From Gnetum montanum (Eukaryota > Plantae > Gnetophyta): 64,000 nt of DNA. Within the stretch, counting starts at the first letter, position 1, and each line of letters starts with the position of its first letter. This document shows, piece by piece, positions 1-64,000 of the stretch. The translations under genes were made by a program, and so were the position numbers. The notes beneath the pieces are model-generated. The model worked only from the letters and a program-made list of their open reading frames with translations, searched no databases and was not told where the DNA came from. Location: NCBI GenBank assembly GCA_015680685.1, contig MNCI01003467.1, positions 124,001 to 188,000 on the forward strand. Reading direction: 5' to 3'.

Positions 1-390
1 AAAGGTTCGCCTCACAAAAAAAAAAGCAACAATGCTACAACTTCACAATTGGCCCCTCCTTGGATGAACTTTGACGCTCTCATAAACACTCCAACAAGAG
101 GTCAACATTTCAAGGGTAAGCTACTTTATGCCATGGTCACTATCAACCATCCCAAATTTGCATCTTACATCATGATCCATTGTTTGCATTTTGTTCCCAC
201 CATTTAAATTTCATCTCCCTATCATTGCCTATACCCATTGTCCCTTAGCATAACCTTATTTCCATAACACTCTTGAACATGGTAAAATGACATCTGATCT
301 TATGCTGACAAATGACGTTGGTGATATGTCTACTGTGGTGTTTTATAATTCTTTGTCGACGTCTCTCAGGCCACTCTTTCAGACGGCAAC

Positions 391-402
391 AAAGAGGGGC
401 CA
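391..402 (+). other. Polypurine tract (PPT) of element A
   Basis: AAAGAGGGGCCA, identical to the PPT of element C (5448-5460, minus strand). Confidence 0.8.
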
Positions 403-403
403 T

Positions 404-1368
404 TCAAACACCACAAAATTTTGGGTCTTGGCAGCACAACTACAAATATGGCTAAGTGTTACATGCTATTATGTGCTTCTATGTTGCATAGTGTAGCACC
501 TTGCTACAGTGCGTAGCGTAGCACCTTGCTATGCTACATAGCATAGCATAGCGTAGCACCTTGCTACAGTGCTAGCATAACACCTTGTTACAGTGCATAG
601 CATAGCACCCTACTACAGTGCGTAGCATAGCATCCTATTAGGCTACATTGTTATACACTATTACATGTTGTTACCTACTACACTGCCACATAGCGCTAGA
701 TCTGCATTTTGGGCTAACCCTAGCCCTATAAATACCTTTGTGCCCTCTTAAAGAAAAAGGTAAAGAGGAGAAAAGGATGAAGGCTTGAATTTCTTCACCG
801 ACAAAGTAGTTGGCATTTCCATTTTGGCATTTGGCATTTTATCTTTTTGGCACTTAGCTCCGTGGGTGAATGAAACCCAGAGCAAACCACACCGATAGAG
901 AGGCACAACTATATCACATGGTATACTGTGACCACCAGCCCAAGAGGCATAGTTTATCACAGTGAGCACCATATTTCATAGCTCGACACCACCGAGGCTA
1001 TGATTCTGCTCCTACTATGCCTATTGTACACTTTGTATACCTATACCCTTTTTCAAGGTAGTGCATCTTTCTATTCAAACTCTCTTTTTGGCCGATCACA
1101 ACATTTATTTGGCATTTTTAAGCATTAAATCATGTTCATTGTCTTGTTATGCACTTTAGCACATTTCTACTATTCTGCACATTACATTTTCTTTTATTTT
1201 TTGCAAAAGGGTTACTGTACACCGGTTAAGTCCCTATCTGATTGACCAGACCATTCAGGGCACCTCATTTCTGTTTTATCCAGCACTATCCTCATGTGGA
1301 TTTGGGGTTAGGGTATGCACTTGAAGACCTCTCGGTGTTTCTAGCCACCAATGTTTTCTATCGCTACA
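404..1368 (+). repeat. 3' LTR of element A (LTR family 1)
   Basis: Starts TCAAACACCACAAAATT (family start TGAAACACC), has TATAAATA at 727-734 and ends ...TATCGCTACA like the other Tat LTR ends here. U3 is homologous to 29713-30723 (-). Confidence 0.8.
490..660. repeat. Degenerate TAGCA/TGCTA pentamer-based tandem repeat in LTR U3
   Basis: Repeated gcgtagcaccttgctacagtgc / gcatagcatagc units. Similar tracts occur at 4420-5160, 18840-19570 and 30150-30545. Confidence 0.75.
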
Positions 1369-1479
1369 CATCTCATGCAACATGTGATGGATGTCGAGCA
1401 ACCCCTTAGCCTAGTGTATCCACAATGATAGTCTCTTAGACTATGGCAATAGTCCCCCGAACACATGGTACTTGATGAT

Positions 1480-3592
1480 GAATGATACAACTTTTTATGC
1501 ACAAAGCTTTAGGTGGGCCTACCATTGGACCGCTAGGAAATAGAAGAAAAGCATAGTTTCAAAATTATTCACCGAAAAAAGATGGAGTTCCTTCCCACCC
1601 CTAGCACGATCATACCACTCATTGAATCTTTCAAATGAATTTTGGACCAACATATCTAGATGAGTGAGCTAAAAGAGTAAAACTCAACATCCAACTATGA
1701 TGAAGCCCTGCAAGATGGGCAAGAGGAATTGAAGTCTCATTCCAACATTGGCATCCCGCCTAACATACCAGCCTTTACTAGGGAGTGGTTTTTGGAATAT
1801 GGTGTGGAGGTGGCTCTCATGTTATGGAATTTTATCAAGATGATCCTATTAGTTTTGTTATTTCTCTACTCACACTACCTCCTAGGGTGCAACTTCCCCA
1901 ATTCACAAAATATAATGGTGAGGGTGACCCAAATGCCCACTTAGTCACCTTTCATTCTGAGTCCTTATTATTGCAAGCATGGCCACATGTGGTTATCCAT
2001 ATCTTTGCCATGAATTTGACTGGAAAAGATTTAAATTGGTACCATGCACTTCCTCGAGCTTTCATTTCAACTCTAGAAGAGTTGTTAATCCCATTCATAA
2101 CCTACTTTAAGTACAACTTGAATTCAGAGGCCACACTAGATTAGCTCATGAATGTTAATTAAGAAGAATTATAGCCAATGCAAAAATTCATACAACAATG
2201 GAGCACCTCTCTAAATGAGATTCATGAGCCCACTACCAAAACCCACTTGTTGGTCACTTTTAAAGGTGTAGCAAATTATTTCATTAAATTAAAGCTATAT
2301 TATTTAGCCCCACATCCTTTAGCCAAGCTTTTGCTCAAACAAAGAGCATATAGGATGTGGCAAAGGCTAGTAAAGATCTAGCTTACATAGCCTATAAGAA
2401 TGCACATGCAAAGAGAGATAAAGAAAAGGGGAATGCCATGACAACCACTGTTGTAGCTATGGCTGATGAAGCCATGACCAACAACAACAAGCAAATGGCT
2501 AAGGCACCTAAGGCCCCAGTCAACATCAAAAAAACATTGGGCTCTAGAAATGCAGCAACCAACCAACCTGCATCGTCAATAGCCATAGGGCAAGCTCTAC
2601 CAAGGCCAAACTAAAATATACCTCTTTGCTGATCAAGCCATTAGAACTTTTGGATCAACTATCTAGTGTTGGATGCATTCAACATAAGAAAATATTAGAG
2701 GATGCTCGTAAATGCATGAGAGGTACTGTGAGATCCTCTGAGACCCCTCTATGGCTATGCCCAATGAACCTCCAGTACCCAAAAATTTTAGGTTGGACCA
2801 ATTTTGCAGCTACCATCAGTTGCATGACCATAACATGGATTACTACCTTACATTAAAGGATGATATCTAATGCATGATCAATCAAGGAAAGCTAGTCCTT
2901 GATGAAAGTAATCCTATCTAGCTAAAGAACCAGTCCATGAACATTTATAAGGATCCATTAAACACTAGCGGTGTAGGATATATCATTAATGCTATCAATG
3001 TTGATGATGATGTAGAGCTAATACATGAACCATTCATGGTCCATGTGTCCTTCAGTGGTGTTGAAGTCTTAGTGTCAACTAGGCCATAGGCCCCTTAGGC
3101 ACCAATGACACCTTTCATGGTTAGGGCCCCATAGCATGTTGTGGTAATCACCCAAACACCTTTTATCATAAGGGTGTTGAAATGTATGAAACCCCCTTGC
3201 CCAGGTTCTAATGGTTTGGATTGCATTGTAGCCTACCCACCTAAAGAAATGTGATGGGCATCTGGTTGACAAGATGGCTAGGGAATGCGCTGAACTAGGT
3301 CCCCCTAAGCCTACCCCCTATCAGTAGTTCCCATGGCCCTATCACCTAAAACCACCAACATAGGCATGCACATGCAACAAGTAACCACTAAGGCTCAAAA
3401 GTGCATTGCCCAACCAAAAGCCAAGTCTCCTCCTCCTTAGGAAATCCATCTCTTAGGGCATGTGGAGGAAATAAAGACCACCAAACAACTAGATGGTGGA
3501 AAAGATTTTCCAAATGCACATGCACAGGTCAAGCAGGCTCTAAAACAAAAGAGTACAACTTTGAGCCTATACGATTTAATTATGACTTCTCC
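1480..3592 (+). pseudogene. gag: gag of element B (stops and frameshifts)
   Basis: LPQFTKYNGEGDPNAHLVTF...LNWYHALP...ISTLEEL (retrotransposon capsid-type motif). Collinear with three other gag copies in the window. Confidence 0.85.
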
Positions 3593-5447
3593 TGTAACAA
3601 TTGAAAACGTCGGTGGCTGGAAACACTGAGAGGTCATCGGGTGCACAGTTTTAACCACGAATCCATGTGAGGGTTGTGCTAGATGAAAATGGAAATGGGG
3701 CACCCTAAATGGTCTGGTCGATTAGACAGGGACTTAGTTGGTGTCACTTAACCTTTCATAAACGTGTAATGCAGAAGCAATGTTTATAACGTAATATAAA
3801 AATTAATAAATGCAATGAAGTGAAAAATGATGTAAAATGCAATAATAATGAGTGGGAATTTAAAGTGAATAAGAGTTAGGAAATGCACCACCTCAAGATC
3901 ATGACTTTACTTTGTTGAAGTGGATACAATCAATTGCATAACACTAGGAAGCACAGAGATCCCAAAGGTAACCAGAGAATTCAAAGTAGGCCAACTATGT
4001 TCTTGAACATAGACTCAAAAGCCAACAATGAAAAGTGCTACAAAGGTAGTAGGAAGGAGCTAACAGAATGCCAAGAAAAAATTCCAACCATTTAATTTTT
4101 TCCAATTTTCCAACAAGAAGTGCTAAGAATGCTCAAAGTCGCCAACAGTGCTTAAAAATTTCCAACAACTAAAAGTTGCCAACCAACTCCAAGTTTTCAA
4201 ACCCTTTGAGCATTGCTCATCAGGGTATTTATAGGTCTAGGAGCCTGCGAGAGATGTAGTTTGGATGCCACATATCCTGGACTTGCGAGGTGTTGGCATG
4301 TCCATGCTGCATGGACATGCAAAGCTGATTGATGAGCAGACCATGCTGCAATCATGCTGTTGAAACTGAAGATGCTGGGGTCAAGTATGCCAACAATGTA
4401 GACAAGAAATGAGGCACACTAGAGTAGCATAGCTTCTTACTACACTATGCTATATAATGTACTGTAGCATGTTGGCATAGCGTAGTAGCTTGCTACATTG
4501 TGCTATGCTATGTAGCATAGCATAGTGTAGCCACTAGTTTGAAGAAGAAGTTGGCGTTGAAGTTAACTACATATGCTGAAAGCTTCATAGCACGTTAAGT
4601 CAAATTTTGCAACACTTGGTCAGATATGCATCTTTTGCTACACTACACTACGCTACATAGCGTAGCAGTTGGCTTTATTCATGATTCGTGTTGAAGTCAC
4701 AAATGTTTGCTTAAAGCTATGATCATGCTAACAGTTGCAACTATTGCCTTCTGCGAAGAGATATTTGTGAACTTGTTGACTTTGCATCTGAGAGGCTCAT
4801 TGATGGTTTTAAATAGTTGATACACCATGCTATGCTATATAGCATAGTATAGTGTAGTAGCCAGCGTATCCTACTTTTTGTTCAATCTGCCACTTTCTAA
4901 TGAGAAGCGTTGCTGAATATTTGATGTTAAGGACTTGAAGCTGAACAAGGCAACTAGTTTTGAAGGCTAGAGTACCTGTCGAGTGCAATTGGAATCACTA
5001 GGCAAGCTAGGCCTTTCTGTCTTGCCTTTTGCTATGTTGTGTTATGCTACATAGTGTAGCATAGTATAGCAACCTATTCTGCAATAGTTTGTACTTGATC
5101 ACCTTAGCAACTATCTTTCGAAGCCTGCTACGCTACATAGTGTAGCATAGCATAGTAAACTTATTCATTAGAAAACTTGCTAAACTATTTTGTGTAGCCT
5201 AAGCACCACTAACAACCCCACGCATCACTTCTGAGTATACTGTTAGCTAGGTGAATGGTCTAGGTGGGTAGGCTGGAGAGTCCGTCGAGCCTGTCAACAC
5301 TAGAAGTAGAAAATTTGCTAAACTAGATAGTCTAAACTCAGAGCATTCATTTCCTACCAACTTGTTGTGACGTTGCACTTGTGGAAATCCCTTACCTGAA
5401 TTCCAAGACCTTGGTCTAGGAGGGTCTTGAAATTTTAGGGTGTTTCA
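3593..5447 (-). repeat. 3' LTR of element C (1855 bp)
   Basis: Direct repeat of 18029-19864. On the minus strand it starts TGAAACACCCT and ends GTTACA; TATA box near 4227-4234 (-). Confidence 0.95.
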
Positions 5448-5460
5448 TTGGCCCCTCTTT
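5448..5460 (-). other. PPT of element C
   Basis: Minus-strand AAAGAGGGGCCAA abutting the 3' LTR TG. Confidence 0.9.
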
Positions 5461-6812
5461 GTCAATGTCTAGAGGACAGACCCAAGAGGCATTAACAAAG
5501 AATACAAAACACCACGAAAAACAAGATGCTAACATCGTTCCTTTGGTGATTACCAAGATGTCACTTAGCTATTCTTGAGAGTTTTGGATTGGTTATGTGG
5601 GAAAAGAGGAAGGATTAAACTAGGGGGAGAAGGAGGTTATGGAAAATGGTAAAGATGAGGCTTAGCAAGGTCCCTTGTCGGAATGCTTATGAGGGATTTG
5701 TTTGCGTGGTCATCTTTGCTTTTGTGGACCTTTGACCTCTCATCGAAATTCTTAGAGAGGGTCACTATGAAATAGCTGATGTGCCATTTTTTTTAGCCAC
5801 ATTCTTTTTTTTTGTGACCTTTTGCTCTTTTACGCTTTCCGTTCACTATTCTACCATTTACATTTGCAAAAAACCTTGTCGCTAGGATGAGTTGTGTTAC
5901 ATCCACGTAGGACCTTGGCCTACCTGCAGATTCTTCCCATGCAACGAGTTGTGTTATGTGCATCATGGACTTTGCGATTGGGCATATGGGAGGGCATTAC
6001 AGGCATTAGGAGAAATCGTAAAATGGAACTATGGCAGGGAGAATTGCTAGTACAAGGAATGATGTAAAGAAGGTTAAAGGGGAGGGTAGGATATGCACTC
6101 TAAAGTAGCTAGGCTAATTAGGATGACCATCTTAGAACTATGTAGTGTCCTTCCACTGGCGAAATGCACCTCTGACTGACACCCCTCTAGCACACGTCTT
6201 GCAAACACAATAAAGAGAAAACCAGAATAAACAACCATGATGCAAAATGAAGGCAAGGGCCTTGCTAGCTTTGGATGTTTTTGGAGCAACTGATGTTATT
6301 GCTAAGCCACGCGACATCCAAACTAGAAAGGCTAGTAGTGGTTGTCACAACATCAATGTGGAGAAGTTGGCACTGAGACAGCTAGGAATTGTGGTGATGC
6401 GAGTGCTCAGGAATCCCCACCCAAGGAAAACATTATGTAGTTCAGCTATGAGATTGGCTGCCCAACAGCTAAACATCTTTTGGGCTTGGGTGATGACTGG
6501 GGCTGGAGGATAAAAATATTGTGGTTGGGCCATAATACTGTTAGGACTCTAGCAGTAGGCGCTGACCAAGGAAGCTACTACCAGGGCAATGAGCCGTGGT
6601 AGCAATGGCTCCAGAGGATCAGCATAATGTCATACGACATCTCCGAAGGATCAGTAAGATGTCAGGGGCAATGGCATTACATTTATTTCCAAGGGTATTT
6701 TCATAGCATCATGAACTGCATTCGGGAACTACAACATCCCACCCGGTGTTGGCAGTATGCATGCTCGCTTGCTTGGTGAGTCATGGATGCACACTAGGGA
6801 CGTGCCATGAAC

Positions 6813-7270
6813 CCAGTTTAAGGTCCTGGTAGACCACCTGATGCGTTGGTTTAAGGTATCGATAGACTGAGTTGCACTAGTTTAATGTCTTAGTAGACCA
6901 TTGCACTATTTTAACATCATAGTGAATGGTGGCTATGCTAGTTTAAGGTCCTAGCAGATCATAGTGCTAGTTTAACATCATAGCAGATGGTGGATCATCT
7001 AGTTTAACGTCATAGTGCATGGTCTGTGCCATTTTATAGTCATAGCGGACTACCTTTGCCAATTTTATGTCATAGCGGATGAGCTTTGTGCCATTTTAAT
7101 GTCATAGCAGATGTTCTATGCCAGTTTCACTTCGTAGCAGACGATCTGTGGTAGTTTTATGTTGTAGCAAACGATCTATGCTAGTTTTACATTGTAGCAG
7201 ATGTTCTTTGACAATTTTATGTCGTAGCAGACTGATTGCTTACCTTTGTTAGTTTTACATTGTAGTAGAT
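6813..7270. repeat. ~28-30 bp degenerate tandem repeat in the 3' UTR of element C
   Basis: About 15 units of gctagttt(a/t)a(c/t)(a/g)tc(a/g)tagcagat; homologous reverse-complement array at 28228-28615 in B. Confidence 0.85.
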
Positions 7271-7292
7271 GTTTTCTTAGCTTTTTCATGCA

Positions 7293-8550
7293 TTAGATGT
7301 AGTATAGCCTGAGGTATGAATGGTTTAAAGGATTTGCAAACTCATTGCCATACATGTCTACAAGCTTGAAGGCCCCGTTCCCAAAGGTTTTTGTGACCAT
7401 AAATGGACCTTTCCAATTTTTTGAGAATTTGTTCATATGCTCACGGACAGCTTTGAGGATGAGGTTTCCCTTTTGTATCAACTGTTGCTATTTGTTTGCA
7501 TGATGCTTCTAATGTTTCTTGTTCTGATATTGCTCTATGTGACCAAGTATTTGTGCACGCTCCTCCTCTATTGAGTTGAGGTCAATGATCCTCAACTCAT
7601 TGTTCAAGGCTTCGCTCACAATGTTTGATAGGATCATTCAAAGTGAAGGCACCTGCAGCTCAAGAGGTAACACTGCTTGAAATCCATAAACAAGACTATA
7701 AGGTGCCTTACTTGTCACAGTTCTGCACATCATCCTATAAGCCCACAACACATAGAGGATTTGCTCATGCCATCTTCTCTTGCTATTGTTAAGAATTTTC
7801 TTAAGCAAGTTGATGATGGACTTGTTCATAGCTTCTTCTTATCCATTCTCTTGCAAGTAGTATGGCAAGGAGAATGATTGCCTAATGTTGAAATTTCTGC
7901 AAAAGGTTTTGGTTTTTGCACTACTGAATTGTGGCCCTTTGTCGATCACAATAGTCATGGGAAGCCCAAACCTTGTAACAATGTTGTCCAAAATGAAGTG
8001 GCAAACCTGCTGGGATGTGGTCTTCCTTAGGAGAATGGCCTCCATCCACTTTGTAAAATACTCGGTGATGGTGATGATGAAGCTATGCTCTACAGAAGAC
8101 TTAGGTGTGATAGGTCCTATGATGTCTAGTCCCCATCACTGGAAAGGCCACATGATCTACATTGGATGCAACTCTGTTGAAAAAATGTGTATAAGATTTG
8201 CATATCTTTGGCACATATCACAAGACTTAACTTTGGCTAGACAATCATGCTCCATGTGAGGCTAGTAATACCCTAAGTGTCTGATCTTTGTAGCCATGGC
8301 CCTAGGTGCTATGTGTCCACCACACAGTCCCTCATGTACTTCATTAATAACCTTTTGTGCTTGCATCTCATTTATGAATGCTAGTAATATCCTGTCAAAG
8401 GAGCATCTACACAAGGCATTATCTCCCATGAGTACGTATTTCCATGCAAGCTTGCAGATCACATCTCTCTGGGTAGATGTCAATCTGCTTGGGGGTTCAT
8501 CATGTTGCAGGTAGGTTTTAATGTTGGTGTATCACTCTTGGGTATCCGCA
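7293..8550 (-). pseudogene. pol: Integrase of element C
   Basis: EVHEGLCGGH...LGYY (H2C2 zinc finger), WGLDIIGPI-like segment, FILDNIVTRFGLPMTIVIDKGPQF, LWAYR...APYSLVYG, KFSKNWKGPF (GPY/F). Confidence 0.9.
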
Positions 8551-8649
8551 ATGCTAACAGAGGCTACATGTACCACCTGAGTGATAGGCTCTGTACACTC
8601 GGCAATCAAAGCTGGCAAACAGGTGTGATGACACATTTAACACTAGGGT

Positions 8650-9010
8650 GGCCATGGCATCTGCTATGGTGTTTTCGTTGCATAGCATGTGTTGCATGTC
8701 CATTGTTGTGAACTGCTTAAGCAGGCTTTTATCTAGGTTGCAATAGGATTACAGGTGTGTAGCCTTATAGCCATAAACCTTGGTGATTTGATTTACAAAA
8801 GGTTGTGAATCTCTGCAAATCGCCAGGTGTTGTATGCTTAATTCTTGGGCTACTAAGGGGCTCCTGAGTAACTCTTCATACTCTACCATGTTGTTCATAC
8901 AAGGGAATGCAAAATGATAAGCAAAAGGTTGCATTTTCCTAGAGGGAAACGTAATGATAGCAGCTGCACTACCTCCTTGCACGGTCGAGGCACCATCAAA
9001 ATGCAAAGTA
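8650..9010 (-). pseudogene. Additional archaeal-type RNase H (aRH), diagnostic of the Tat lineage
   Basis: HFDGASTVQGG...CMNNMVEYEELL...LAICRDSQPFVNQI (D, E, D motifs of RNase HI) between RH and IN. Confidence 0.85.
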
Positions 9011-9049
9011 ACATCAAGATGTGATGGGACAGTGTTGACAGTGCTAACA

Positions 9050-9297
9050 TGCTAATCAGGGAATTTGGAATCTATGATTGCCTGATCGTCGACAGGTGAC
9101 ATCATAAGTTGCATTACTATAGCTTGACCCTTTGTCGACGATTAGCTCACATAATGCAAATCGAATTCCGCTATTATGGCTTTCCACTAGGCTATCCTAC
9201 TACTTTCATACAGGTTATTTGTGATAGCCCAAAGTACATTGCTCTTGCAAATAATGTTAACTTTACTACGAAACAAGTAATGCCTCCACTTCTTTAA
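9050..9297 (-). pseudogene. pol: C-terminal fragment of the Gypsy RNase H/tether domain; RT and the rest of RH deleted
   Basis: KKWRHYLFRSKVNIICKSNVL...AEFDLHYV...KGQAI matches 27415-27590 in B. Homology stops abruptly at ~9297. Confidence 0.85.
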
Positions 9298-9390
9298 CAT
9301 AGAGCTTTCATTCAAAGAATAGAATGATTGTGCTATCTAAGAGCAAGGTGATTCAGCATAGCAAGCAAGAAAGAATTAGCGACCAAAACG

Positions 9391-12300
9391 ATGGCTCCTA
9401 GGAAAGAATGCAAACACCTAGCACTCACCAAGGTGGATGAATTTAAGGAGACCCTAGGGAATGTGACACAGGTGCACGTTCCTATGCAAGAGGAGACCCC
9501 ATCAACCCGGTAAGTCACTACGTTCCTTTGTTTCTCTATGTTACGGTTATTGCTTCTACTTCTTCTATTTTCATTTTCTGCAAATTTTGTCATGCAATCT
9601 GCATCTTTCTGCCATAATTTTACTGCTATTTTATCCATTACACCATCACTGTTGCTAATTTAGTCATGACAGGTGTATGATCACTATGCTAGGATTGCAT
9701 GCAATGTTGTCTAAAGCTCCATCATTACGGCTGGCTTGCGGTAGAAGCTTAGGCGATTTTAGCAACTCCATATGCGAATAGCATAGCATACGATCCTCAA
9801 CAGTGTTTGGCCATGTGTGTGATTAGATAGCGTAACATGTGTCTACTGCGGGGTATTGCAAATCGTGTTGTTAGGCAGAAGATTTGTTGAAACTAGTGCA
9901 ATGCATTGAATTCTTTCTTGTCAAAATATGTGTGTTTTTCTTTTTGTTGCTATGGTAGGTTAATTCTACTACACTATTGCCTTTGTTCTTTCTACTACGC
10001 AACATGCATAGAGAGATTTATGCTATGCTATATGCTAGATGCTAACTTTGCTACATTGTATGTGAATCCCACTCGAACATGATGCTAACATTTGCTATTG
10101 TGTTATGCAGGATGCTGCTAAGGCCAATCTTGATTGTCCTAAAAATTATAGGGGTTCTGTGCTATTTAAGCGAACCAGTGGCCAATGTTCCTCCATCCCA
10201 TGTGTGTGCGGGGTAGCAGGTGGTCTAGTTCTAGGAAGGTGCACGTGAATTCCTACAATTTCTCCTCCAGCACTTTAGTGTAATCGTTTAGTCACACTTG
10301 GCAAAGGAGGTAGTAGTCGTTGTGATAGGAACCCTTTTTCCTGGGGCAAATCAGGGTATTATGAGATTTTTGATGGATGGAGCAATTAGAAGCGAGCAGG
10401 GAGAAGGATCTAGTCAGTGTCCAAAAAATTCGAGGCGTCTAGCTTGGATCTAGAAGATGCTCGAATAAAATTGCTACCATCTGTACAACACTTTTTTTGT
10501 TGCACGCCACATGGGAACCTATTTTCAAAACCCACCAAGAACCATTTACTATGCTAGCGGGTGAGTCCTATGAACATATTCCACTACGCTATGCAATATT
10601 TTCTACACTAGGCAAATGTTAACAGCGTGTTTTTGTTACTAGGTTTTTAATCAACAAGGATGGACTTCATGGTGACTAAAATGTGTTGGCCTTGGCATGG
10701 ATGGCGCTATGGGAGTTTTCTTCCACTGGGAATATGCACAGAGGTATGATAGGCCAATTTGGGGGTGATTAAAAAACCTACCCAACCCGGTACTCCCAAC
10801 TTTATAATAGGTGTAAGGAGTCTGGTTCGTTGGATGAGGGTTGGGTACCCTTCAAACTGATCACCGTTGAAGATGTATTGGTGGATCTTCTGCCATTCCC
10901 ATCACTGTTTAAACCGAGTAAGCTAAAATGTGGGTTGCTTGCATGTTCGAGTGTCAATCCTATTTTTATGCTATTTTTTGCTTATCTAAGTTTTTCTACT
11001 TTTTCCTATGTCAACTGCTACAGTGGAAAAGAAGAGGGAGGAGGTGACGGTGCTCACCTCTGGGAACCATGAAGCCAACATCTACTTCAAGTATAGGGAG
11101 GTAGATGAGACTCAATGTTGGCTTTGCAGCGAGGCCTCAGACTCACTGACCAAGCAATTTAAGAATGTTGGACTTATGGACTTGTTCCTAGCCACAAACC
11201 CAAGCATCCATGTTGCTGAGATGCTATTACTAGCAAACCGCTTCTGCACACGTGTGCACGGTGTGCAAGTGGTCTTTGAATTCAATGAAAAACTATTCAT
11301 GGATCTTTATGGTGTCCCTATTGATGGTCTCCCTATAGGAGCAAAGGCCAAAAGAGAGGCAAACCATTAGGAAGAAGATGAAGAAGAAGAAGATGATGAT
11401 GAAGAGATGTTGGCCCCCAAAATGGGGATGGCTAATAAAGATGTGGTGGCCTTGGTCATAGAGTAAAGGGCCCTGGTCAAGAGGGAAGAAATGCCCACCA
11501 CAAAGGAAGGGGCTCTCATTGTCAAAGAAAAAGCTCTTGTAGATGAGGAGGACATTTTGGCCAACAAGGAGGATTCCCCAACTGATAAAAAGGATGCTAG
11601 TGCCTTGAAAAGAAAGGCCCTAGCAAATAAAGAGAAAGTCCTTGTCAACTGGGAAGGGATTTCTGCTGATGATCCTCTTGCTGAATTCAATTCAGCACTA
11701 GATGAACACAAAGGGTGCCACCATATTTTTGAGCCAGCAAGGAGGGGATCTACAACTAGAAGCTGACGAGTTTGATCATATTTTTGACAGTATGTCAATG
11801 GGTGACCCCCCCCCCCCCCTATCACTCCTAAGGGTTTGCTGGGTAGGAGCCTTTGCACTGTCATTTGTGTTTTTCATCGGCTTCATTGTAGTGCATCTCA
11901 ATCATGACTGACGCGTTTAGTCATATGGAAGACACCACCGCTAACACTGTAGGACCTCCCCTGATTTAACTAAAACCATGGACTGAGACCCTTGACAAGC
12001 TCATGTTCATGCAAGGGGTCATCAACGACATGATCGACCATATCAGACAGGTCAATCCGGAGGTGGGTAAGAAAAGTGGCTATGCTAGGCTTTTAGCTTG
12101 CTATGCTAGACTTCCTGAATTGCCAAGCTTTGCTATGCTAATGCGACTAATGCACTTTCATGCTATAACAGCCTCTCACCTCAAGTGGGACCTGAAATGA
12201 GTAGTAAAGGTGGACTCAGTGCTTACATTCCCACCTGAAGTGACCGAGGTGCCTCGTCGCATATACAACGAGGCTATCAAGTGTGCATTACACTCGGCAT

Positions 12301-13175
12301 GCTCCCTATTGGAGTGTAGGCACATAAATGAAGACCTGTGGAAATAGGTCTAGAGGCAAGAGAGGGAGATATCCAATCTGACCACCAAGGTGGAAGACCT
12401 CCATTCTAGGAACGAGTTCCTCCTAGCCTGTGATAACAATGATAATAATTAACACATAGCCATCATAGATTATGCCAGATATTGGACAGTTGTGTGAAGT
12501 AATAACAAGGCCACCTAGGAGATAATAGAGTAGCGAATGCAAATGGAGTTGTTTGCCTAAAAGAACCAAGATTGGAAGATTATAGCACTAGAGTTTACGA
12601 GTGGGGGCAGTCCTAGAAAAACCATAAGCACATGTATAAACTAGAATGTATCACATATTGTAAACAATATTGGGATGCTTTAGTAAATTTGTTTACTCAT
12701 GAAGCATTCTTGAATGCTATTGGTGCTTCTGAGGCCTACAAAAAATTTATGTAACAAGTGATGGTCATTAAGTCACCTGAGCGAGAATTAAACCTTCCAA
12801 CATGTGAGACAACCACTGCTTCCTTTTCTCCATGACCACCAAGATGGATGGCCATTGAAAAGGAGAAAGCTGCCACAAATGTTGAACTAAGTGATAGGCA
12901 CTGGGTAGATATCATGGAGGAGGAGGTCTAGCACTACCTCGAGCTTGGACTGAACCACATACTCTTCAAGATAGACGCGAGGCTATCTCAAGTCAGTCAC
13001 TTTCCACAATGCAACAGTTTATGTTTTCTAGCTTTTACGTGTAACTCTAGTTCACTACTTCATTTCTATGATGCAGGTTCTAGATGAAGAAGCAGGGTCC
13101 CTAGAGGGCAGAAATGATGACACAGTAGAAGAAGATGGTGCAAAGGGAAACGAGGAAGGGGAAGATGATGCATAA
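9391..13175 (+). pseudogene. Spliced accessory gene antisense to element C (FCP1/NIF-like + PMD-like + coiled coil + acidic tail). Exons ~9391-9509, 10111-10560, 10643-10917, 11024-11842 (internal deletion), ~11927-12066, 12172-12991, 13077-13175.
   Basis: GT..AG introns with branch-point-like CTAAC/CTAAT and T-rich interiors. Splice phases rejoin the frame. Translated exons are collinear with 21298-26023 (-). Confidence 0.8.
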
Positions 13176-13359
13176 TTACAAGGCTCTTGATTTTTTTATG
13201 TTTTTTGCATTTTTGCAAGAATGTTACAAAACTACTGCAAATAAACATTATCTAAGTGGAGTTTTGAATGAAAAATGGATTTTTGGCAAAAATTGATGCT
13301 ACTCTAGTTTACGCATTTCATATGTTATCTATGCGATCGCTTTCTTATGTTTTTCATTT

Positions 13360-13837
13360 TATTTTTAGGCCATTTTAGGCCATTGCTAGTTTTAGGCCAT
13401 TCCAGTCCATGCATAGTTTTAGGCCATTCTAGGCCATGTGAATGGAAATTTTTACCAGTTTTAGGCCTTAGTGGGCCGTACTATAGTTTTAGCCCATTTT
13501 GGGCCATCACTAGTTTTAGGCCATTTCAGGCCCTAGGATAGTAGTGTAGTTTTAGGCCATTTTAGGCCATGGGATAATAGCATAGTTTTAGGCCATTTTG
13601 GGCCATGGTGGAATATAGTTTTAGGTTGTTCCTGGCCATGGGGGAATATAGTTTTAGGCCATTTTGGGCCATCGCTAGTTTTAGGCCATTTCAGGCCCTA
13701 GGATAGTAGTGTAGTTTTAGGCCATTTTAGGCCATGGGATAATAGTGTAGTTTTAGACCATTTTGGGCCATGGTGGAATATAGTTTTAGGTTGTTCTTGG
13801 CCATGGGGGAATATAGTTTTAGGCCATTTTGGGCCAT
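13360..13837. repeat. GTTTTAGGCCATT tandem array with a 165-bp higher-order period
   Basis: TATAGTTTTAG(G/C)CCATTTTGGGCCAT recurs at 13482, 13647 and 13812. Homologous array at 20845-21085 in B. Confidence 0.9.
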
Positions 13838-13999
13838 GCGATTAGAGAGAGGATATGCTAACGATTTAGAGAAAAGTTTATCAATGTACCTAGCGTAGAT
13901 GGATAGATGCAAAACAAAAAGGCAGTAAATGCACAACGGATGCCAATTGGGTAGGAAGCAGTGGGGTTGCTACACTATGCATAGCTACTTCTTGACCCA

Positions 14000-16900
14000 T
14001 CATGGGTTAGATGAGGCATAAGGCCAAGACACCTTGCCAAGGTATTTGTTTGTATCGTTGTCCTCCACTTGGAAGGGAAACTCGGCCCACGCATTTTCAT
14101 TTTCTAATCCAACATGTTGGGCTAACTCCTTTGCTAAGCAGTTAGTGTTGATAGAGATAGGTGCCTCATTCTCAGAGGTGATAACCTCTAAACCATGCTC
14201 CATGTCCATGTTATTTATAGCTTGAGTTGCTACCTCATCATTGTGGGTTATCACCTCCCTACCTACATAGGGTAGGTGAATCTCCTAATGTATGGACAAA
14301 GAGACAGCTCTAAGTTGTGCTAACCATGACCTCTGTAAGATCATGTTAAACTCGGGCATCTCTTCCATTATGATAAATGTTGCATTCATGGGGAACTGGT
14401 CCCCTACCATAAATTCAATGTAGACCGTGCCCTTCACCATGACCCATGCCTTGTTAAATGACTTTAAGCACGATGTCATCATGGGTTTGATCTGGTCGAC
14501 CAAACCCAACTTGTCCACTATAGGGAATGGGATGACGTTTGTAGCAACCCCATCATCAATGTGTACCCTTCGAATCTTGTGTTGGCTAACCCAAATTGTG
14601 ATGAAAAGAGGAACTGTAGTCACCTAACCCTTCTTAGGGTCTTCCCTAATGGAATCATTGCAAAACATCAATTGGGATTCTTTGATTCTGCAAGCACAGA
14701 AGGAAGCATCACTGAATGGATCATCTCTTCTTCTACTGGCATGTTCTCATCAACTACAATTGATGTTAACATGTGAACCAAAGCTTCAAGGTGTGTAGTA
14801 GAAGCCATAATTAGGTCATACAGGCTCAAAGTTGTGTTCTTCTGCTTCAGAGCTTACTTGACCTAGGTGAGAGAATTTAACAAGTCAAGACCATCTTCCT
14901 ATTTACTACCTTTCTCCTCTTCTATTCATTTGAGGAGACAAATTTCCTGAGGAGGGAAAATTTTGGGTTTGGGATCAGACCCTTTTGGACGAGCTGGTAA
15001 TGACGGTGATTGGGTACCAATGTTATCTTTCAGCAATGAGGATGTAGATGTAGAGGATGAGGGCGTAGGTTTAGAAGTACCTAGAGTGGCACATTCTATT
15101 GACACCTCACCTGTCAAGTGCTCTTCTCATTTCTTTGGATGAGAAGACTGCTGTGTTGTGTTATGCGGGGTGGGAACAGTTGAATGACTTGGCCCCCTGA
15201 TAACAAATAGTGTTAACGATGTTAATGGGTGCGATGGTGGTGTGGTCTTACTAATAAGCAATGCAGAGGTGAATGTTTGGGGAGGAACTCTCAAGAAAAA
15301 TGATTGTGGTGGAATTTGTCTAGCCACTGGTGGTGCTGGTGCACTACACTGAGGCACATGGACCACAAACAGCTGCTAGGGTAGTTTAGGATTACTATCA
15401 ACATTGATGGTGTTAATGATGTAGCTGACATTTTTGGCATTAAGAGGATCTATGTAAACATGTAGATATTGATTTTTAGTGGGCACTGGGTTACTCTCAT
15501 CGAGGACTAGTTTTCCTTGATCAATCATCCTTTGGATGTCATCTTTTAATGCCATACAGTAATCCGTGTCATGAACACACTGTTGATGGTAGTCACAAAA
15601 CCACTCTAATCTAAAATTCTTAGGGACTAGCGGCTCCTTGGACAAGGCCAAGGAGGGTTCTTATGAAATTCACAATATCGTTGATTTTTTTTAATTCCCT
15701 CATCTAACATCCACTTGTGTTGGATGTACCCCTTTGCCAATAATTTCTTCAGGAGTTTTGAAGGCTTAACAGGCAATTCGGTATACTTGGAGCAATCTTT
15801 ACGCTCAAAGTTTGGCTTAGGGGGTGTGGATGCTTTGGATGTAGATAGGGAGGATTGAGGTGCATTGCCCTATTTGGGTATGGGGTTAGGTGCCAGTGCA
15901 GCCACCTTCTTGTTGTTCTTGTTATTGTTGTTGGGCTTGGCTTCATTCGCGACAGCGGCCACTGTGGTTGTTGCAGCCTTGTCCTTGTCCTTCTTTGCAA
16001 ATGTGTTTTTGTATGCAACATAAGCTGGGTCTTTTCTTGTCTCAGCTATGTCTTGTATGCTCTTTGTCTAAGAGAAAGCCTGACCAAGAGTCCAGGAAGT
16101 GAGGTAATACAACTTGGACTTGATGAAGTCGTTCACTACACCCTTAAAGACTGTTAGTAAATGGGCTTCCGCGATGGGCTCGCAAATCTCATTAAGGGTA
16201 GCAATCCATTGCTAGATGAACTTTTGGACTGGCTCCAGCATGTCTTGTTTCACACTCATTAGCTGATCCAGTGTAACTTCTATCCTCAAGTTGTACTTGA
16301 AATGCGTTACAAACTAGGTAAAGAGCATCTCTAAGGTTGAGATGGAGGATGGTGGAAGCACGCGGTACCAGTCCAGGGTTTTCCTCATCAGATACATAGC
16401 AAAGACACCGATGATTGTATGTGGCCATTGTTGCAAAAGAAGAGACTTAAATATGAAAGTGACAAGATGGGAGTTGGGATCACCCTCCCCATTGTATTTC
16501 ATGAAATGGGGAAGTGGCATCCCAGGAGGTAAAGTCAGTGCAGGAATTTCCAAGCTTATGGGATCATCCTGGTAAAAATCCATGACCTATACCATGTCAG
16601 AACTAGTAGCCTTGGGGTGTTTAATTTCCTCAATAAGGGTTTGGATGAGCTAGAACGCTTGATCTAGACCTGAAGATGATGTCGATAGTTAGGGAGCTTT
16701 AGAGGTAGCTCCCATCTATGGCGTGGCATGGGCAGCAACATGACCCACAGGTGGCGCTGTGGGGGTGCCCCCTATGAAAGGTGCTACTTGTGCTATCCAC
16801 CATCTAGTAGGTGGTGATGTTGGAGCAACAACTGCCAATTGTGCTACAGGGTAAATCATTTGTGCAACCGATGGGACAAACCATTGTCTCGTGCTTGGTT

Positions 16901-17770
16901 GTACCATTTGTGGAACTTGGTACATTTGCTGGTGAATATAGTGGAACATCTATGATGGCTATAAAATACGAGGAGAGGCATTTGGGATCCACCATGTTGA
17001 TGGGCTTGGGCCCACCGCCAATGGTGGGATAGGTGTAGACACACGAACGGAGGCAGAAACTGCATGCAATTGCCAGGTAGGCACAGTGTGAACATGGGGC
17101 AGAGTAGCCATGATGAAAGCATGATACACTAAGGGAATAGGTTGGGGAACAGTTTGCGATGGGGTAGTGATTGAGAGTGAGACAGGGGAGTAGGCATGTT
17201 GATACATTGAAGACATGGCATGGCTACCAATTTTTAATGTAATCATGGGTTGCATCAGTGCAAATGTGATCATGAAGGGAGTGGCGGTAGAAAGCGAGTT
17301 TGTCCAAAAAAATCGGATGGTAGGAATGGTGGTAGGGTTAGTTTGACCCCCATCCTTAGATTGGGAATCTAGTTCCTCCTGTCCATCTTGGAATGTCTCA
17401 TCATGGTGTGACGCTGTGTCTTACGGCTTCCGAAGCCTAATGACCTAGATCAACTGATCTATGAGCCATTGGTTTGTTTGTGTTAAAGGAATGGAAACGC
17501 TAGGAGTGGGAAAAAATTCCCTCCCATGGAAATAAGTAAACTCGAAGCTATGTTTGTCTTCAAGTTCTTTTGTATCTAAGGGAAAGTTTGCCTGCACCTT
17601 AGGACAAAGAAAGTTATATTGCTCATATTGCTGGGTCAAGCCCTTAGGTGCCTAATTTTGGATCCTGAGGGATCAACGTGGCCCCAGCACTAGGCTAGGC
17701 AGTAGCTTGGCACCTCTGATTCCTTGAACTGAGAGGGGAACCTCAACATTAGAGGTAGTAGCTACTATGC
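14000..17770 (-). pseudogene. gag: gag-protease of element C
   Basis: KYNGEGDPNSHLVTF; CHHC knuckle WFCDYHQQCVHDTDYC; protease RRVHIDDGVATNVIP...FNMILQRSWL (14285-14623). Confidence 0.9.
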
Positions 17771-18005
17771 TAGAGGAAATCATTGTCATAAGGCTAAAAG
17801 GGACTTGCAAATGAGAAAAACAAGGAGATCAGAAGGCAATCGAAGGCTTTCTGTCTTGCAAGATTCTAGAGGAACCGTCGAAGTGACCAATCTGCACCAC
17901 ACAATGTGTAAACAAATGCAAGAGGGTGTCACATTTATGCTAGTGTGTGATGGGGTACAGAACCCATGCAAGACTACCTTGAAACATGGAAAAGACACCC
18001 AAAGG

Positions 18006-18022
18006 CCCTCCTTCTAGTGCCA
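18006..18022 (-). other. Primer binding site complementary to the 3' end of plant tRNA-Asn(GUU)
   Basis: Minus-strand TGGCACTAGAAGGAGGG (= TGGCGCTAGAAGGAGGG with one CpG decay), 6 nt inside the 5' LTR. The tRNA identity is from recall. Confidence 0.8.
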
Positions 18023-18028
18023 GAAAAT

Positions 18029-19864
18029 TGTAGCAACCAAAAATGTCAATGGCTGGAAACACCAAGAGGTTGTCTGGTGCATAGTTTTAACCTCAGATCC
18101 TTGTGAGGGCCATGCTGGATGAAAATGGAAATAGGGTGCCCTAAATAGTTTGGTCAATCAGACAGGGACTTAGTCGGTGTCACTTAACCTTTCATAAACA
18201 TGTAATGTAGAAGCAATGTTTATAACGTAATATAAAAATTAATAAATGAAATGAAGCAAAAAATGATGTAAAATGCAATAATAATGAGTGGGAATTTAAA
18301 GTGAATAAGAGTTAGAAAATGCACCACCTCAAGACCGTGGCTATACAATTCATTGCGCAACACTAGGAAGCACAGAGATCCCAAAGGTAACCAGAGCATT
18401 CAAAGTAGGCCAACTATGTTCTTGAACGTGGACTCGAAAGCCAACAATGCAAAGTGCTACAAAGGTAGCAGGAAGGAGCTAATAGAATGCCAAGAGAAAA
18501 TGCCAACCACTTAATTTTTTCCAATTTTCCAACAATAAGTGCTAAGAATGCTTGTAGTTTCCAATAGTGCTTAAAATTGCCAACCACTAAAAGTTACCAA
18601 CCAACCCCAAGTTTTCCAACCCTTTGATCATTGCTTGTCAAGGTATTTATAGGGCTAGGAGCACACGAGGGATGTGGTTTGGACACCATGTGTCCTGGAC
18701 CTGCAAGGTGCTGACGTGTCCATGCTACATGGACATGCAAAGCTGATTGACAAGCCTGCCATGCTACAATCACATTGTCAAAACTAGAGATGCTGGGGTC
18801 AAGTATGCCAATAATGCAAACAAGGAATGAGGCACACAAGAGTAGCGTAGCTACCTGCTATGCTATGCTATACAATGTAGTGTAGCATGTTGGCATAGCA
18901 TAGCAACTTACTACATTGTGCTACGCTATGTAGCATAGCACAATGTAACCACCAGTTTGAAGAAGAAGTTGGCGTTGAAGTTAACTGCATCTGTTGAAAG
19001 CTTTGTCGCACATTAAGTCAACTTTTGCAGCACTTGGTTGGATATGAATATTTTTCTATGCTACGCTACACTTCATAGTGTAGCATAGCGTAGTAGTTGG
19101 CTTCATTCATGATCCGTGTTGAAGTTGCTAATGTTTGCTTGGAGCTCTAATCATGCTAACAATTGCAACTGTTGCCTTCTACGATGAGAGATCTGTGAAC
19201 TTACTGACTTTGCATATGAGAGGCTCATTACTACTTTTAAATCATCGCTACACCATGCTACACTATATAGTATAGCATAGCATAACAACCAACATATCCT
19301 ACATTTTATTCAATATGCCACTTTATGATGAGAAGCGTTTCTAAAGATTTGATGTTAAGGAGTCGAAGCCAAACAAGGCAATTGGTTTTGAAGGCCAGAG
19401 TGCCTCCTGAGTGCAATTGGAATTACTAGGTAATTTGGGCCTTTCTGTCTTGCCTTTTTCTACGCTATGTAGTGTAGCATAGCATAGCAACCTATTCTAA
19501 AACAGTTTGTACTTGATCGCCTTAGCAACTATCTTCTAAAGCCTGCTATGCTACATAGCGTAGCGTAGCATAGCAAACTTCTTCATTACAAAACATGCCA
19601 AACTATTTTGCATAGCCTGAGCACCACTAACAACCCCATGAATCACTTCTGAGTAGATTGTCAGCTAGGTGAATGGTCTAGGTGGGTAGGCTAGAGAGTC
19701 CATCGAGCTTGTCAACACTAGAAGTAGAAAATTTACTGAACTAGAGAGAACTTAGAGCATTCATTTCCTACTAAACTGTTGTGACATTGCACTTGTGGAA
19801 ATCCCTTGCCTAAATTTTAAGACCCTGGTGAAGCAGGAGGATCTTGAAATTTTAGGGTGTTTCA
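18029..19864 (-). repeat. 5' LTR of element C (1836 bp)
   Basis: Direct repeat of 3593-5447 (9 differences in one 180-bp stretch checked, more in GC-rich parts); adjacent to the PBS. Confidence 0.95.
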
Positions 19865-20700
19865 TCTCCCATGCATTGTAAGGCTTTGGTTCATGTGTTG
19901 GCATTCATTCCTATTAAGGAAGACATGCCAATAGAGGAAAAGACTATCAATGTTGTAATGCTTCCACCTATGACCGAAGAATGAAGGCCAACACTTTTGA
20001 ATTTTCACAATGAATCCATCAAAGCTGACCTTGAGAAGGGTCAAGTAGCTACTACATTCATGTTCATAACAATTCATGTGGGTTTGTACAAGATTCACAA
20101 AGTGCACATTGATGATGGAGCAGCAACCAATGTTACCCCATTCCCTATTGTTGAAACGCTTGGCTTGGTGGATCAAATCAGGCCAACAACAATGGCCTAT
20201 TTAAAGTCATTCAATGGAGCATGTGTGGTTGTCAATGGAATAGTCATGATTGATTTCATGGTAGGGGAGCAATTCCCCACTAATGCATAGTTCATCATTG
20301 TTGAGGAGATACCTAGATTCAACTTAATCCTAGGGAGATCTTGGTTAGCCCAACTATAGGTTGTTTCTTCACCAATCCACCAAGAGATCCACTTACCTTA
20401 TGAGGATGGAGAAGTGGTGATCTTTGGTAACAACATAGCCCCTCATGCCATCAACAATGTAGACACTGAGCAAGGGTCAAAGGTAGAAATCTCCAAAGAT
20501 ATATACCACCTATGTACAATGAAAATCAATGTTATTCGACAGATGAACCAAGTAAAATGAGTGATCCCCATGAGGAAGCTCTATGGGTAGAATTACCTTT
20601 TTCAATGGTATATGATGGCCTAGAAGAGTATCACCTTGTGTCTTCCAAGGCTTATGCATCACCTAACCCACATCAGGTTAGGAAACATCTACATAATTAG
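19865..20700 (+). pseudogene. pol: Protease region of element B
   Basis: KIHKVHIDDGAATNVTP...FNLILGRSWL; collinear with 14000-14800 (-). Confidence 0.9.
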
Positions 20701-20844
20701 GGCATGTCCCTAACTTTCTTGTTCCTCTAACTTGTCTTTAGCTATTTTTTTTCTGTATAGCTACAATTTGTGTTATGTTTGCTTCTTGCATTAGTTATGC
20801 TTTTGTTTTGCCCAAAAAAAAAACAATAAGAAAAAAGAGTACAA

Positions 20845-21085
20845 CATGGCCGAAAATGGCCTTAAACTATGACATGGCCCGAAATGGCCTTAAATTATCC
20901 CATGGCCCACCAAGGCCTAAAACTAGCAACCAACTTTCTTTCACAAAAAGCAATGGCTCAAAATGGCCTTAAACTAGCGATGGCCCAAAATGGCCTTAAA
21001 CTAGTAATGGCCTAAAATGGTCTTAATCTAGTGAGGGCTTGAAATGGCCTTAAAATAGCACATGGGACCCACAAGGGGCCTAATT
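20845..21085. repeat. AAATGGCCTTAAACTA tandem array between PR and the 3' end of the antisense gene
   Basis: About 9 units; reverse-complement homolog of 13360-13837. Confidence 0.85.
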
Positions 21086-22884
21086 ACATCAACAAAAAAA
21101 ATCTCTAAAATAAGATTAACTAAAATATAAGTTAAAATGACACCACGAAAGATCAATACATAAACAAAATAAGTATCATGCTTTTCATTAAATCATAAAC
21201 AAATTACATAGTCTAGGGATACATCCACATCAAAAGATACAAAATTTCCCAACAATATGGCTACATCTCAAATATTTTAATGAGTATTAATGGGAAGCTA
21301 AGGCTCTTCCCCTCCATCTTTATCTGTTGCTCTACTAGGTCCTACGCCTTCACCTAAATTCTATGTAAAATAGAGACAAAATGATAAACTAGTCAATAAA
21401 AAGGATAACATGTGAAAATAGATAGAAATAAAGTAAATTTAACCAACCTAAGATGGGCCCATGTTCATGTCTAGGGACAAACTATTAAGGCCAGCCTCTA
21501 AGCATCAAAGAATTTCCTCATTTGTCATATTTGCCCAATCCTCCTCTCCTAGGTCAATGCCTTTGAGGGTCTTTCCTTTTTCCATGGCCATCAATACAGG
21601 TAGCCTTGGAGAAAATGTAGCAAATATAACCTCTCCAAAAGGAACAATGATTTCCCTCTTCGAGGACTCACTGACCACCAAGTATTTTGGAAGCCTATTG
21701 TAAGCCTATGTCACATTGATGGCATCAAGGAATAGGTCATGATCTTAGCATTCCATAGACTTATCTCTATATTTCTTATGATAGGATGCATGTTCCATTT
21801 TTTACTAATACTTTTGGTTCTTCTGATTCTATCCCCACTCATATACCTTGATGTTGTAGTCCTTCTAGTCTTTGTTCTTTTGAGCTAAGAGGTCCATTTT
21901 CAAGCATTTCTCAATAACCTTGCATGTCACCTCATTTTTGCCCCTAACGACTGATCAATATCTAACATAGTCAATCATAGCCATATACTAGCTACCATCT
22001 AATTTATTGTAGGCCATCAAAAACTTGTACCATTATTGCAATTCTTCTAGTTGAGTTGCCTAGCTTGCCTTCTATTCTTTGAGTCTTTGCACTCATTTCC
22101 AGAGGTCTTCGTTCACATGCCTACACTCCCATAGTGATTGGGCTGAGTGCAGTGTGTACTTTCTTGCCTTGTCATATATATAAAAAGGAACCTATTTTAC
22201 CTTAGGAGGCAACTCAGGAAAAACATCAACTTGGACAACCCCTCGTGGATCACATTTGAGTCATAAGGCTATTATACCAAAGAGGGGAAACATTAGTTGT
22301 AAGACAAAGATAAAAATAAAAAAAACATAACAACAAAGAAAAAAATAAAAATCTAAATATATGTATCTTAGGATCTATCTATTTCAAATGGTTAATCATT
22401 TCATCCACTATGCCATTCATGAAGGAAAACTTATTTGGGGTTTCTACCAACGGTTGTGAGTAGAAGGTGGATGAAGATTTAGGATGCTTAGTGGAAGCAT
22501 CACTTGCTATAAGATAAAAAGTGTTAGCATTGTCAAAACAAAACATAAAAAAATGGTAAAGTAAAAAGAAGAGGAAGACAAAGAAGAAGGAGAGGAAGAT
22601 CATAATGAAAAATGGTGGTGCAAAGCTCCTACTCAACAAACCCTTAGAAGTGAGAGCGGGGGGATCACCCATATTTCCATCTTCAAACAAAAACTCAAAC
22701 ATACCATCGTCAAATTTTAGCCCCTCCACTTTGAGCTACCTCAAGATTTTGGTGGTGTCTTCATTTGTTATGTGTCCCTCAATCTGATGGACATCTTATG
22801 CTATGGGCTTCCCTTCTCTTGAGGGCTCCTCTTCTTTGACAATAGCCTCTTCCTAATCTATGTTGCATAAACTAGAGTTAGAAC

Positions 22885-22887
<3 letters not shown>

Positions 22888-22924
<37 letters not shown>
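22888..22924. repeat. (TC)n microsatellite inside an intron of the antisense gene
   Basis: About 18 TC units within predicted intron 22858-22988. Confidence 0.95.
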
Positions 22925-22926
<2 letters not shown>

Positions 22927-24974
22927 TTATATATACTTACTAGTAAACTTTGACTATGTATCATTGACTCTGAGATGTAACTTCTTACCCCTTATTTCAA
23001 TTTTGTGCATGGGCACCTCTACATGGTGAGGCTTCTTGATTTGCAGCTTTGATCTTACCATCCTAGTGATGAGTTATTCCCCTCTCATTGCATTTCCTAT
23101 GTTCATGGAAGGAGCCTCCCTAGCACTATCATGCATACAGTAGGATGGTCCTACCTGGCACTTGGTGATTATAGAAAAGGACTTGCCAATAGCCTCTGGG
23201 GGGCCTTCTGACCGTGTTGTATGGAACAAATGGTAGATGCATGGCTTGGATATCTAGGTCTGATCTTGCACCATCCATATCCCATTTTCATGGACCACTA
23301 GAAATTTCACAAACCTCATCAAGAATGCTATGAAAAATGAAAAATGTACATGAGAGCATGCCTTGAGGTTGCTGTGGAATTTAATTATTTTGACTCATAC
23401 ACCATTAGTAAGGTATTTGGCCCAATTGTGTCATGTCCCCACCTCCACTAAGTCCCTCATAATCCAAGCCTGCTCTACCTTAAGAACCTTTCCTTAGAAA
23501 AGTAGCTTAGGAAATGCATGAGTTTGAAAGATGAGGTAGAGGTGTTGGACCACCAAAAATTTTACCAACTTGATGGGAATGCCTTTGCAGCCTTTCTCAG
23601 TGCCTAGCCACTCTTCAATGTCCTCTTTATGGTTTAAATCCTTGTTCATATTTTCAGCTACAAGTAAACCTTTAGAGGGAACACCAAATAGATCTAAAAA
23701 GAGGTCATATATGATCTCCAAGACCACCCACACATTGTGAACTTGCATGTGGAAGTGATTAGCACTCTTCATGAAAGAGTCAACAAGGGAAATCATCTCT
23801 ACTATTAGGATGCTTGGGTTCACAGCCAAAAAGAGGTCCATGAGCTCAACCTATTGAACATTTTGGGTAATCTTTATTGGGGCCTTGTGGCAAAACTAGT
23901 GCTATGAACCATCAACCTCAACATACTTGAAAAGAAGATTGGCCTCAGTGCATTTTGAGACAATCACTATGACCTTCCTAGACTTGGCCATAGCTGCAGT
24001 AAATAGAATAGAATCAGCAATGTGATGGAAATGTAAAAATAAAAAATGTATGAAAATAAACTAAATGGGTGACAACTTACTTGGCACAAACGATGTGGGA
24101 AATTGCGGTATTTGGATTGAAACTTCTTCCATAGTGGGTATCCAGGATGTCCACTCAACATCCAACCACGTGAGATCTTGGCACCTCACATAGGATTTGG
24201 AGTACTTAGTAGGGTAATTCATCATATCTACCTCAATTTTTCCTATGACACTAGCACACATGTTCTTAGCGGATGAGAACTCTTACGGGGCTATTTGTAC
24301 TAGGGCTAATGTCCCTTCTCTATCATGAAGGATATCTTCATCAATAAAAAATCTGATGATAGGAAAAAAGGTAATAAGCATTCCAAGTCATGAGATAAAA
24401 AAAATTCATCATCACAATAGGGCTCACCCTCCAACATAGTAAACTATTCCAAATGGGTTCTAGAAGGTCATGCCTACATGGTGGGTAATTAATACAATAT
24501 TGTATTTATGATAACACTTGAACTTGAGCATCTCTTAGATCTAAGACAAGGGTCTAAGACCTCTTAGGGATTGACTTGAGCTCCTTTCCTCTTCACCTTT
24601 AACAAGTTCATCTGACATGAATTTTAAAATGCCTCAGTTTACCTCAAGTAACAACATTTCAACTAGCACACCTGCTACTTTAGCGGACAAGTGTGACCAC
24701 ATCACACATGAAAGTGGTGAAGTAGGAGTTCCAAGAATTCCTATGTACCTTCCCAAAACAACACTGCCTGGTGTCCTATGCCTACATGTGGTGTAAGGAC
24801 ATTAGGCATGGGATTTCTCATACAACATAAGATCCCTATTAGTTCAACCATGACCAAGGTAGGTTTCAGTAGGACCCTACATTGCCACAATAATGAAAAC
24901 ATCAGTGTCAAAAAAGGAGCAATAAAACAACAAAAGTAATAGAAAAATAATGCATGAAATAATAAACAAAAATT

Positions 24975-25420
24975 TTGAAAAATTTTCTAACTGTTGGTTA
25001 CACTCCTGCAAAGTGTAACACTTTTTGAACAAAATTTTTCTAACTATTTGTCATGCTCCCAAGGATTGTAATAGCTATGGAACAACTAGAAAAGAGTAAA
25101 AAAAATTTCGAAGTATCAATCACACTCCCAGTGAGCATGAAAACTGGATAGTCTAATAGAAAATGTTGCACAAATTTTTCAAGTGTTTTCCATGCTCCTA
25201 GGGATCATGACAACTATAAATGATGAGCAAAAATTTAAAAACAATTTCTAAGTCTTGGTGACACTCCCAAGGAGCGTGAAAATAGTAGAATGTGCAAAAA
25301 TTTTCCAAGTGTTGGTCACACTCCCAGGGAGCATGACAATAGGAAAATGTGCAAAATTTTCCAAGTGTAGAATGTAGCAGTCCCAAAATTTTTTTCTAAC
25401 CTTTTAGTCACACTCTCAAG
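24975..25420. repeat. ~50-60 bp degenerate tandem repeat in intron 1 of the antisense gene
   Basis: Repeated aaaattttc(c/t)aagtgttggtcacactccca(a/g)ggagc(a/g)tga, about 8 units. Confidence 0.8.
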
Positions 25421-26154
25421 AATTCCCTAGAGCTTAACAACTGGCACAGGACACCTATGAAACCCTTGTCCCATCCCACCACATGGAACACACAAAGACC
25501 CTTGTTACACGACATGGGATGTGGAGCACCCAAGATCATCTCAATGTGCTATGCTTAGTGGTACATGTATAACCCTTGTCCTGTCCTACCCCATGTAGCA
25601 CAACAAAATCCTTGCCCCATCCCATGGCACTTAACACCTAGAAATCCATGACAAACCCTTTCCTAGCACCGTAGCATAAGCTGCCATCAAACCCAAAAAA
25701 ATGCACATAAACACAAAGATCCATGATGTGCACTCCCTCCCTTCCCAACCGTGACAGCAGCGATGACAGCTATGGCACAGTGGCTATAGAAATAGACCCT
25801 AACCATGGTAGGTTACCCCATAAACCACACAACCCCAAAGCACAAACATGTGGGAAGCAGAAAATAGAATGCAAAAATCATGAGAGTAAGGTATGATGGC
25901 ATACTTGGTAGATGGTGCCTCTTGGCTCTCTTTGATGCACACCCTAGGGAGACATCGCAAGGTGCACTTGCCTTCATCAATGTTTGCTAGGCCAAGGTGT
26001 CTATGTTTGCTCATACATGTCATCTTCTCACTGTCAAGCTCTAGCTCTTCTGTTGTCACACTCTGTGGGTGATACGCTCTACTTTGGCCATGCTACACTT
26101 GGATGAATATTGGCTCTAATGATGAAAATGATAGGTTTACCATGGGTAAACACC

Positions 26155-26162
26155 TATTTATA
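26155..26162 (-). promoter_or_regulatory. Candidate TATA box of the antisense gene
   Basis: Minus-strand TATAAATA about 130 nt upstream of the conserved ATG at 26023, just upstream of where the RT coding region begins on the plus strand. Confidence 0.55.
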
Positions 26163-26353
26163 CCCTTCAAGGTCAAATGACATGTCACTCTTCTGGGATG
26201 TCCTATGTCTCACACATAACGTGCAATGCCCTATGTCTTGTGCATAATGTGGAATGTCCCATGTTCCACGTAGTGTAACATCTAGAGTTAGAAATCTTTT
26301 TTAACTTTTTTAGTATTTTACACTCAGAAATATTTTTACATTTTTTCTACTTC

Positions 26354-28225
26354 CCAGTTAAACAAAAGGCTCATAAAATCAATCCTAAGATTGCATTGGC
26401 CATCCACAATAAAATCACTAAACTTTACCAAATCAGTTTCATTCGGACAGTTGACTATGCAAACTAGGTTTCAAACATTGTAGTTGTCCCCAAGAAAAAT
26501 GGAGGTATATGCATTTGCATAGACTTCCAAGACCTAAATAAGTCAACCATTAAAGATGATTTCTGATTACCTAGTATTGACCAACTTGTTGATACTATGA
26601 CTGGTCATGCCTTGTTGTCCTTCGTGGACATATTCTCTAGGTACAACCAAATTTGCATCAACCCAAAGCACCAACTTACCACTACTTTCGTGACCCCTTG
26701 GGGGAAATTTTGTTATACAATAATTCCCTTTGGATTAAAGAACGCAAGAGCAACATATCAACATGCAATGACATACATCTTTAGTGACTATTTGCTATAA
26801 TTGCTTAATGACTATGTTGACAACATAGTAGTTAAGTCCAAAATGGCTCATGACCACATGAATGACTTGGACTGTGTCCTTAAATGTTTCCGTAGACATG
26901 ACCTTAGGCTTAATCCCAAAAAGTGTGTCTTTGTATTTAAAATTGATCGCATGTTAGGCTTTGTGGTATCAGAAACAAGAATACACGTAGACCCCAACAA
27001 GGTTAATGCTATCACCAACTTGGAACCACCAGCAAACCTTAAGGAGCTATGAGGATTACAAGGTAGGATACAATTCATACATTGATTTATCACAAGGTTG
27101 ACTAATAAGTTACAACCAATGCAACATATACTTAAAAAAGGGATCAACTTTGAGTCAACAACTCAATGCCAAGAGGCATTCAAAAACTTAAAAAAGAAGC
27201 TAGTTCAACTTCCAATAGTTTATCCTTCAAAAAGAGATAAACCTTTCTACATCTACCTTACAACCTTAGATACATCCATTGCTTCCCTGCTTTATCAAAA
27301 GCAAGACGATGGTTCTAAGGTTCCTCTTTACTACCTAAGCCATGCATTAGTAGCACATGAGGGAAAGTATAATGTTATGGAGAAAAACTATCTTTCCTTA
27401 GTCTTTGCACTTAAAAAATGGAGACACTACCTTTTCCATAGTCAAGTTAATGTCATTTGCAAAAGTAACGTACTTAGGGATGTTACAACAAACATATATG
27501 AAAGTAGTATAATAGCAAGATGGAAGGCAATAACCATGGAATTTGATCAAGATTACATAGTATAGGTGTCCATGAAAGATCAAGCAATAGCTACCTAACT
27601 CATGGCTTCACCCATAGACAATCAAGCAATGATAGATCCAAAATTCTTGGATGAGCATGTTAGTAGTATAAGCCAAGTACCTAAAAATATCAAGGCCATT
27701 TTACGCTTTGATGGTGCTTCAACCACACAAGTTGGTAGTGTCACTGCTATTATCACATTTTCTTCTAGAGAGATCTGACCCTTCACATACCACTTTGCAT
27801 TTCTTTGTACAAAAAACATGGCAGAGTACAAAGGTCTCCTTAGATGCATCTTAGTAGCTCAAGAGTTAGGCATTGAAAACATAGTAATCTGAGGTGACTC
27901 AGAGCTCGTTATTAACCAAATCATAGATGTGTATGCTTGTAAAGCACAACAAGTACAACCTTACTGTGATTTGGCAAAACACTTGCTTAAAAAATTTGCA
28001 AGCATAGATGTCCAACATATCCCCTGCAACAAAAATGTCATAGCTGATGCACTAGCTACATTAGCCTTAAGCATATCATCGAACATGTTCTCTACTTTTC
28101 CTACATAAATAGTGGATTGCACTGAACCTATAATTCACACAACAAGCATTGCATCCATAGGCACAACTCATGTCCAAGAATGGTACAATGACATCAAGGC
28201 ATACATCCAACAAGGAGAGCCCCCA
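26354..28225 (+). pseudogene. pol: RT - RNase H - aRH of element B, truncated at the start of integrase
   Basis: PVKQ, VVVPKKNGGICICIDFQDLNK, PFGLKNARATYQ, YVDN (YVDD site), LNPKKCVF, YYLSHAL...EKNYLSLVFALKKWRHYL; aRH FDGAST...AEY...GDSELVINQ...NVIADALA. Confidence 0.92.
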
Positions 28226-28227
28226 CA

Positions 28228-28615
28228 TTGATGTTAAACTAGCACAAAATTTCCACTATGATGTTAAACTAGCACAAAACATTCACTATGACATTAAACT
28301 AGAATAGACACCACTATGATGTTAAACTGGCATAGGACGTCTGCTATGACATTAAACTAGCACAAACATCCACTATGACATTCAACTAGCATAGAATGTC
28401 CTTGGGCTATGACACTAAACTGGAACCCATAGCATGGTTTGCTCTAACCTGAAACTTACCAACCACTATCTGCTATGACATTAAACTAGCATAGTGCTCT
28501 GTTGGGAGATTAAACTGGCACATCATGGTCTGCCCAGACCATAAACTAGGATCACAGTCTATTGGAACCTTAAACTAGCATAACTAGTGATCTCCCAAGA
28601 CCTAAAACTAGGTTC
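28228..28615. repeat. ~28 bp tandem repeat in the 3' UTR of element B
   Basis: Repeated ctatgacattaaactagcaca units; homologous to 6813-7270. The downstream 28720-28860 matches the reverse complement of 6600-6740. Confidence 0.85.
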
Positions 28616-28949
28616 GCGATTCAGCACCTCTAGTCCAACATATATGGTTTTGTGAACAAGAAAGTGAGAATACTTCCAAAATTCCATTCCTTTCCCACAC
28701 CTCTTAAGTAGGATGGGGTGAGGCATTGCAATTCTAGAATGAAGTTCACATTGTTAAGGAAAAATCCTCTAGGAAATTTGCAGCATTACCATCCCTACCA
28801 TCTTGCTGATCTTTTGGAGATGCCATTTGGCATCTTTATAATCTTCCAAAGCCATTTGACATCAATGCACTTCACCTAATTGGACCATTGGCACACATCA
28901 CCAGATGTTAATGGTGTAATTATGGCATGACAGGCTCATAGTTGCAGCA

Positions 28950-29712
28950 TTGCAGACTCACAGTCACAATAATCATGCACGTCCAATGGTCATACTGACA
29001 TGTAGCATGAGCAAACCAACAAAGTCCCAGGCCACATGGCATCCAAACCGCCCCTTTCGCATGCCTTTGGTCCTATAAATACCCCAATGAGCAGCATTCA
29101 AAGGGTTTGAATTTTTTTCAAGTTCCTGACTTTTCCTCTTTCTAGCACTCAAGTTCTCCTCCTGGCACATTGTAACATCGAGCATTATGTAAGCTTTCTA
29201 TTTGACACTACAAAAAGTTAGCATTCTCAGCTACCATTTCATTTTGTTTCCCTTTCTACCACCTTAGTAGAACTCCCACATTGTCAGCACCTAAGTTCAT
29301 GCCCAAGCATACAACCTACTTTGCTCTACACATCCTAGTTACTCTCAGGATATTTGCACTCTGTCACGCTATGCAACTAACTGTATCCACCCTTACAAAG
29401 CAAACTTGTAGCTTCGAAGCAATGAATTTTTCTTACATTTTACTTTGTTTCCTGCTTATTGTCATGTGTTGCATTATTTTCTGCTTTATTTAATTCAAGT
29501 ATTACTTTGCATTCTCGCCCCCATTTTCAAATTATATGTTGTAAAAGGCTATATAGATGCCGATTAAGTCCTTGTCTAATCGACAAGATCATTCAAGGTG
29601 CCTTGTATTTGCACACACACCTAGCATGGACCTCCCACAGGTACGGGGTCAATACTATCATGCCCACTGACCCCTCAGTGTTTTCCAGTCGCCGACATTT
29701 TTGATCGCTACA
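28950..29712 (+). repeat. 5'-truncated 3' LTR of element B (left boundary approximate)
   Basis: CCTATAAATACCCC(A)ATGAGCA..CAAAGGGTTTG matches the TATA region of the C LTR; ends TTTTGATCGCTACA. Confidence 0.75.
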
Positions 29713-30723
29713 CAAGGGTACTTATAGGGCTAGGGTTAGCCCAAAATATGGATCAGGTGCCATGTGGTAGTGCAGTAGATGGGACATAGGATGCTATCTA
29801 CTATGTTCATCCTATTTTATGCATAGGACACAGGACATTATCTGCTATGCTCATCGCATGTTACACGTAGGATATAGGGCACTATCTACTAGGCTTGTCC
29901 CATGTTACGTGTAGAACATGGGACGCTGGCTATTGGGCTTTTCCTGTGTTATGTGTAGGACACAAGATGTTAGCTGCTAACCTTGTCCCATGTTATGTGC
30001 AAGACATAGGATGTTGGCCGCTGGACTTGTCCTATGTTACATGTAGGACACGACACGCTATCTACTAGGCTTGTCCCGTGTTACACGCAGGACACGGGAT
30101 GTTGGCTGCTGGGCTAGTCTCATGTTACACGCAAGACATAGGACACTAGCTAGGTATGTTATGCTATGCTACATTGCACAGCATGACAGGGTCCTATGCT
30201 ATGCTACACTGAATAGCATGATAGGGTGCTATGTTGCGCTACGCTACATAGCGTAACATGGTGCTATGTTGTGCTATGTTACACATCGTGACATGGTGCT
30301 ACGTTATGCTATATTGCATAGCGTGACAAGGTGCTACGCTGTGCTATGCTATGCAGTGTGACATGTGTGCTACACTATGTTATGCTACATAGTGTGACAT
30401 GGTGCTATGTTGCACAGCGTGACATGGTGCTACGCTACACAGCATGACAGGGTGTTACACTGTGCTATGCTACATAGCATGACATGGTGCTACACTACGC
30501 TACATTACGTAGCTTGACATGGTGCTATGTTGTGCTATGCTACACAATGTAACATCTATGTAGAAAGTACCATCATTTGACACTTAGAAAATTTTTTGCA
30601 AATCTAGAAGTTGTAGGTGACCACACTCAACACTTAGAAAATATTTGGGCAAAGTGCCACCATTTTGACACTTGGCCAAATTTGTAGTCAAGATGTTGAG
30701 ACCTGAAATTTTGTGGAGTTTCA
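29713..30723 (-). repeat. U3 part of a family-1 LTR, cut just after its TATA box by element B
   Basis: The minus strand starts TGAAACTCCACAAAATTTCAGG and reaches TTTTGGGCTAACCCTAGCCCTATAAGTACC, both matching 404-740. It contains ~45-bp repeats (29780-30150) and pentamer repeats. Confidence 0.8.
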
Positions 30724-30799
30724 ATATCTATGATCCAAATGATCCCATAATCATATAATAAAGGTAATCACTTAAGAAAAGAGGTAAAAATCTAGATTT

Positions 30800-33700
30800 C
30801 ATTGTTATTAATGAGGAGATCTACAAATTATTGTATGTCAGGATACAAGTCAATCTATTAATATCATGCTCTGAATTTGATGCTAAGAATCAATTCAAAA
30901 TCATACATTGGGATGGAAAATCATATATCCCATCCCTTTATGACCAAATCCCCTTCATATACTTTTATGCATAAATGGTCATACAAATCATAGAGGTTGA
31001 TGGGTTCAAAGAATTGGCAAGAAGAGGAAAATAACTTTAAGACCAAACAAGAGCTAGACACCTTCATTGGATGTCTTTTCCAATCTTTAGCTTCACAAAC
31101 AACCACATTCAAATGCACATATTTTGCCTCATCAATGGAACAAGTCCCTCAATCCAACTCTCCTTCTATCCATCCTATCATGTTTGGGTCTACATCCATC
31201 ATTGCCACACACTAGAGAAAACCTATATCTCAGTCCATCTTCTTATTCTCATTGATGTCTTTTTCCACACAACCTAACTCCATTCATCCATCCATGGTGA
31301 TGTCTACCTCATCATCTTCCTTTGAAATACTAATGAAATCCTTATTAGGACCCCAAGTAACACAAACCTCTCATACCCATTTCATCCCCTTTATGCTTCG
31401 AGCTCCAACACAAACATCTTTCTTCTTATTTTTTTCACCTATAACCACCATAACCCAAGCTCTCCCTTTGATACACCATCAACACAAGCAATGTAGTCCA
31501 CAAGGATGTCCTAAGTCCTGGATCAAGCCTTTCAAATGAACCAAGACCTTATTGAAGGACTATGAAAACTTAAGTCCAATATAACTTAGATGGTCAAGGT
31601 TCTATATTTCTACATAGGTGATCTGATAAGCCCTATGGTACCTCAACTAGCCTTTCTTGCAAGCATGCCCATTTCAAATTTCACCAAATACAATGGTGAA
31701 GGGGATCCCAATGCACATCTAGTAACATTCTAGTCTAAGTGGTCTTTTTGCAAGCTTTGTCTCATATGATATTGAGAATTTTCTCCATGTTCCTCAAGGT
31801 TAAAGCTCTAGATTATTATTGACCTTGCTTAGAGGTTCTATAACTTCCCTTGAGGACTTGATTAACTAATTTTTTAACTACTTCAAATAAAACTTGAAGT
31901 CAAATGTTACATTGTATCAATTGATGAAGATGAGGCAAGGGCCACTTGAACTAGTCAAAAGTTTCATTCAAAGGTGGAATTCAACACTCAACAAGATCCT
32001 AGATCCTATTGCTAAAATCCACTTCTTGGCCTTATACAAGGGAGTAGTAAATAATTTTATCAAGTCAAACCTTTACTACCTATAGCCCCTATCACTAACC
32101 AAATCCTTCTTACAAATTAAGAACTTTAAGGAGGTAGTTGAATCAAGTAATGACCCAGACTACATGGCTTATAAAAACCAACATGCAAGGAGGGATAGGG
32201 ATAAAATTGAAAAATAGCACACAATTATGGCTACAATGACAAAGGATTCAAAACAAAGGGAGAGGTAAGGGTCACCATCATGTAACACATCTTCTGACTC
32301 ATCCCACCCATCCATTTCCTACACTCCAAATAAACCAAGACCAAACTTTGAGTGGAAGGATAGGTCTAAGTATACTAGGTTTTTTTAAAAGCCCTATAAG
32401 CTCTTAGAAAACTTTCTGAGGAATAACCATATACAACATAAGAAACTATCTAAAGATTCTCATAAGAGGCATGATTACCTTTGTCACATAGCTAGAGATC
32501 CAATGATAGCTAGCAAAGATGATCTCAAGCTACTAAAGTACTTCAATCTACATAGGTATTGTTATTATCATTAAATGGTTGGTCATAACACTAATGTTTT
32601 CCTAGAATTAAAAGATGACATCAAAAAGATGATAAACTATGGAGAGTTTTTAGTGAATGTGCCCAACTCTCCAAGAGCCAACAACTCCTATACTGAAGCC
32701 TCATTCATAGAAACCAAATGGTCTAATCTTCCTATGGAACTGTCTATCATCAAGATGCCACCATGATCACAAAAGACAAATCCTAGAGAGTTATTTTTCA
32801 TATGGGTACCACCTCCTCTAGTCCCTAAGAAGCTTCATCATACGTGTTCCCCCTTCAATGGCTTCAACATCACAACATAATCAATGAGTTGTTAATCCTC
32901 CAAAGCCTAGGGAACCATTTGTTATCTAATTCACTCCATCTTCAACAAGAAAAACCACAACAACACATGATCAAAGCTGACCCATAGTGACCCACAACTC
33001 AAAGGTTAGCAAGAAACCATCATCACAATGATGATAAAAATAAACTATTGCTAAACTAGCAACAAGGTCCATTGAAGTCAACCAATAATAAAAGGCTTTG
33101 AAACAACCTACACCAAGACTAGTTACACCTATGAACAAGGGGCCCAAAGCACATACATCATAACCCAAGTCACAAACTCTAAGAAGGATGAAGGAGGTTA
33201 GAACCACCAAGGCTAAAACATCACATGTCAAAGGAAATATCTTCCTTGTGATAATGGAGCAAGCCAAATGATCATTAAGCAAAAGAACATGTTGACACAC
33301 CTATATAACCTAGTCATGACTTCTCTTGCATATAGAAATGCACTAGCTCAAGTATTAACATCTATCCCTATGAGTAGAGACATGTCTACCAATAGAGAGT
33401 TGATTTATTCTATCATTGAGTAAGCTTCACTTAGAGAAAATAGGCATCAACCAATGCTCAACTTTCATAATAGTGAAGTGAAAATTAACTCTTGAAATGA
33501 AGAAGTGTTCCTTATCATCATACATGTTGGAAAATACAAGATTCACCATGTTCATGTGGATGATGAGGTGGCCATGCATATGATACCATATTCCATTGTT
33601 AAATTAGGATTAACTAAAAATATCCAAGTGACCACTACCTCAACGCTTAAGTCATTTAATGGCTAAAAAGTAGTAGTGCAAGATTTGATCACTTTGAATT

Positions 33701-34150
33701 TTGTGGTTGGTGAGCAATTTTCTACATCTACTAACTTCCTAGTAGTTGAAGAGAAACCTAGATTTAACATAATCCTAGGAATACCATGGTTGGCAAAGCT
33801 TCAAGCAGTTTCATCTTCTATACATCAGGAGATTCACTAGTCATATGAAGGTGGGAAAATTATGATCTATGGTGACAATGTGTCACTACCATTAGTTAAC
33901 TATGTCAACATTAACTAAGGCTCAGAGGTAGAGTTTTAGAAGAAAACTACCAATACTTAGACTGGGGCCAACAACAAAGAAAAATAGTGAGGCTAATAAC
34001 ACCAACTCCATGATACTAAATGACAAAAAAAATGCATGTATATGATCATGCCAAGTAAGAGAGTTGATGAGCATAGGATTATGTGAAAAAGGTTCAATGA
34101 TTTGTCAAAGACCAAACAATGAGTTCCTAGCAAGCACCTTATCCTCTGTC
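30800..34150 (+). pseudogene. gag: gag-protease relic of an older Tat element (element D)
   Basis: FTKYNGEGDPNAHLVTF (31680); VKSFIQRWNSTLNKI; HVHVDDEVA...FNIILGIPWL (33540-33800). Confidence 0.85.
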
Positions 34151-34649
34151 TTGTAAAGGATCATCTATTCACTTTTGCAACATTTTATTATGCTTCACTA
34201 TTGGATTTATCCTTATATGTTCTTTTGAGAGCATTCCATGCTTACTGGGCAAGTATGGATCACTGCCTACTAAGGCCTAAAACTGGTGCTACATCCCACT
34301 AAGATTAGGAACTAGAAACCTTATGGCTTGCCAGTGCCTAAAACTAGAGAGCATAACAAACTCTTCATTTTACCCCTATACCAACATCATAGCTAATCTA
34401 CCAAATAGCATCATATGAGCATTTACTTATATGAGTATAACATGGTTCACAATTGTCGCTACAACTAGCTTTAGCTTATGATCTCATTACATTTACTATT
34501 TATGTTTATATGAAACATATAAAACATAAGAATTTAAAATTGACACCTAGTTGAAACCACACGACATGATGAGACAATTATATACACACATAAATGTCCA
34601 AAACCATAGTGGGACTATGCAACATTCAATGAAAAAAACAATATGTGGC

Positions 34650-35645
34650 TTTCGTGACCATTGTAGCTAAATGAAATAGGCATAACAATAATGTAGCCAA
34701 AAGCACCAAACATAGCTAGGTCATCAATAACTAAGGCTTGGTCCTAAGAAGGGGAGGGCAACCATCATCAACATTGGTAGCAACTTTATCACCCAAGCCC
34801 TACAGATAATAAAGGCCTACAAACAATGCCTCTTGGTTTCTCTACCTTCCTTTTGGAAATGAGTTTTCTTTTCTCCCATGACTGCAAGAATTATCCATGA
34901 CATGTAATGTAAGATGCAATGAAAAATGAAAAAAATGCTACTTTAAATGCTTTCCTTAAATCTAGGATCCTTATTAGGTGTTAAGGATATATTTTCTTTT
35001 TACAACAATTGTCACATCAAGTTTCCAATCATATTTTCCCATTTGGTTCCTTCAAATTCAAAATGTTACAGATTGAGACATAATTTCCTTTGGAAATCTC
35101 TGAAAGAAGAGGCCCTTAAATCATGAGTTTCATAACAACTTGCCTCCAAGTCCTTTGTTGAACACCAATAGCCTTTTTCATTGACATCCATGGTTGACTA
35201 GAAATCATGACAAAAATTTATATTTTACATAATGGTACAAAACCATATATACATAGAACCATATCTTTCAGCATGTTCATGAAAGACATAAATAAGTCTG
35301 ATGTAATATACTCTAAAATATCCTCATTTCCTTGTATATTAACCTAAGTTTTAAAGGTTCCATTATAACTATCAACAATTACCACTATTTTTTCCCAAAA
35401 CATTGCAAGGTATCTTAGTTCACTATTAGTTAACATGCTAAGATCATGAAATGCACTAGACCTAATAGGATTACATAAGAAACATTTATCATGTACATAA
35501 AAGCCTAAGGAAAAAGTAGTAGTTCTAAGAAATTCAAACCTAACACTGATGAAAGAGCCCATTATCACATGAATAAATAAAAGGATCAACCCTATTCTAT
35601 GTCTATACAAGATCAAATCATGAAGCGTGGAGTGTCTGCCTAGCT
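34650..35645 (-). pseudogene. Divergent remnant of the antisense spliced gene in element D
   Basis: Acceptor TTTTCATATAG at ~35645, then DKCFLC...IVVIVDSY...ITSDLF, resembling TQCWLC / ISLVDSF...IIYDLF of exon 4. Same position (after PR) and same orientation as in B and C. Confidence 0.45.
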
Positions 35646-38600
35646 ATATGAAAAAGGGGACAAATTAAAATGATCCAATGACATTCTTGATTTGTCTTTC
35701 AAGTAGCAACTAAAAATTTTCCTTTCAAGTTTTGTGATTTACATGGTAATGCAATGGAAGCATATGTTATTATACAAAAATGAAAAACAATTATGCAAGG
35801 GCTATGCAAGTCCTACAGGGGCCACACAGGCCTATATAGGGCCACATTGGCCCTTAGATTCACACACTATGATGCCCCCTCATAAGCTACCTTTGTCCTC
35901 TATTACATCACTTGTTGCTTTTTGTCCACCACTACTGCCCCATCCTCATCACCTTTGCATAGCCATTACCAATCCACATCTCTCTATTGACTAAACACTA
36001 TGCTATAGAAAATAAGAAAATAAAATAAAAAAAGTTTTTGTAGGACCATATCCTTCCTAAGGCTATGGTAGCTAGTGAGGGCCATGCTACCCCTTTGTGA
36101 GGTTGTAAAGCCCCATATGGGATCACACTCCTACCCATTCATCACTACAAATAGTATATCATCATCTCCATGCATGCCATAGCCTTGGATACTAACCTAG
36201 ACAATATTTTTGTTGAATGATCCTTGACATCCTCCATCTAAACTAGAGAGGCTTTTTTCCATCCATCCATGGCCATATGGATGTAGCCTAGAGTTTCACC
36301 TCTATCACCATAGTTGTCGAGATGTCATGCACAATCATGACTATGTCCAACTTCATGAGCAAGATCCTAAGGCTATTGGTGCCACAGCCAATGATGTGCT
36401 ACTTTCTACCACTTAGTTGTATAGATTTGTCCTCATGCACACCATTCCATGCTACTACTGTTAGTTGCCTACTCTCACAAGTGCACCACATCACACTTGC
36501 ATGAACCATAGCACTTTCCTTCTTTGTGTCATCCTCTAGAAATCTTTTCGCCTCCTCCTACCAGTCCTTGCCAACACTATTACTCTCCTTCACATCTTGC
36601 CTCTACCATTGAACTTATATAAAACTAGAAAAAACATAACCTTACCCCCTTCATCCATGCTAGATCCATGTTTTCTATTGTAGAGGATCCTAGGTGGTTA
36701 GCTTTTGAGCCCTGTAGACACTGGACTTCATAGTGCTAGTGGTCTTAGTTCTCCATACATGAGCATAGCTTCACTATAGCCCTTGACCACTCCCACTACC
36801 CTGCATTAAGTAAGCTAACTAATATTACTACCTTGGCACTACCACTGATCTTGTTTGTAGGTTGTGTAGGCCATACAAGGGTTATGTAGGCTTGTATAGG
36901 CTGCATAACCTTTCACATGACCACGTTATACCTTAGGGATGCCCACCAGGATACCTCCTTCTTAGTCTTGCCTCTACTCACACATGCACTCTTGCTCTAC
37001 CACTAAAACCAAGAAGGTACCATAGCACTAGTGTGCACTTGAGAATCTCTGCCATTGTGTAGCTAAAAAACCCCTACCTACTACCACACATTATGTTATG
37101 CTCTCCTTTCCCCCATGCCCCCCCTCCCCAAGTCCATCCACACTAAGATCATGTTATAGCATGCTTCAACAAGGGATGACTAAAAGTATCAAAAACCTTA
37201 CTCCCCCCTCATCGACATTGTTCACCATGTATCTAGCATGGATGCCATGATCCAGCACCACGTCTTAGGGTTCTTGATCATGTTGCTTCACCTTTGACAC
37301 CATCATCACCAAATAAAATCATTGGCATTGCACATAATTTCTTAGACTCCATTCCTTACCCTCATCATGTTCTTGCCAATGTCCATGCATCTAAATTTGC
37401 TTCCATACTTTCCTCCATGGCCACACATTGAGCCTTGCCTATACCACATATTTCCTCCCTTTGTGGTGCACTATGGCAAGCTTGATAGTGCTAGTCTTGG
37501 ATAGGTAGCACCAACATTCCCCCCCCCCCCCCCACCTCCATCCATGCTAGGGATACACTATCCAGCATGGCTCCAACATAGATAAATCCTAAAGAACCCT
37601 CACACTCCCTCATCCAAACTAGTCAACATGGATGCCATTAGTTGAACACCACTGTCCTGAATAGGCTAGCCTGGGCCATGCAAGCCAATGAACTGGGTCA
37701 TTGTGCTACAACTTGTAGCATAGTCATGGGCCATGGAATCACTAATGTAGGCCATCATGGTTGTGGCCACTACTCTCTGTGCCACCTTGGCCCTTTGAAC
37801 CATCCTTCTATGACATTGCTAGTGCTACCTTTCATCACATAAGATTCTTGCACCTCTACAAATCTACCATCTTTCTATCACTACTATAACGTGTGGCTCA
37901 CTATGGAGAACTGCACAAGCCCAAAAATGAGTTGCATTGGACCTATAGAGGACTACGCTCTAGTCCTAAAATGGACCACACAACTTGAACATATGGCCAT
38001 GCTACAAAAACCCTCCATCATGCTATGGTCCTATAGCCAACCTCTCCCTCTATGTCCTATATTTCCTTGTCAACTGTCATCTTCTTGGAGATGGTGCCTA
38101 TGCTGAGTTTTAATAATCCACTCAACACTACCATGCTAGAGTGTTGTGGACTCTAGCTGCACACCATCAACACCAATGCTTCTTATGTGGTGAATAATTG
38201 GTGGGATCCATTTGGGTTCTTGGTTGACAAGCTTGAGATGGTGATGGAGCATTGTGTAGATGTGCTATGCACACTAATGACATTAGAACTATTAACATGC
38301 TTAGTGCATGCTACCACACTAATTCTGTGTGGGCCTAGACTATAGTGGCAAATCCCACCATTTCCATTGATCTATTATAGTTCTTGTTACTTACTTACTT
38401 TGTTTTATTATTTTAGTGGTAAAAGTATTACCTTGGTATTGGAAATTTTGAAACTGCTACTATTACAGCTTACCATGCTAGAACAAAGAGTGGTTAATAT
38501 GGTAGTATGGTTGTTTGCTTGCAAGTCTTCTCTCTTATAATTATAATGGAATAACTACCTATGTTGTTATAAAGTTACAATTGACCATGGTGGTCATGAA

Positions 38601-40499
38601 ACCATGGCTTGGTTTGGCCAGAGCAACATTTGTGTTTGTGAAAATAAAAATTAAAAAAATAGATAATAAAAGAAAAAAATCTATTAAATAAATATTAAAT
38701 TCAATACTAATTTACTTTGTTCTACCTAGGTCAACATATTTTACTCTATCTTGAACTTTATTTTACTATGATGTGACCCTCTTTTACTTTACCAAATTAT
38801 ACCTCATCTTTACCATGTTACAACTAAATTTCACCTTGTCTCATCTTATGTTTACCTTATAATGGCCTTTCTAGTGAAATAGGCCCTAACCATGGCTTTC
38901 TAAGGCCTAACAATGACAAAAATCTAACCTATTTTGGCATGTACTTACTTTTTTTTATAATATATATTCTAGTTTGCTTGATTTAGCCTAGTTTCATGAC
39001 CTACCTTGACCTTGTTATCGCAATTGTTGATCCCATTTAGTTTCTACATCACTTTGTTTTCATCACATATGTCTTTATTCTTTATTATGGCCTCTATTAA
39101 TCTTTATTTAGCCTCCTATTGGTTTCCAATGATGGGGTATAACCATATTTGACCATCATTTGAAACCATTTAGCAATGGTTCACTAAGGCCTTAAACTAG
39201 CAATTCCATCATCCACTAAGGTCTAAAACTAGCAAAATTGTAATCATGTTCAACCATGTTTGACCTTTCATTACCTTGTATTGCCTTATAGCCTTTTTTG
39301 ACATTACTTGGATACTTGTATGGCCTTTGTTTCAACATTTTGTCTCATTTATGCATTATTACCATAGTATTTTGCATTATTGTTAGCATTATTTTATTAG
39401 TTTTAACATTTTTTATCATTTTGTTACATAAGTATAACTTGATGTGCTTATGTTGTCATGCAAGATGAAGCTAGGAGAATAAGGAAGTAAACTTGAATAC
39501 TCTTAAAGCTTAAATAGACCCCTCTTGTGATGTTAACCAAGTTGATGTTATGTACCCCAAGCCTTAAGCCTAAAACCATTCCACTATACAACCATAACAT
39601 CCTAAATAGCCCAATGACCATTGACCTTAAAGCCAGAAACATGATGGAGGGTCACCTAATCAAAGTCCCCATCTAAGACCATGATGGTGAGGAGAAAACA
39701 CATGAAACCAAGTCCCTCACTAGAACTTAAGCCTGCTCATGACCTCATCACATCCTTACTATGCAACATTAAAGCCATCACATAGCCTTGACTATGTCTA
39801 ACACTAACATGTTTTCTTATAGTGTTACTTATCATTGTTGATAGGTTAAAACAAATGACTAATGTTGATAACTTTGATGCTCTACAACAAGTGATCCTAC
39901 ATGCTCACACTCTCTCTCCTTGTTTGGCATAATGAATGAGCTACAAAACTTTGTGAATCTTATGCACATCATACAAATTTCCCTATGCTATAATGATGTT
40001 GATCTCTTGTGGCCTAGTTTGCTAGTTATCTCATGTAGCCCTATACATCATATTGTAACAACATGCTTTCTTTGGTTGGTTTTATTGTCCTCTTGTAGTT
40101 GCACTTACAAGATGAAGCCTAGATTTATTGCAAAGATGCAACTCATCATAGTAGCAAATCATCATGTGACTTCAATGTGCAAGATTTGGTGAGCTTGTGC
40201 TACTATGTTGAGAGTGCTTATGTCATTTCCATTCCATTACCTCTCCTTGAACCCAATCCCATAAACTAATTATAGCCTTCCTTACCCTTGAGTAACAATG
40301 ATGACTAGTGTCTAACATTTAGGCATTGTGGCCATGTGACATCTCCTTTGTCATGCTCCACCATTCAGTTAGCCAAATGTAACACATCTCATTCAGCAAG
40401 AAAATGAAATCAAACTAGCCTTGGCAAAGTAATCCAATGAAGGCTTCATCCAGGAAAAAAAGGCAATGGGGAAGCAAATTGTCAAGAATCTGGAATGGC

Positions 40500-40872
40500 C
40501 TATGAGGACCAAAAGTCCAAATCAATAGTTTCAACAAAATTTGAACCTCCACCAAAGTGAACCCCTTGTTGTTCCAAGCACATTTTGTACACATTTCTTA
40601 ACCATTCTTTATTTCTTTTAAAATAAAGTTTATAGTTTTATTTATGTGCAAGTTTATTCATTTATTTCATTTCAACATAATTTCTCTCCCAAATATGTAT
40701 TTTGCATTTTATATTTGTCACCCCTGTTTTTACATTTTCTAAGTCCCTAGGTGATCTACCAAACTATCCAAGGTACCTTAGATCCTAGTTTTCAAAGGCC
40801 CTTGGGATCCAAGTTAAAGTTGTTTCACTAGAATTTTGAATTTTCTAGCAATTGAATTTTTTAGTCGCAACA
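40500..40872 (+). repeat. 3' part of a degenerate Tat LTR, probably the end of element D (left boundary uncertain)
   Basis: TAAGTCCCTAGGTGATCTACCAAACTATCCAAGGTACC...TTTCTAGC...TCGCAACA resembles the other LTR ends. Confidence 0.55.
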
Positions 40873-43038
40873 ATTAACACAAGTATAAAAATGAATATGT
40901 TGAAAAGTAAAATAAATTACATATTCATAAATTCAAGAAGATGATTATAATGTCATCTATTTTACCTCAATCAAACTTCTAGAGGTAAAGTTATTCTTAT
41001 TTTACTTTTATGAGATAAATAAAAGAAAATGATATTGAAATAATAATATATAATAAAATAATATATTTTCTCCAAATGTATAGCACATTTTTAAATTAAA
41101 AATAATCTTTGAGACATTCAAATAAGATGATATTGATCAAAATTTAATAAATATTCTACTTTATTATTTAGTCATAAAAATAAATACATGGCTTGCATTT
41201 TGAAAATTTATATAAGTTTTCTATTTTTACAAAAATACAAAACATAAAATAATTATTTTTCCAGTTTATAGGATCCATCATATACAAAACTAAGCCACAT
41301 ATAACCCTATGTTTCTCTTCTAGTATTTTCTTGACTACTCTAAGATCTCTACAATAAAACGTAGGAGTTAGAAACTCCCAAATGAGAAAGACTATTTTAT
41401 TTTCCTATTTGTGAAGTATATATGGTTTACGCCAAAATTCTTAGAATATAGCTCATACAAATTTTTTCAATTACATATTAAATAATATTCCAATTTCCAA
41501 AATTTCCAAAAAAATTTAACAAATTCAAATACTATATATTTAATTCTGGAATCTTCAAAGGACAATTCTAGATTAGCATCACTACCTAAAATGTACTTAC
41601 AGGTCTTGGAATGATCTTCTTTCTAACTTTGGACTATCCTAGTGACCTAAGTGAGTTCTTAATAACATTCTCAATGAGCATGGCACATACCTTAGATGGA
41701 CAAGTCTTACATCATTAGACTTAATTGCTCACTACATGGTCTTGGCTAGTTTCTAATCTACACATAAATTTATGAATCAAAATTCAAGATAAGAAATTAA
41801 TCCCAAATTTTGTTTATGTAGGGTGGAATCCATGAATAGACATTTCACCACTGCATATAAACAAGGGGCATCTCAAAGATGTGTGGTTTCTAGTAACTTA
41901 GCAAACTTGATAAAAATATATATTATTATATCTTATTTCCTTTAATATTCCTAATTCTAAAGGTTTTCAAAATAGGAAAAAATTCCACCAAAATCATTAA
42001 TTTCTACAAAATTAATACAAAATCCTATACCATAGCAAAGCCTGATTCAAAATAATCTTAAAATATCCAAGTAAGTTGGGAAAAGTTCCCACATACTCTA
42101 GAAATTTATCCAAAAAAACTAAAAAGGCTTTGGATAAAATTAAAATACAAATTCTCAAATTGATCAAGCCTAAAATAACTAAAATTCAATTAATTATCAA
42201 CATAATAATTAAAATAATAAAAGAATAATGAAGAACTATATGTTAGAGAGAGAATACAAAATCCACAACAAAGTATGACAAGCACATAAAAAGGAAAATA
42301 AAATAAACCTTTTTACAAAGTTGTTAAGGCCTTTTAAATCTTCTTATTAACTTTCCTTCCCATCCAATACATCTATAATATACTTTCACTTTAACTTAAA
42401 CTGATGCATTAGAAACCTTCATTGATTGAAAATGGAACATAATAATAGAACAAGGATCTATTTATAAGTAGAAGGATCACATGTAGCATGAGATATGGTC
42501 TAGATATGCATATACAAAAGGCAAAAATTCAAAGTAAAATAAGGTAGAAATTTATATAAAAGCTTTAACATGAAAGAAAAAAGTCTTGAAATGCCTTTTA
42601 TTTTAATAGAAAAATGGTATATACAATAAGGAACATAGTGGATGATACAATGATAGTAAAGGAAAATTGACTAATTAATGTATGTTTTATATATAAGCTC
42701 TATACATATACCTTCAAATTTTATTTTTACCCATATTACATGCATGAGGCTTTTTTATATCAAGTTAACCTTTATATTATTTTTTAAAGTATTTTTAAAT
42801 GTCTATTTCCTATTTTTCCTTCCAACTAATACCACTAAGGTTCAAATAATCATAATAGACATACTAGAACTCTAAATCAAATTATGTTTAAACCTAAAAG
42901 ATCTATATCAAACATACTATGTCTATATATTGAAATCATATCCAAACACCAGTTAATATAACTCTATAGTTAAAATTTCAAAACTCATGTTTGATTTGTA
43001 GCAAACTAAAAATTCAATATCTCAAGTATCATAGCTTT

Positions 43039-43972
43039 TGATGAGTCATCATTGGTTGGTTGTGTTGATGAGGCCTTGTTGATGTAGTTGACTATGTTGA
43101 TGAGCCCTTGTCCACAAGGCCCTGTCAATGCATTTCAACCTGCATCAACCATGCCTCATTGATGCAATGTCTGCCTGTCAGCTATATATACAAACGTACC
43201 AACCACATTTATGGGGGAGTTAAGATTTTAATTGTAGCAGAGCTCTTGCATTTTTTCTATTGAAAAGTTAGAATGTTTTTCCCTGAGTGCCTGTAGTAGG
43301 AGTCATTGAGTGTATGGATCTTTATTTGAGCATTGTTGTACCTAAGCACAACAGTGTGTGAAACATTAAAGACAAGCTTTCTAATAAACCTTGCAACACT
43401 TTGGATAGAGTAGCTCTTTTATTTATGCATTCAATATTTTTAATTATTTGTTAATTATTCTTAATTATTTTGAAATTATTTTCTAGCAAATGAGTTAATG
43501 AGATTATTAAGCTAGATAGATTAAATACATAAGTATGACCACTTTGAGTGTAACACATATTCACTTAGTAATCCCTACAACGTTATTACTTGGTATGCCT
43601 AGTAGTGTAGCTTTTGGTCACCTAGCAATGGATATATGGGTTCAAGACATGTATGAAAAGTGAGAATGGATACTTATGTTAGGATTAGTTAATTAGAAAT
43701 TTAGATTAATTAATTAAACTCCTTTTTATCTACATTTCAAGCACCTGCAATATAAAATAAAAAATGATAAAAATCAGATGCCTCAGTTACACTTAACCAT
43801 ACCAACATGCAGCACAAGTGTAATTAGGAGGACAAAAATTGACCTTAAGGCTAGATTCACTTCCTAAAGGCTAGTGTACTAGAAATAATAAAGTTTGCAG
43901 AATTCGACTGAGTAGTATGTGAATGCTTTGTGATTTGTATGGCTAGGAGTAGGGGTACCTCACTGCTCATAA
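43039..43972 (+). repeat. 5' LTR of element E
   Basis: Starts TGATGAGTCATCATTGG; direct repeat of 54211-55156. Confidence 0.92.
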
Positions 43973-43973
43973 T

Positions 43974-43991
43974 TGGCACCATTACCAGGGA
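43974..43991 (+). other. PBS, tRNA-Asp type (Athila)
   Basis: TGGCACCATTACCAGGGA = TGGCGCCGTTGCCGGGGA with G>A decay. Confidence 0.85.
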
Positions 43992-44127
43992 CATTGTTTG
44001 TGGAACATACGCTATTTATGTCTAAGTGAATATCACTAATATCATTGTATGAACCTAAGGTCCATATCATTCCCACTATACATAAAAAATATAAAAGCAC
44101 ACTAACAATTTCATTTTATTTTACAAC

Positions 44128-47100
44128 ATGTCTTCTTCTTCTCATACACATGATGATACTAAACCACCAATCCCATAGGAATGCAAGGTGGCATACACTC
44201 ATCTAGATAAGTTTGTATAAAATTTCACCTTCATCCTACATCAGAATGAATAGATGTGATGGCATGATATGGAGGGTAATGTTATTTTGCTCCCTGATAG
44301 GTCTGTGCCTGGAATGCTAATTAAAACCCTTAATAAGTTGGACATAGTGGATCTTCATGAAGAGCACGTTGTGGATGGATATGACACTCGGAATTATCAT
44401 CCCACTAAAACACAATGTAAGCGAGACAAATGTCAAGAGAGACTCCATGAAGCAACAAAGGGGAAGCATTACACCAGCCCCTTGTTCCTAGTAGATCAAG
44501 AGGACAATGAGAACTCTCTCTTGGAAGGTTCTTAACATGAAGATTCTTCACCCCCTGCTAACAATGGTGAGGATGTGAACTTGGCCCTGTGATCAACTAT
44601 TCATAAATCAAGTTCATGGAAGAGTGATAGCCAAGGTAGGAACTTGGGTGAACATTGCAGTAACAAGGGATCTAATTAGGGAGATCATAAAAATTGTAAG
44701 AATAGTGGTAGACACTATAGTAATGGTGGTAGTCCACCTTCCTCTTCATCCTCTTCATCTAATTTGAAACATGCCTCTTCATCTGATGGTTCTCATAGAA
44801 CCTACTATTGAAACAACCATGATGAAGGTGATTGATGAAATAATAACGATCATGGATGCCAAAAAAACTAAAGGGGTGGCCGAAATCATCATCAATGTCA
44901 TCAACGTAGTGATGATGATGAACCTTTACTAGTGACTTAAAGTATTCTTAACATTGTAGAGGCAATAAGAATTCCAACTAAGCATATAAAGGATAGTCAG
45001 AACAAGTGCCTAGATATGAACAATATCCCAAGATTTGAGGGGGGATATAACTCTGATTTGCAGACACATTTGCAACCTTTTTAAGTTGTTTGTGCCTTAA
45101 AAAACATTGAGAATGAGTGGCTAAAACTGAAGCTTTTCCAAGGAAACTCATTAAGGAAGTTGAAAGTTGGTACCAGTCCTTAGAGCTGGAATCTATCCAA
45201 AGATGGAGTACCCTGTTAGAAATATTCAATGATAAATATCAAATGTACTCTAGAGTGTCTAACCTAAGAAGGCAAATGCAAGGTTGGAAGTAAGGAGCAC
45301 ATGAACCCTTGGATGTCGCCATGGGCTAATACTATTCACTCTTACATAAATGCCCTGGCCATGGTTACTCTTAGAGGGAACAACTTCACCACATCATAGA
45401 TGGGCTTAGGGTAGAAATAAGAAGAACCCTTGGAGTGTATGCCTAAGGGAGGTTGTTTTAAATGAGATCTCATCAAGTCCAAAGGCTAATTGAGTAGGTT
45501 GCAAAAGAAGAAGGTGAGCTATGAAAAAGGGAGAGTGCTAAAAAGTATAATAGGGACCCATCCATCAAAAACTTAGAGGTTTGATTTTGTGACAAGGAGG
45601 ACTCACCACTTGATAAAGTGATGAGCAGAAGGCCTTTCCTATTCTAAAAATCTATTTCTAACATTTCAGCCAAGGTTGACAAATTATGGGAATCTTTGGA
45701 TAAAAAGTTCCAAACCACTTTGAAGATTGCTGAAGAATCCAAAGAGCAAAGTAGTAATCATAATCATAGACAACAAAAAGAAGCTAAACATGCCTACCAA
45801 AGAGGTAAGGGCAAATTTTTTGTAGTAGAGAAAGTTGTGGAGTTTGATTCTAGTGATGAAATTGAATGTGATAGCTATCAATATGAACATCTAAAGGGAT
45901 GTTTCCCTATGGTGTCACACTTACAAGAATCTAGAGTGTATGCATTGAACCCCTACCTAGCATGTAGGTAAGCTCCAAGATGATTGCCTTACACTCAAGG
46001 TAGTTCAAGAAAATTCCACAAGCAACAACAAGCTTACTACCCAAGTGAAACTCCTCCACAACCTTATCAATAATACCAATAGTGGTACCAACCACAATTA
46101 TCGAGAATGCTACCACCAAGGAAGCAATACCCTAATACGCAACCAGATCCATATGGGTACTATGTTCAACAACCCATCTTCCCTAGAAGTTTGGCAAGTC
46201 ATACATCATTCCAGCAGCACTATTACCCATCAAAGTACCACTAGTCACATTCACCATCTACTTAATGGAAAAACCCATATCTATATCCTTATCATCCTCT
46301 ACATTCCTTTGCATCTACACCTCGACCTGGAACTTAGTTACCTCTTGCTCAATCCATGCAGGGTGAAATTCCTTCATAGTTGTAGCAAAAAAATGCTACA
46401 AGGGCTATAACTCATAACTAGTTTTTCAACCAAGTGGTCTAGATAATCGATCAAGGAAAAATGACCCTTATTTTCACCCAATAGTCCTCTCCGGCCCTCA
46501 CAACCTACTCTAGCTAATAACCCTACATCTCTAGTACCCTCATCCTCTACATCAAATACCTTCAACCTCCCTTCAAACCAAGTGCTGCCTAGGATTTTCA
46601 CTATAATGCTAACTCATGTTTTTTTTTTACTGGATTAAGGCTAGCAACCTTTCTACAAAAATATTTTATCTAGGAAGTCCACTCATATTTTTATAGATTG
46701 TTAGACAAGAGCCATCAAGGCTCTTCTTGACTCTAGTTCTGGAGTTAACCTCATCTCCCATGATATGTACAATGCCTGAAACCTACCACCTCTTAAAAAG
46801 AGTAACATCCATTTAGAATTAGTAGATTAATTAATTACACTTCCTTTGGGATTAGTAGAGGACATTGTGTCCATAGTTTGTGGGTGGTCCTATCCTACTA
46901 ATTGTTTGGTAAAATCTAGATGGACAATTGCAAACGTGACTTCCCCATCATCATGGGAAGGGCTTGGTTAAGCATGATTGATGCATGAATGGGTAAAAGG
47001 GATCTATCTCTTGAGATATTTAAGGATAATGAGTTAGAAAAATTAAGAAGAAGCATATTCCATGCATTGCGTACAATGACAATGGGTGTAATTGTGTTCA

Positions 47101-49230
47101 AAAGATTTGGTCAATCAAAAGCACTTACATTAAGGCATGCAATCAGTGTACGCAAGAAGTTAATATTCAATGATGTTTGTATGTAGTAGCCACAAAATAG
47201 GAGGGCACCCAGTGGCTGATAGCTGATTCAAATAGTAGCACAATATGCATGGAGCCAATTGAGAGTTTAACTTATGCTAGGGGATTGAATTTTGCAAAAA
47301 GGGATTGAGGTAGACCCATAAAAGATAAGGGTCATCCAAGTAATAACATGCCAACCAAAAACTATCAAAGATGTTTAGTCATTCCTTGGAAACACTGGTT
47401 ACTACTAGTACTTTATTGAGAATTTCTCTAGGATTGCAAAGCTATTGGTAGATCTTACAAAGAAATATGCACCTTTCATTTGGACCAAGGAATGTGAAAA
47501 TGCATTCCAACAATTACAATTCAAACTCATAGAAACACCAATCCTACAAGCACTAGATTGGTTCAAACCATTCCATATCATTACAAATGCATCTAACTAT
47601 GCTTTGGAAGTTGTGCTCATGCAAATGGATGATAAGAAACATCCATATTATATCCATTGTGTGAGTCAAAGTATTGTGGAGGCATGGTTAAATTACACCA
47701 CCATGGAAAAATAATTAATGGCAGCGATGTATGCACGAGAAAAGTTTAGACATGATGTGTTAGGTTACAAAGTATTTATGCATATAGACCACAATGCAAT
47801 TCACTTCCTTATGAATAAGTTGAAGATGAGCCGTCATGTTATACGGTGGCTTGTGATCTTGTAGGAATTTGATATTACTATGGTAGATCAAAAAGGGACT
47901 AATAATGTGGTTGCTAACCATCTTTCTCACTTAATATGGGATAAAAAAGCGGAGGAGAGCTTGCTCTTTGATCAATTTCCAAATGAACTTCTATTTACTA
48001 GAGTAATAAATGAATAAACACCTAAAAAAGTAGTATGGTATAATGGCATCCTCACATATTTTCTCAATCAAGAAATGCCACAAGACTTGAATTTTAGAAA
48101 AAAGCAATAATTTCTTCATAAGGTCAAATACTTCATGAAAATTAATGTACACCTTTACAAGATGTGTACCAATGGCCTGATCCATTAGTGTGTCCCTGAC
48201 AACGATCAACTATGTGTTCTCCAAGATGCTCATGAAGGGCCTTGCAGAGGCCACTATGCAAGGAAACGCATGATCATAAGAATCTTAATGGCATGATACT
48301 ATTCACCCATAATCTTTAGGAATGCCCACTAGTTTATCAAGTCTTGTGAACATTGTCAATGTGATGAGGGGATGACCGCTCATATGGAAGGTCCTCAATA
48401 GTGGATTCAACCACTATAACCTTTTAACATATGGGGCATTAACTTCATGGGTTCCATCACACCCATGTCTAATAGGAAAGTATATATTATAGTAGCAATT
48501 GACTATTACACAAAATGGGCTAAAGCGGTAGCCGTTATAGATTGCACATCATCCACTACCACCAGATTTATACAACAACATATCATCAATAGGTTTAGGG
48601 TGTTGCATTCACTAATTTCTGATAATGGGACTCATTTCATAGATGCCACATTTACAAAATTAATGCAATTCTTGGGGGTAGAACATAAATTAACAACACC
48701 TTACCACTCCCAAGCCAATGGTCAAGCAGAGGTAACCAACTGGGAGATTACAAAATATTAACATAAACCATTAGCAAATATAGGAAGAATTAGAGTACAA
48801 AACTTAATGATGCTCTCTAGGCTTATCGATCAACTTGGAAACTTCCTATTGGATATTCTCCCTAATCTAAGCTCCATACACTCTCAATAGCTTGTGAACT
48901 AAGCCTTGACCTAAGTTTACCACAAAAGGAAAGATTGATCAATCTAAACATGCTATATCAAAATTGATTAATGGCCCTATCTTTAAATGAGGTGAATATG
49001 GCATTCAGTAAGCAATGCCACAATCTTAAAATTAAGAAAGTAAGGTCCTCTATTAGAACCCAACACATGTACCTCAAAAGGAAAAATTTCAATCATTGTT
49101 GGAGGGACCTTATATAATCAATCAAACCTTTCCCTCTAGAGCCATGATAATTTACAAACCTAACAACCCAAATAAAAAGTAGTGGGTTAATATCCAATAA
49201 ATTAAACCTTTCTCAGAACCAAGACTCGCC
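44128..49230 (+). pseudogene. pol: gag-pol of element E (gag ~45000-45450, PR ~46720-47030, RT thumb/RH ~47290-47930, IN ~48030-49200)
   Basis: ALLDSSSGVNLI...PIIMGRAWL; SFLGNTGYY; WFKPFHIITNASNYAL...NYTTMEK; AIDYYTKWAKA...SLISDNGTHF...PYHSQANGQAE. No YxDD core found. Confidence 0.88.
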
Positions 49231-51123
49231 AGTGTAAATACCACCTCACTTGATGGATACCCACATTCTATTTTTTTGACCTCCTCCTTCCAACTCATTC
49301 ATGAAGAGATGGTCATTCATGCTAACCATTACCATAGCCTCTCAATTTTTCTAACCTTTTTATTTTTCACATTTTTGATTTTAAAATTTTTTCTAATTTT
49401 ATACCATATTTAGTACATTTAAATTTTCTTGATTATTTTACACTTTCTTATGTATTTTACTTTATTTTTTCTCTTTTTTTTCTTTTGATTAAGTGTGATA
49501 TTTTCTCATTTTTGCTAATAACTCTAATTTATTGTCATAGGACACAATGTTGTTATTTTTGTTTACTAATAATATTTTGTGCTTAATGTGTGATTTTCGA
49601 TGTCTAGTTTTTCTATTTTTGAATTCTGATGTCTAATGACTTTGACATGGTTTATCTTTCATGGGATAGATAGTGAGTCTATGTCATCCACCCATCCAAA
49701 GAACTCTATGGTTTTCCTTGTTATAGGAATTTGAGGTCCCTTTTTCATTAAAGAAAATTTTTAATCAATCAATGACCTTAGTAGTTTCAAAATTAGGAAG
49801 GATCCAAAGGTTTGTAAAGGGGGTGACTTCAAAGGGACTCAATACTCTTTGTACTATTCTTCTTGATTAAGTGCTTGAGTGTTTTTTGTGGACTTCTTAC
49901 TATTCCATACCACCAATGATAGGAAGACAAATAACATTGTTTCATGGTGTGGTTCCCATCATTTAAAAAAAATAATGGAAATTCAAAGCACACCCCTTGG
50001 ACAAATAAAAGGGCTACAAGCATTGGTTATGGGACTCAAAAGACATACACCTATGCCTAAATGTCCCCTCTAACTAAGGCCCTCTCTCTCTCACTTCCTA
50101 CTTCTTTCTTCTCTTTGTGGAATGATGGTTTTCTTGTGGGGACACTCTTGTGTCTTGAGTAGGTGGATCAGCCATAGAGTGGTGATGTGAAGTCACTAAA
50201 AGTAAATGGTTTTGGTTTGGACTGAGGATGGAATTTCTCGGGTCATTATAACCACAAATCCACAAGGGACTTCTTATGACCTTAATTTGGAACTTCATTC
50301 CACCTTGTCTATCATCCATCCATGCTACCATAACTCACCTCATTGTCAGGTTCTATGTTATGCTCTATGTCTTAGTCTAGCATATTGGGATTCTTGAGTG
50401 GATTCTTTTGGGTTGGTTCTTAACATGTCATGATCATTAAATCAATTATGGGGCCCATAGACTCCTTAGTTGAGGTTATGCAAGGGTAAAAAGGGCATGA
50501 GCCTACTATGGGGAGGATCCACTTGCACAGCTTTTAGCTTCATTAGCTAAGGTTCCTTACCTTTAACATCCTTACAATCTTATATTTTGTATTTTCCATT
50601 ATGTAAACCACTTAATACTCCTTAATCTTTCATTACATTCATCCATTAAATCAACTTTTCTCCATTTTTCCAAATTTTTGAACTTTAACATCCTCTTCTA
50701 ATGATTTCATACTATACTTGGACTTCTAGGCTTTCATTTGATTCTAATTTCATTGAAAAATTCCTTGTATTTTGAAAGTTTGATCAAAGTCAATAGTGGT
50801 CAATAGATGTGTCATTGAGATCTCGTTGGCATAGCCAACCCCATCAACGAGGCTCCATTGTTGAGGCCCCATTGTGGGCACTATATATACTATTGAACAC
50901 TTTAGAATTTTTATATAAACATCAACTTTTTCCAAGTTAATCCTTCCAACAACCTTCGAGATGATTTATCAACGATAAGGTGTAAATAGAAATAACAATT
51001 AAGTTAATTAAATCAGCCATAATCACAACTTAGCCAAGTGTAACTACCCTCAAGAGTTAAGGTATCACAATTATTTTAAGGTTATACAATGATTGCTAAT
51101 CCATGGTTCTATTATGATTGTAG

Positions 51124-53960
51124 ATGACACCCAGACAAAAGTGCCCACAGGAAGGAAAACCCTCACAACAATGGGAGAAATGACCCAAAGCTAGAAGGGG
51201 CTAGTAGGAACAAGGCCAAGAATAATAAGAGGTGACCCATGCAATGGGACCTCTTCATGAGGAGCCCAAAGTAGAATCTATTCAACAGATTCTAGAGGAA
51301 GAAGTGCCTATAGAAAAATCTCAATGAGGAGAAGTGCTTGGACTATGCCTAGGCTTGAGGTCACTCTGACTTAAGCCTACCTAGACATCATCAAATCCCA
51401 AGAGATCTAAAGATCAGTTCTTTAAGAGATAAACTTTGGACCATTTTTAGAGAAAGCTCTAGAAGATGTCAAAACACAATTGCAAACCTCTCCCATGTGG
51501 CCAATCATCACATCCAGTGGGGAGTGGTACATGGGAGAGACTTATCTCTTCTAGAACAATCGAAGGATAGGGTCTGTTGTAAAGATCAAGGATGTTCAAG
51601 TTTCCTATTCAGTAGAAGTCATTGCACAAGCACTGTGGTTTCCTAACATTGGAGCATAATTGGTAGAGATATCAACAAAAGGTGATCCTGAGGCAAAAAG
51701 GGAGTGGACCCAGCAATGTCATGGGGTTGATCGTAAAAAGTATGGTGCAATCACACTAGCAAAGTGAATTTATTTCAAGATTGTGGCCTATCATCTCAAT
51801 CCAATGGTGAGGCCAAGTAAGGTGACTACTTTCTCCACTTGAGCATGTATTGCTCTAAGTAGGAAATTTCTCGTTAACCTTCCATAGCTAATTTATTTTG
51901 AGATCAAGAAGTGCTTTAAGGAGAATGAACATGGAAGGAGGACCCTGCCCTTTCCATGCCATATAAAAAATATTTGCAAAAGGGTAGGTATTATTCACTA
52001 TTCTAATGACACTCTCAGTTATACTTCCTTGGCCTCATGGGCAAAAATCATGAAGGAAAAAACACAAGCAACCATCCAAGAAGAGGATCTACTATCACCA
52101 CCATCCACTTAGAAGACAACACCAGAGGTCCATATAGTCCTTGAGCATCTATGAAAAATCCAAGAGTAGCTCTTGAGAAAACAAGAGTAATAGGCAGGAA
52201 TGTTGGGTAGGTCCATCTATGTATCAACTAGCATTGAGTTACCTTAATGAGATGGCTCAAATAGTTAGTTAAATGGAGAAGGATGGTTCTATTTTCTCTA
52301 CTCGAATAATGCAGCTACCTTCAAGGTCGGATCCTAATGCTTAGGAGGTAATGATTTCATTAGCAACACATCATCTATTCTTAGAAATCTCTAGAAATGC
52401 TACCACTTTCTTAGTAATGTTGAAGGAAGGTGAAGAGGCAACTATCTTGGTGATGCAGCACCAAGGGAAAGAAACAATGGCAGAAGTGGTAGCTAACCAT
52501 GTAACTAAAGCATTGAATGCACCAGCAACATTTGTACTAGATGTATTTGCACTCCAAGATGTTTCAATGTCCATAGACAAGGTTAATGGAAAATTGAATG
52601 CAACCTAGCATGAACAACTGCTAGAACGACTGGTAGGAACTCTGGATATCTTTGATCTTTCAAAGAACATCACTAGAACCTAGTGTGAGCTACTAAATTC
52701 AAGGGGGAAATGCATCATTTTGGAGGGGCAACTAGAAATGGCCCAAGAGTAAAATCAATGCTTAGGCATGGAGGTTTCTAAACTTCATGCTCAACTTGTA
52801 GAGTAAAAAATTCTCAGCCTAGCAACAACAAGAGATAAAGCTATCAAAAAGCTTCAAGAATGATTTTAAAATATTGAGGAGGAAGTAGTAATTTCCATCT
52901 TCAAACAGTCTATGGAAAAATTTGAAATGCATTCAATTAAAAAGGACTTAAATTAGATGCACCAAGAAAAGGAGGCACTAACCACACAAAATCATTGCTT
53001 GTAAAAGGTTGATGCTCAAAGAAATCAAATGTAAGAATTTATTCATCAATAGTAGGAGTAGCTTGCCAAGGTTAATACTAAACTGAGGAAATTGGCCATG
53101 GAGAATATAAATTTGTCAATGGAGGAGGTACACACCTTACAACAGAAGCCTATCACTGAAATCGCCACCTAGAAGAACAAAGCTATCAAGTTTGAGTGAA
53201 AAATCACTACAAGGATCAGGTTGGCTTGCAAAAAGAAATTAATGAAAGAAAAATGTAGATGGAAAAGGATAAATTAAATGAAGCCCTCTAGCAACTTTGG
53301 TAAGGAAGAGAAATATGGCAACCCATCCTTAATGTGATTGATGCCTACAACAAAGTGAAGATCCGCTTGAAGGAGTTGTAGATTGAAGAGATGATAGAGT
53401 ATATGGAGTTGGCCAATATCTGTTATGCAAACCAGGCAATTTTGATAACTAGATGGCCATAGTCAGAATTAGGGAAGCATGTGGCTAGCTCATAACTACT
53501 ATACAAGGCCAAGTTCAAAAACCACAAGGACACCAAGAAAAAGCTTGAGATTGTTAACGCTAAACTCAAAGTTCTCAAAGGATGATTCATAGATCAATGA
53601 TCCATTGCCAAGGACCTAACTATATGGATGAATGATTACCATGAGCTAAAAAACATAGTGCAAGCATTTGACATTGAATGCAAATAGTTTGCTACCTAGT
53701 TTATCAATGCTAAGGAGTTGTTTCCAGCAATCTCATGTCCTTGGGAGGTGCCCATTCCAACCCACATTGGGAAAGATACATGGATAGTACATGATCCCAG
53801 GAGTAAGGAGGAGAAAATGAAAGCACTATTTGATGCTTTCTGCCTTCCACCTAAAGTTGTAGTAGCAGCAGGACAACCACAACCTCAAGCACCACTAGTG
53901 CATGAAGCTAGTGAAGGTTCCTTGGAGCCTTAGGAACCACCACTGCCTAGGATCATTTGA
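51124..53960 (+). pseudogene. Athila env-like / ORF2 relic: plant-transposon-protein-type domain plus long coiled coil
   Basis: Start MTPRQK; VKIKDVQVSYSVEVIAQALWFP...VNLP*LILFEIKKC...LPFPCHIKNICKRVGI; then an E/K/Q/L-rich heptad-like region at 52600-53700. Confidence 0.65.
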
Positions 53961-54210
53961 TCTTCTCCAAAAAGCTTCACATCATCAAAGAATGTGTTGT
54001 CCAAATTTTTGATCAGTTGTATCATGGTGTTCAATTTTGTGTCCTAAACACCACCATTTTTTTAATGTGTTGATATGTACACTTGGGCACTCCATTTTTT
54101 GTCAAGTTAGTCAAGTTTATTTTGTTAAAATAAATGTTAATCAATAATCCCATACCTTCCCAATTTTTTTAAACAACTCAAGGATGAGTTTTCATTTAGT
54201 CATGGGAGAA

Positions 54211-55156
54211 TGACGAGTCATCATTGGTTAGCTGCATTGACAAGGCCTCATTGATGTAGTTGATCACATCAATGAGGCCTTGTCCTTAAGGCCCTGTCAA
54301 TCCATTTTGACCTATGTTGATGATGCCTCATCAATGCAATGTTTGTTTGATGCCAATAAATATGTCCCTACCACCTTCATTTATGGGGAAGTTAAGATTT
54401 CAGTTATAGTAGAGCTCTTGCATTTTTTCCATTCAAAAGTTAGAATTTTTTCCCTAAGTGCCCATAGCAAGAGTCATTAAGTGTACAGATCTTTATTTGA
54501 GCATTGTTGTACTTGAGCATGATAGTGTGTATGGCATTAAAAATGAGCTTTCTGATAAACCTTGTAGCACTTTAGATAGATTACCTCTTTTATTTATGCA
54601 TTCAATGTTTTCAATAATTTGTTAATTATTCTCAATTTTTTCTCAATTATTTTCCAGCAATTGAGTTAATGAGATTATTAAGTTAGATAGATTAAATACA
54701 TAAGTATGACCACTTTGAGCATAACATGTATTCACTTGGTAATCCCAACAACATTATTACTTGGTATGCTTAATAGTATAGCATTTGGTCACCTAGCAGT
54801 GGATACATGGGTTCAAGATGTGTACGGAAAGTGCAAATGGATACTTATGTTAGGATTAGTTGAATGATTAGTTAATTATCAATTTAGATTAATTAATTAA
54901 ACTCCTTTTTATCTACATTTTGAGCACCTACAATATAAAATACAAAATGAAAAAAATTGGATGCCTTAGTTACACTTAATCATACCAACGTGTATCACAA
55001 GTGTAATTGGGAGGACAATCATTAACCTTAAGGCTAGATTCACTTCCTAAAGGGCTAGTGCACTAGAAATAATAAAGTCCACGAAATTCAACTGAGTCAT
55101 GTATGAATGCTTTGTGATTCATATGGTTGGGTGTAGGGGTGCCTTGCCTCTCATCA
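54211..55156 (+). repeat. 3' LTR of element E, preceded by a short PPT (GGGAGAA, 54204-54210)
   Basis: TGACGAGTCATC...CTCATCA; repeat of the 5' LTR. Confidence 0.92.
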
Positions 55157-57499
55157 ACTTTAATTCTAGTAAACCAAGTATCAAAATCAACACCTCTAAA
55201 TGTTTAGGATGCATTGGCAATGTTATATTCTAGGTAGGATATCATTTTAAGGTACTTTTTTTAGCAAAGCTATTTTACATGATATTTAATTATAATTAAA
55301 AAATAAGTTCATATCAAACATACTACATGTTCACATGTTGAAATCATATCGAAGAATCACTTGGAATAACTCTATAATTTAAATGTGAAAACTCATGTGA
55401 GATGTGTAGGAAAATGAAAATTTGATATCTTGAGCATCAATGCTCCAATTTTGATGAACCAAGGGGAAAAATCAACAATTTTGAATGTTCTAAATTGGCT
55501 AAAAAGTTAAAAATTAGTCTAAAATACTTTTTTAATACATCTATTTTATATAATATTGAATTATAATTAAAAAATCAGCTCAAAATTCAATATATAAGGT
55601 TTATTAATTTCGATGATTCCTTACCTACTCTAAGCTCTCTACTTAAAAATGCATGAGGAGAGAATTCCTTAAATAAGGTTATTATATTTCCCTTTTCATT
55701 AAGCATAAAAGTTAAGGGCCAAAATTCATAGGATATCGCCTAGGTAAAGGTTTTCAATAGAATATTTAAAAATGTTTCAAATTCTAGATTTACCACAAAT
55801 TATCTAAATATCCAAAATAAATTCAAAAATCCAAAGAAAATCTAAATATCCAAAAATGTATATTTTATCTAGGCATTTTTGAAGGCTAGGTCTTGGTTAT
55901 CCTCACTACCAATAGGAACCATACTACTATAATCAAATTATTCTTTAAATTATTTTAATGTCCAAAAATATCACAAATTTCTCGCAAAAAATCTAAAAAT
56001 GTATATTCTAAACAGGAAACTCTAAAGGCTAAGTTTTGGTTACTGTCACTATCAAAGGGACTAATCAATAGCTCTTTGAATAACCTTAATACTATCATTG
56101 GATTATCCTTTTAATTATTTAATATTCAAAATTGCCAAAAATCCATGATAGCTAAAATTCCATAAAATTCTTACAAAATAGTGTTCATATCAAAAGCTGA
56201 TCCAAAATAATTATAAAATATTCAAGAAGCATGTTAGGCAAATTTTCCATAATTCCAAAAATTAACCCAAATATAGAAATATGTATGGATAGCATTAAAA
56301 TATTATTTCTTCCTAAAAACACATGCACAAAATGATAGAAATCTAGTAGAATCTTGACATAATAGTCAAAATCATAGACAAATAGTAGGAGATTAGAAAG
56401 TAGAAATGAGAGACAAAATCCACAACAGAATAGGATAGCTATATGAAAAGAAAAGTAGGATAAACTTTCTTATGGGATCTACAAGAAAATAGTACAGTCA
56501 CATAAAAACAAAAGCAAATTAAATCTTTCTTACTTATGCTAGTAGAGCTCCTAGAATTCTCTTAGCATCTTCTTTTTCTTCCCAATGTTGTCAATTTATT
56601 TTTTAATTCACTTAGCCTATCATGCCCAAAACCCTTATAGAAACCACGATGTGATGTATCTAAGGCCTAAACCTATTTATAAGAAGAAGAACAGGAGAAA
56701 CTAAGCTCAAATTGGCTTTAAAATGAAGAAAGGGAAAAAAACATATTTTAGAAAAATGTGACAAGACATGGATTTGAAAAATCAATAGTTATAAAACAAA
56801 TGTTGAAAAAATAAGTGATAAAAATGAATGGTGGAAAAAATAGGAGGCAGTGATGAAAGAGTAACATATGTTATATGTTATATCATATAATATATTGACT
56901 TTTGTTTTCATTTCACATGTGAACATGTTTAAAATCCAATGTTGGACTTTTCATTTTTGAAAAATTTAATTTTAAATTTTATATCATTTTCATTTTTGTA
57001 AGTTTGTTTCCCCTTTTTCCTCTTTTCATTAATACCCTTGCACTCCAACACTCATAACATGCATACTGAGACTCCAAATCATTTGAACTTACATGACCCT
57101 TATCAAGTGTTCTACCAAATTATATGTTGAAATCTTATCTAGGTTTTACTTATCATGGTCTCCTAGTTCACATGTCAAAACTTTTATAATATTTTAGCAA
57201 ACTAGAAAACATGATATCTCAAAAATCGTAACTCTAATTCAACATTTCTCCATAAATAGAGTATTATATAATCAGGATATGTTTTGGTTAGGGCTCAGGT
57301 TCAAAATTTCTCCATAAATAGAGTATTATATAATCACATATGCATAATAAAATAAAAGGATGCATAATAAAGATTGTATATACATAACTAATATGCATAA
57401 AAAATAAAATATGCATTGTCAAATACTTTTAAAGGCATGATAATTGAAAAAAAGAGAAACTTCCTAGGATAATTAGATTTCAACATCTAATCATAAAAT

Positions 57500-57827
57500 A
57501 TTTAGAAGATCTATGAATGGGGCTCCAATGTTAGTGAAACAAAGGATAGAAAATTTTCAAAAAATACCCTAACAGGGAGATTGCATTAACTTATGTTGAA
57601 CAATTATCTAATCTATTTTCCTATTTTATTCTCCTGTTAACATCAATTTTTGAGCATTTTTATCCCAATAATAGGCTTTTAAGACCTTAGGTGATTGAAA
57701 AGACTACCTAAGGTACCTCAAATACCTTTTGAGGCCTATGAATCCTGAGGTAAAACTATTTCATACAAATTTCTTTGATTTCTAGTGTCATATTTTTCTA
57801 TCACTATAGTTTTTTGGTACTAGAAGG
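57500..57827 (+). mobile_element. 3' end of an old Tat 5' LTR (ends ~57808) plus decayed tRNA-Asn PBS (57815-57827)
   Basis: TAAGACCTTAGGTGATTGAAAAGACTACCTAAGGTACC...TTTTCTATCACTATA followed by TGGTACTAGAAGG. Confidence 0.6.
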
Positions 57828-57865
57828 GTCTTCAACTAATTTCTTCATCCAATGTTGAACACAAC

Positions 57866-58906
57866 TGATGAGACGCGACTTGCACTGGGCCGCGATATCG
57901 CGTCTTCTCCTGCGATATCACGTACGCGATATCACGTCCCGCCACCATATCTATAAATAAGAGGCAGCACTCCCTTCATTTGGGAAATCCTGGCTAGTGT
58001 AGCGAAGCTCTGGCAGATTGATCACTCCAGAGTTAGAATTTTTCCCCATGTGCCCACAGTAGGAGTCCTAGAGTGAACGGCTCTTTATTCGAGCAGCTTG
58101 TAACCTGAACCCAAGTTGTGTACGGCAATAAAGACGAACTTGTTTGGATAAACCTTGCAGCACGTGGTTTCATTTATTGCTTTATTTCCTGCTTTCCTAG
58201 TGCGTTCAAGTACGACTTGATTACGAGCGTCTACGGACGTGTACGGCTAGTCAAGGAATCGGCTGCTTGACGCAATGCATGAGTACGACTCAATTACGAG
58301 CATTGGATGCTTGGTAACCCAGTAGCGTATTCCAGGATTCTGCGCTTGGTAACTCCCGGGTCTAATGTGTACGGCTAGTTGAGGAATCGGCTGCTCATTG
58401 CTAGGCTAGATCGTGTGATAAGTACGACTTAGTTACGAGCACCCACGGGTGTGTACGGCTGGCTAAGGAATCGGCTGCTTATCACACGTAGGCTAAATAG
58501 GTGCCTCAGTACGACCACTTCGAGCACTTGCGTTACGTGTGGCGATCCCAGTAACGATTAGCGTTTGGTAAGCTGCAGTTGCATAGTTCAGGGTGTGTCC
58601 GGTAAGTGGGAACGGATGCTGACGCTAGTTAATTTAGACTTAGATCTTAGTTAGAGTTAGTTTAGTTTTCTCAACCCTTTCTCCTGGTAGCATAGAAGAT
58701 AAGCCGAAAATACCAAAAAAATCACATACCTCAGACTTGCTTAACCATACACCGTGACACATACAAGCAAGCCTGGGAAGACAACGAATGATTAACCCCA
58801 AGTGTTTCTTGTGGCGTTAAGGCATTTAGTCTGCGGAGTTCGACCGGATCGCGCGTGTACACTCGTATTCGTATGGTGGAGTGTAGGGGTACCTCGCCAC
58901 TCATCA
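57866..58906 (+). mobile_element. Young solo LTR (1041 bp) related to the element E LTRs
   Basis: TGATGAG...CTCATCA terminal inverted repeat; perfect TSD ACAAC (57861-57865 and 58907-58911); TATAAATA at ~57952; R/U5 homologous to the E LTRs; CpGs intact. Confidence 0.95.
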
Positions 58907-59362
58907 ACAACCATTGTTTTCATGTTTTCTGTGAGTTATATCCATTGTATTCAATGTGTGAGAGTTTTTTTTGAAGTGATTTGAATACTGACATTTTTAG
59001 CACAACATTTTTACTTCTTATCCTTGCACCAGCATTTTTTCCCTAGTCATAAACATTTCTCGTGTAGTAAAAATCCTAAAAATACACTAACCTTTGATTT
59101 CCTAGATCCTCAAAATTTGCTCTTTTTTTTTCTTGAAATCAAAGCATTGCCACAAAAATGCTATGTTTAAAACACAATGTTTGATATGCTATGTTTAATA
59201 TGTTCTTCTTATAATTGCAATTCATTTTATTTTCCTATTTTTGTACCTATATTTACATTTTATTCATCATTTCTTTTGTTGTAGTTTCTACACTTTGTAG
59301 TGTTCACACTATACATTACTACACATTTATGTTGATACAATGTATACTCTACATATAATTTC

Positions 59363-61022
59363 TGAAACACCACTAATTTTAGCCTAACAATTTGAAACAA
59401 GAACAACCCAAAGCCTCTTCAGCTTTCGGGAGGCAAAAATTTGACTAAAGCATGGGACTCACATTGGGCTTGTCAAGCCAGGCTTACCCTCAGCATGAGC
59501 AACTCCAATGACTTCAAAATCAAGTCAAAAAGGGTCCAATCTGAGGGTGCAAGTCATCCTCAAGGGTCACTATTTTCCACTTCAAGTTCCAGCATTCGGG
59601 AGTTTAGATTTTGGGCCAAATTGCACAGATTTTCCTAGCTTATGCTAAGGTCACACTGGCAGTGTGAGTACAGCATGAGCAACTCCAAGAGCCTTAAAAC
59701 GGAGTCAAAATGGTCTAACTTCAAAGGTGCAAGTCATCCTCAATATCCATTGATGACTACTTCAAGTCCCAGCCTCCAGAATTTCAAACTTCAAACCCAA
59801 AATTGCAAATATTTTGTCACTCACGTTGAGGTCACGCTAAGAGCATGAGTCCAGCGTGAGCTACCAAAAGTGGCTCAAATCAAGGCACACCCAAGCTCAG
59901 TTTTTGATATGCAATTCACTCTCAGGATCAAACAGAGTCAAGAAATTTTTGCACTCAAAGAATAGGCCTCAAAGATTAAAAATTGGTATGACGTGCATTT
60001 TCATCAAGTCACGTTGAGGTCACACTGGCAGCATGAGTACTAATCACACCCAATCAAAAGCATGTCAAACACATGCTGAGGACATGCCAAGACAAACTCG
60101 ACTCATGCTAGAAGCTTTTGTGAAACAAAAATGCCTCAGACATCCACAAAACCACTCACATCAACACCCTATAGTAGTCAATCCACCAATTGAGAAGTTC
60201 CAAGCAAGCCAGAGTTAATTTCTCTTGTTGTACATTATCATTTCTATTGTAAATTTTCATCATTCGTGAGCTTGTCAAGCTCTTATGCTCCAAATTGTAT
60301 CTACTTCTATGGGCGTAAGCTAGCTTGTGTAAGCTAATACATGTTGTAAGATACAATGCATCTAGTCAAAAACGTAGCCTACCATGTGTGTCCAACTCAC
60401 ACACAATTGTCCATCAAACACGTGTCACATCATCCATTTTCCTCTCATTTCTTAGCCGTTGATTCCATCCATGAATTCTGCACCTGAGCCTAGCTAAACC
60501 TTATAGATACCCTATCAATTCACATAAACGGGGTTGGAAATTTTGAAGGTTGACAGCTTTGGGAGCATTAACCAGCAACTTTGGACACTCAAGCACATGT
60601 GACTCCTAGCATCCAAGCACATGTGAATGCATCACCCCAGGGCTTAGCGCTTGACTTGCCATCAATACACCTAACTATGCTTTGACCGGTGTACATATTT
60701 TTAAGTAATATAATATAGTTCATTATTTCCTTCCATTACATTATTTACTCTATTTTATCTATTTCACACTTCTTTATACGCCACCACGGTTACTTTTGTT
60801 TACATTTTGTACATTACCAGTTACGATAACTCTAGCGCAAGAAGTAGCTTACGCTTAGGGAAGTCCTTGGTTGATTTGTGTGTAGAACATCCAAGGCACT
60901 CTACCATCATTTTCTTTTCTAGCTTGCCCTCATGCGAAGGCAGGGTCGGCTGTGTCTCTCTAGCAATCTTTTGGCATTCGTTTTTCCCTTCCAGCATGAC
61001 ATCGACGATTTCGGTCAGCACA
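59363..61022 (+). repeat. 5' LTR of element F with ~180-bp internal tandem repeats (59440-60040)
   Basis: Family start motif; CAGCATGAGCAACTCCAA...GGTGCAAGTCATCCTCAA repeated at 59491 and 59671, with a weaker copy at ~59852; TATA-like TATAGATA at ~60502. Confidence 0.75.
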
Positions 61023-61028
61023 GTAAAT

Positions 61029-61045
61029 TGCTACTAGAAGGAGGG
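61029..61045 (+). other. Decayed tRNA-Asn PBS of element F
   Basis: TGCTACTAGAAGGAGGG, 6 nt after the LTR CA (same spacing as element C). Confidence 0.75.
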
Positions 61046-61351
61046 ATAAATTATTTACCATCCCATCAAAACATTGATCACGCTACACTTTAAAAGATAT
61101 GTAAACCAAGTTCCAAACCCACGCTGAGCTTGCTCAAGCCCATCCTAGTCTACTCACACTAAATTAATCGAGATTGGAAACCTACAAAACTCTTACATTA
61201 TAGCCAGACTTTAAACTCTAAAAATACACCCATACACACACTGCTTAAACGAGATGCTCCATAGGCAACTAGCTAAGTAACATTCCCACCATAACCATCA
61301 ACCAATCATAGTAAGCTCCTCTCAATACTTGCGACCTGCATCTTTCCTGGT

Positions 61352-61468
61352 ACATGCCAGCTTGTCAAGCTAGCTTACACACACCAGCTTGTCAAGTTAG
61401 CTTACGCATGGCATCTTGTCAAGCCAGCTTATGCATGCTTAGCTTATCCAGGCCAATTTACTCATGCT
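61352..61468. repeat. ~27-bp tandem repeat in the leader of element F
   Basis: Four units of ccagcttgtcaagctagcttac(a/g)ca; a related motif occurs at 60268 in the LTR. Confidence 0.8.
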
Positions 61469-61469
61469 C

Positions 61470-64000
61470 TCTATGGAATCTTCCTAGATCAACACAGTGA
61501 CACTGCCGATCTCTAACAGTGGGGCTGAGACCTTGAACCCTATGACTACGACAGAACCCATAACTATTATTGAAAAGATAAACCCTCAAGGCCCAATTCA
61601 CCAGTTACTTAGGCTACAGGTCAAAGATCCTACTTACGCAATTCTCACACTAGAACAATATAGCTTCATTTGTGTGAAGATTCAAGCCAACCTACCTATC
61701 GATCGCATAGAAAGAGAAGCAAAGTGAAACTATGAGCTCATTTACAAAGGAGGTCATGAGTTCACTTCCTCAACATTTGATATAATACCCCTTTTCAAGC
61801 CACATCATTGACTCATATCTCTATTTATCATGGCAAGGAGTCAAGCCTTACAGCCACCTCCGATAGATCCTTAGAGTGGAGATGAGGAAAATGACTTTGC
61901 AGCCCAATCTGAGCATGGGGATTCATGCCATACCATCAATCCTCACACCCATACAAACCTATTATTCCAACCTTTCCTAGAAGAAACTATACTTCCTCCT
62001 TCATCCACATACACTTGAGCACCAGTTTCTCAACAAGAAGTACCTGCTTCCATTCCCACCTTCTCCATGCCCAACAATCAATCTGATACATCCATCTCTA
62101 TCATGCCCCCACAAGTACAGTCCTAACAATCCCCTCCTCAAAGTAATGTAGGATCAATCTTCCAACCTGAAGTAATTGGGATGCCATCAGTTATACCAGC
62201 TTCCACATCTACCCATTACATACCACAAGTACAAACCCACGGAGCACCTCTGATTACTTCAGCCCAACACGTTCAAGGGGTCACCTCTCAACCTGTGGTT
62301 TGGTAGTGGGTTTCACCGGCTATTCAACAATACCAACCTACTCACTACAGTGTACCACACCCTACAATCTCATCTTTGAATGTCACTCCACCACAACAAC
62401 TAACAATCCAATAGTCTCCCTTTCCACAAATAATGCAACAATCAAACTACTACCAATCGTAATCTACTCAACCAGTCGGTCTACCTACCATCCAAGAGTG
62501 GGCAGACACAAAGAAAATGATGCACTCATTAACTAATGAGGTAAATTACCTTAAAACTACAAACACTAAGGAAGTCAAGGTGTTGGGATTTGACCAAGAT
62601 GACCCAATCAATCCTTCAGTTCCACCGTTAACCTTACCAAAGGGAATCTCATTACCTCAACTAACCAAATATAATGGAGAGGGAGATCCAAATGCCCATT
62701 TGCTAACATTTCAACTAGAATTTCTATTGCTTCAGGCTTGGCCTCATGTAATTCTACATGTATTTGCTATGTCCTTAATAGGAAAAGCCTTAAACTAGTA
62801 TCGAGCTTTACCCTGTAACTTCATATCCTCTCTAGAGGATTTGTTACATTAGTTTGTTACCCGTTTCAAATATAATCTAAAGCCTCAAGCCACACTAGAT
62901 AGCCTGATTCAAATTAAATAAGTGTCATTAGAGCCAGTACAAAAATTTATCCAAAGGTGGAGTGTAGCCCTGAATAAACTTCACGAGCCCATCCTTGAAA
63001 CATACTTGCTCACCATCCTTAAAGCCACCATGAATGACTTTATTAAATCAAAACTTCATTATTTGAGTGCTTGTACTTTGAGTTAAGCATTCGCATAGAT
63101 TAAGAACATAGAAGAGGCAGTGCAAGCAATGACCCAACTTACTTAACCTTTAGAAGCCAACATACGAGGAAGGATAAGCATAAATCCAAAACAACGGTAG
63201 CAGTAATGGTGGAGACAGTCCAACCTAAAAATTCAGGATAGAAAGGAAAAAAACCCACATACATGGGTCACACTCATACATTTGAACGAAAATATCCCAC
63301 CCAATATACACCCTTGCCTATGAAGCCTTCACAATTGTTAGATCAACTTCTAAAGGCTGGGTTAATCAAACATAAACAAATGTCCCCTGCGGCATCCCAA
63401 AAACATGATCGATTCTATGAGTTGGCTAAGAACCTAACTTTAGCAACAGCTAATGAGCCCCCCATTCCAAGAGGCTTTAGGATGGATAGGTTTTGTGAAT
63501 ATCACCAATGGTGTGGGCACAGAAATGACTACTACTTCACATTAAAACAAAAAAGGATGAAATAGTATTTAATGATGTAAACCTAGTAAGGCCCCATTAC
63601 TAACCCATGGGGGTCTACAAGGATCCTCTCAATACTAATGATGCACCATATCTGATTAACACTATCCATGTGGATAATGGACAAGACGTCCCTTGAAAAC
63701 CTTTTGTGATTCGTAGGCCTTCTGAAACTACATCTACCCCAACACCTCCCCAAACCCCTTTTTTCATACACACATTCCCCACAACACAAAAACCATTCAT
63801 TGTTCACATACCCCCTTTTGTCATAGCAGCAACCATGCCATTAGGAACCCGACCCACTCCCTTTGTAATCTAAGTGCCAAAACACCCTGATGTGCAACCC
63901 CCTATAGTTCCCCCACAACCCTTACGAGAGCACCTTGCTGATAGGCTCACAAGAGAGCGCCTAGAAAAGGAACATCATGAGCACAAATTAGGACCACCAA
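61470..64000 (+). pseudogene. gag: gag of element F
   Basis: LPQLTKYNGEGDPNAHLLTF; CHHC knuckle relic RFCEYHQWCGHRNDY; N-terminal YSFICVKIQANLPID domain. Confidence 0.88.

Follow-up and report, generated by a model that had tools for sequence, protein, structure and literature searches.

Extra open reading frames (ORFs) in antisense orientation are known in the Tat elements, where they lie 5′ of gag or 3′ of pol. In plants these include TRP28 (PF04195) of Retand, gene23 of maize Grande, the ORF of rice RIRE2 and the PMD or PMD-coiled coil ORFs of TatIII/lineage V (PMC11963269, PMC7264820, PMC4408406); the latter (PMD-CC) are treated in section 6 of PMC4408406, and the antisense gene of Grande has been shown to have its own promoter (PMC7264820). 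In Ogre a non-coding interval between gag-pro and RT, averaging 274 bp, is spliced out (PMC6317226, section 13), and a sense-oriented extra ORF precedes gag (PMC4408406, lineage IV). According to a 2025 review, plant LTR retrotransposons generally lack them, the exceptions being Ogre and EVADE (PMC12786077). Multi-exonic antisense transcripts conserved across related LTR families are described for Arabidopsis Copia, where they are non-coding and start in the 3′ LTR (bioRxiv 10.1101/2024.04.02.587720). A search for antisense and spliced transcripts has been called for in review (PMC7264820).

The gene described here lies in a 64,000-nt window of the Gnetum montanum genome (the whole stretch analysed), in a retrotransposon designated element B. 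Like the plant Tat antisense ORFs, it has a Tat-type host with two RNase H domains, an accessory protein conserved like pol, tandem repeats nearby, a candidate promoter of its own and a C-terminal coiled-coil-like region. The known plant ORFs, however, sit between pol and the 3′ LTR and have been described as ORFs, whereas the element B gene sits between protease and RT, has eight introns and a predicted product of ~1,000 aa, and gave no match to TRP28 or PMD at E<=10. With Ogre the host shares the order RT-RH-aRH-INT and a non-coding interval between gag-pro and RT, but here the interval is ~5.7 kb and holds the antisense gene, the extra gene being neither sense nor 5′ of gag. Unlike the Copia transcripts, the gene is internal and, by the codon test, protein-coding. 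Another antisense extra gene in Gypsy elements, brtn of the fungal Boty-like group, was reportedly described by Zhao and colleagues in 2011 (cited in PMC8365987 and PMC7264820) and shows no sign of homology here. Our literature search found no paper on a spliced antisense gene between protease and RT; the supplementary structure tables of PMC6317226 and PMC4408406, which lay outside that search, may list a similar layout.

Results

The host of the gene is a Tat-type Ty3/gypsy LTR retrotransposon, with the antisense gene placed between protease and RT-RH-aRH (Table 1). The archaeal-type RNase H, RVT_3, follows RT_RNaseH in both element B and the nested element C, as in Tat elements, and the best database matches of the host pol are plant RT-RH-aRH polyproteins. 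In C the Pfam order is RH, aRH, Integrase_H2C2, rve, with aRH between RH and integrase as in Ogre/Retand. The gag regions of B and C are putative, that of C giving no Pfam match; the presumed protease of B is named from its motifs and position and has no Pfam match. Element C has LTRs of 1.85 kb with TG..CA ends (84% identical) and a 5-bp target duplication, TCTCC; the LTRs of B are fragmentary (63% alike). Both copies are incomplete: the RT core is deleted in C, and the integrase of C has no counterpart in B, from which integrase is missing.

Table 1 Features of elements B and C in the window (positions count from the first letter of the window).
Feature	Position	Strand	Remarks
Element B, presumed gag region	1821..3592	+	61% nt identity to C 16586-14797; parted from protease by nested C
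Nested element C	3593..19864	-	LTRs 3593-5447 and 18029-19864; gag-pro, antisense gene, RH-aRH-INT
Element C antisense gene	9391..13175	+	six introns; relative to B, exon 5 is missing and exon 4 has lost its 3′ half
Intron 7 of the C gene	12067-12171		105 nt; absent from 3 RNA reads of a related copy
Element B, presumed protease region	19875..20700	+	end of gag-pro frame; collinear with C 14784-13900
Tandem repeat array	20846..21065	.	between protease and gene 3′ end; common to C (13363-13838)
B gene exon 9	21298..21360	-	stop codon and short acidic tail; last exon of C (13077-13175) likewise acidic
B gene exon 8	21448..22268	-	helical/coiled-coil-like; 16 stops; both ends project exactly in C
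B gene exon 7	22363..22506	-	following donor falls exactly on a GT in C; RNA reads lack the homologous intron
B gene exon 6	22633..22857	-	acidic linker; donor projects exactly in C
B gene exon 5	22989..23327	-	B only; no counterpart in C
B gene exon 4	23403..23993	-	donor at 23402 keeps frame; 23400 in the sequence-only reading
B gene exon 3	24081..24352	-	both ends project exactly in C
B gene exon 2	24428..24876	-	both ends project onto AG/GT in C; 5 stops, frameshift
B gene exon 1 with ATG	25905..26023	-	119 nt, equal length in C; ATG and donor project exactly
B gene introns 1-4	24877-25904, 24353-24427, 23994-24080, 23328-23400	-
B gene introns 5-8	22858-22988, 22507-22632, 22269-22362, 21361-21447	-
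TATAAATA, candidate internal promoter	26155..26162	-	132 nt upstream of ATG
T-rich tract ending in CAG	26290..26357	+	directly before RT; candidate sense splice acceptor
Element B RT, RNase H and second (archaeal-type) RNase H	26354..28225	+	Pfam RVT_1, RT_RNaseH, RT_RNaseH_2, RVT_3

Collinearity of B and C extends over protease, tandem repeats and gene and resumes at RH-aRH, where differences at codon positions 1/2/3 number 57/42/111 in 206 codons. This strong constraint indicates that selection still acted on the part of pol downstream of the gene once B and C had split. The RT of B is at best 50% identical to other RTs; in a quick tree of 110 rows, built without labelled references, its branch is long (0.89) and poorly placed, sharing an open fork with proteins from Taxus and Victoria. 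No homolog of the antisense gene was found after the protease of element D, a third Tat-like element. The position of the gene between protease and RT, its most unusual feature and one that the sequence-only finding did not mention, is very probably a trait of the lineage.

The element B gene runs from an ATG at 26023 to a stop at 21298-21300, with 3,025 nt of exon, and the ATG projects exactly onto C, in agreement with the ~3.0 kb of exon and the start codon of an earlier reading made from sequence only. Of the eight introns proposed there, seven have GT..AG ends at the coordinates given; intron 7 has a non-canonical donor (22362) in B but a canonical one at the homologous site in C, and the proposed donor of intron 4 breaks the frame, which is kept only with an alternative GT at 23402. 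Introns 4 and 5 are putative, having no counterpart in C. All eight introns are AT-rich (61-80%, vs 52-62% in exons). The copy is complete, as had been claimed, in that all exons are present, but it is not intact: premature stops number 28 over exon 1 and exons 3-9 and five in exon 2 (~33 in total), with a frameshift in exon 2 near 24,710. Eight of the nine exons are shorter than 200 codons.

Exact projection onto canonical sites of C is seen for nine of the 16 splice boundaries and for the ATG (uncorrected chance 1e-11); a lack of splice-site conservation, named beforehand as one of two outcomes that would refute the gene model, was not observed. The lengths of homologous introns differ by non-multiples of three in five of six cases. 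Amino acid identity between B and C is 41% over 32 aa in exon 1, 47% and 36% in two frames of exon 2, 43-46% over the first ~125 codons of exon 4, the 3′ half of which is missing from C, and 42% and 35% in exon 8. The coding frame contains one stop in exon 3 (nine and eight in the other frames) and two in exon 5 (12 and six). Across 702 codons, differences at positions 1/2/3 are 296/205/404, and the excess of third- over first-position changes (p=5e-5) fixes the antisense reading direction. Third-position divergence is 0.575 in the gene and 0.562 in the pol controls. By this codon comparison, the antisense gene evolved under protein-level selection with a third-position divergence equal to that of pol. 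Two copies enter the comparison; each is decayed and carries deletions near the promoter/RT junction, and neither preserves an intact layout.

The TATA-like sequence TATAAATA is not above chance, since shuffling the 377 bp upstream yields a TATAWAW 34% of the time (P=0.34), and element C has lost the region that matches this stretch of B. Tandem arrays within the gene, at 22888-22924 (intron 5) and 25245-25368 (intron 1), are both intronic, as the sequence-only reading had argued in favour of the model, but this lends it little weight because introns make up 36% of the gene span.

In RNA reads a joint 12035->12171 skips 135 nt with 30 read letters between, so that 105 nt are removed, exactly intron 7 of the C gene. 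The support consists of three reads with three starts, for one intron, in a single unstranded oligo-dT run (X13), and the reads come from copies mostly < 95% alike. No joint was listed at any of the eight introns of B (coverage ~1x, threshold three reads). Eleven X13 reads match from 26354 onward and continue upstream in sequence absent from the window. Gag, LTR and RT are also covered by reads of the same runs. Five DNA runs (two studies, two organism labels) contain over half of the window's words, and one of the studies may be its source; no RNA run was listed as containing it, which speaks neither for nor against expression. In DNA run X5, RT draws ~10x the contig depth of the antisense gene, a depth that is not a copy number. 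A deep peak at 22312-22351 (runs X10 and X11) was an artefact of poly-A/T reads on an intron tract. Splice-site projection, codon constraint and the RNA joint of a relative bear out the proposal of a spliced, protein-coding antisense gene in a retroelement. The element B gene is a real gene, dead in the present copy.

The product would be ~1,000 aa, with a globular N-terminal half (exons 2-5), an acidic linker (17 D/E in the 74 aa of exon 6), a helical/coiled-coil region and an acidic tail. The acidic C-terminus noted earlier was recovered in both copies (D/E 5/21 residues in B, 14/32 in C), as was the shared motif ECRH.NEDLWK, found in C in the copy at 9.39-13.17 kb. The coiled coil proposed for exon 8 holds in part: residues 52-110, a window chosen by eye, show modest heptad periodicity (p=0.014 in B, 0.012 in C), but residues 110-175 show none (p=0.99). 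Pfam searches with B and C exons (12/12, then 8/8 queries, all decayed and X-containing) returned no family at E<=10, PMD and TRP28 included. Exons 2b-5, read through in-frame introns, had no phmmer match among 1.84 billion representative proteins, and word-index searches with exon 8 and the exon 4 alignment, which covered longer proteins and are weak evidence, revealed no homolog. Exons 4-5 had no match in the PDB, where two other pieces gave chance matches (E>=0.27); metagenome scans yielded 65 and 183 pattern matches, none confirmed. AlphaFold models of gene pieces had a pLDDT of 35, with unusable folds. As neither Pfam, the 1.84 billion representatives nor the word-index searches gave a match, no family or function is supported by any match. 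Its likely product was a large helper protein without a match to any known family. By eye, we take the motifs of exon 4 to recall PMD, and a PMD-like origin is a possibility that we rate somewhat below even.

The RT, RH and aRH domains are placed by Pfam 330 nt from the ATG of the antisense gene, and the RT profile match begins sharply at the end of the T-rich tract. The usual RT leader upstream of PVKQK was not detectable anywhere in the window; a deletion specific to this copy fits its absence as well as an intron does. A reading of the gag-pro tail as a diverged leader is unsupported, since 23 of 100 shuffles score as high. No frame-compatible sense donor was found for the candidate intron, and no sense joint between gag-pro and RT was listed in the reads.

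Discussion

A real, co-inherited spliced gene accounts for these observations with little doubt. Element B probably carries a nine-exon antisense gene, killed here by mutation, that was inherited with pol under protein-level selection and would have encoded a nuclear accessory factor. Introns of such a gene outlast reverse transcription because the genomic RNA reads it backwards, and for the same reason the spliceosome does not recognise its GT-AG signals in that RNA. An internal promoter just upstream of RT would drive the antisense mRNA, and the protein would protect or activate the element at the chromatin level. This chromatin or anti-silencing role, a rather doubtful proposition, is our best guess because the extra ORFs with PMD plus coiled coil in Tat lineages IV and V have their parts in the same order.

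An exon model arising artefactually from AT-rich patches of decayed retrotransposon sequence deserves next to no credence: there is no open frame, and the stops of exon 8 (16, 25, 16) single out none, but nine boundaries and the ATG projecting exactly, the codon asymmetry and the spliced reads contradict it. Capture of a host gene, with the expressed relative being that gene or a domesticated copy, is very improbable. Eight spliceosomal introns would imply capture at the DNA level or in antisense, and the spliced reads are not tied to a retrotransposon locus; however, no protein search gave a cellular homolog, 35-47% aa identity between copies and the exon loss in C are fast for a host gene, and the same runs also carry gag, LTR and RT reads.

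Many introns, the first of them long, and tandem repeats next to the gene are reminiscent of CACTA and MULE genes, a likeness that counts for a nested DNA transposon (CACTA TnpA-like, MULE or hAT) carried as a passenger in an ancestral pol, selection having acted on the free transposon. The abrupt start of RT homology would agree with this quite unlikely reading. Against it, the 25 longest inverted pairs (of 310 in B and of 155 in C) include no TIRs on either side of the gene, there are no correctly paired CACTA/TAGTG ends, and no transposase, hAT included, was matched in Pfam or PDB, a weak test since decay could hide TIRs and domain. The flanks are moreover collinear and third-position divergence equals that of pol, which would need one old insertion and then selection inside the element; a DNA-transposon origin may have preceded co-option by the retroelement. 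A non-autonomous status of the B and C lineage, with the accessory gene selected, pol not expressed across it, no sense intron, and RT/INT supplied in trans by relatives with a contiguous pol, is also unlikely. The lack of integrase and RT leader in B and of the RT core in C, the greater depth of RT in X5 and the foreign sequence upstream of 26354 in the eleven X13 reads all speak for this; the codon constraint on RH-aRH, the loss of different pol parts in B and C, which looks like independent decay, and the T-rich tract whose final CAG falls directly at the start of RT speak against it.

For a co-inherited antisense gene, the separation of gag-pro from RT-RH-aRH-INT means that pol would come from a sense RNA with the ~5.7-kb interval spliced out, as Ogre does with a short intron at the same place. 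Whether an Ogre-like sense intron contains the whole antisense gene is evenly poised. If it does, the same DNA would undergo splicing in both directions, eight times in the antisense transcript and once in the sense transcript. We tentatively suggest, at a little less than an even chance, that the elements represent an undescribed Tat lineage, with a nine-exon gene for an orphan accessory protein of ~1,000 aa inside a giant sense intron separating gag-pro and RT, and with relatives still expressed. A Retand-type TRP28 ORF between pol and the 3′ LTR was not found on the pol strand, the one strand scanned in the 3′ regions of the elements; the gene lies upstream of RT and has no PF04195 match.

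Screens for extra ORFs would catch at most the largest exon of such a gene and would skip the protease-RT interval, and a class of spliced accessory genes may therefore have gone unnoticed. Through the expressed spliced relative, the function of antisense accessory proteins becomes testable on a natural transcript.

Structure and conservation of the antisense gene

The antisense gene of element B, a decayed Tat-type Ty3/gypsy LTR retrotransposon with pol on the plus strand, is real but dead: a spliced accessory gene that occupies an unusual site and codes for an orphan protein. CG and CHG are strongly depleted across the window and the longest stop-to-stop frame anywhere in it is at most 168 codons, a pattern to be expected of methylated repeats in plants; the RT matches likewise point to a plant. 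In its coding frame the gene has some 33 premature stops (29 stop codons, the terminal one included, across exons 1 and 3-9, plus 5 in exon 2), and exon 2 also has a frameshift. The introns of the sequence-only reading were recovered at their coordinates, with all eight AT-rich and seven bounded by GT..AG; intron 7 has the composition but a non-canonical donor, and intron 4 keeps the frame only if its donor is placed 2 nt further upstream. The proposed TATA motif is present, but a comparable motif occurs in 34% of shuffles.

The splice sites of the model were compared with the homologous gene of element C, a second, diverged element nested in B. When the exons of B alone were aligned to C, the ATG, six of the eight donors and three of the eight acceptors landed exactly on canonical sites, and two further acceptors projected within a few bases of sites in C. 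Five boundaries gave no projection, four because that part is absent from C and one because exon 9 aligned spuriously. The homologous introns are unequal in length, five of the six by non-multiples of three.

Over 702 aligned codons, B and C differ at 296, 205 and 404 first, second and third positions, respectively; the excess of third over first (p = 5e-5) fixes the antisense coding direction. Third-position divergence is 0.575 in the gene versus 0.562 in the protease and RNase H (RH)-archaeal-type RNase H (aRH) controls (336 codons), while second-position divergence is 0.29 versus 0.21. The gene and pol thus diverged over the same span, with somewhat weaker selection on the gene.

Position within the elements

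Pfam matches on the plus strand to reverse transcriptase (RT), RNase H and a second RNase H start about 330 nt from the ATG of the B gene; at the gene's other end, a tandem array is followed by a region resembling protease. The protease and gag regions had no Pfam match, and these labels rest on motifs and position. Element C (16.3 kb; LTRs 84% identical; TCTCC target duplication) lies between B's gag and protease and reads, on the minus strand, gag, protease, a tandem array common to B, the homologous gene on the opposite strand, RH, aRH and integrase. The integrase is missing from B, and the RT core and the promoter region of the antisense gene from C. In two elements, therefore, the antisense gene interrupts the polyprotein region, after protease and before RT. 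The host belongs to the Tat clade and has Ogre/Retand domain order, its placement within the clade being uncertain.

Further features of the window
Feature	Position	Strand	Observation
LTR-like stretch before B's gag	~403-1368 (region 370-1400)		Polypurine tract ahead, no primer-binding site after; suggesting a tandem or recombined structure
Read groups, oligo-dT runs X13-X15	21509-21546; 10305-10395		Near-identical loose ends; 19, 7 and 11 reads at 21509
Low-complexity stretch in C	11368-11760		Acidic, lysine-rich; stands in place of exon 5 and the 3' half of exon 4; mostly open, joining exons 4-6 into one
Primer-binding-site-like sequence	18006-18022	-	Just inside C's 5' LTR; resembles a tRNA-Asn-type site
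Inverted 5' part of LTR	29711-30725		Internal tandem repeats; adjoins end of B's 3' LTR remnant (28999-29712)
Element D (third, Tat-like)	31400-41000	+	gag 31.5-32.6 kb, protease 33.3-33.95 kb, then ~7 kb without RT
Region within D	35.8-38.0 kb		GC-richer, strong negative GC skew, like B's antisense gene; a few intron-like tracts on the minus strand; no homology to B/C, no Pfam match; possibly unrelated antisense cargo
Direct repeat	43039-43960; 54211-55144		935 bp, 83% identity; probably the LTRs of one more element
RH and integrase region	47274-48788	+	Further decayed region of this kind, only 26-30% identical to B and C
gag region	62534-63720		Fourth Tat-like, continuing past window end

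Protein product

The product matched no Pfam family, none of 1.84 billion protein representatives, and nothing in two word-index protein searches, the PDB or metagenome contigs; predicted folds were unusable. By eye, motifs in exon 4 may resemble PMD (plant mobile domain)/DUF1985. Exons 6 and 9 are acidic and exon 8 has modest heptad periodicity. The parts follow one another much as in the extra ORFs with a PMD and a coiled coil described in PMC4408406.

RNA evidence

Four RNA runs aligned to 9,000-26,500 gave four listed joints. One of them is carried by three reads of oligo-dT run X13 with three different starts: 135 nt are skipped and 30 read letters lie in between, so that a net 105 nt are removed, up to the exon 8 acceptor. 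This corresponds exactly to C's intron at 12067-12171, the counterpart of the intron that has the broken donor in B. Only 7 of 638 aligned X13 reads are at least 95% alike and none 99%; they derive from relatives, and the library appears unstranded. No listed joint fell at B's own introns (depth about 1x). RNA support for splicing is thin but exact. The near-identical loose ends of the grouped reads point to one diverged expressed locus of the antisense gene family.

Proposed mechanism and comparison with other Tat elements

By established reasoning, genomic RNA reads the antisense gene backwards, so that its introns would stay unspliced and be copied into every new insertion. The gene itself would rely on an internal promoter close to the RT start, similar to Grande gene23, which has its own promoter according to PMC7264820. 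Expression of pol would have to get across a 5.7 kb interval; in Ogre, the interval at the corresponding position is removed by splicing (PMC6317226), and a T-rich tract ending in CAG lies at the start of RT homology in B. But no frame-compatible sense-strand donor was found and the window lacks the usual RT leader, so a deletion or a non-autonomous lineage may be the explanation instead. The strong codon constraint on RH-aRH between the two copies argues that the elements used the downstream part of pol.

In PMC6317226, PMC4408406, PMC11963269 and PMC7264820, extra ORFs of Tat elements lie either 5' to gag or 3' to pol, whereas the gene in B and C lies between protease and RT. In the literature covered, mostly open-access main texts, nothing was found that describes an antisense gene with introns between protease and RT.

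Follow-up and report, generated by a model that had tools for sequence, protein, structure and literature searches.

The R and U5 regions of a young Athila-type LTR contain ten copies of a small RNA sub-module, all on the + strand and spread over five predicted hairpins, the first of which holds the likely poly(A) signal in its stem. On balance, we favour the view that the ten sub-modules and five hairpins make up an array of protein-binding sites in the leader of the genomic RNA which serves export/packaging, the first hairpin probably also masking the promoter-proximal poly(A) signal. Loop letters that stay fixed on exchangeable stems and recur ten times at about one helix turn would be the anatomy of a multi-site binding element. 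The features concerned, within the window (the whole stretch of 64,000 nucleotides that was analysed), are as follows, the hairpins being named u0 to u4:

57853..58909, + strand: solo LTR from an Athila-type Ty3/gypsy family that is young and of high copy number, judged by its ends TGTTGA...TCAACA, depth and CpG observed/expected ratio (o/e)
57952..57959, + strand: TATA-like box, judged by sequence
58071..58141, + strand: predicted hairpin u0, two oppositely oriented sub-modules flanking an 8-bp helix with the poly(A) signal
58127..58132, + strand: AATAAA, likely poly(A) signal, in the 3' arm of u0 stem2
58160..58199, + strand: T/GT-rich stretch, likely downstream element, a variable spacer with many substitutions and indels among contigs
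58202..58273, + strand: predicted hairpin u1, a tandem pair of sub-modules with an 11-nt spacing and, at 58231-58236, a c(UACG)g cap, z -3.07
58279..58398, + strand: predicted hairpin u2, two tandem sub-modules and a long apical arm, UAAC x UAACUC internal loop at 58309-58361
58412..58488, + strand: predicted hairpin u3, a tandem pair of sub-modules and, at 58443-58448, a c(CACG)g cap, z -3.47
58503..58625, + strand: predicted hairpin u4, the variant common to the family of the older element E, a tandem pair of sub-modules with a 9-nt spacing and, at 58540-58575, an apical CGAUC x UAAG loop

The LTR is 1,057 bp in size (57853-58909), and its ends are TGTTGA and TCAACA. No primer site lies beside this copy, no internal part of the young element is present here and the flanks TCCAA and ACCAT do not form an intact target-site duplication; the absence of a primer site and of an intact duplication identifies it as a solo LTR. 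The two flanks (57848-57852 and 58910-58914) are identical at three of five letters, the left one belonging to a mid-copy repeat and the right one to low-copy DNA, which was likely brought about by recombination between two elements or by a deletion. The CpG o/e is 1.06 in the young LTR compared with 0.11-0.32 in its surroundings and 0.11-0.15 in the LTRs of E. Between 51,741 and 78,822 contigs fell on the young LTR in three DNA runs, and the summed depth in run X1, which is not a copy number, was about 1e5-4e6 inside the LTR against about 5 in the right flank, the high depth being confined to 57853-58909. The stretch was found, whole or in part, in 20 of the 24 runs listed, which come from 13 studies with eight organism labels and an air metagenome. 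Loose contig ends behind the LTR's 3' end carry the Athila primer site TGGCGCCGTTGCC (runs X1 and X9), a motif given for Athila in the description of ATHILAfinder (bioRxiv 10.64898/2026.03.20.713144), and the + strand is therefore the sense strand. Transcription is predicted to start near 57983 from the TATA spacing. The U3 region is very short (about 130 nt), with CG-rich inverted repeats at 57884-57941 just upstream of the TATA box which fold with -24.1 kcal/mol (DNA letters, RNA parameters) and which may be a DNA element like the Sirevirus boxes. Near the end of U5 there is an extra hairpin (58830-58885) in a stretch conserved with E, different from the module.

The first-pass annotation had described four structured units with their stem2 and stem3 arms and two related copies in the LTRs of E, and all of these were found where it had placed them. 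Its total was too low since the fifth hairpin at 58071-58141 had been overlooked, and the true repeat proved to be smaller than a hairpin. It has an A facing G-U/A-A/C, two CG/CG pairs and a G bulge of 2 nt. Its strands read W-CG-A and G-(U/A)-(A/C)-(U)-CG-G-(C/U/A)-W, which form a one-by-three loop, the two CG/CG pairs and the 2-nt bulge. In half of the sub-modules, GUA is replaced by GAA or GUC. There are two tandem sub-modules in each of u1 to u4, spaced 11 nt apart in u1-u3, which is about one helix turn, whereas in u0 two of them stand head to head around the poly(A) signal. A descriptor of the sub-module, derived from these same data, gave 14 pairings within the LTR, of which 10 are cognate and 4 join different units; the minus strand had none, and the mean in shuffles was 0.004. 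An inner-loop descriptor found five copies in the LTR, whereas the window's minus strand and 2000 dinucleotide shuffles of the LTR gave none; since it was made from these copies, this shows non-random repetition and not function.

The loops had been taken as invariant, and their letters are indeed fixed, but AGTA/TGCT and CGA/TCG are predicted to pair, so that they are invariant helices with bulges rather than open loops. The fifth stem3 pair once assigned to the units u1 and u3 would close a 2-nt loop and has to be given up; stem3 of u1 is actually capped by c(UACG)g and that of u3 by c(CACG)g, both of the YNMG type of stable tetraloop. The TTGGTAA repeat reported for the apical loops is present, its identity being refined to the two strands of a near-symmetric apical internal loop of u2 and u4, closed by UGG/CCR and CCA/UGG, with AGCG/CGCU changing to AACG/CGUU between u2 and u4. 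An alternative AGUA/GAA register is possible in u4, where CUCAGUACGA ... GGAAC (58506-58515 with 58609-58613) presumably resembles the sarcin-ricin loop of large-subunit rRNA. A kink-turn or sarcin-ricin reading, judged by eye, was rejected because it is at odds with the stronger Watson-Crick register and with the exchange among GUA, GAA and GUC. Strings like 5' splice sites, G|GTAAGT and G|GTAAGC, occur at 58602 and 58568 (also at 58314 and 58349), in u4 and in the TTGGTAA motif, the one at 58602 being missing from E. U1 binding is reported to suppress a nearby poly(A) signal in HIV-1 and foamy virus (PMC12789967), and by analogy U1 on these strings could do the same in the LTR.

The compensatory stem changes claimed earlier were borne out. 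In an alignment of six copies, both sides change in 14 of the 25 pairs and 93.8% of the cells pair, a result equalled by none of 500 shuffles; the copies are related, and thus this covariation is support and not a probability or P value. RNAalifold, run unsupervised on the six copies, gave the same rod with the bulges on the 3' strand. In stem2 and stem3 of u0-u4, all 55 positions pair, which is the best of 120 arm permutations (mean 39). A covariance model built from u0 only and run over the 64 kb placed u3 at the top of its 10 non-training hits and u1 in third place (E-values 0.024 and 0.27), and the model from the six copies first noted recovered u0 weakly (E-value 0.69). The u0 alignment has five double changes, but three of them are in CG/CG pairs and can therefore stem from CpG decay. 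The whole comparison set comprises nine hairpins from two related families only.

Variation among the copies of the young family points in the same direction. Among the contigs of run X1, 21 changes reach at least 5%; nine of them are at paired positions, of which seven keep the pair alone and one breaks it, a tally biased toward structure since C>T changes keep C-G pairs unaided. G58229A (63%) is matched by C58238T (59%) in this run, both frequencies being those of single positions. This pair of changes is not plain CpG decay because neither of the adjacent CpG letters, 58228 and 58239, is among the changes listed at 5%. G58214A disrupts a pair and reaches 4.8% in X1 and 24% in X15. Eight changes of at least 5% in X1 were scored in u2-u4 (among 40 of the 207 entries): four turn a wobble into a standard pair, two break a pair and two are at unpaired positions. 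No change of at least 5% was seen in X1 within 58071-58093 or 58127-58134, the latter being the region of the poly(A) signal. At contig joints, units are repeated and apical arms swapped in other copies while the core is kept.

The earlier statement that G-U pairs favour the + strand RNA also holds. Such pairs, valid on the + strand only, make up 14 of the 60 stem pairs, and the RNA folding energy is -147.7 for the + strand and -108.2 for the - strand. Part of this advantage of 39 kcal/mol is due to composition since shuffles differ by 27; folded as DNA, the strands differ in energy by no more than 2 kcal/mol. Covariation, strand asymmetry and the lack of an Rfam hit thus support an undescribed cis-acting structure of the RNA strand in R/U5, as had been proposed.

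The thermodynamic calculations argue against a stable array. Compared with shuffles, only u1 (z -3.07) and u3 (z -3.47) are more stable (u0 +0.41, u2 -0.43, u4 +1.18), and the four-unit array is no more stable than its shuffles (z -0.41). In the whole-leader ensemble, the stems of u0, u2 and u4 have a probability of at most 0.06, other pairings being preferred; in local folding, the values are 0.64 for u0 stem2, 0.59 for u2 and 0 for u4. Forcing all five hairpins costs 16 kcal/mol. The energy model omits non-standard loop contacts and bound protein, but we consider the gap to be real nonetheless.

In u0, the central helix is formed by TCTTTATT pairing with AATAAAGA. AATAAA lies 175 nt after the TATA box and is followed by a T-rich stretch, and TGTACGGC adjoins it, an arrangement retained in E. 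As in retroviral poly(A) hairpins, a poly(A) signal in R is thus placed within a conserved predicted stem, whose pair probability depends on context (0.95 in 57983-58300 and 0.05 in the whole leader). Burial of the 6-mer signal is not unusual for this RNA (38th percentile). In run X17, guessed to be RNA, two contigs stop at 58162, where the depth falls from 729 to 29, and one contig of X15 stops at 58160; contigs of the DNA run X1 likewise stop at 58160 with a depth dip there. No poly(A) tails or poly(A) loose ends were seen on contigs of the RNA runs. In RNA run X19, only 58141-58300 is covered, and contigs are no proof of transcription.

The older element E belongs to a second, related family. 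Its LTRs, near 43039-43970 and 54211-55158, are 83% alike, and its Athila primer site, its gag, RT-RNaseH and integrase regions and its 3' extra ORF are present but all of them broken. The primer site and the gag, RT-RNaseH, integrase order followed by a 3' extra ORF are those of Athila, the Transposase_32 match of the ORF being below the curated cut-off. An Athila element points to a plant as the host. The features of E are as follows:

43303..43383, + strand: u0 counterpart in the 5' LTR, CpG-decayed, with ATTAAA at the signal position
43528..43678, + strand: u4 counterpart in the 5' LTR, from structure and sequence comparison
43974..43991, + strand: Athila-type primer binding site, decayed, motif as in ATHILAfinder
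45144..48710, + strand: broken gag-pol with Retrotrans_gag, RT_RNaseH, Integrase_H2C2 and rve, arranged as in gypsy elements and with many stops (read as X)
51576..51992, + strand: broken 3' extra ORF with a Transposase_32 (PF20167) match, E-value 2.9e-7, 31 bits (curated cut-off 45)
54474..54554, + strand: u0 counterpart in the 3' LTR, from structure and sequence comparison
54699..54849, + strand: u4 counterpart in the 3' LTR, from structure and sequence comparison

One copy of the motif had been noted in each LTR of E; this u4-type copy is present, but the number is two, since both LTRs retain u0, with different apical stems, as well as u4. The ATTAAA of E results in a U-U mismatch in stem2. 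On this sequence comparison, u1-u3 are an expansion in the young family. No intact relative of the extra ORF was found among 269 candidates, which is a weak test. A second long pair of direct repeats in the window (3593-5448 and 18029-19865, 84% alike and 14.4 kb apart) likely represents the LTRs of a further family; no convincing copy of the module was found in this pair or in the other LTR families of the window. Degenerate tandem arrays with units of 25-35 nt and longer occur at 30133-30595, 6962-7286, 13360-13811 and 28203-28587.

The searches reached no homologue beyond these two families. Rfam 15 at the gathering score produced no hit in the whole window, and at E-values up to 10 it produced four weak hits in 57800-58950, none of them within 58060-58630. 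A scan of metagenomes with a loose pattern gave 119 loci, none with stems; blastn of the LTR against metagenomes gave no hit, the six-copy model gave none on 100 of 131 metagenome loci, and two module patterns gave none in viral contigs. Nine hits of the LTR-end/primer pattern in viral contigs were all unrelated, and three pattern hits in prokaryote genomes all lacked the 5' arm. In the literature searched, mostly outside subscription journals, there was no description of the module or of an RNA structure at an Athila poly(A) signal, and the exact motif strings led to unrelated papers only. As far as searched, the module is undescribed. The LTR structure is a retroelement leader element which belongs to none of the known families compared, and packaging or export is its likeliest role on the model considered here.

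R and U5 are transcribed at both LTRs, and u0 alone can therefore not distinguish the 5' from the 3' end. With 3' cleavage near 58160, the RNA would keep five hairpins at its 5' end and only u0 at its 3' end, so that the array would single out the end that adjoins the primer site. At the CG steps, the bulges might open the major groove for a repeatedly binding protein, and protein on both sides of the u0 helix might clamp the poly(A) signal shut. The array would mark full-length RNA for nuclear export and packaging. Candidate partners are Gag or the 3' extra-ORF protein in the first place and host export factors in the second. A more specific version, which we regard as rather doubtful, is a Rev/RRE-like circuit of Athila, in which the env-like 3' extra ORF would encode a nuclear RNA-binding adaptor that assembles on the array of ten sites, keeps the 5' poly(A) signal closed and permits unspliced genomic RNA to be exported. 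The 3' extra ORF of a sunflower Athila with the same Pfam match is predicted to be nuclear (PMC11728184).

The modules may instead be architectural or translational, shaping the long leader for ribosome shunting or internal entry without a dedicated binding protein, which we consider unlikely. The leader has eight AUGs with ORFs of 4-23 codons; a protein-coding explanation of the LTR structure was rejected because these are the only AUG ORFs and no ORF reaches 150 aa. The 4-codon ORF at 58048-58062 stops 8 nt upstream of u0 and resembles the short ORF before a stem that is required by CaMV shunting (PMC2241666), but its AUG is missing from both LTRs of E. Moreover, shunt elements are described as exchangeable between viruses (PMC2241666), whereas the loop letters here are fixed and repeated ten times.

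Slightly less credible is a role of the module solely in 3' end formation, where it would bind or block cleavage factors, with the U5 copies as extra sites or decoys. UGUA is a cleavage-factor-I site, and TGTA stands just before the signal, in keeping with the conserved contact of TGTACGGC with AATAAA. The replacement of GUA in half of the sub-modules argues against such a role, as does the position of eight of the ten 70-490 nt past the signal, within hairpins.

There is little to be said for an RNA decoy or shield against silencing, in which bulged rods would give rise to small RNAs or withstand them, much as in the case of the CaMV 8S leader RNA. Long imperfect hairpins in a leader that ends at the primer site are common to both (PMC4462095), but pairing would suffice for this purpose, and neither ten copies with fixed letters nor capped tetraloops would be needed.

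A new class of small self-cleaving ribozyme, also suggested by the first-pass annotation, is quite improbable and found no support. Fixed loops between free stems would suit it, lantern-shaped cores of 31-35 nt exist (PMC11620745), and ribozymes occur in plant LTRs in the form of retrozymes (PMC4918200). The latter share with the module an RNA motif within a plant LTR and a relation to Ty3/gypsy, but their described hammerhead core, tRNA-Met primer site and non-coding body are not those of the young LTR family. The earlier exclusion of hammerhead, hairpin, twister and pistol cores was upheld: no ribozyme family was hit over the modules at E-values up to 10, the hammerhead strings CUGANGA and GAAA, which belong to a core in a three-way junction, are both absent from 58061-58640, and so are the hairpin and twister core strings and one of three pistol strings. 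The twister-sister-like (lantern) core is described as a 5 x 6 internal loop whose longer strand has a conserved CA step (PMC11620745), and no such step occurs in the longer strands GUACGGC, GAAUCGGC and GAACGGC of the module. Ten sites would not be needed either. This reading is rated low because cleavage in U5 would part R from the primer site and thus break the strong-stop template, which reverse transcription has to copy.

Just as improbable are repeats acting at the DNA level, as factor-binding sites or as template-switching by-products with no RNA role: the number of units varies among copies and Sirevirus LTRs (Ty1/copia) likewise have high-copy, CG-rich repeated motifs, taken as DNA elements (PMC2829016), but these are palindromic CGG-CCG boxes upstream of the TATA box, whereas the modules lie 120-670 nt downstream of it, are not palindromes, need G-U pairs and have compensatory changes and YACG tetraloops.

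A protein-binding array, the explanation favoured here, bears on the question of how plant LTR retrotransposons select, export and package their genomic RNA, and on the role of the Athila extra ORF, which is said to 'remain unclear' (PMC7264820). The LTRs of plant Metaviridae are reported to have resisted modelling (PMC3601003). The module is short and sharply defined, has natural loop and stem variants, is tied to a poly(A) signal and belongs to a family abundant in several species, which makes it directly suited to probing, mutation and use as bait. It may bring to light a new motif of RNA-protein recognition or a way of export in plants that does without TAP/NXF1. A Rev/RRE-like circuit, if true, would be the first response element to come from an LTR retrotransposon of plants, and the extra ORF of Athila would acquire a function.

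Among known systems, Rev-type elements such as RRE, RxRE, RmRE and Cer1 CERV have repeated bulged sites on a structured RNA, on which an element-encoded adaptor multimerises (PMC10309623). Several bulged sites on one structured RNA are present in the LTR array too, where binding would have to be assumed, and Athila has an extra ORF awaiting explanation; the array differs in that its putative adaptor is only a broken candidate ORF in E, in its plant host and in the lack of an Rfam match. The CG/CG-plus-bulge core of the sub-module resembles what we take to be the arrangement of RRE stem IIB. The constitutive transport element (CTE) of MPMV has twin internal loops in a two-fold arrangement on one rod, and this arrangement resembles that of u0. 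The CTE loop strings are absent here. The CTE needs TAP/NXF1, whose homologues are reported missing from plant genomes (PMC3020307), and it is reported to have given no export enhancement in Arabidopsis (PMC8421220). A CTE in the strict sense, one of the roles proposed at first, is thereby excluded.

The HIV-1 poly(A) hairpin, like u0, has the poly(A) signal of R in a stem-loop, which is proposed to suppress its use in the 5' LTR (PMC12789967). In u0, the helix is flanked by two module copies, with eight more in U5, and there is no sequence likeness. The CaMV 35S leader, a precedent from plants, unites a poly(A) signal, a packaging signal and an enhancer of export in a single structure that precedes the primer site, and it recruits TREX factors together with the viral coat protein and RT (PMC8421220). 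Like the LTR array, it belongs to a plant retroelement and is a structured leader reaching from the transcription start to the primer site, with a promoter-proximal poly(A) signal on a stem and short upstream ORFs; the export and packaging roles described for CaMV are a proposal for the array. CaMV differs in having one large stem-loop, in which the source describes no repeated bulge module, and in its virus family and primer (PMC8421220). By analogy, the LTR array would work most like the CaMV 35S leader, and also like the HIV-1 poly(A) hairpin and the Rev-type elements, while being a member of none of these groups.
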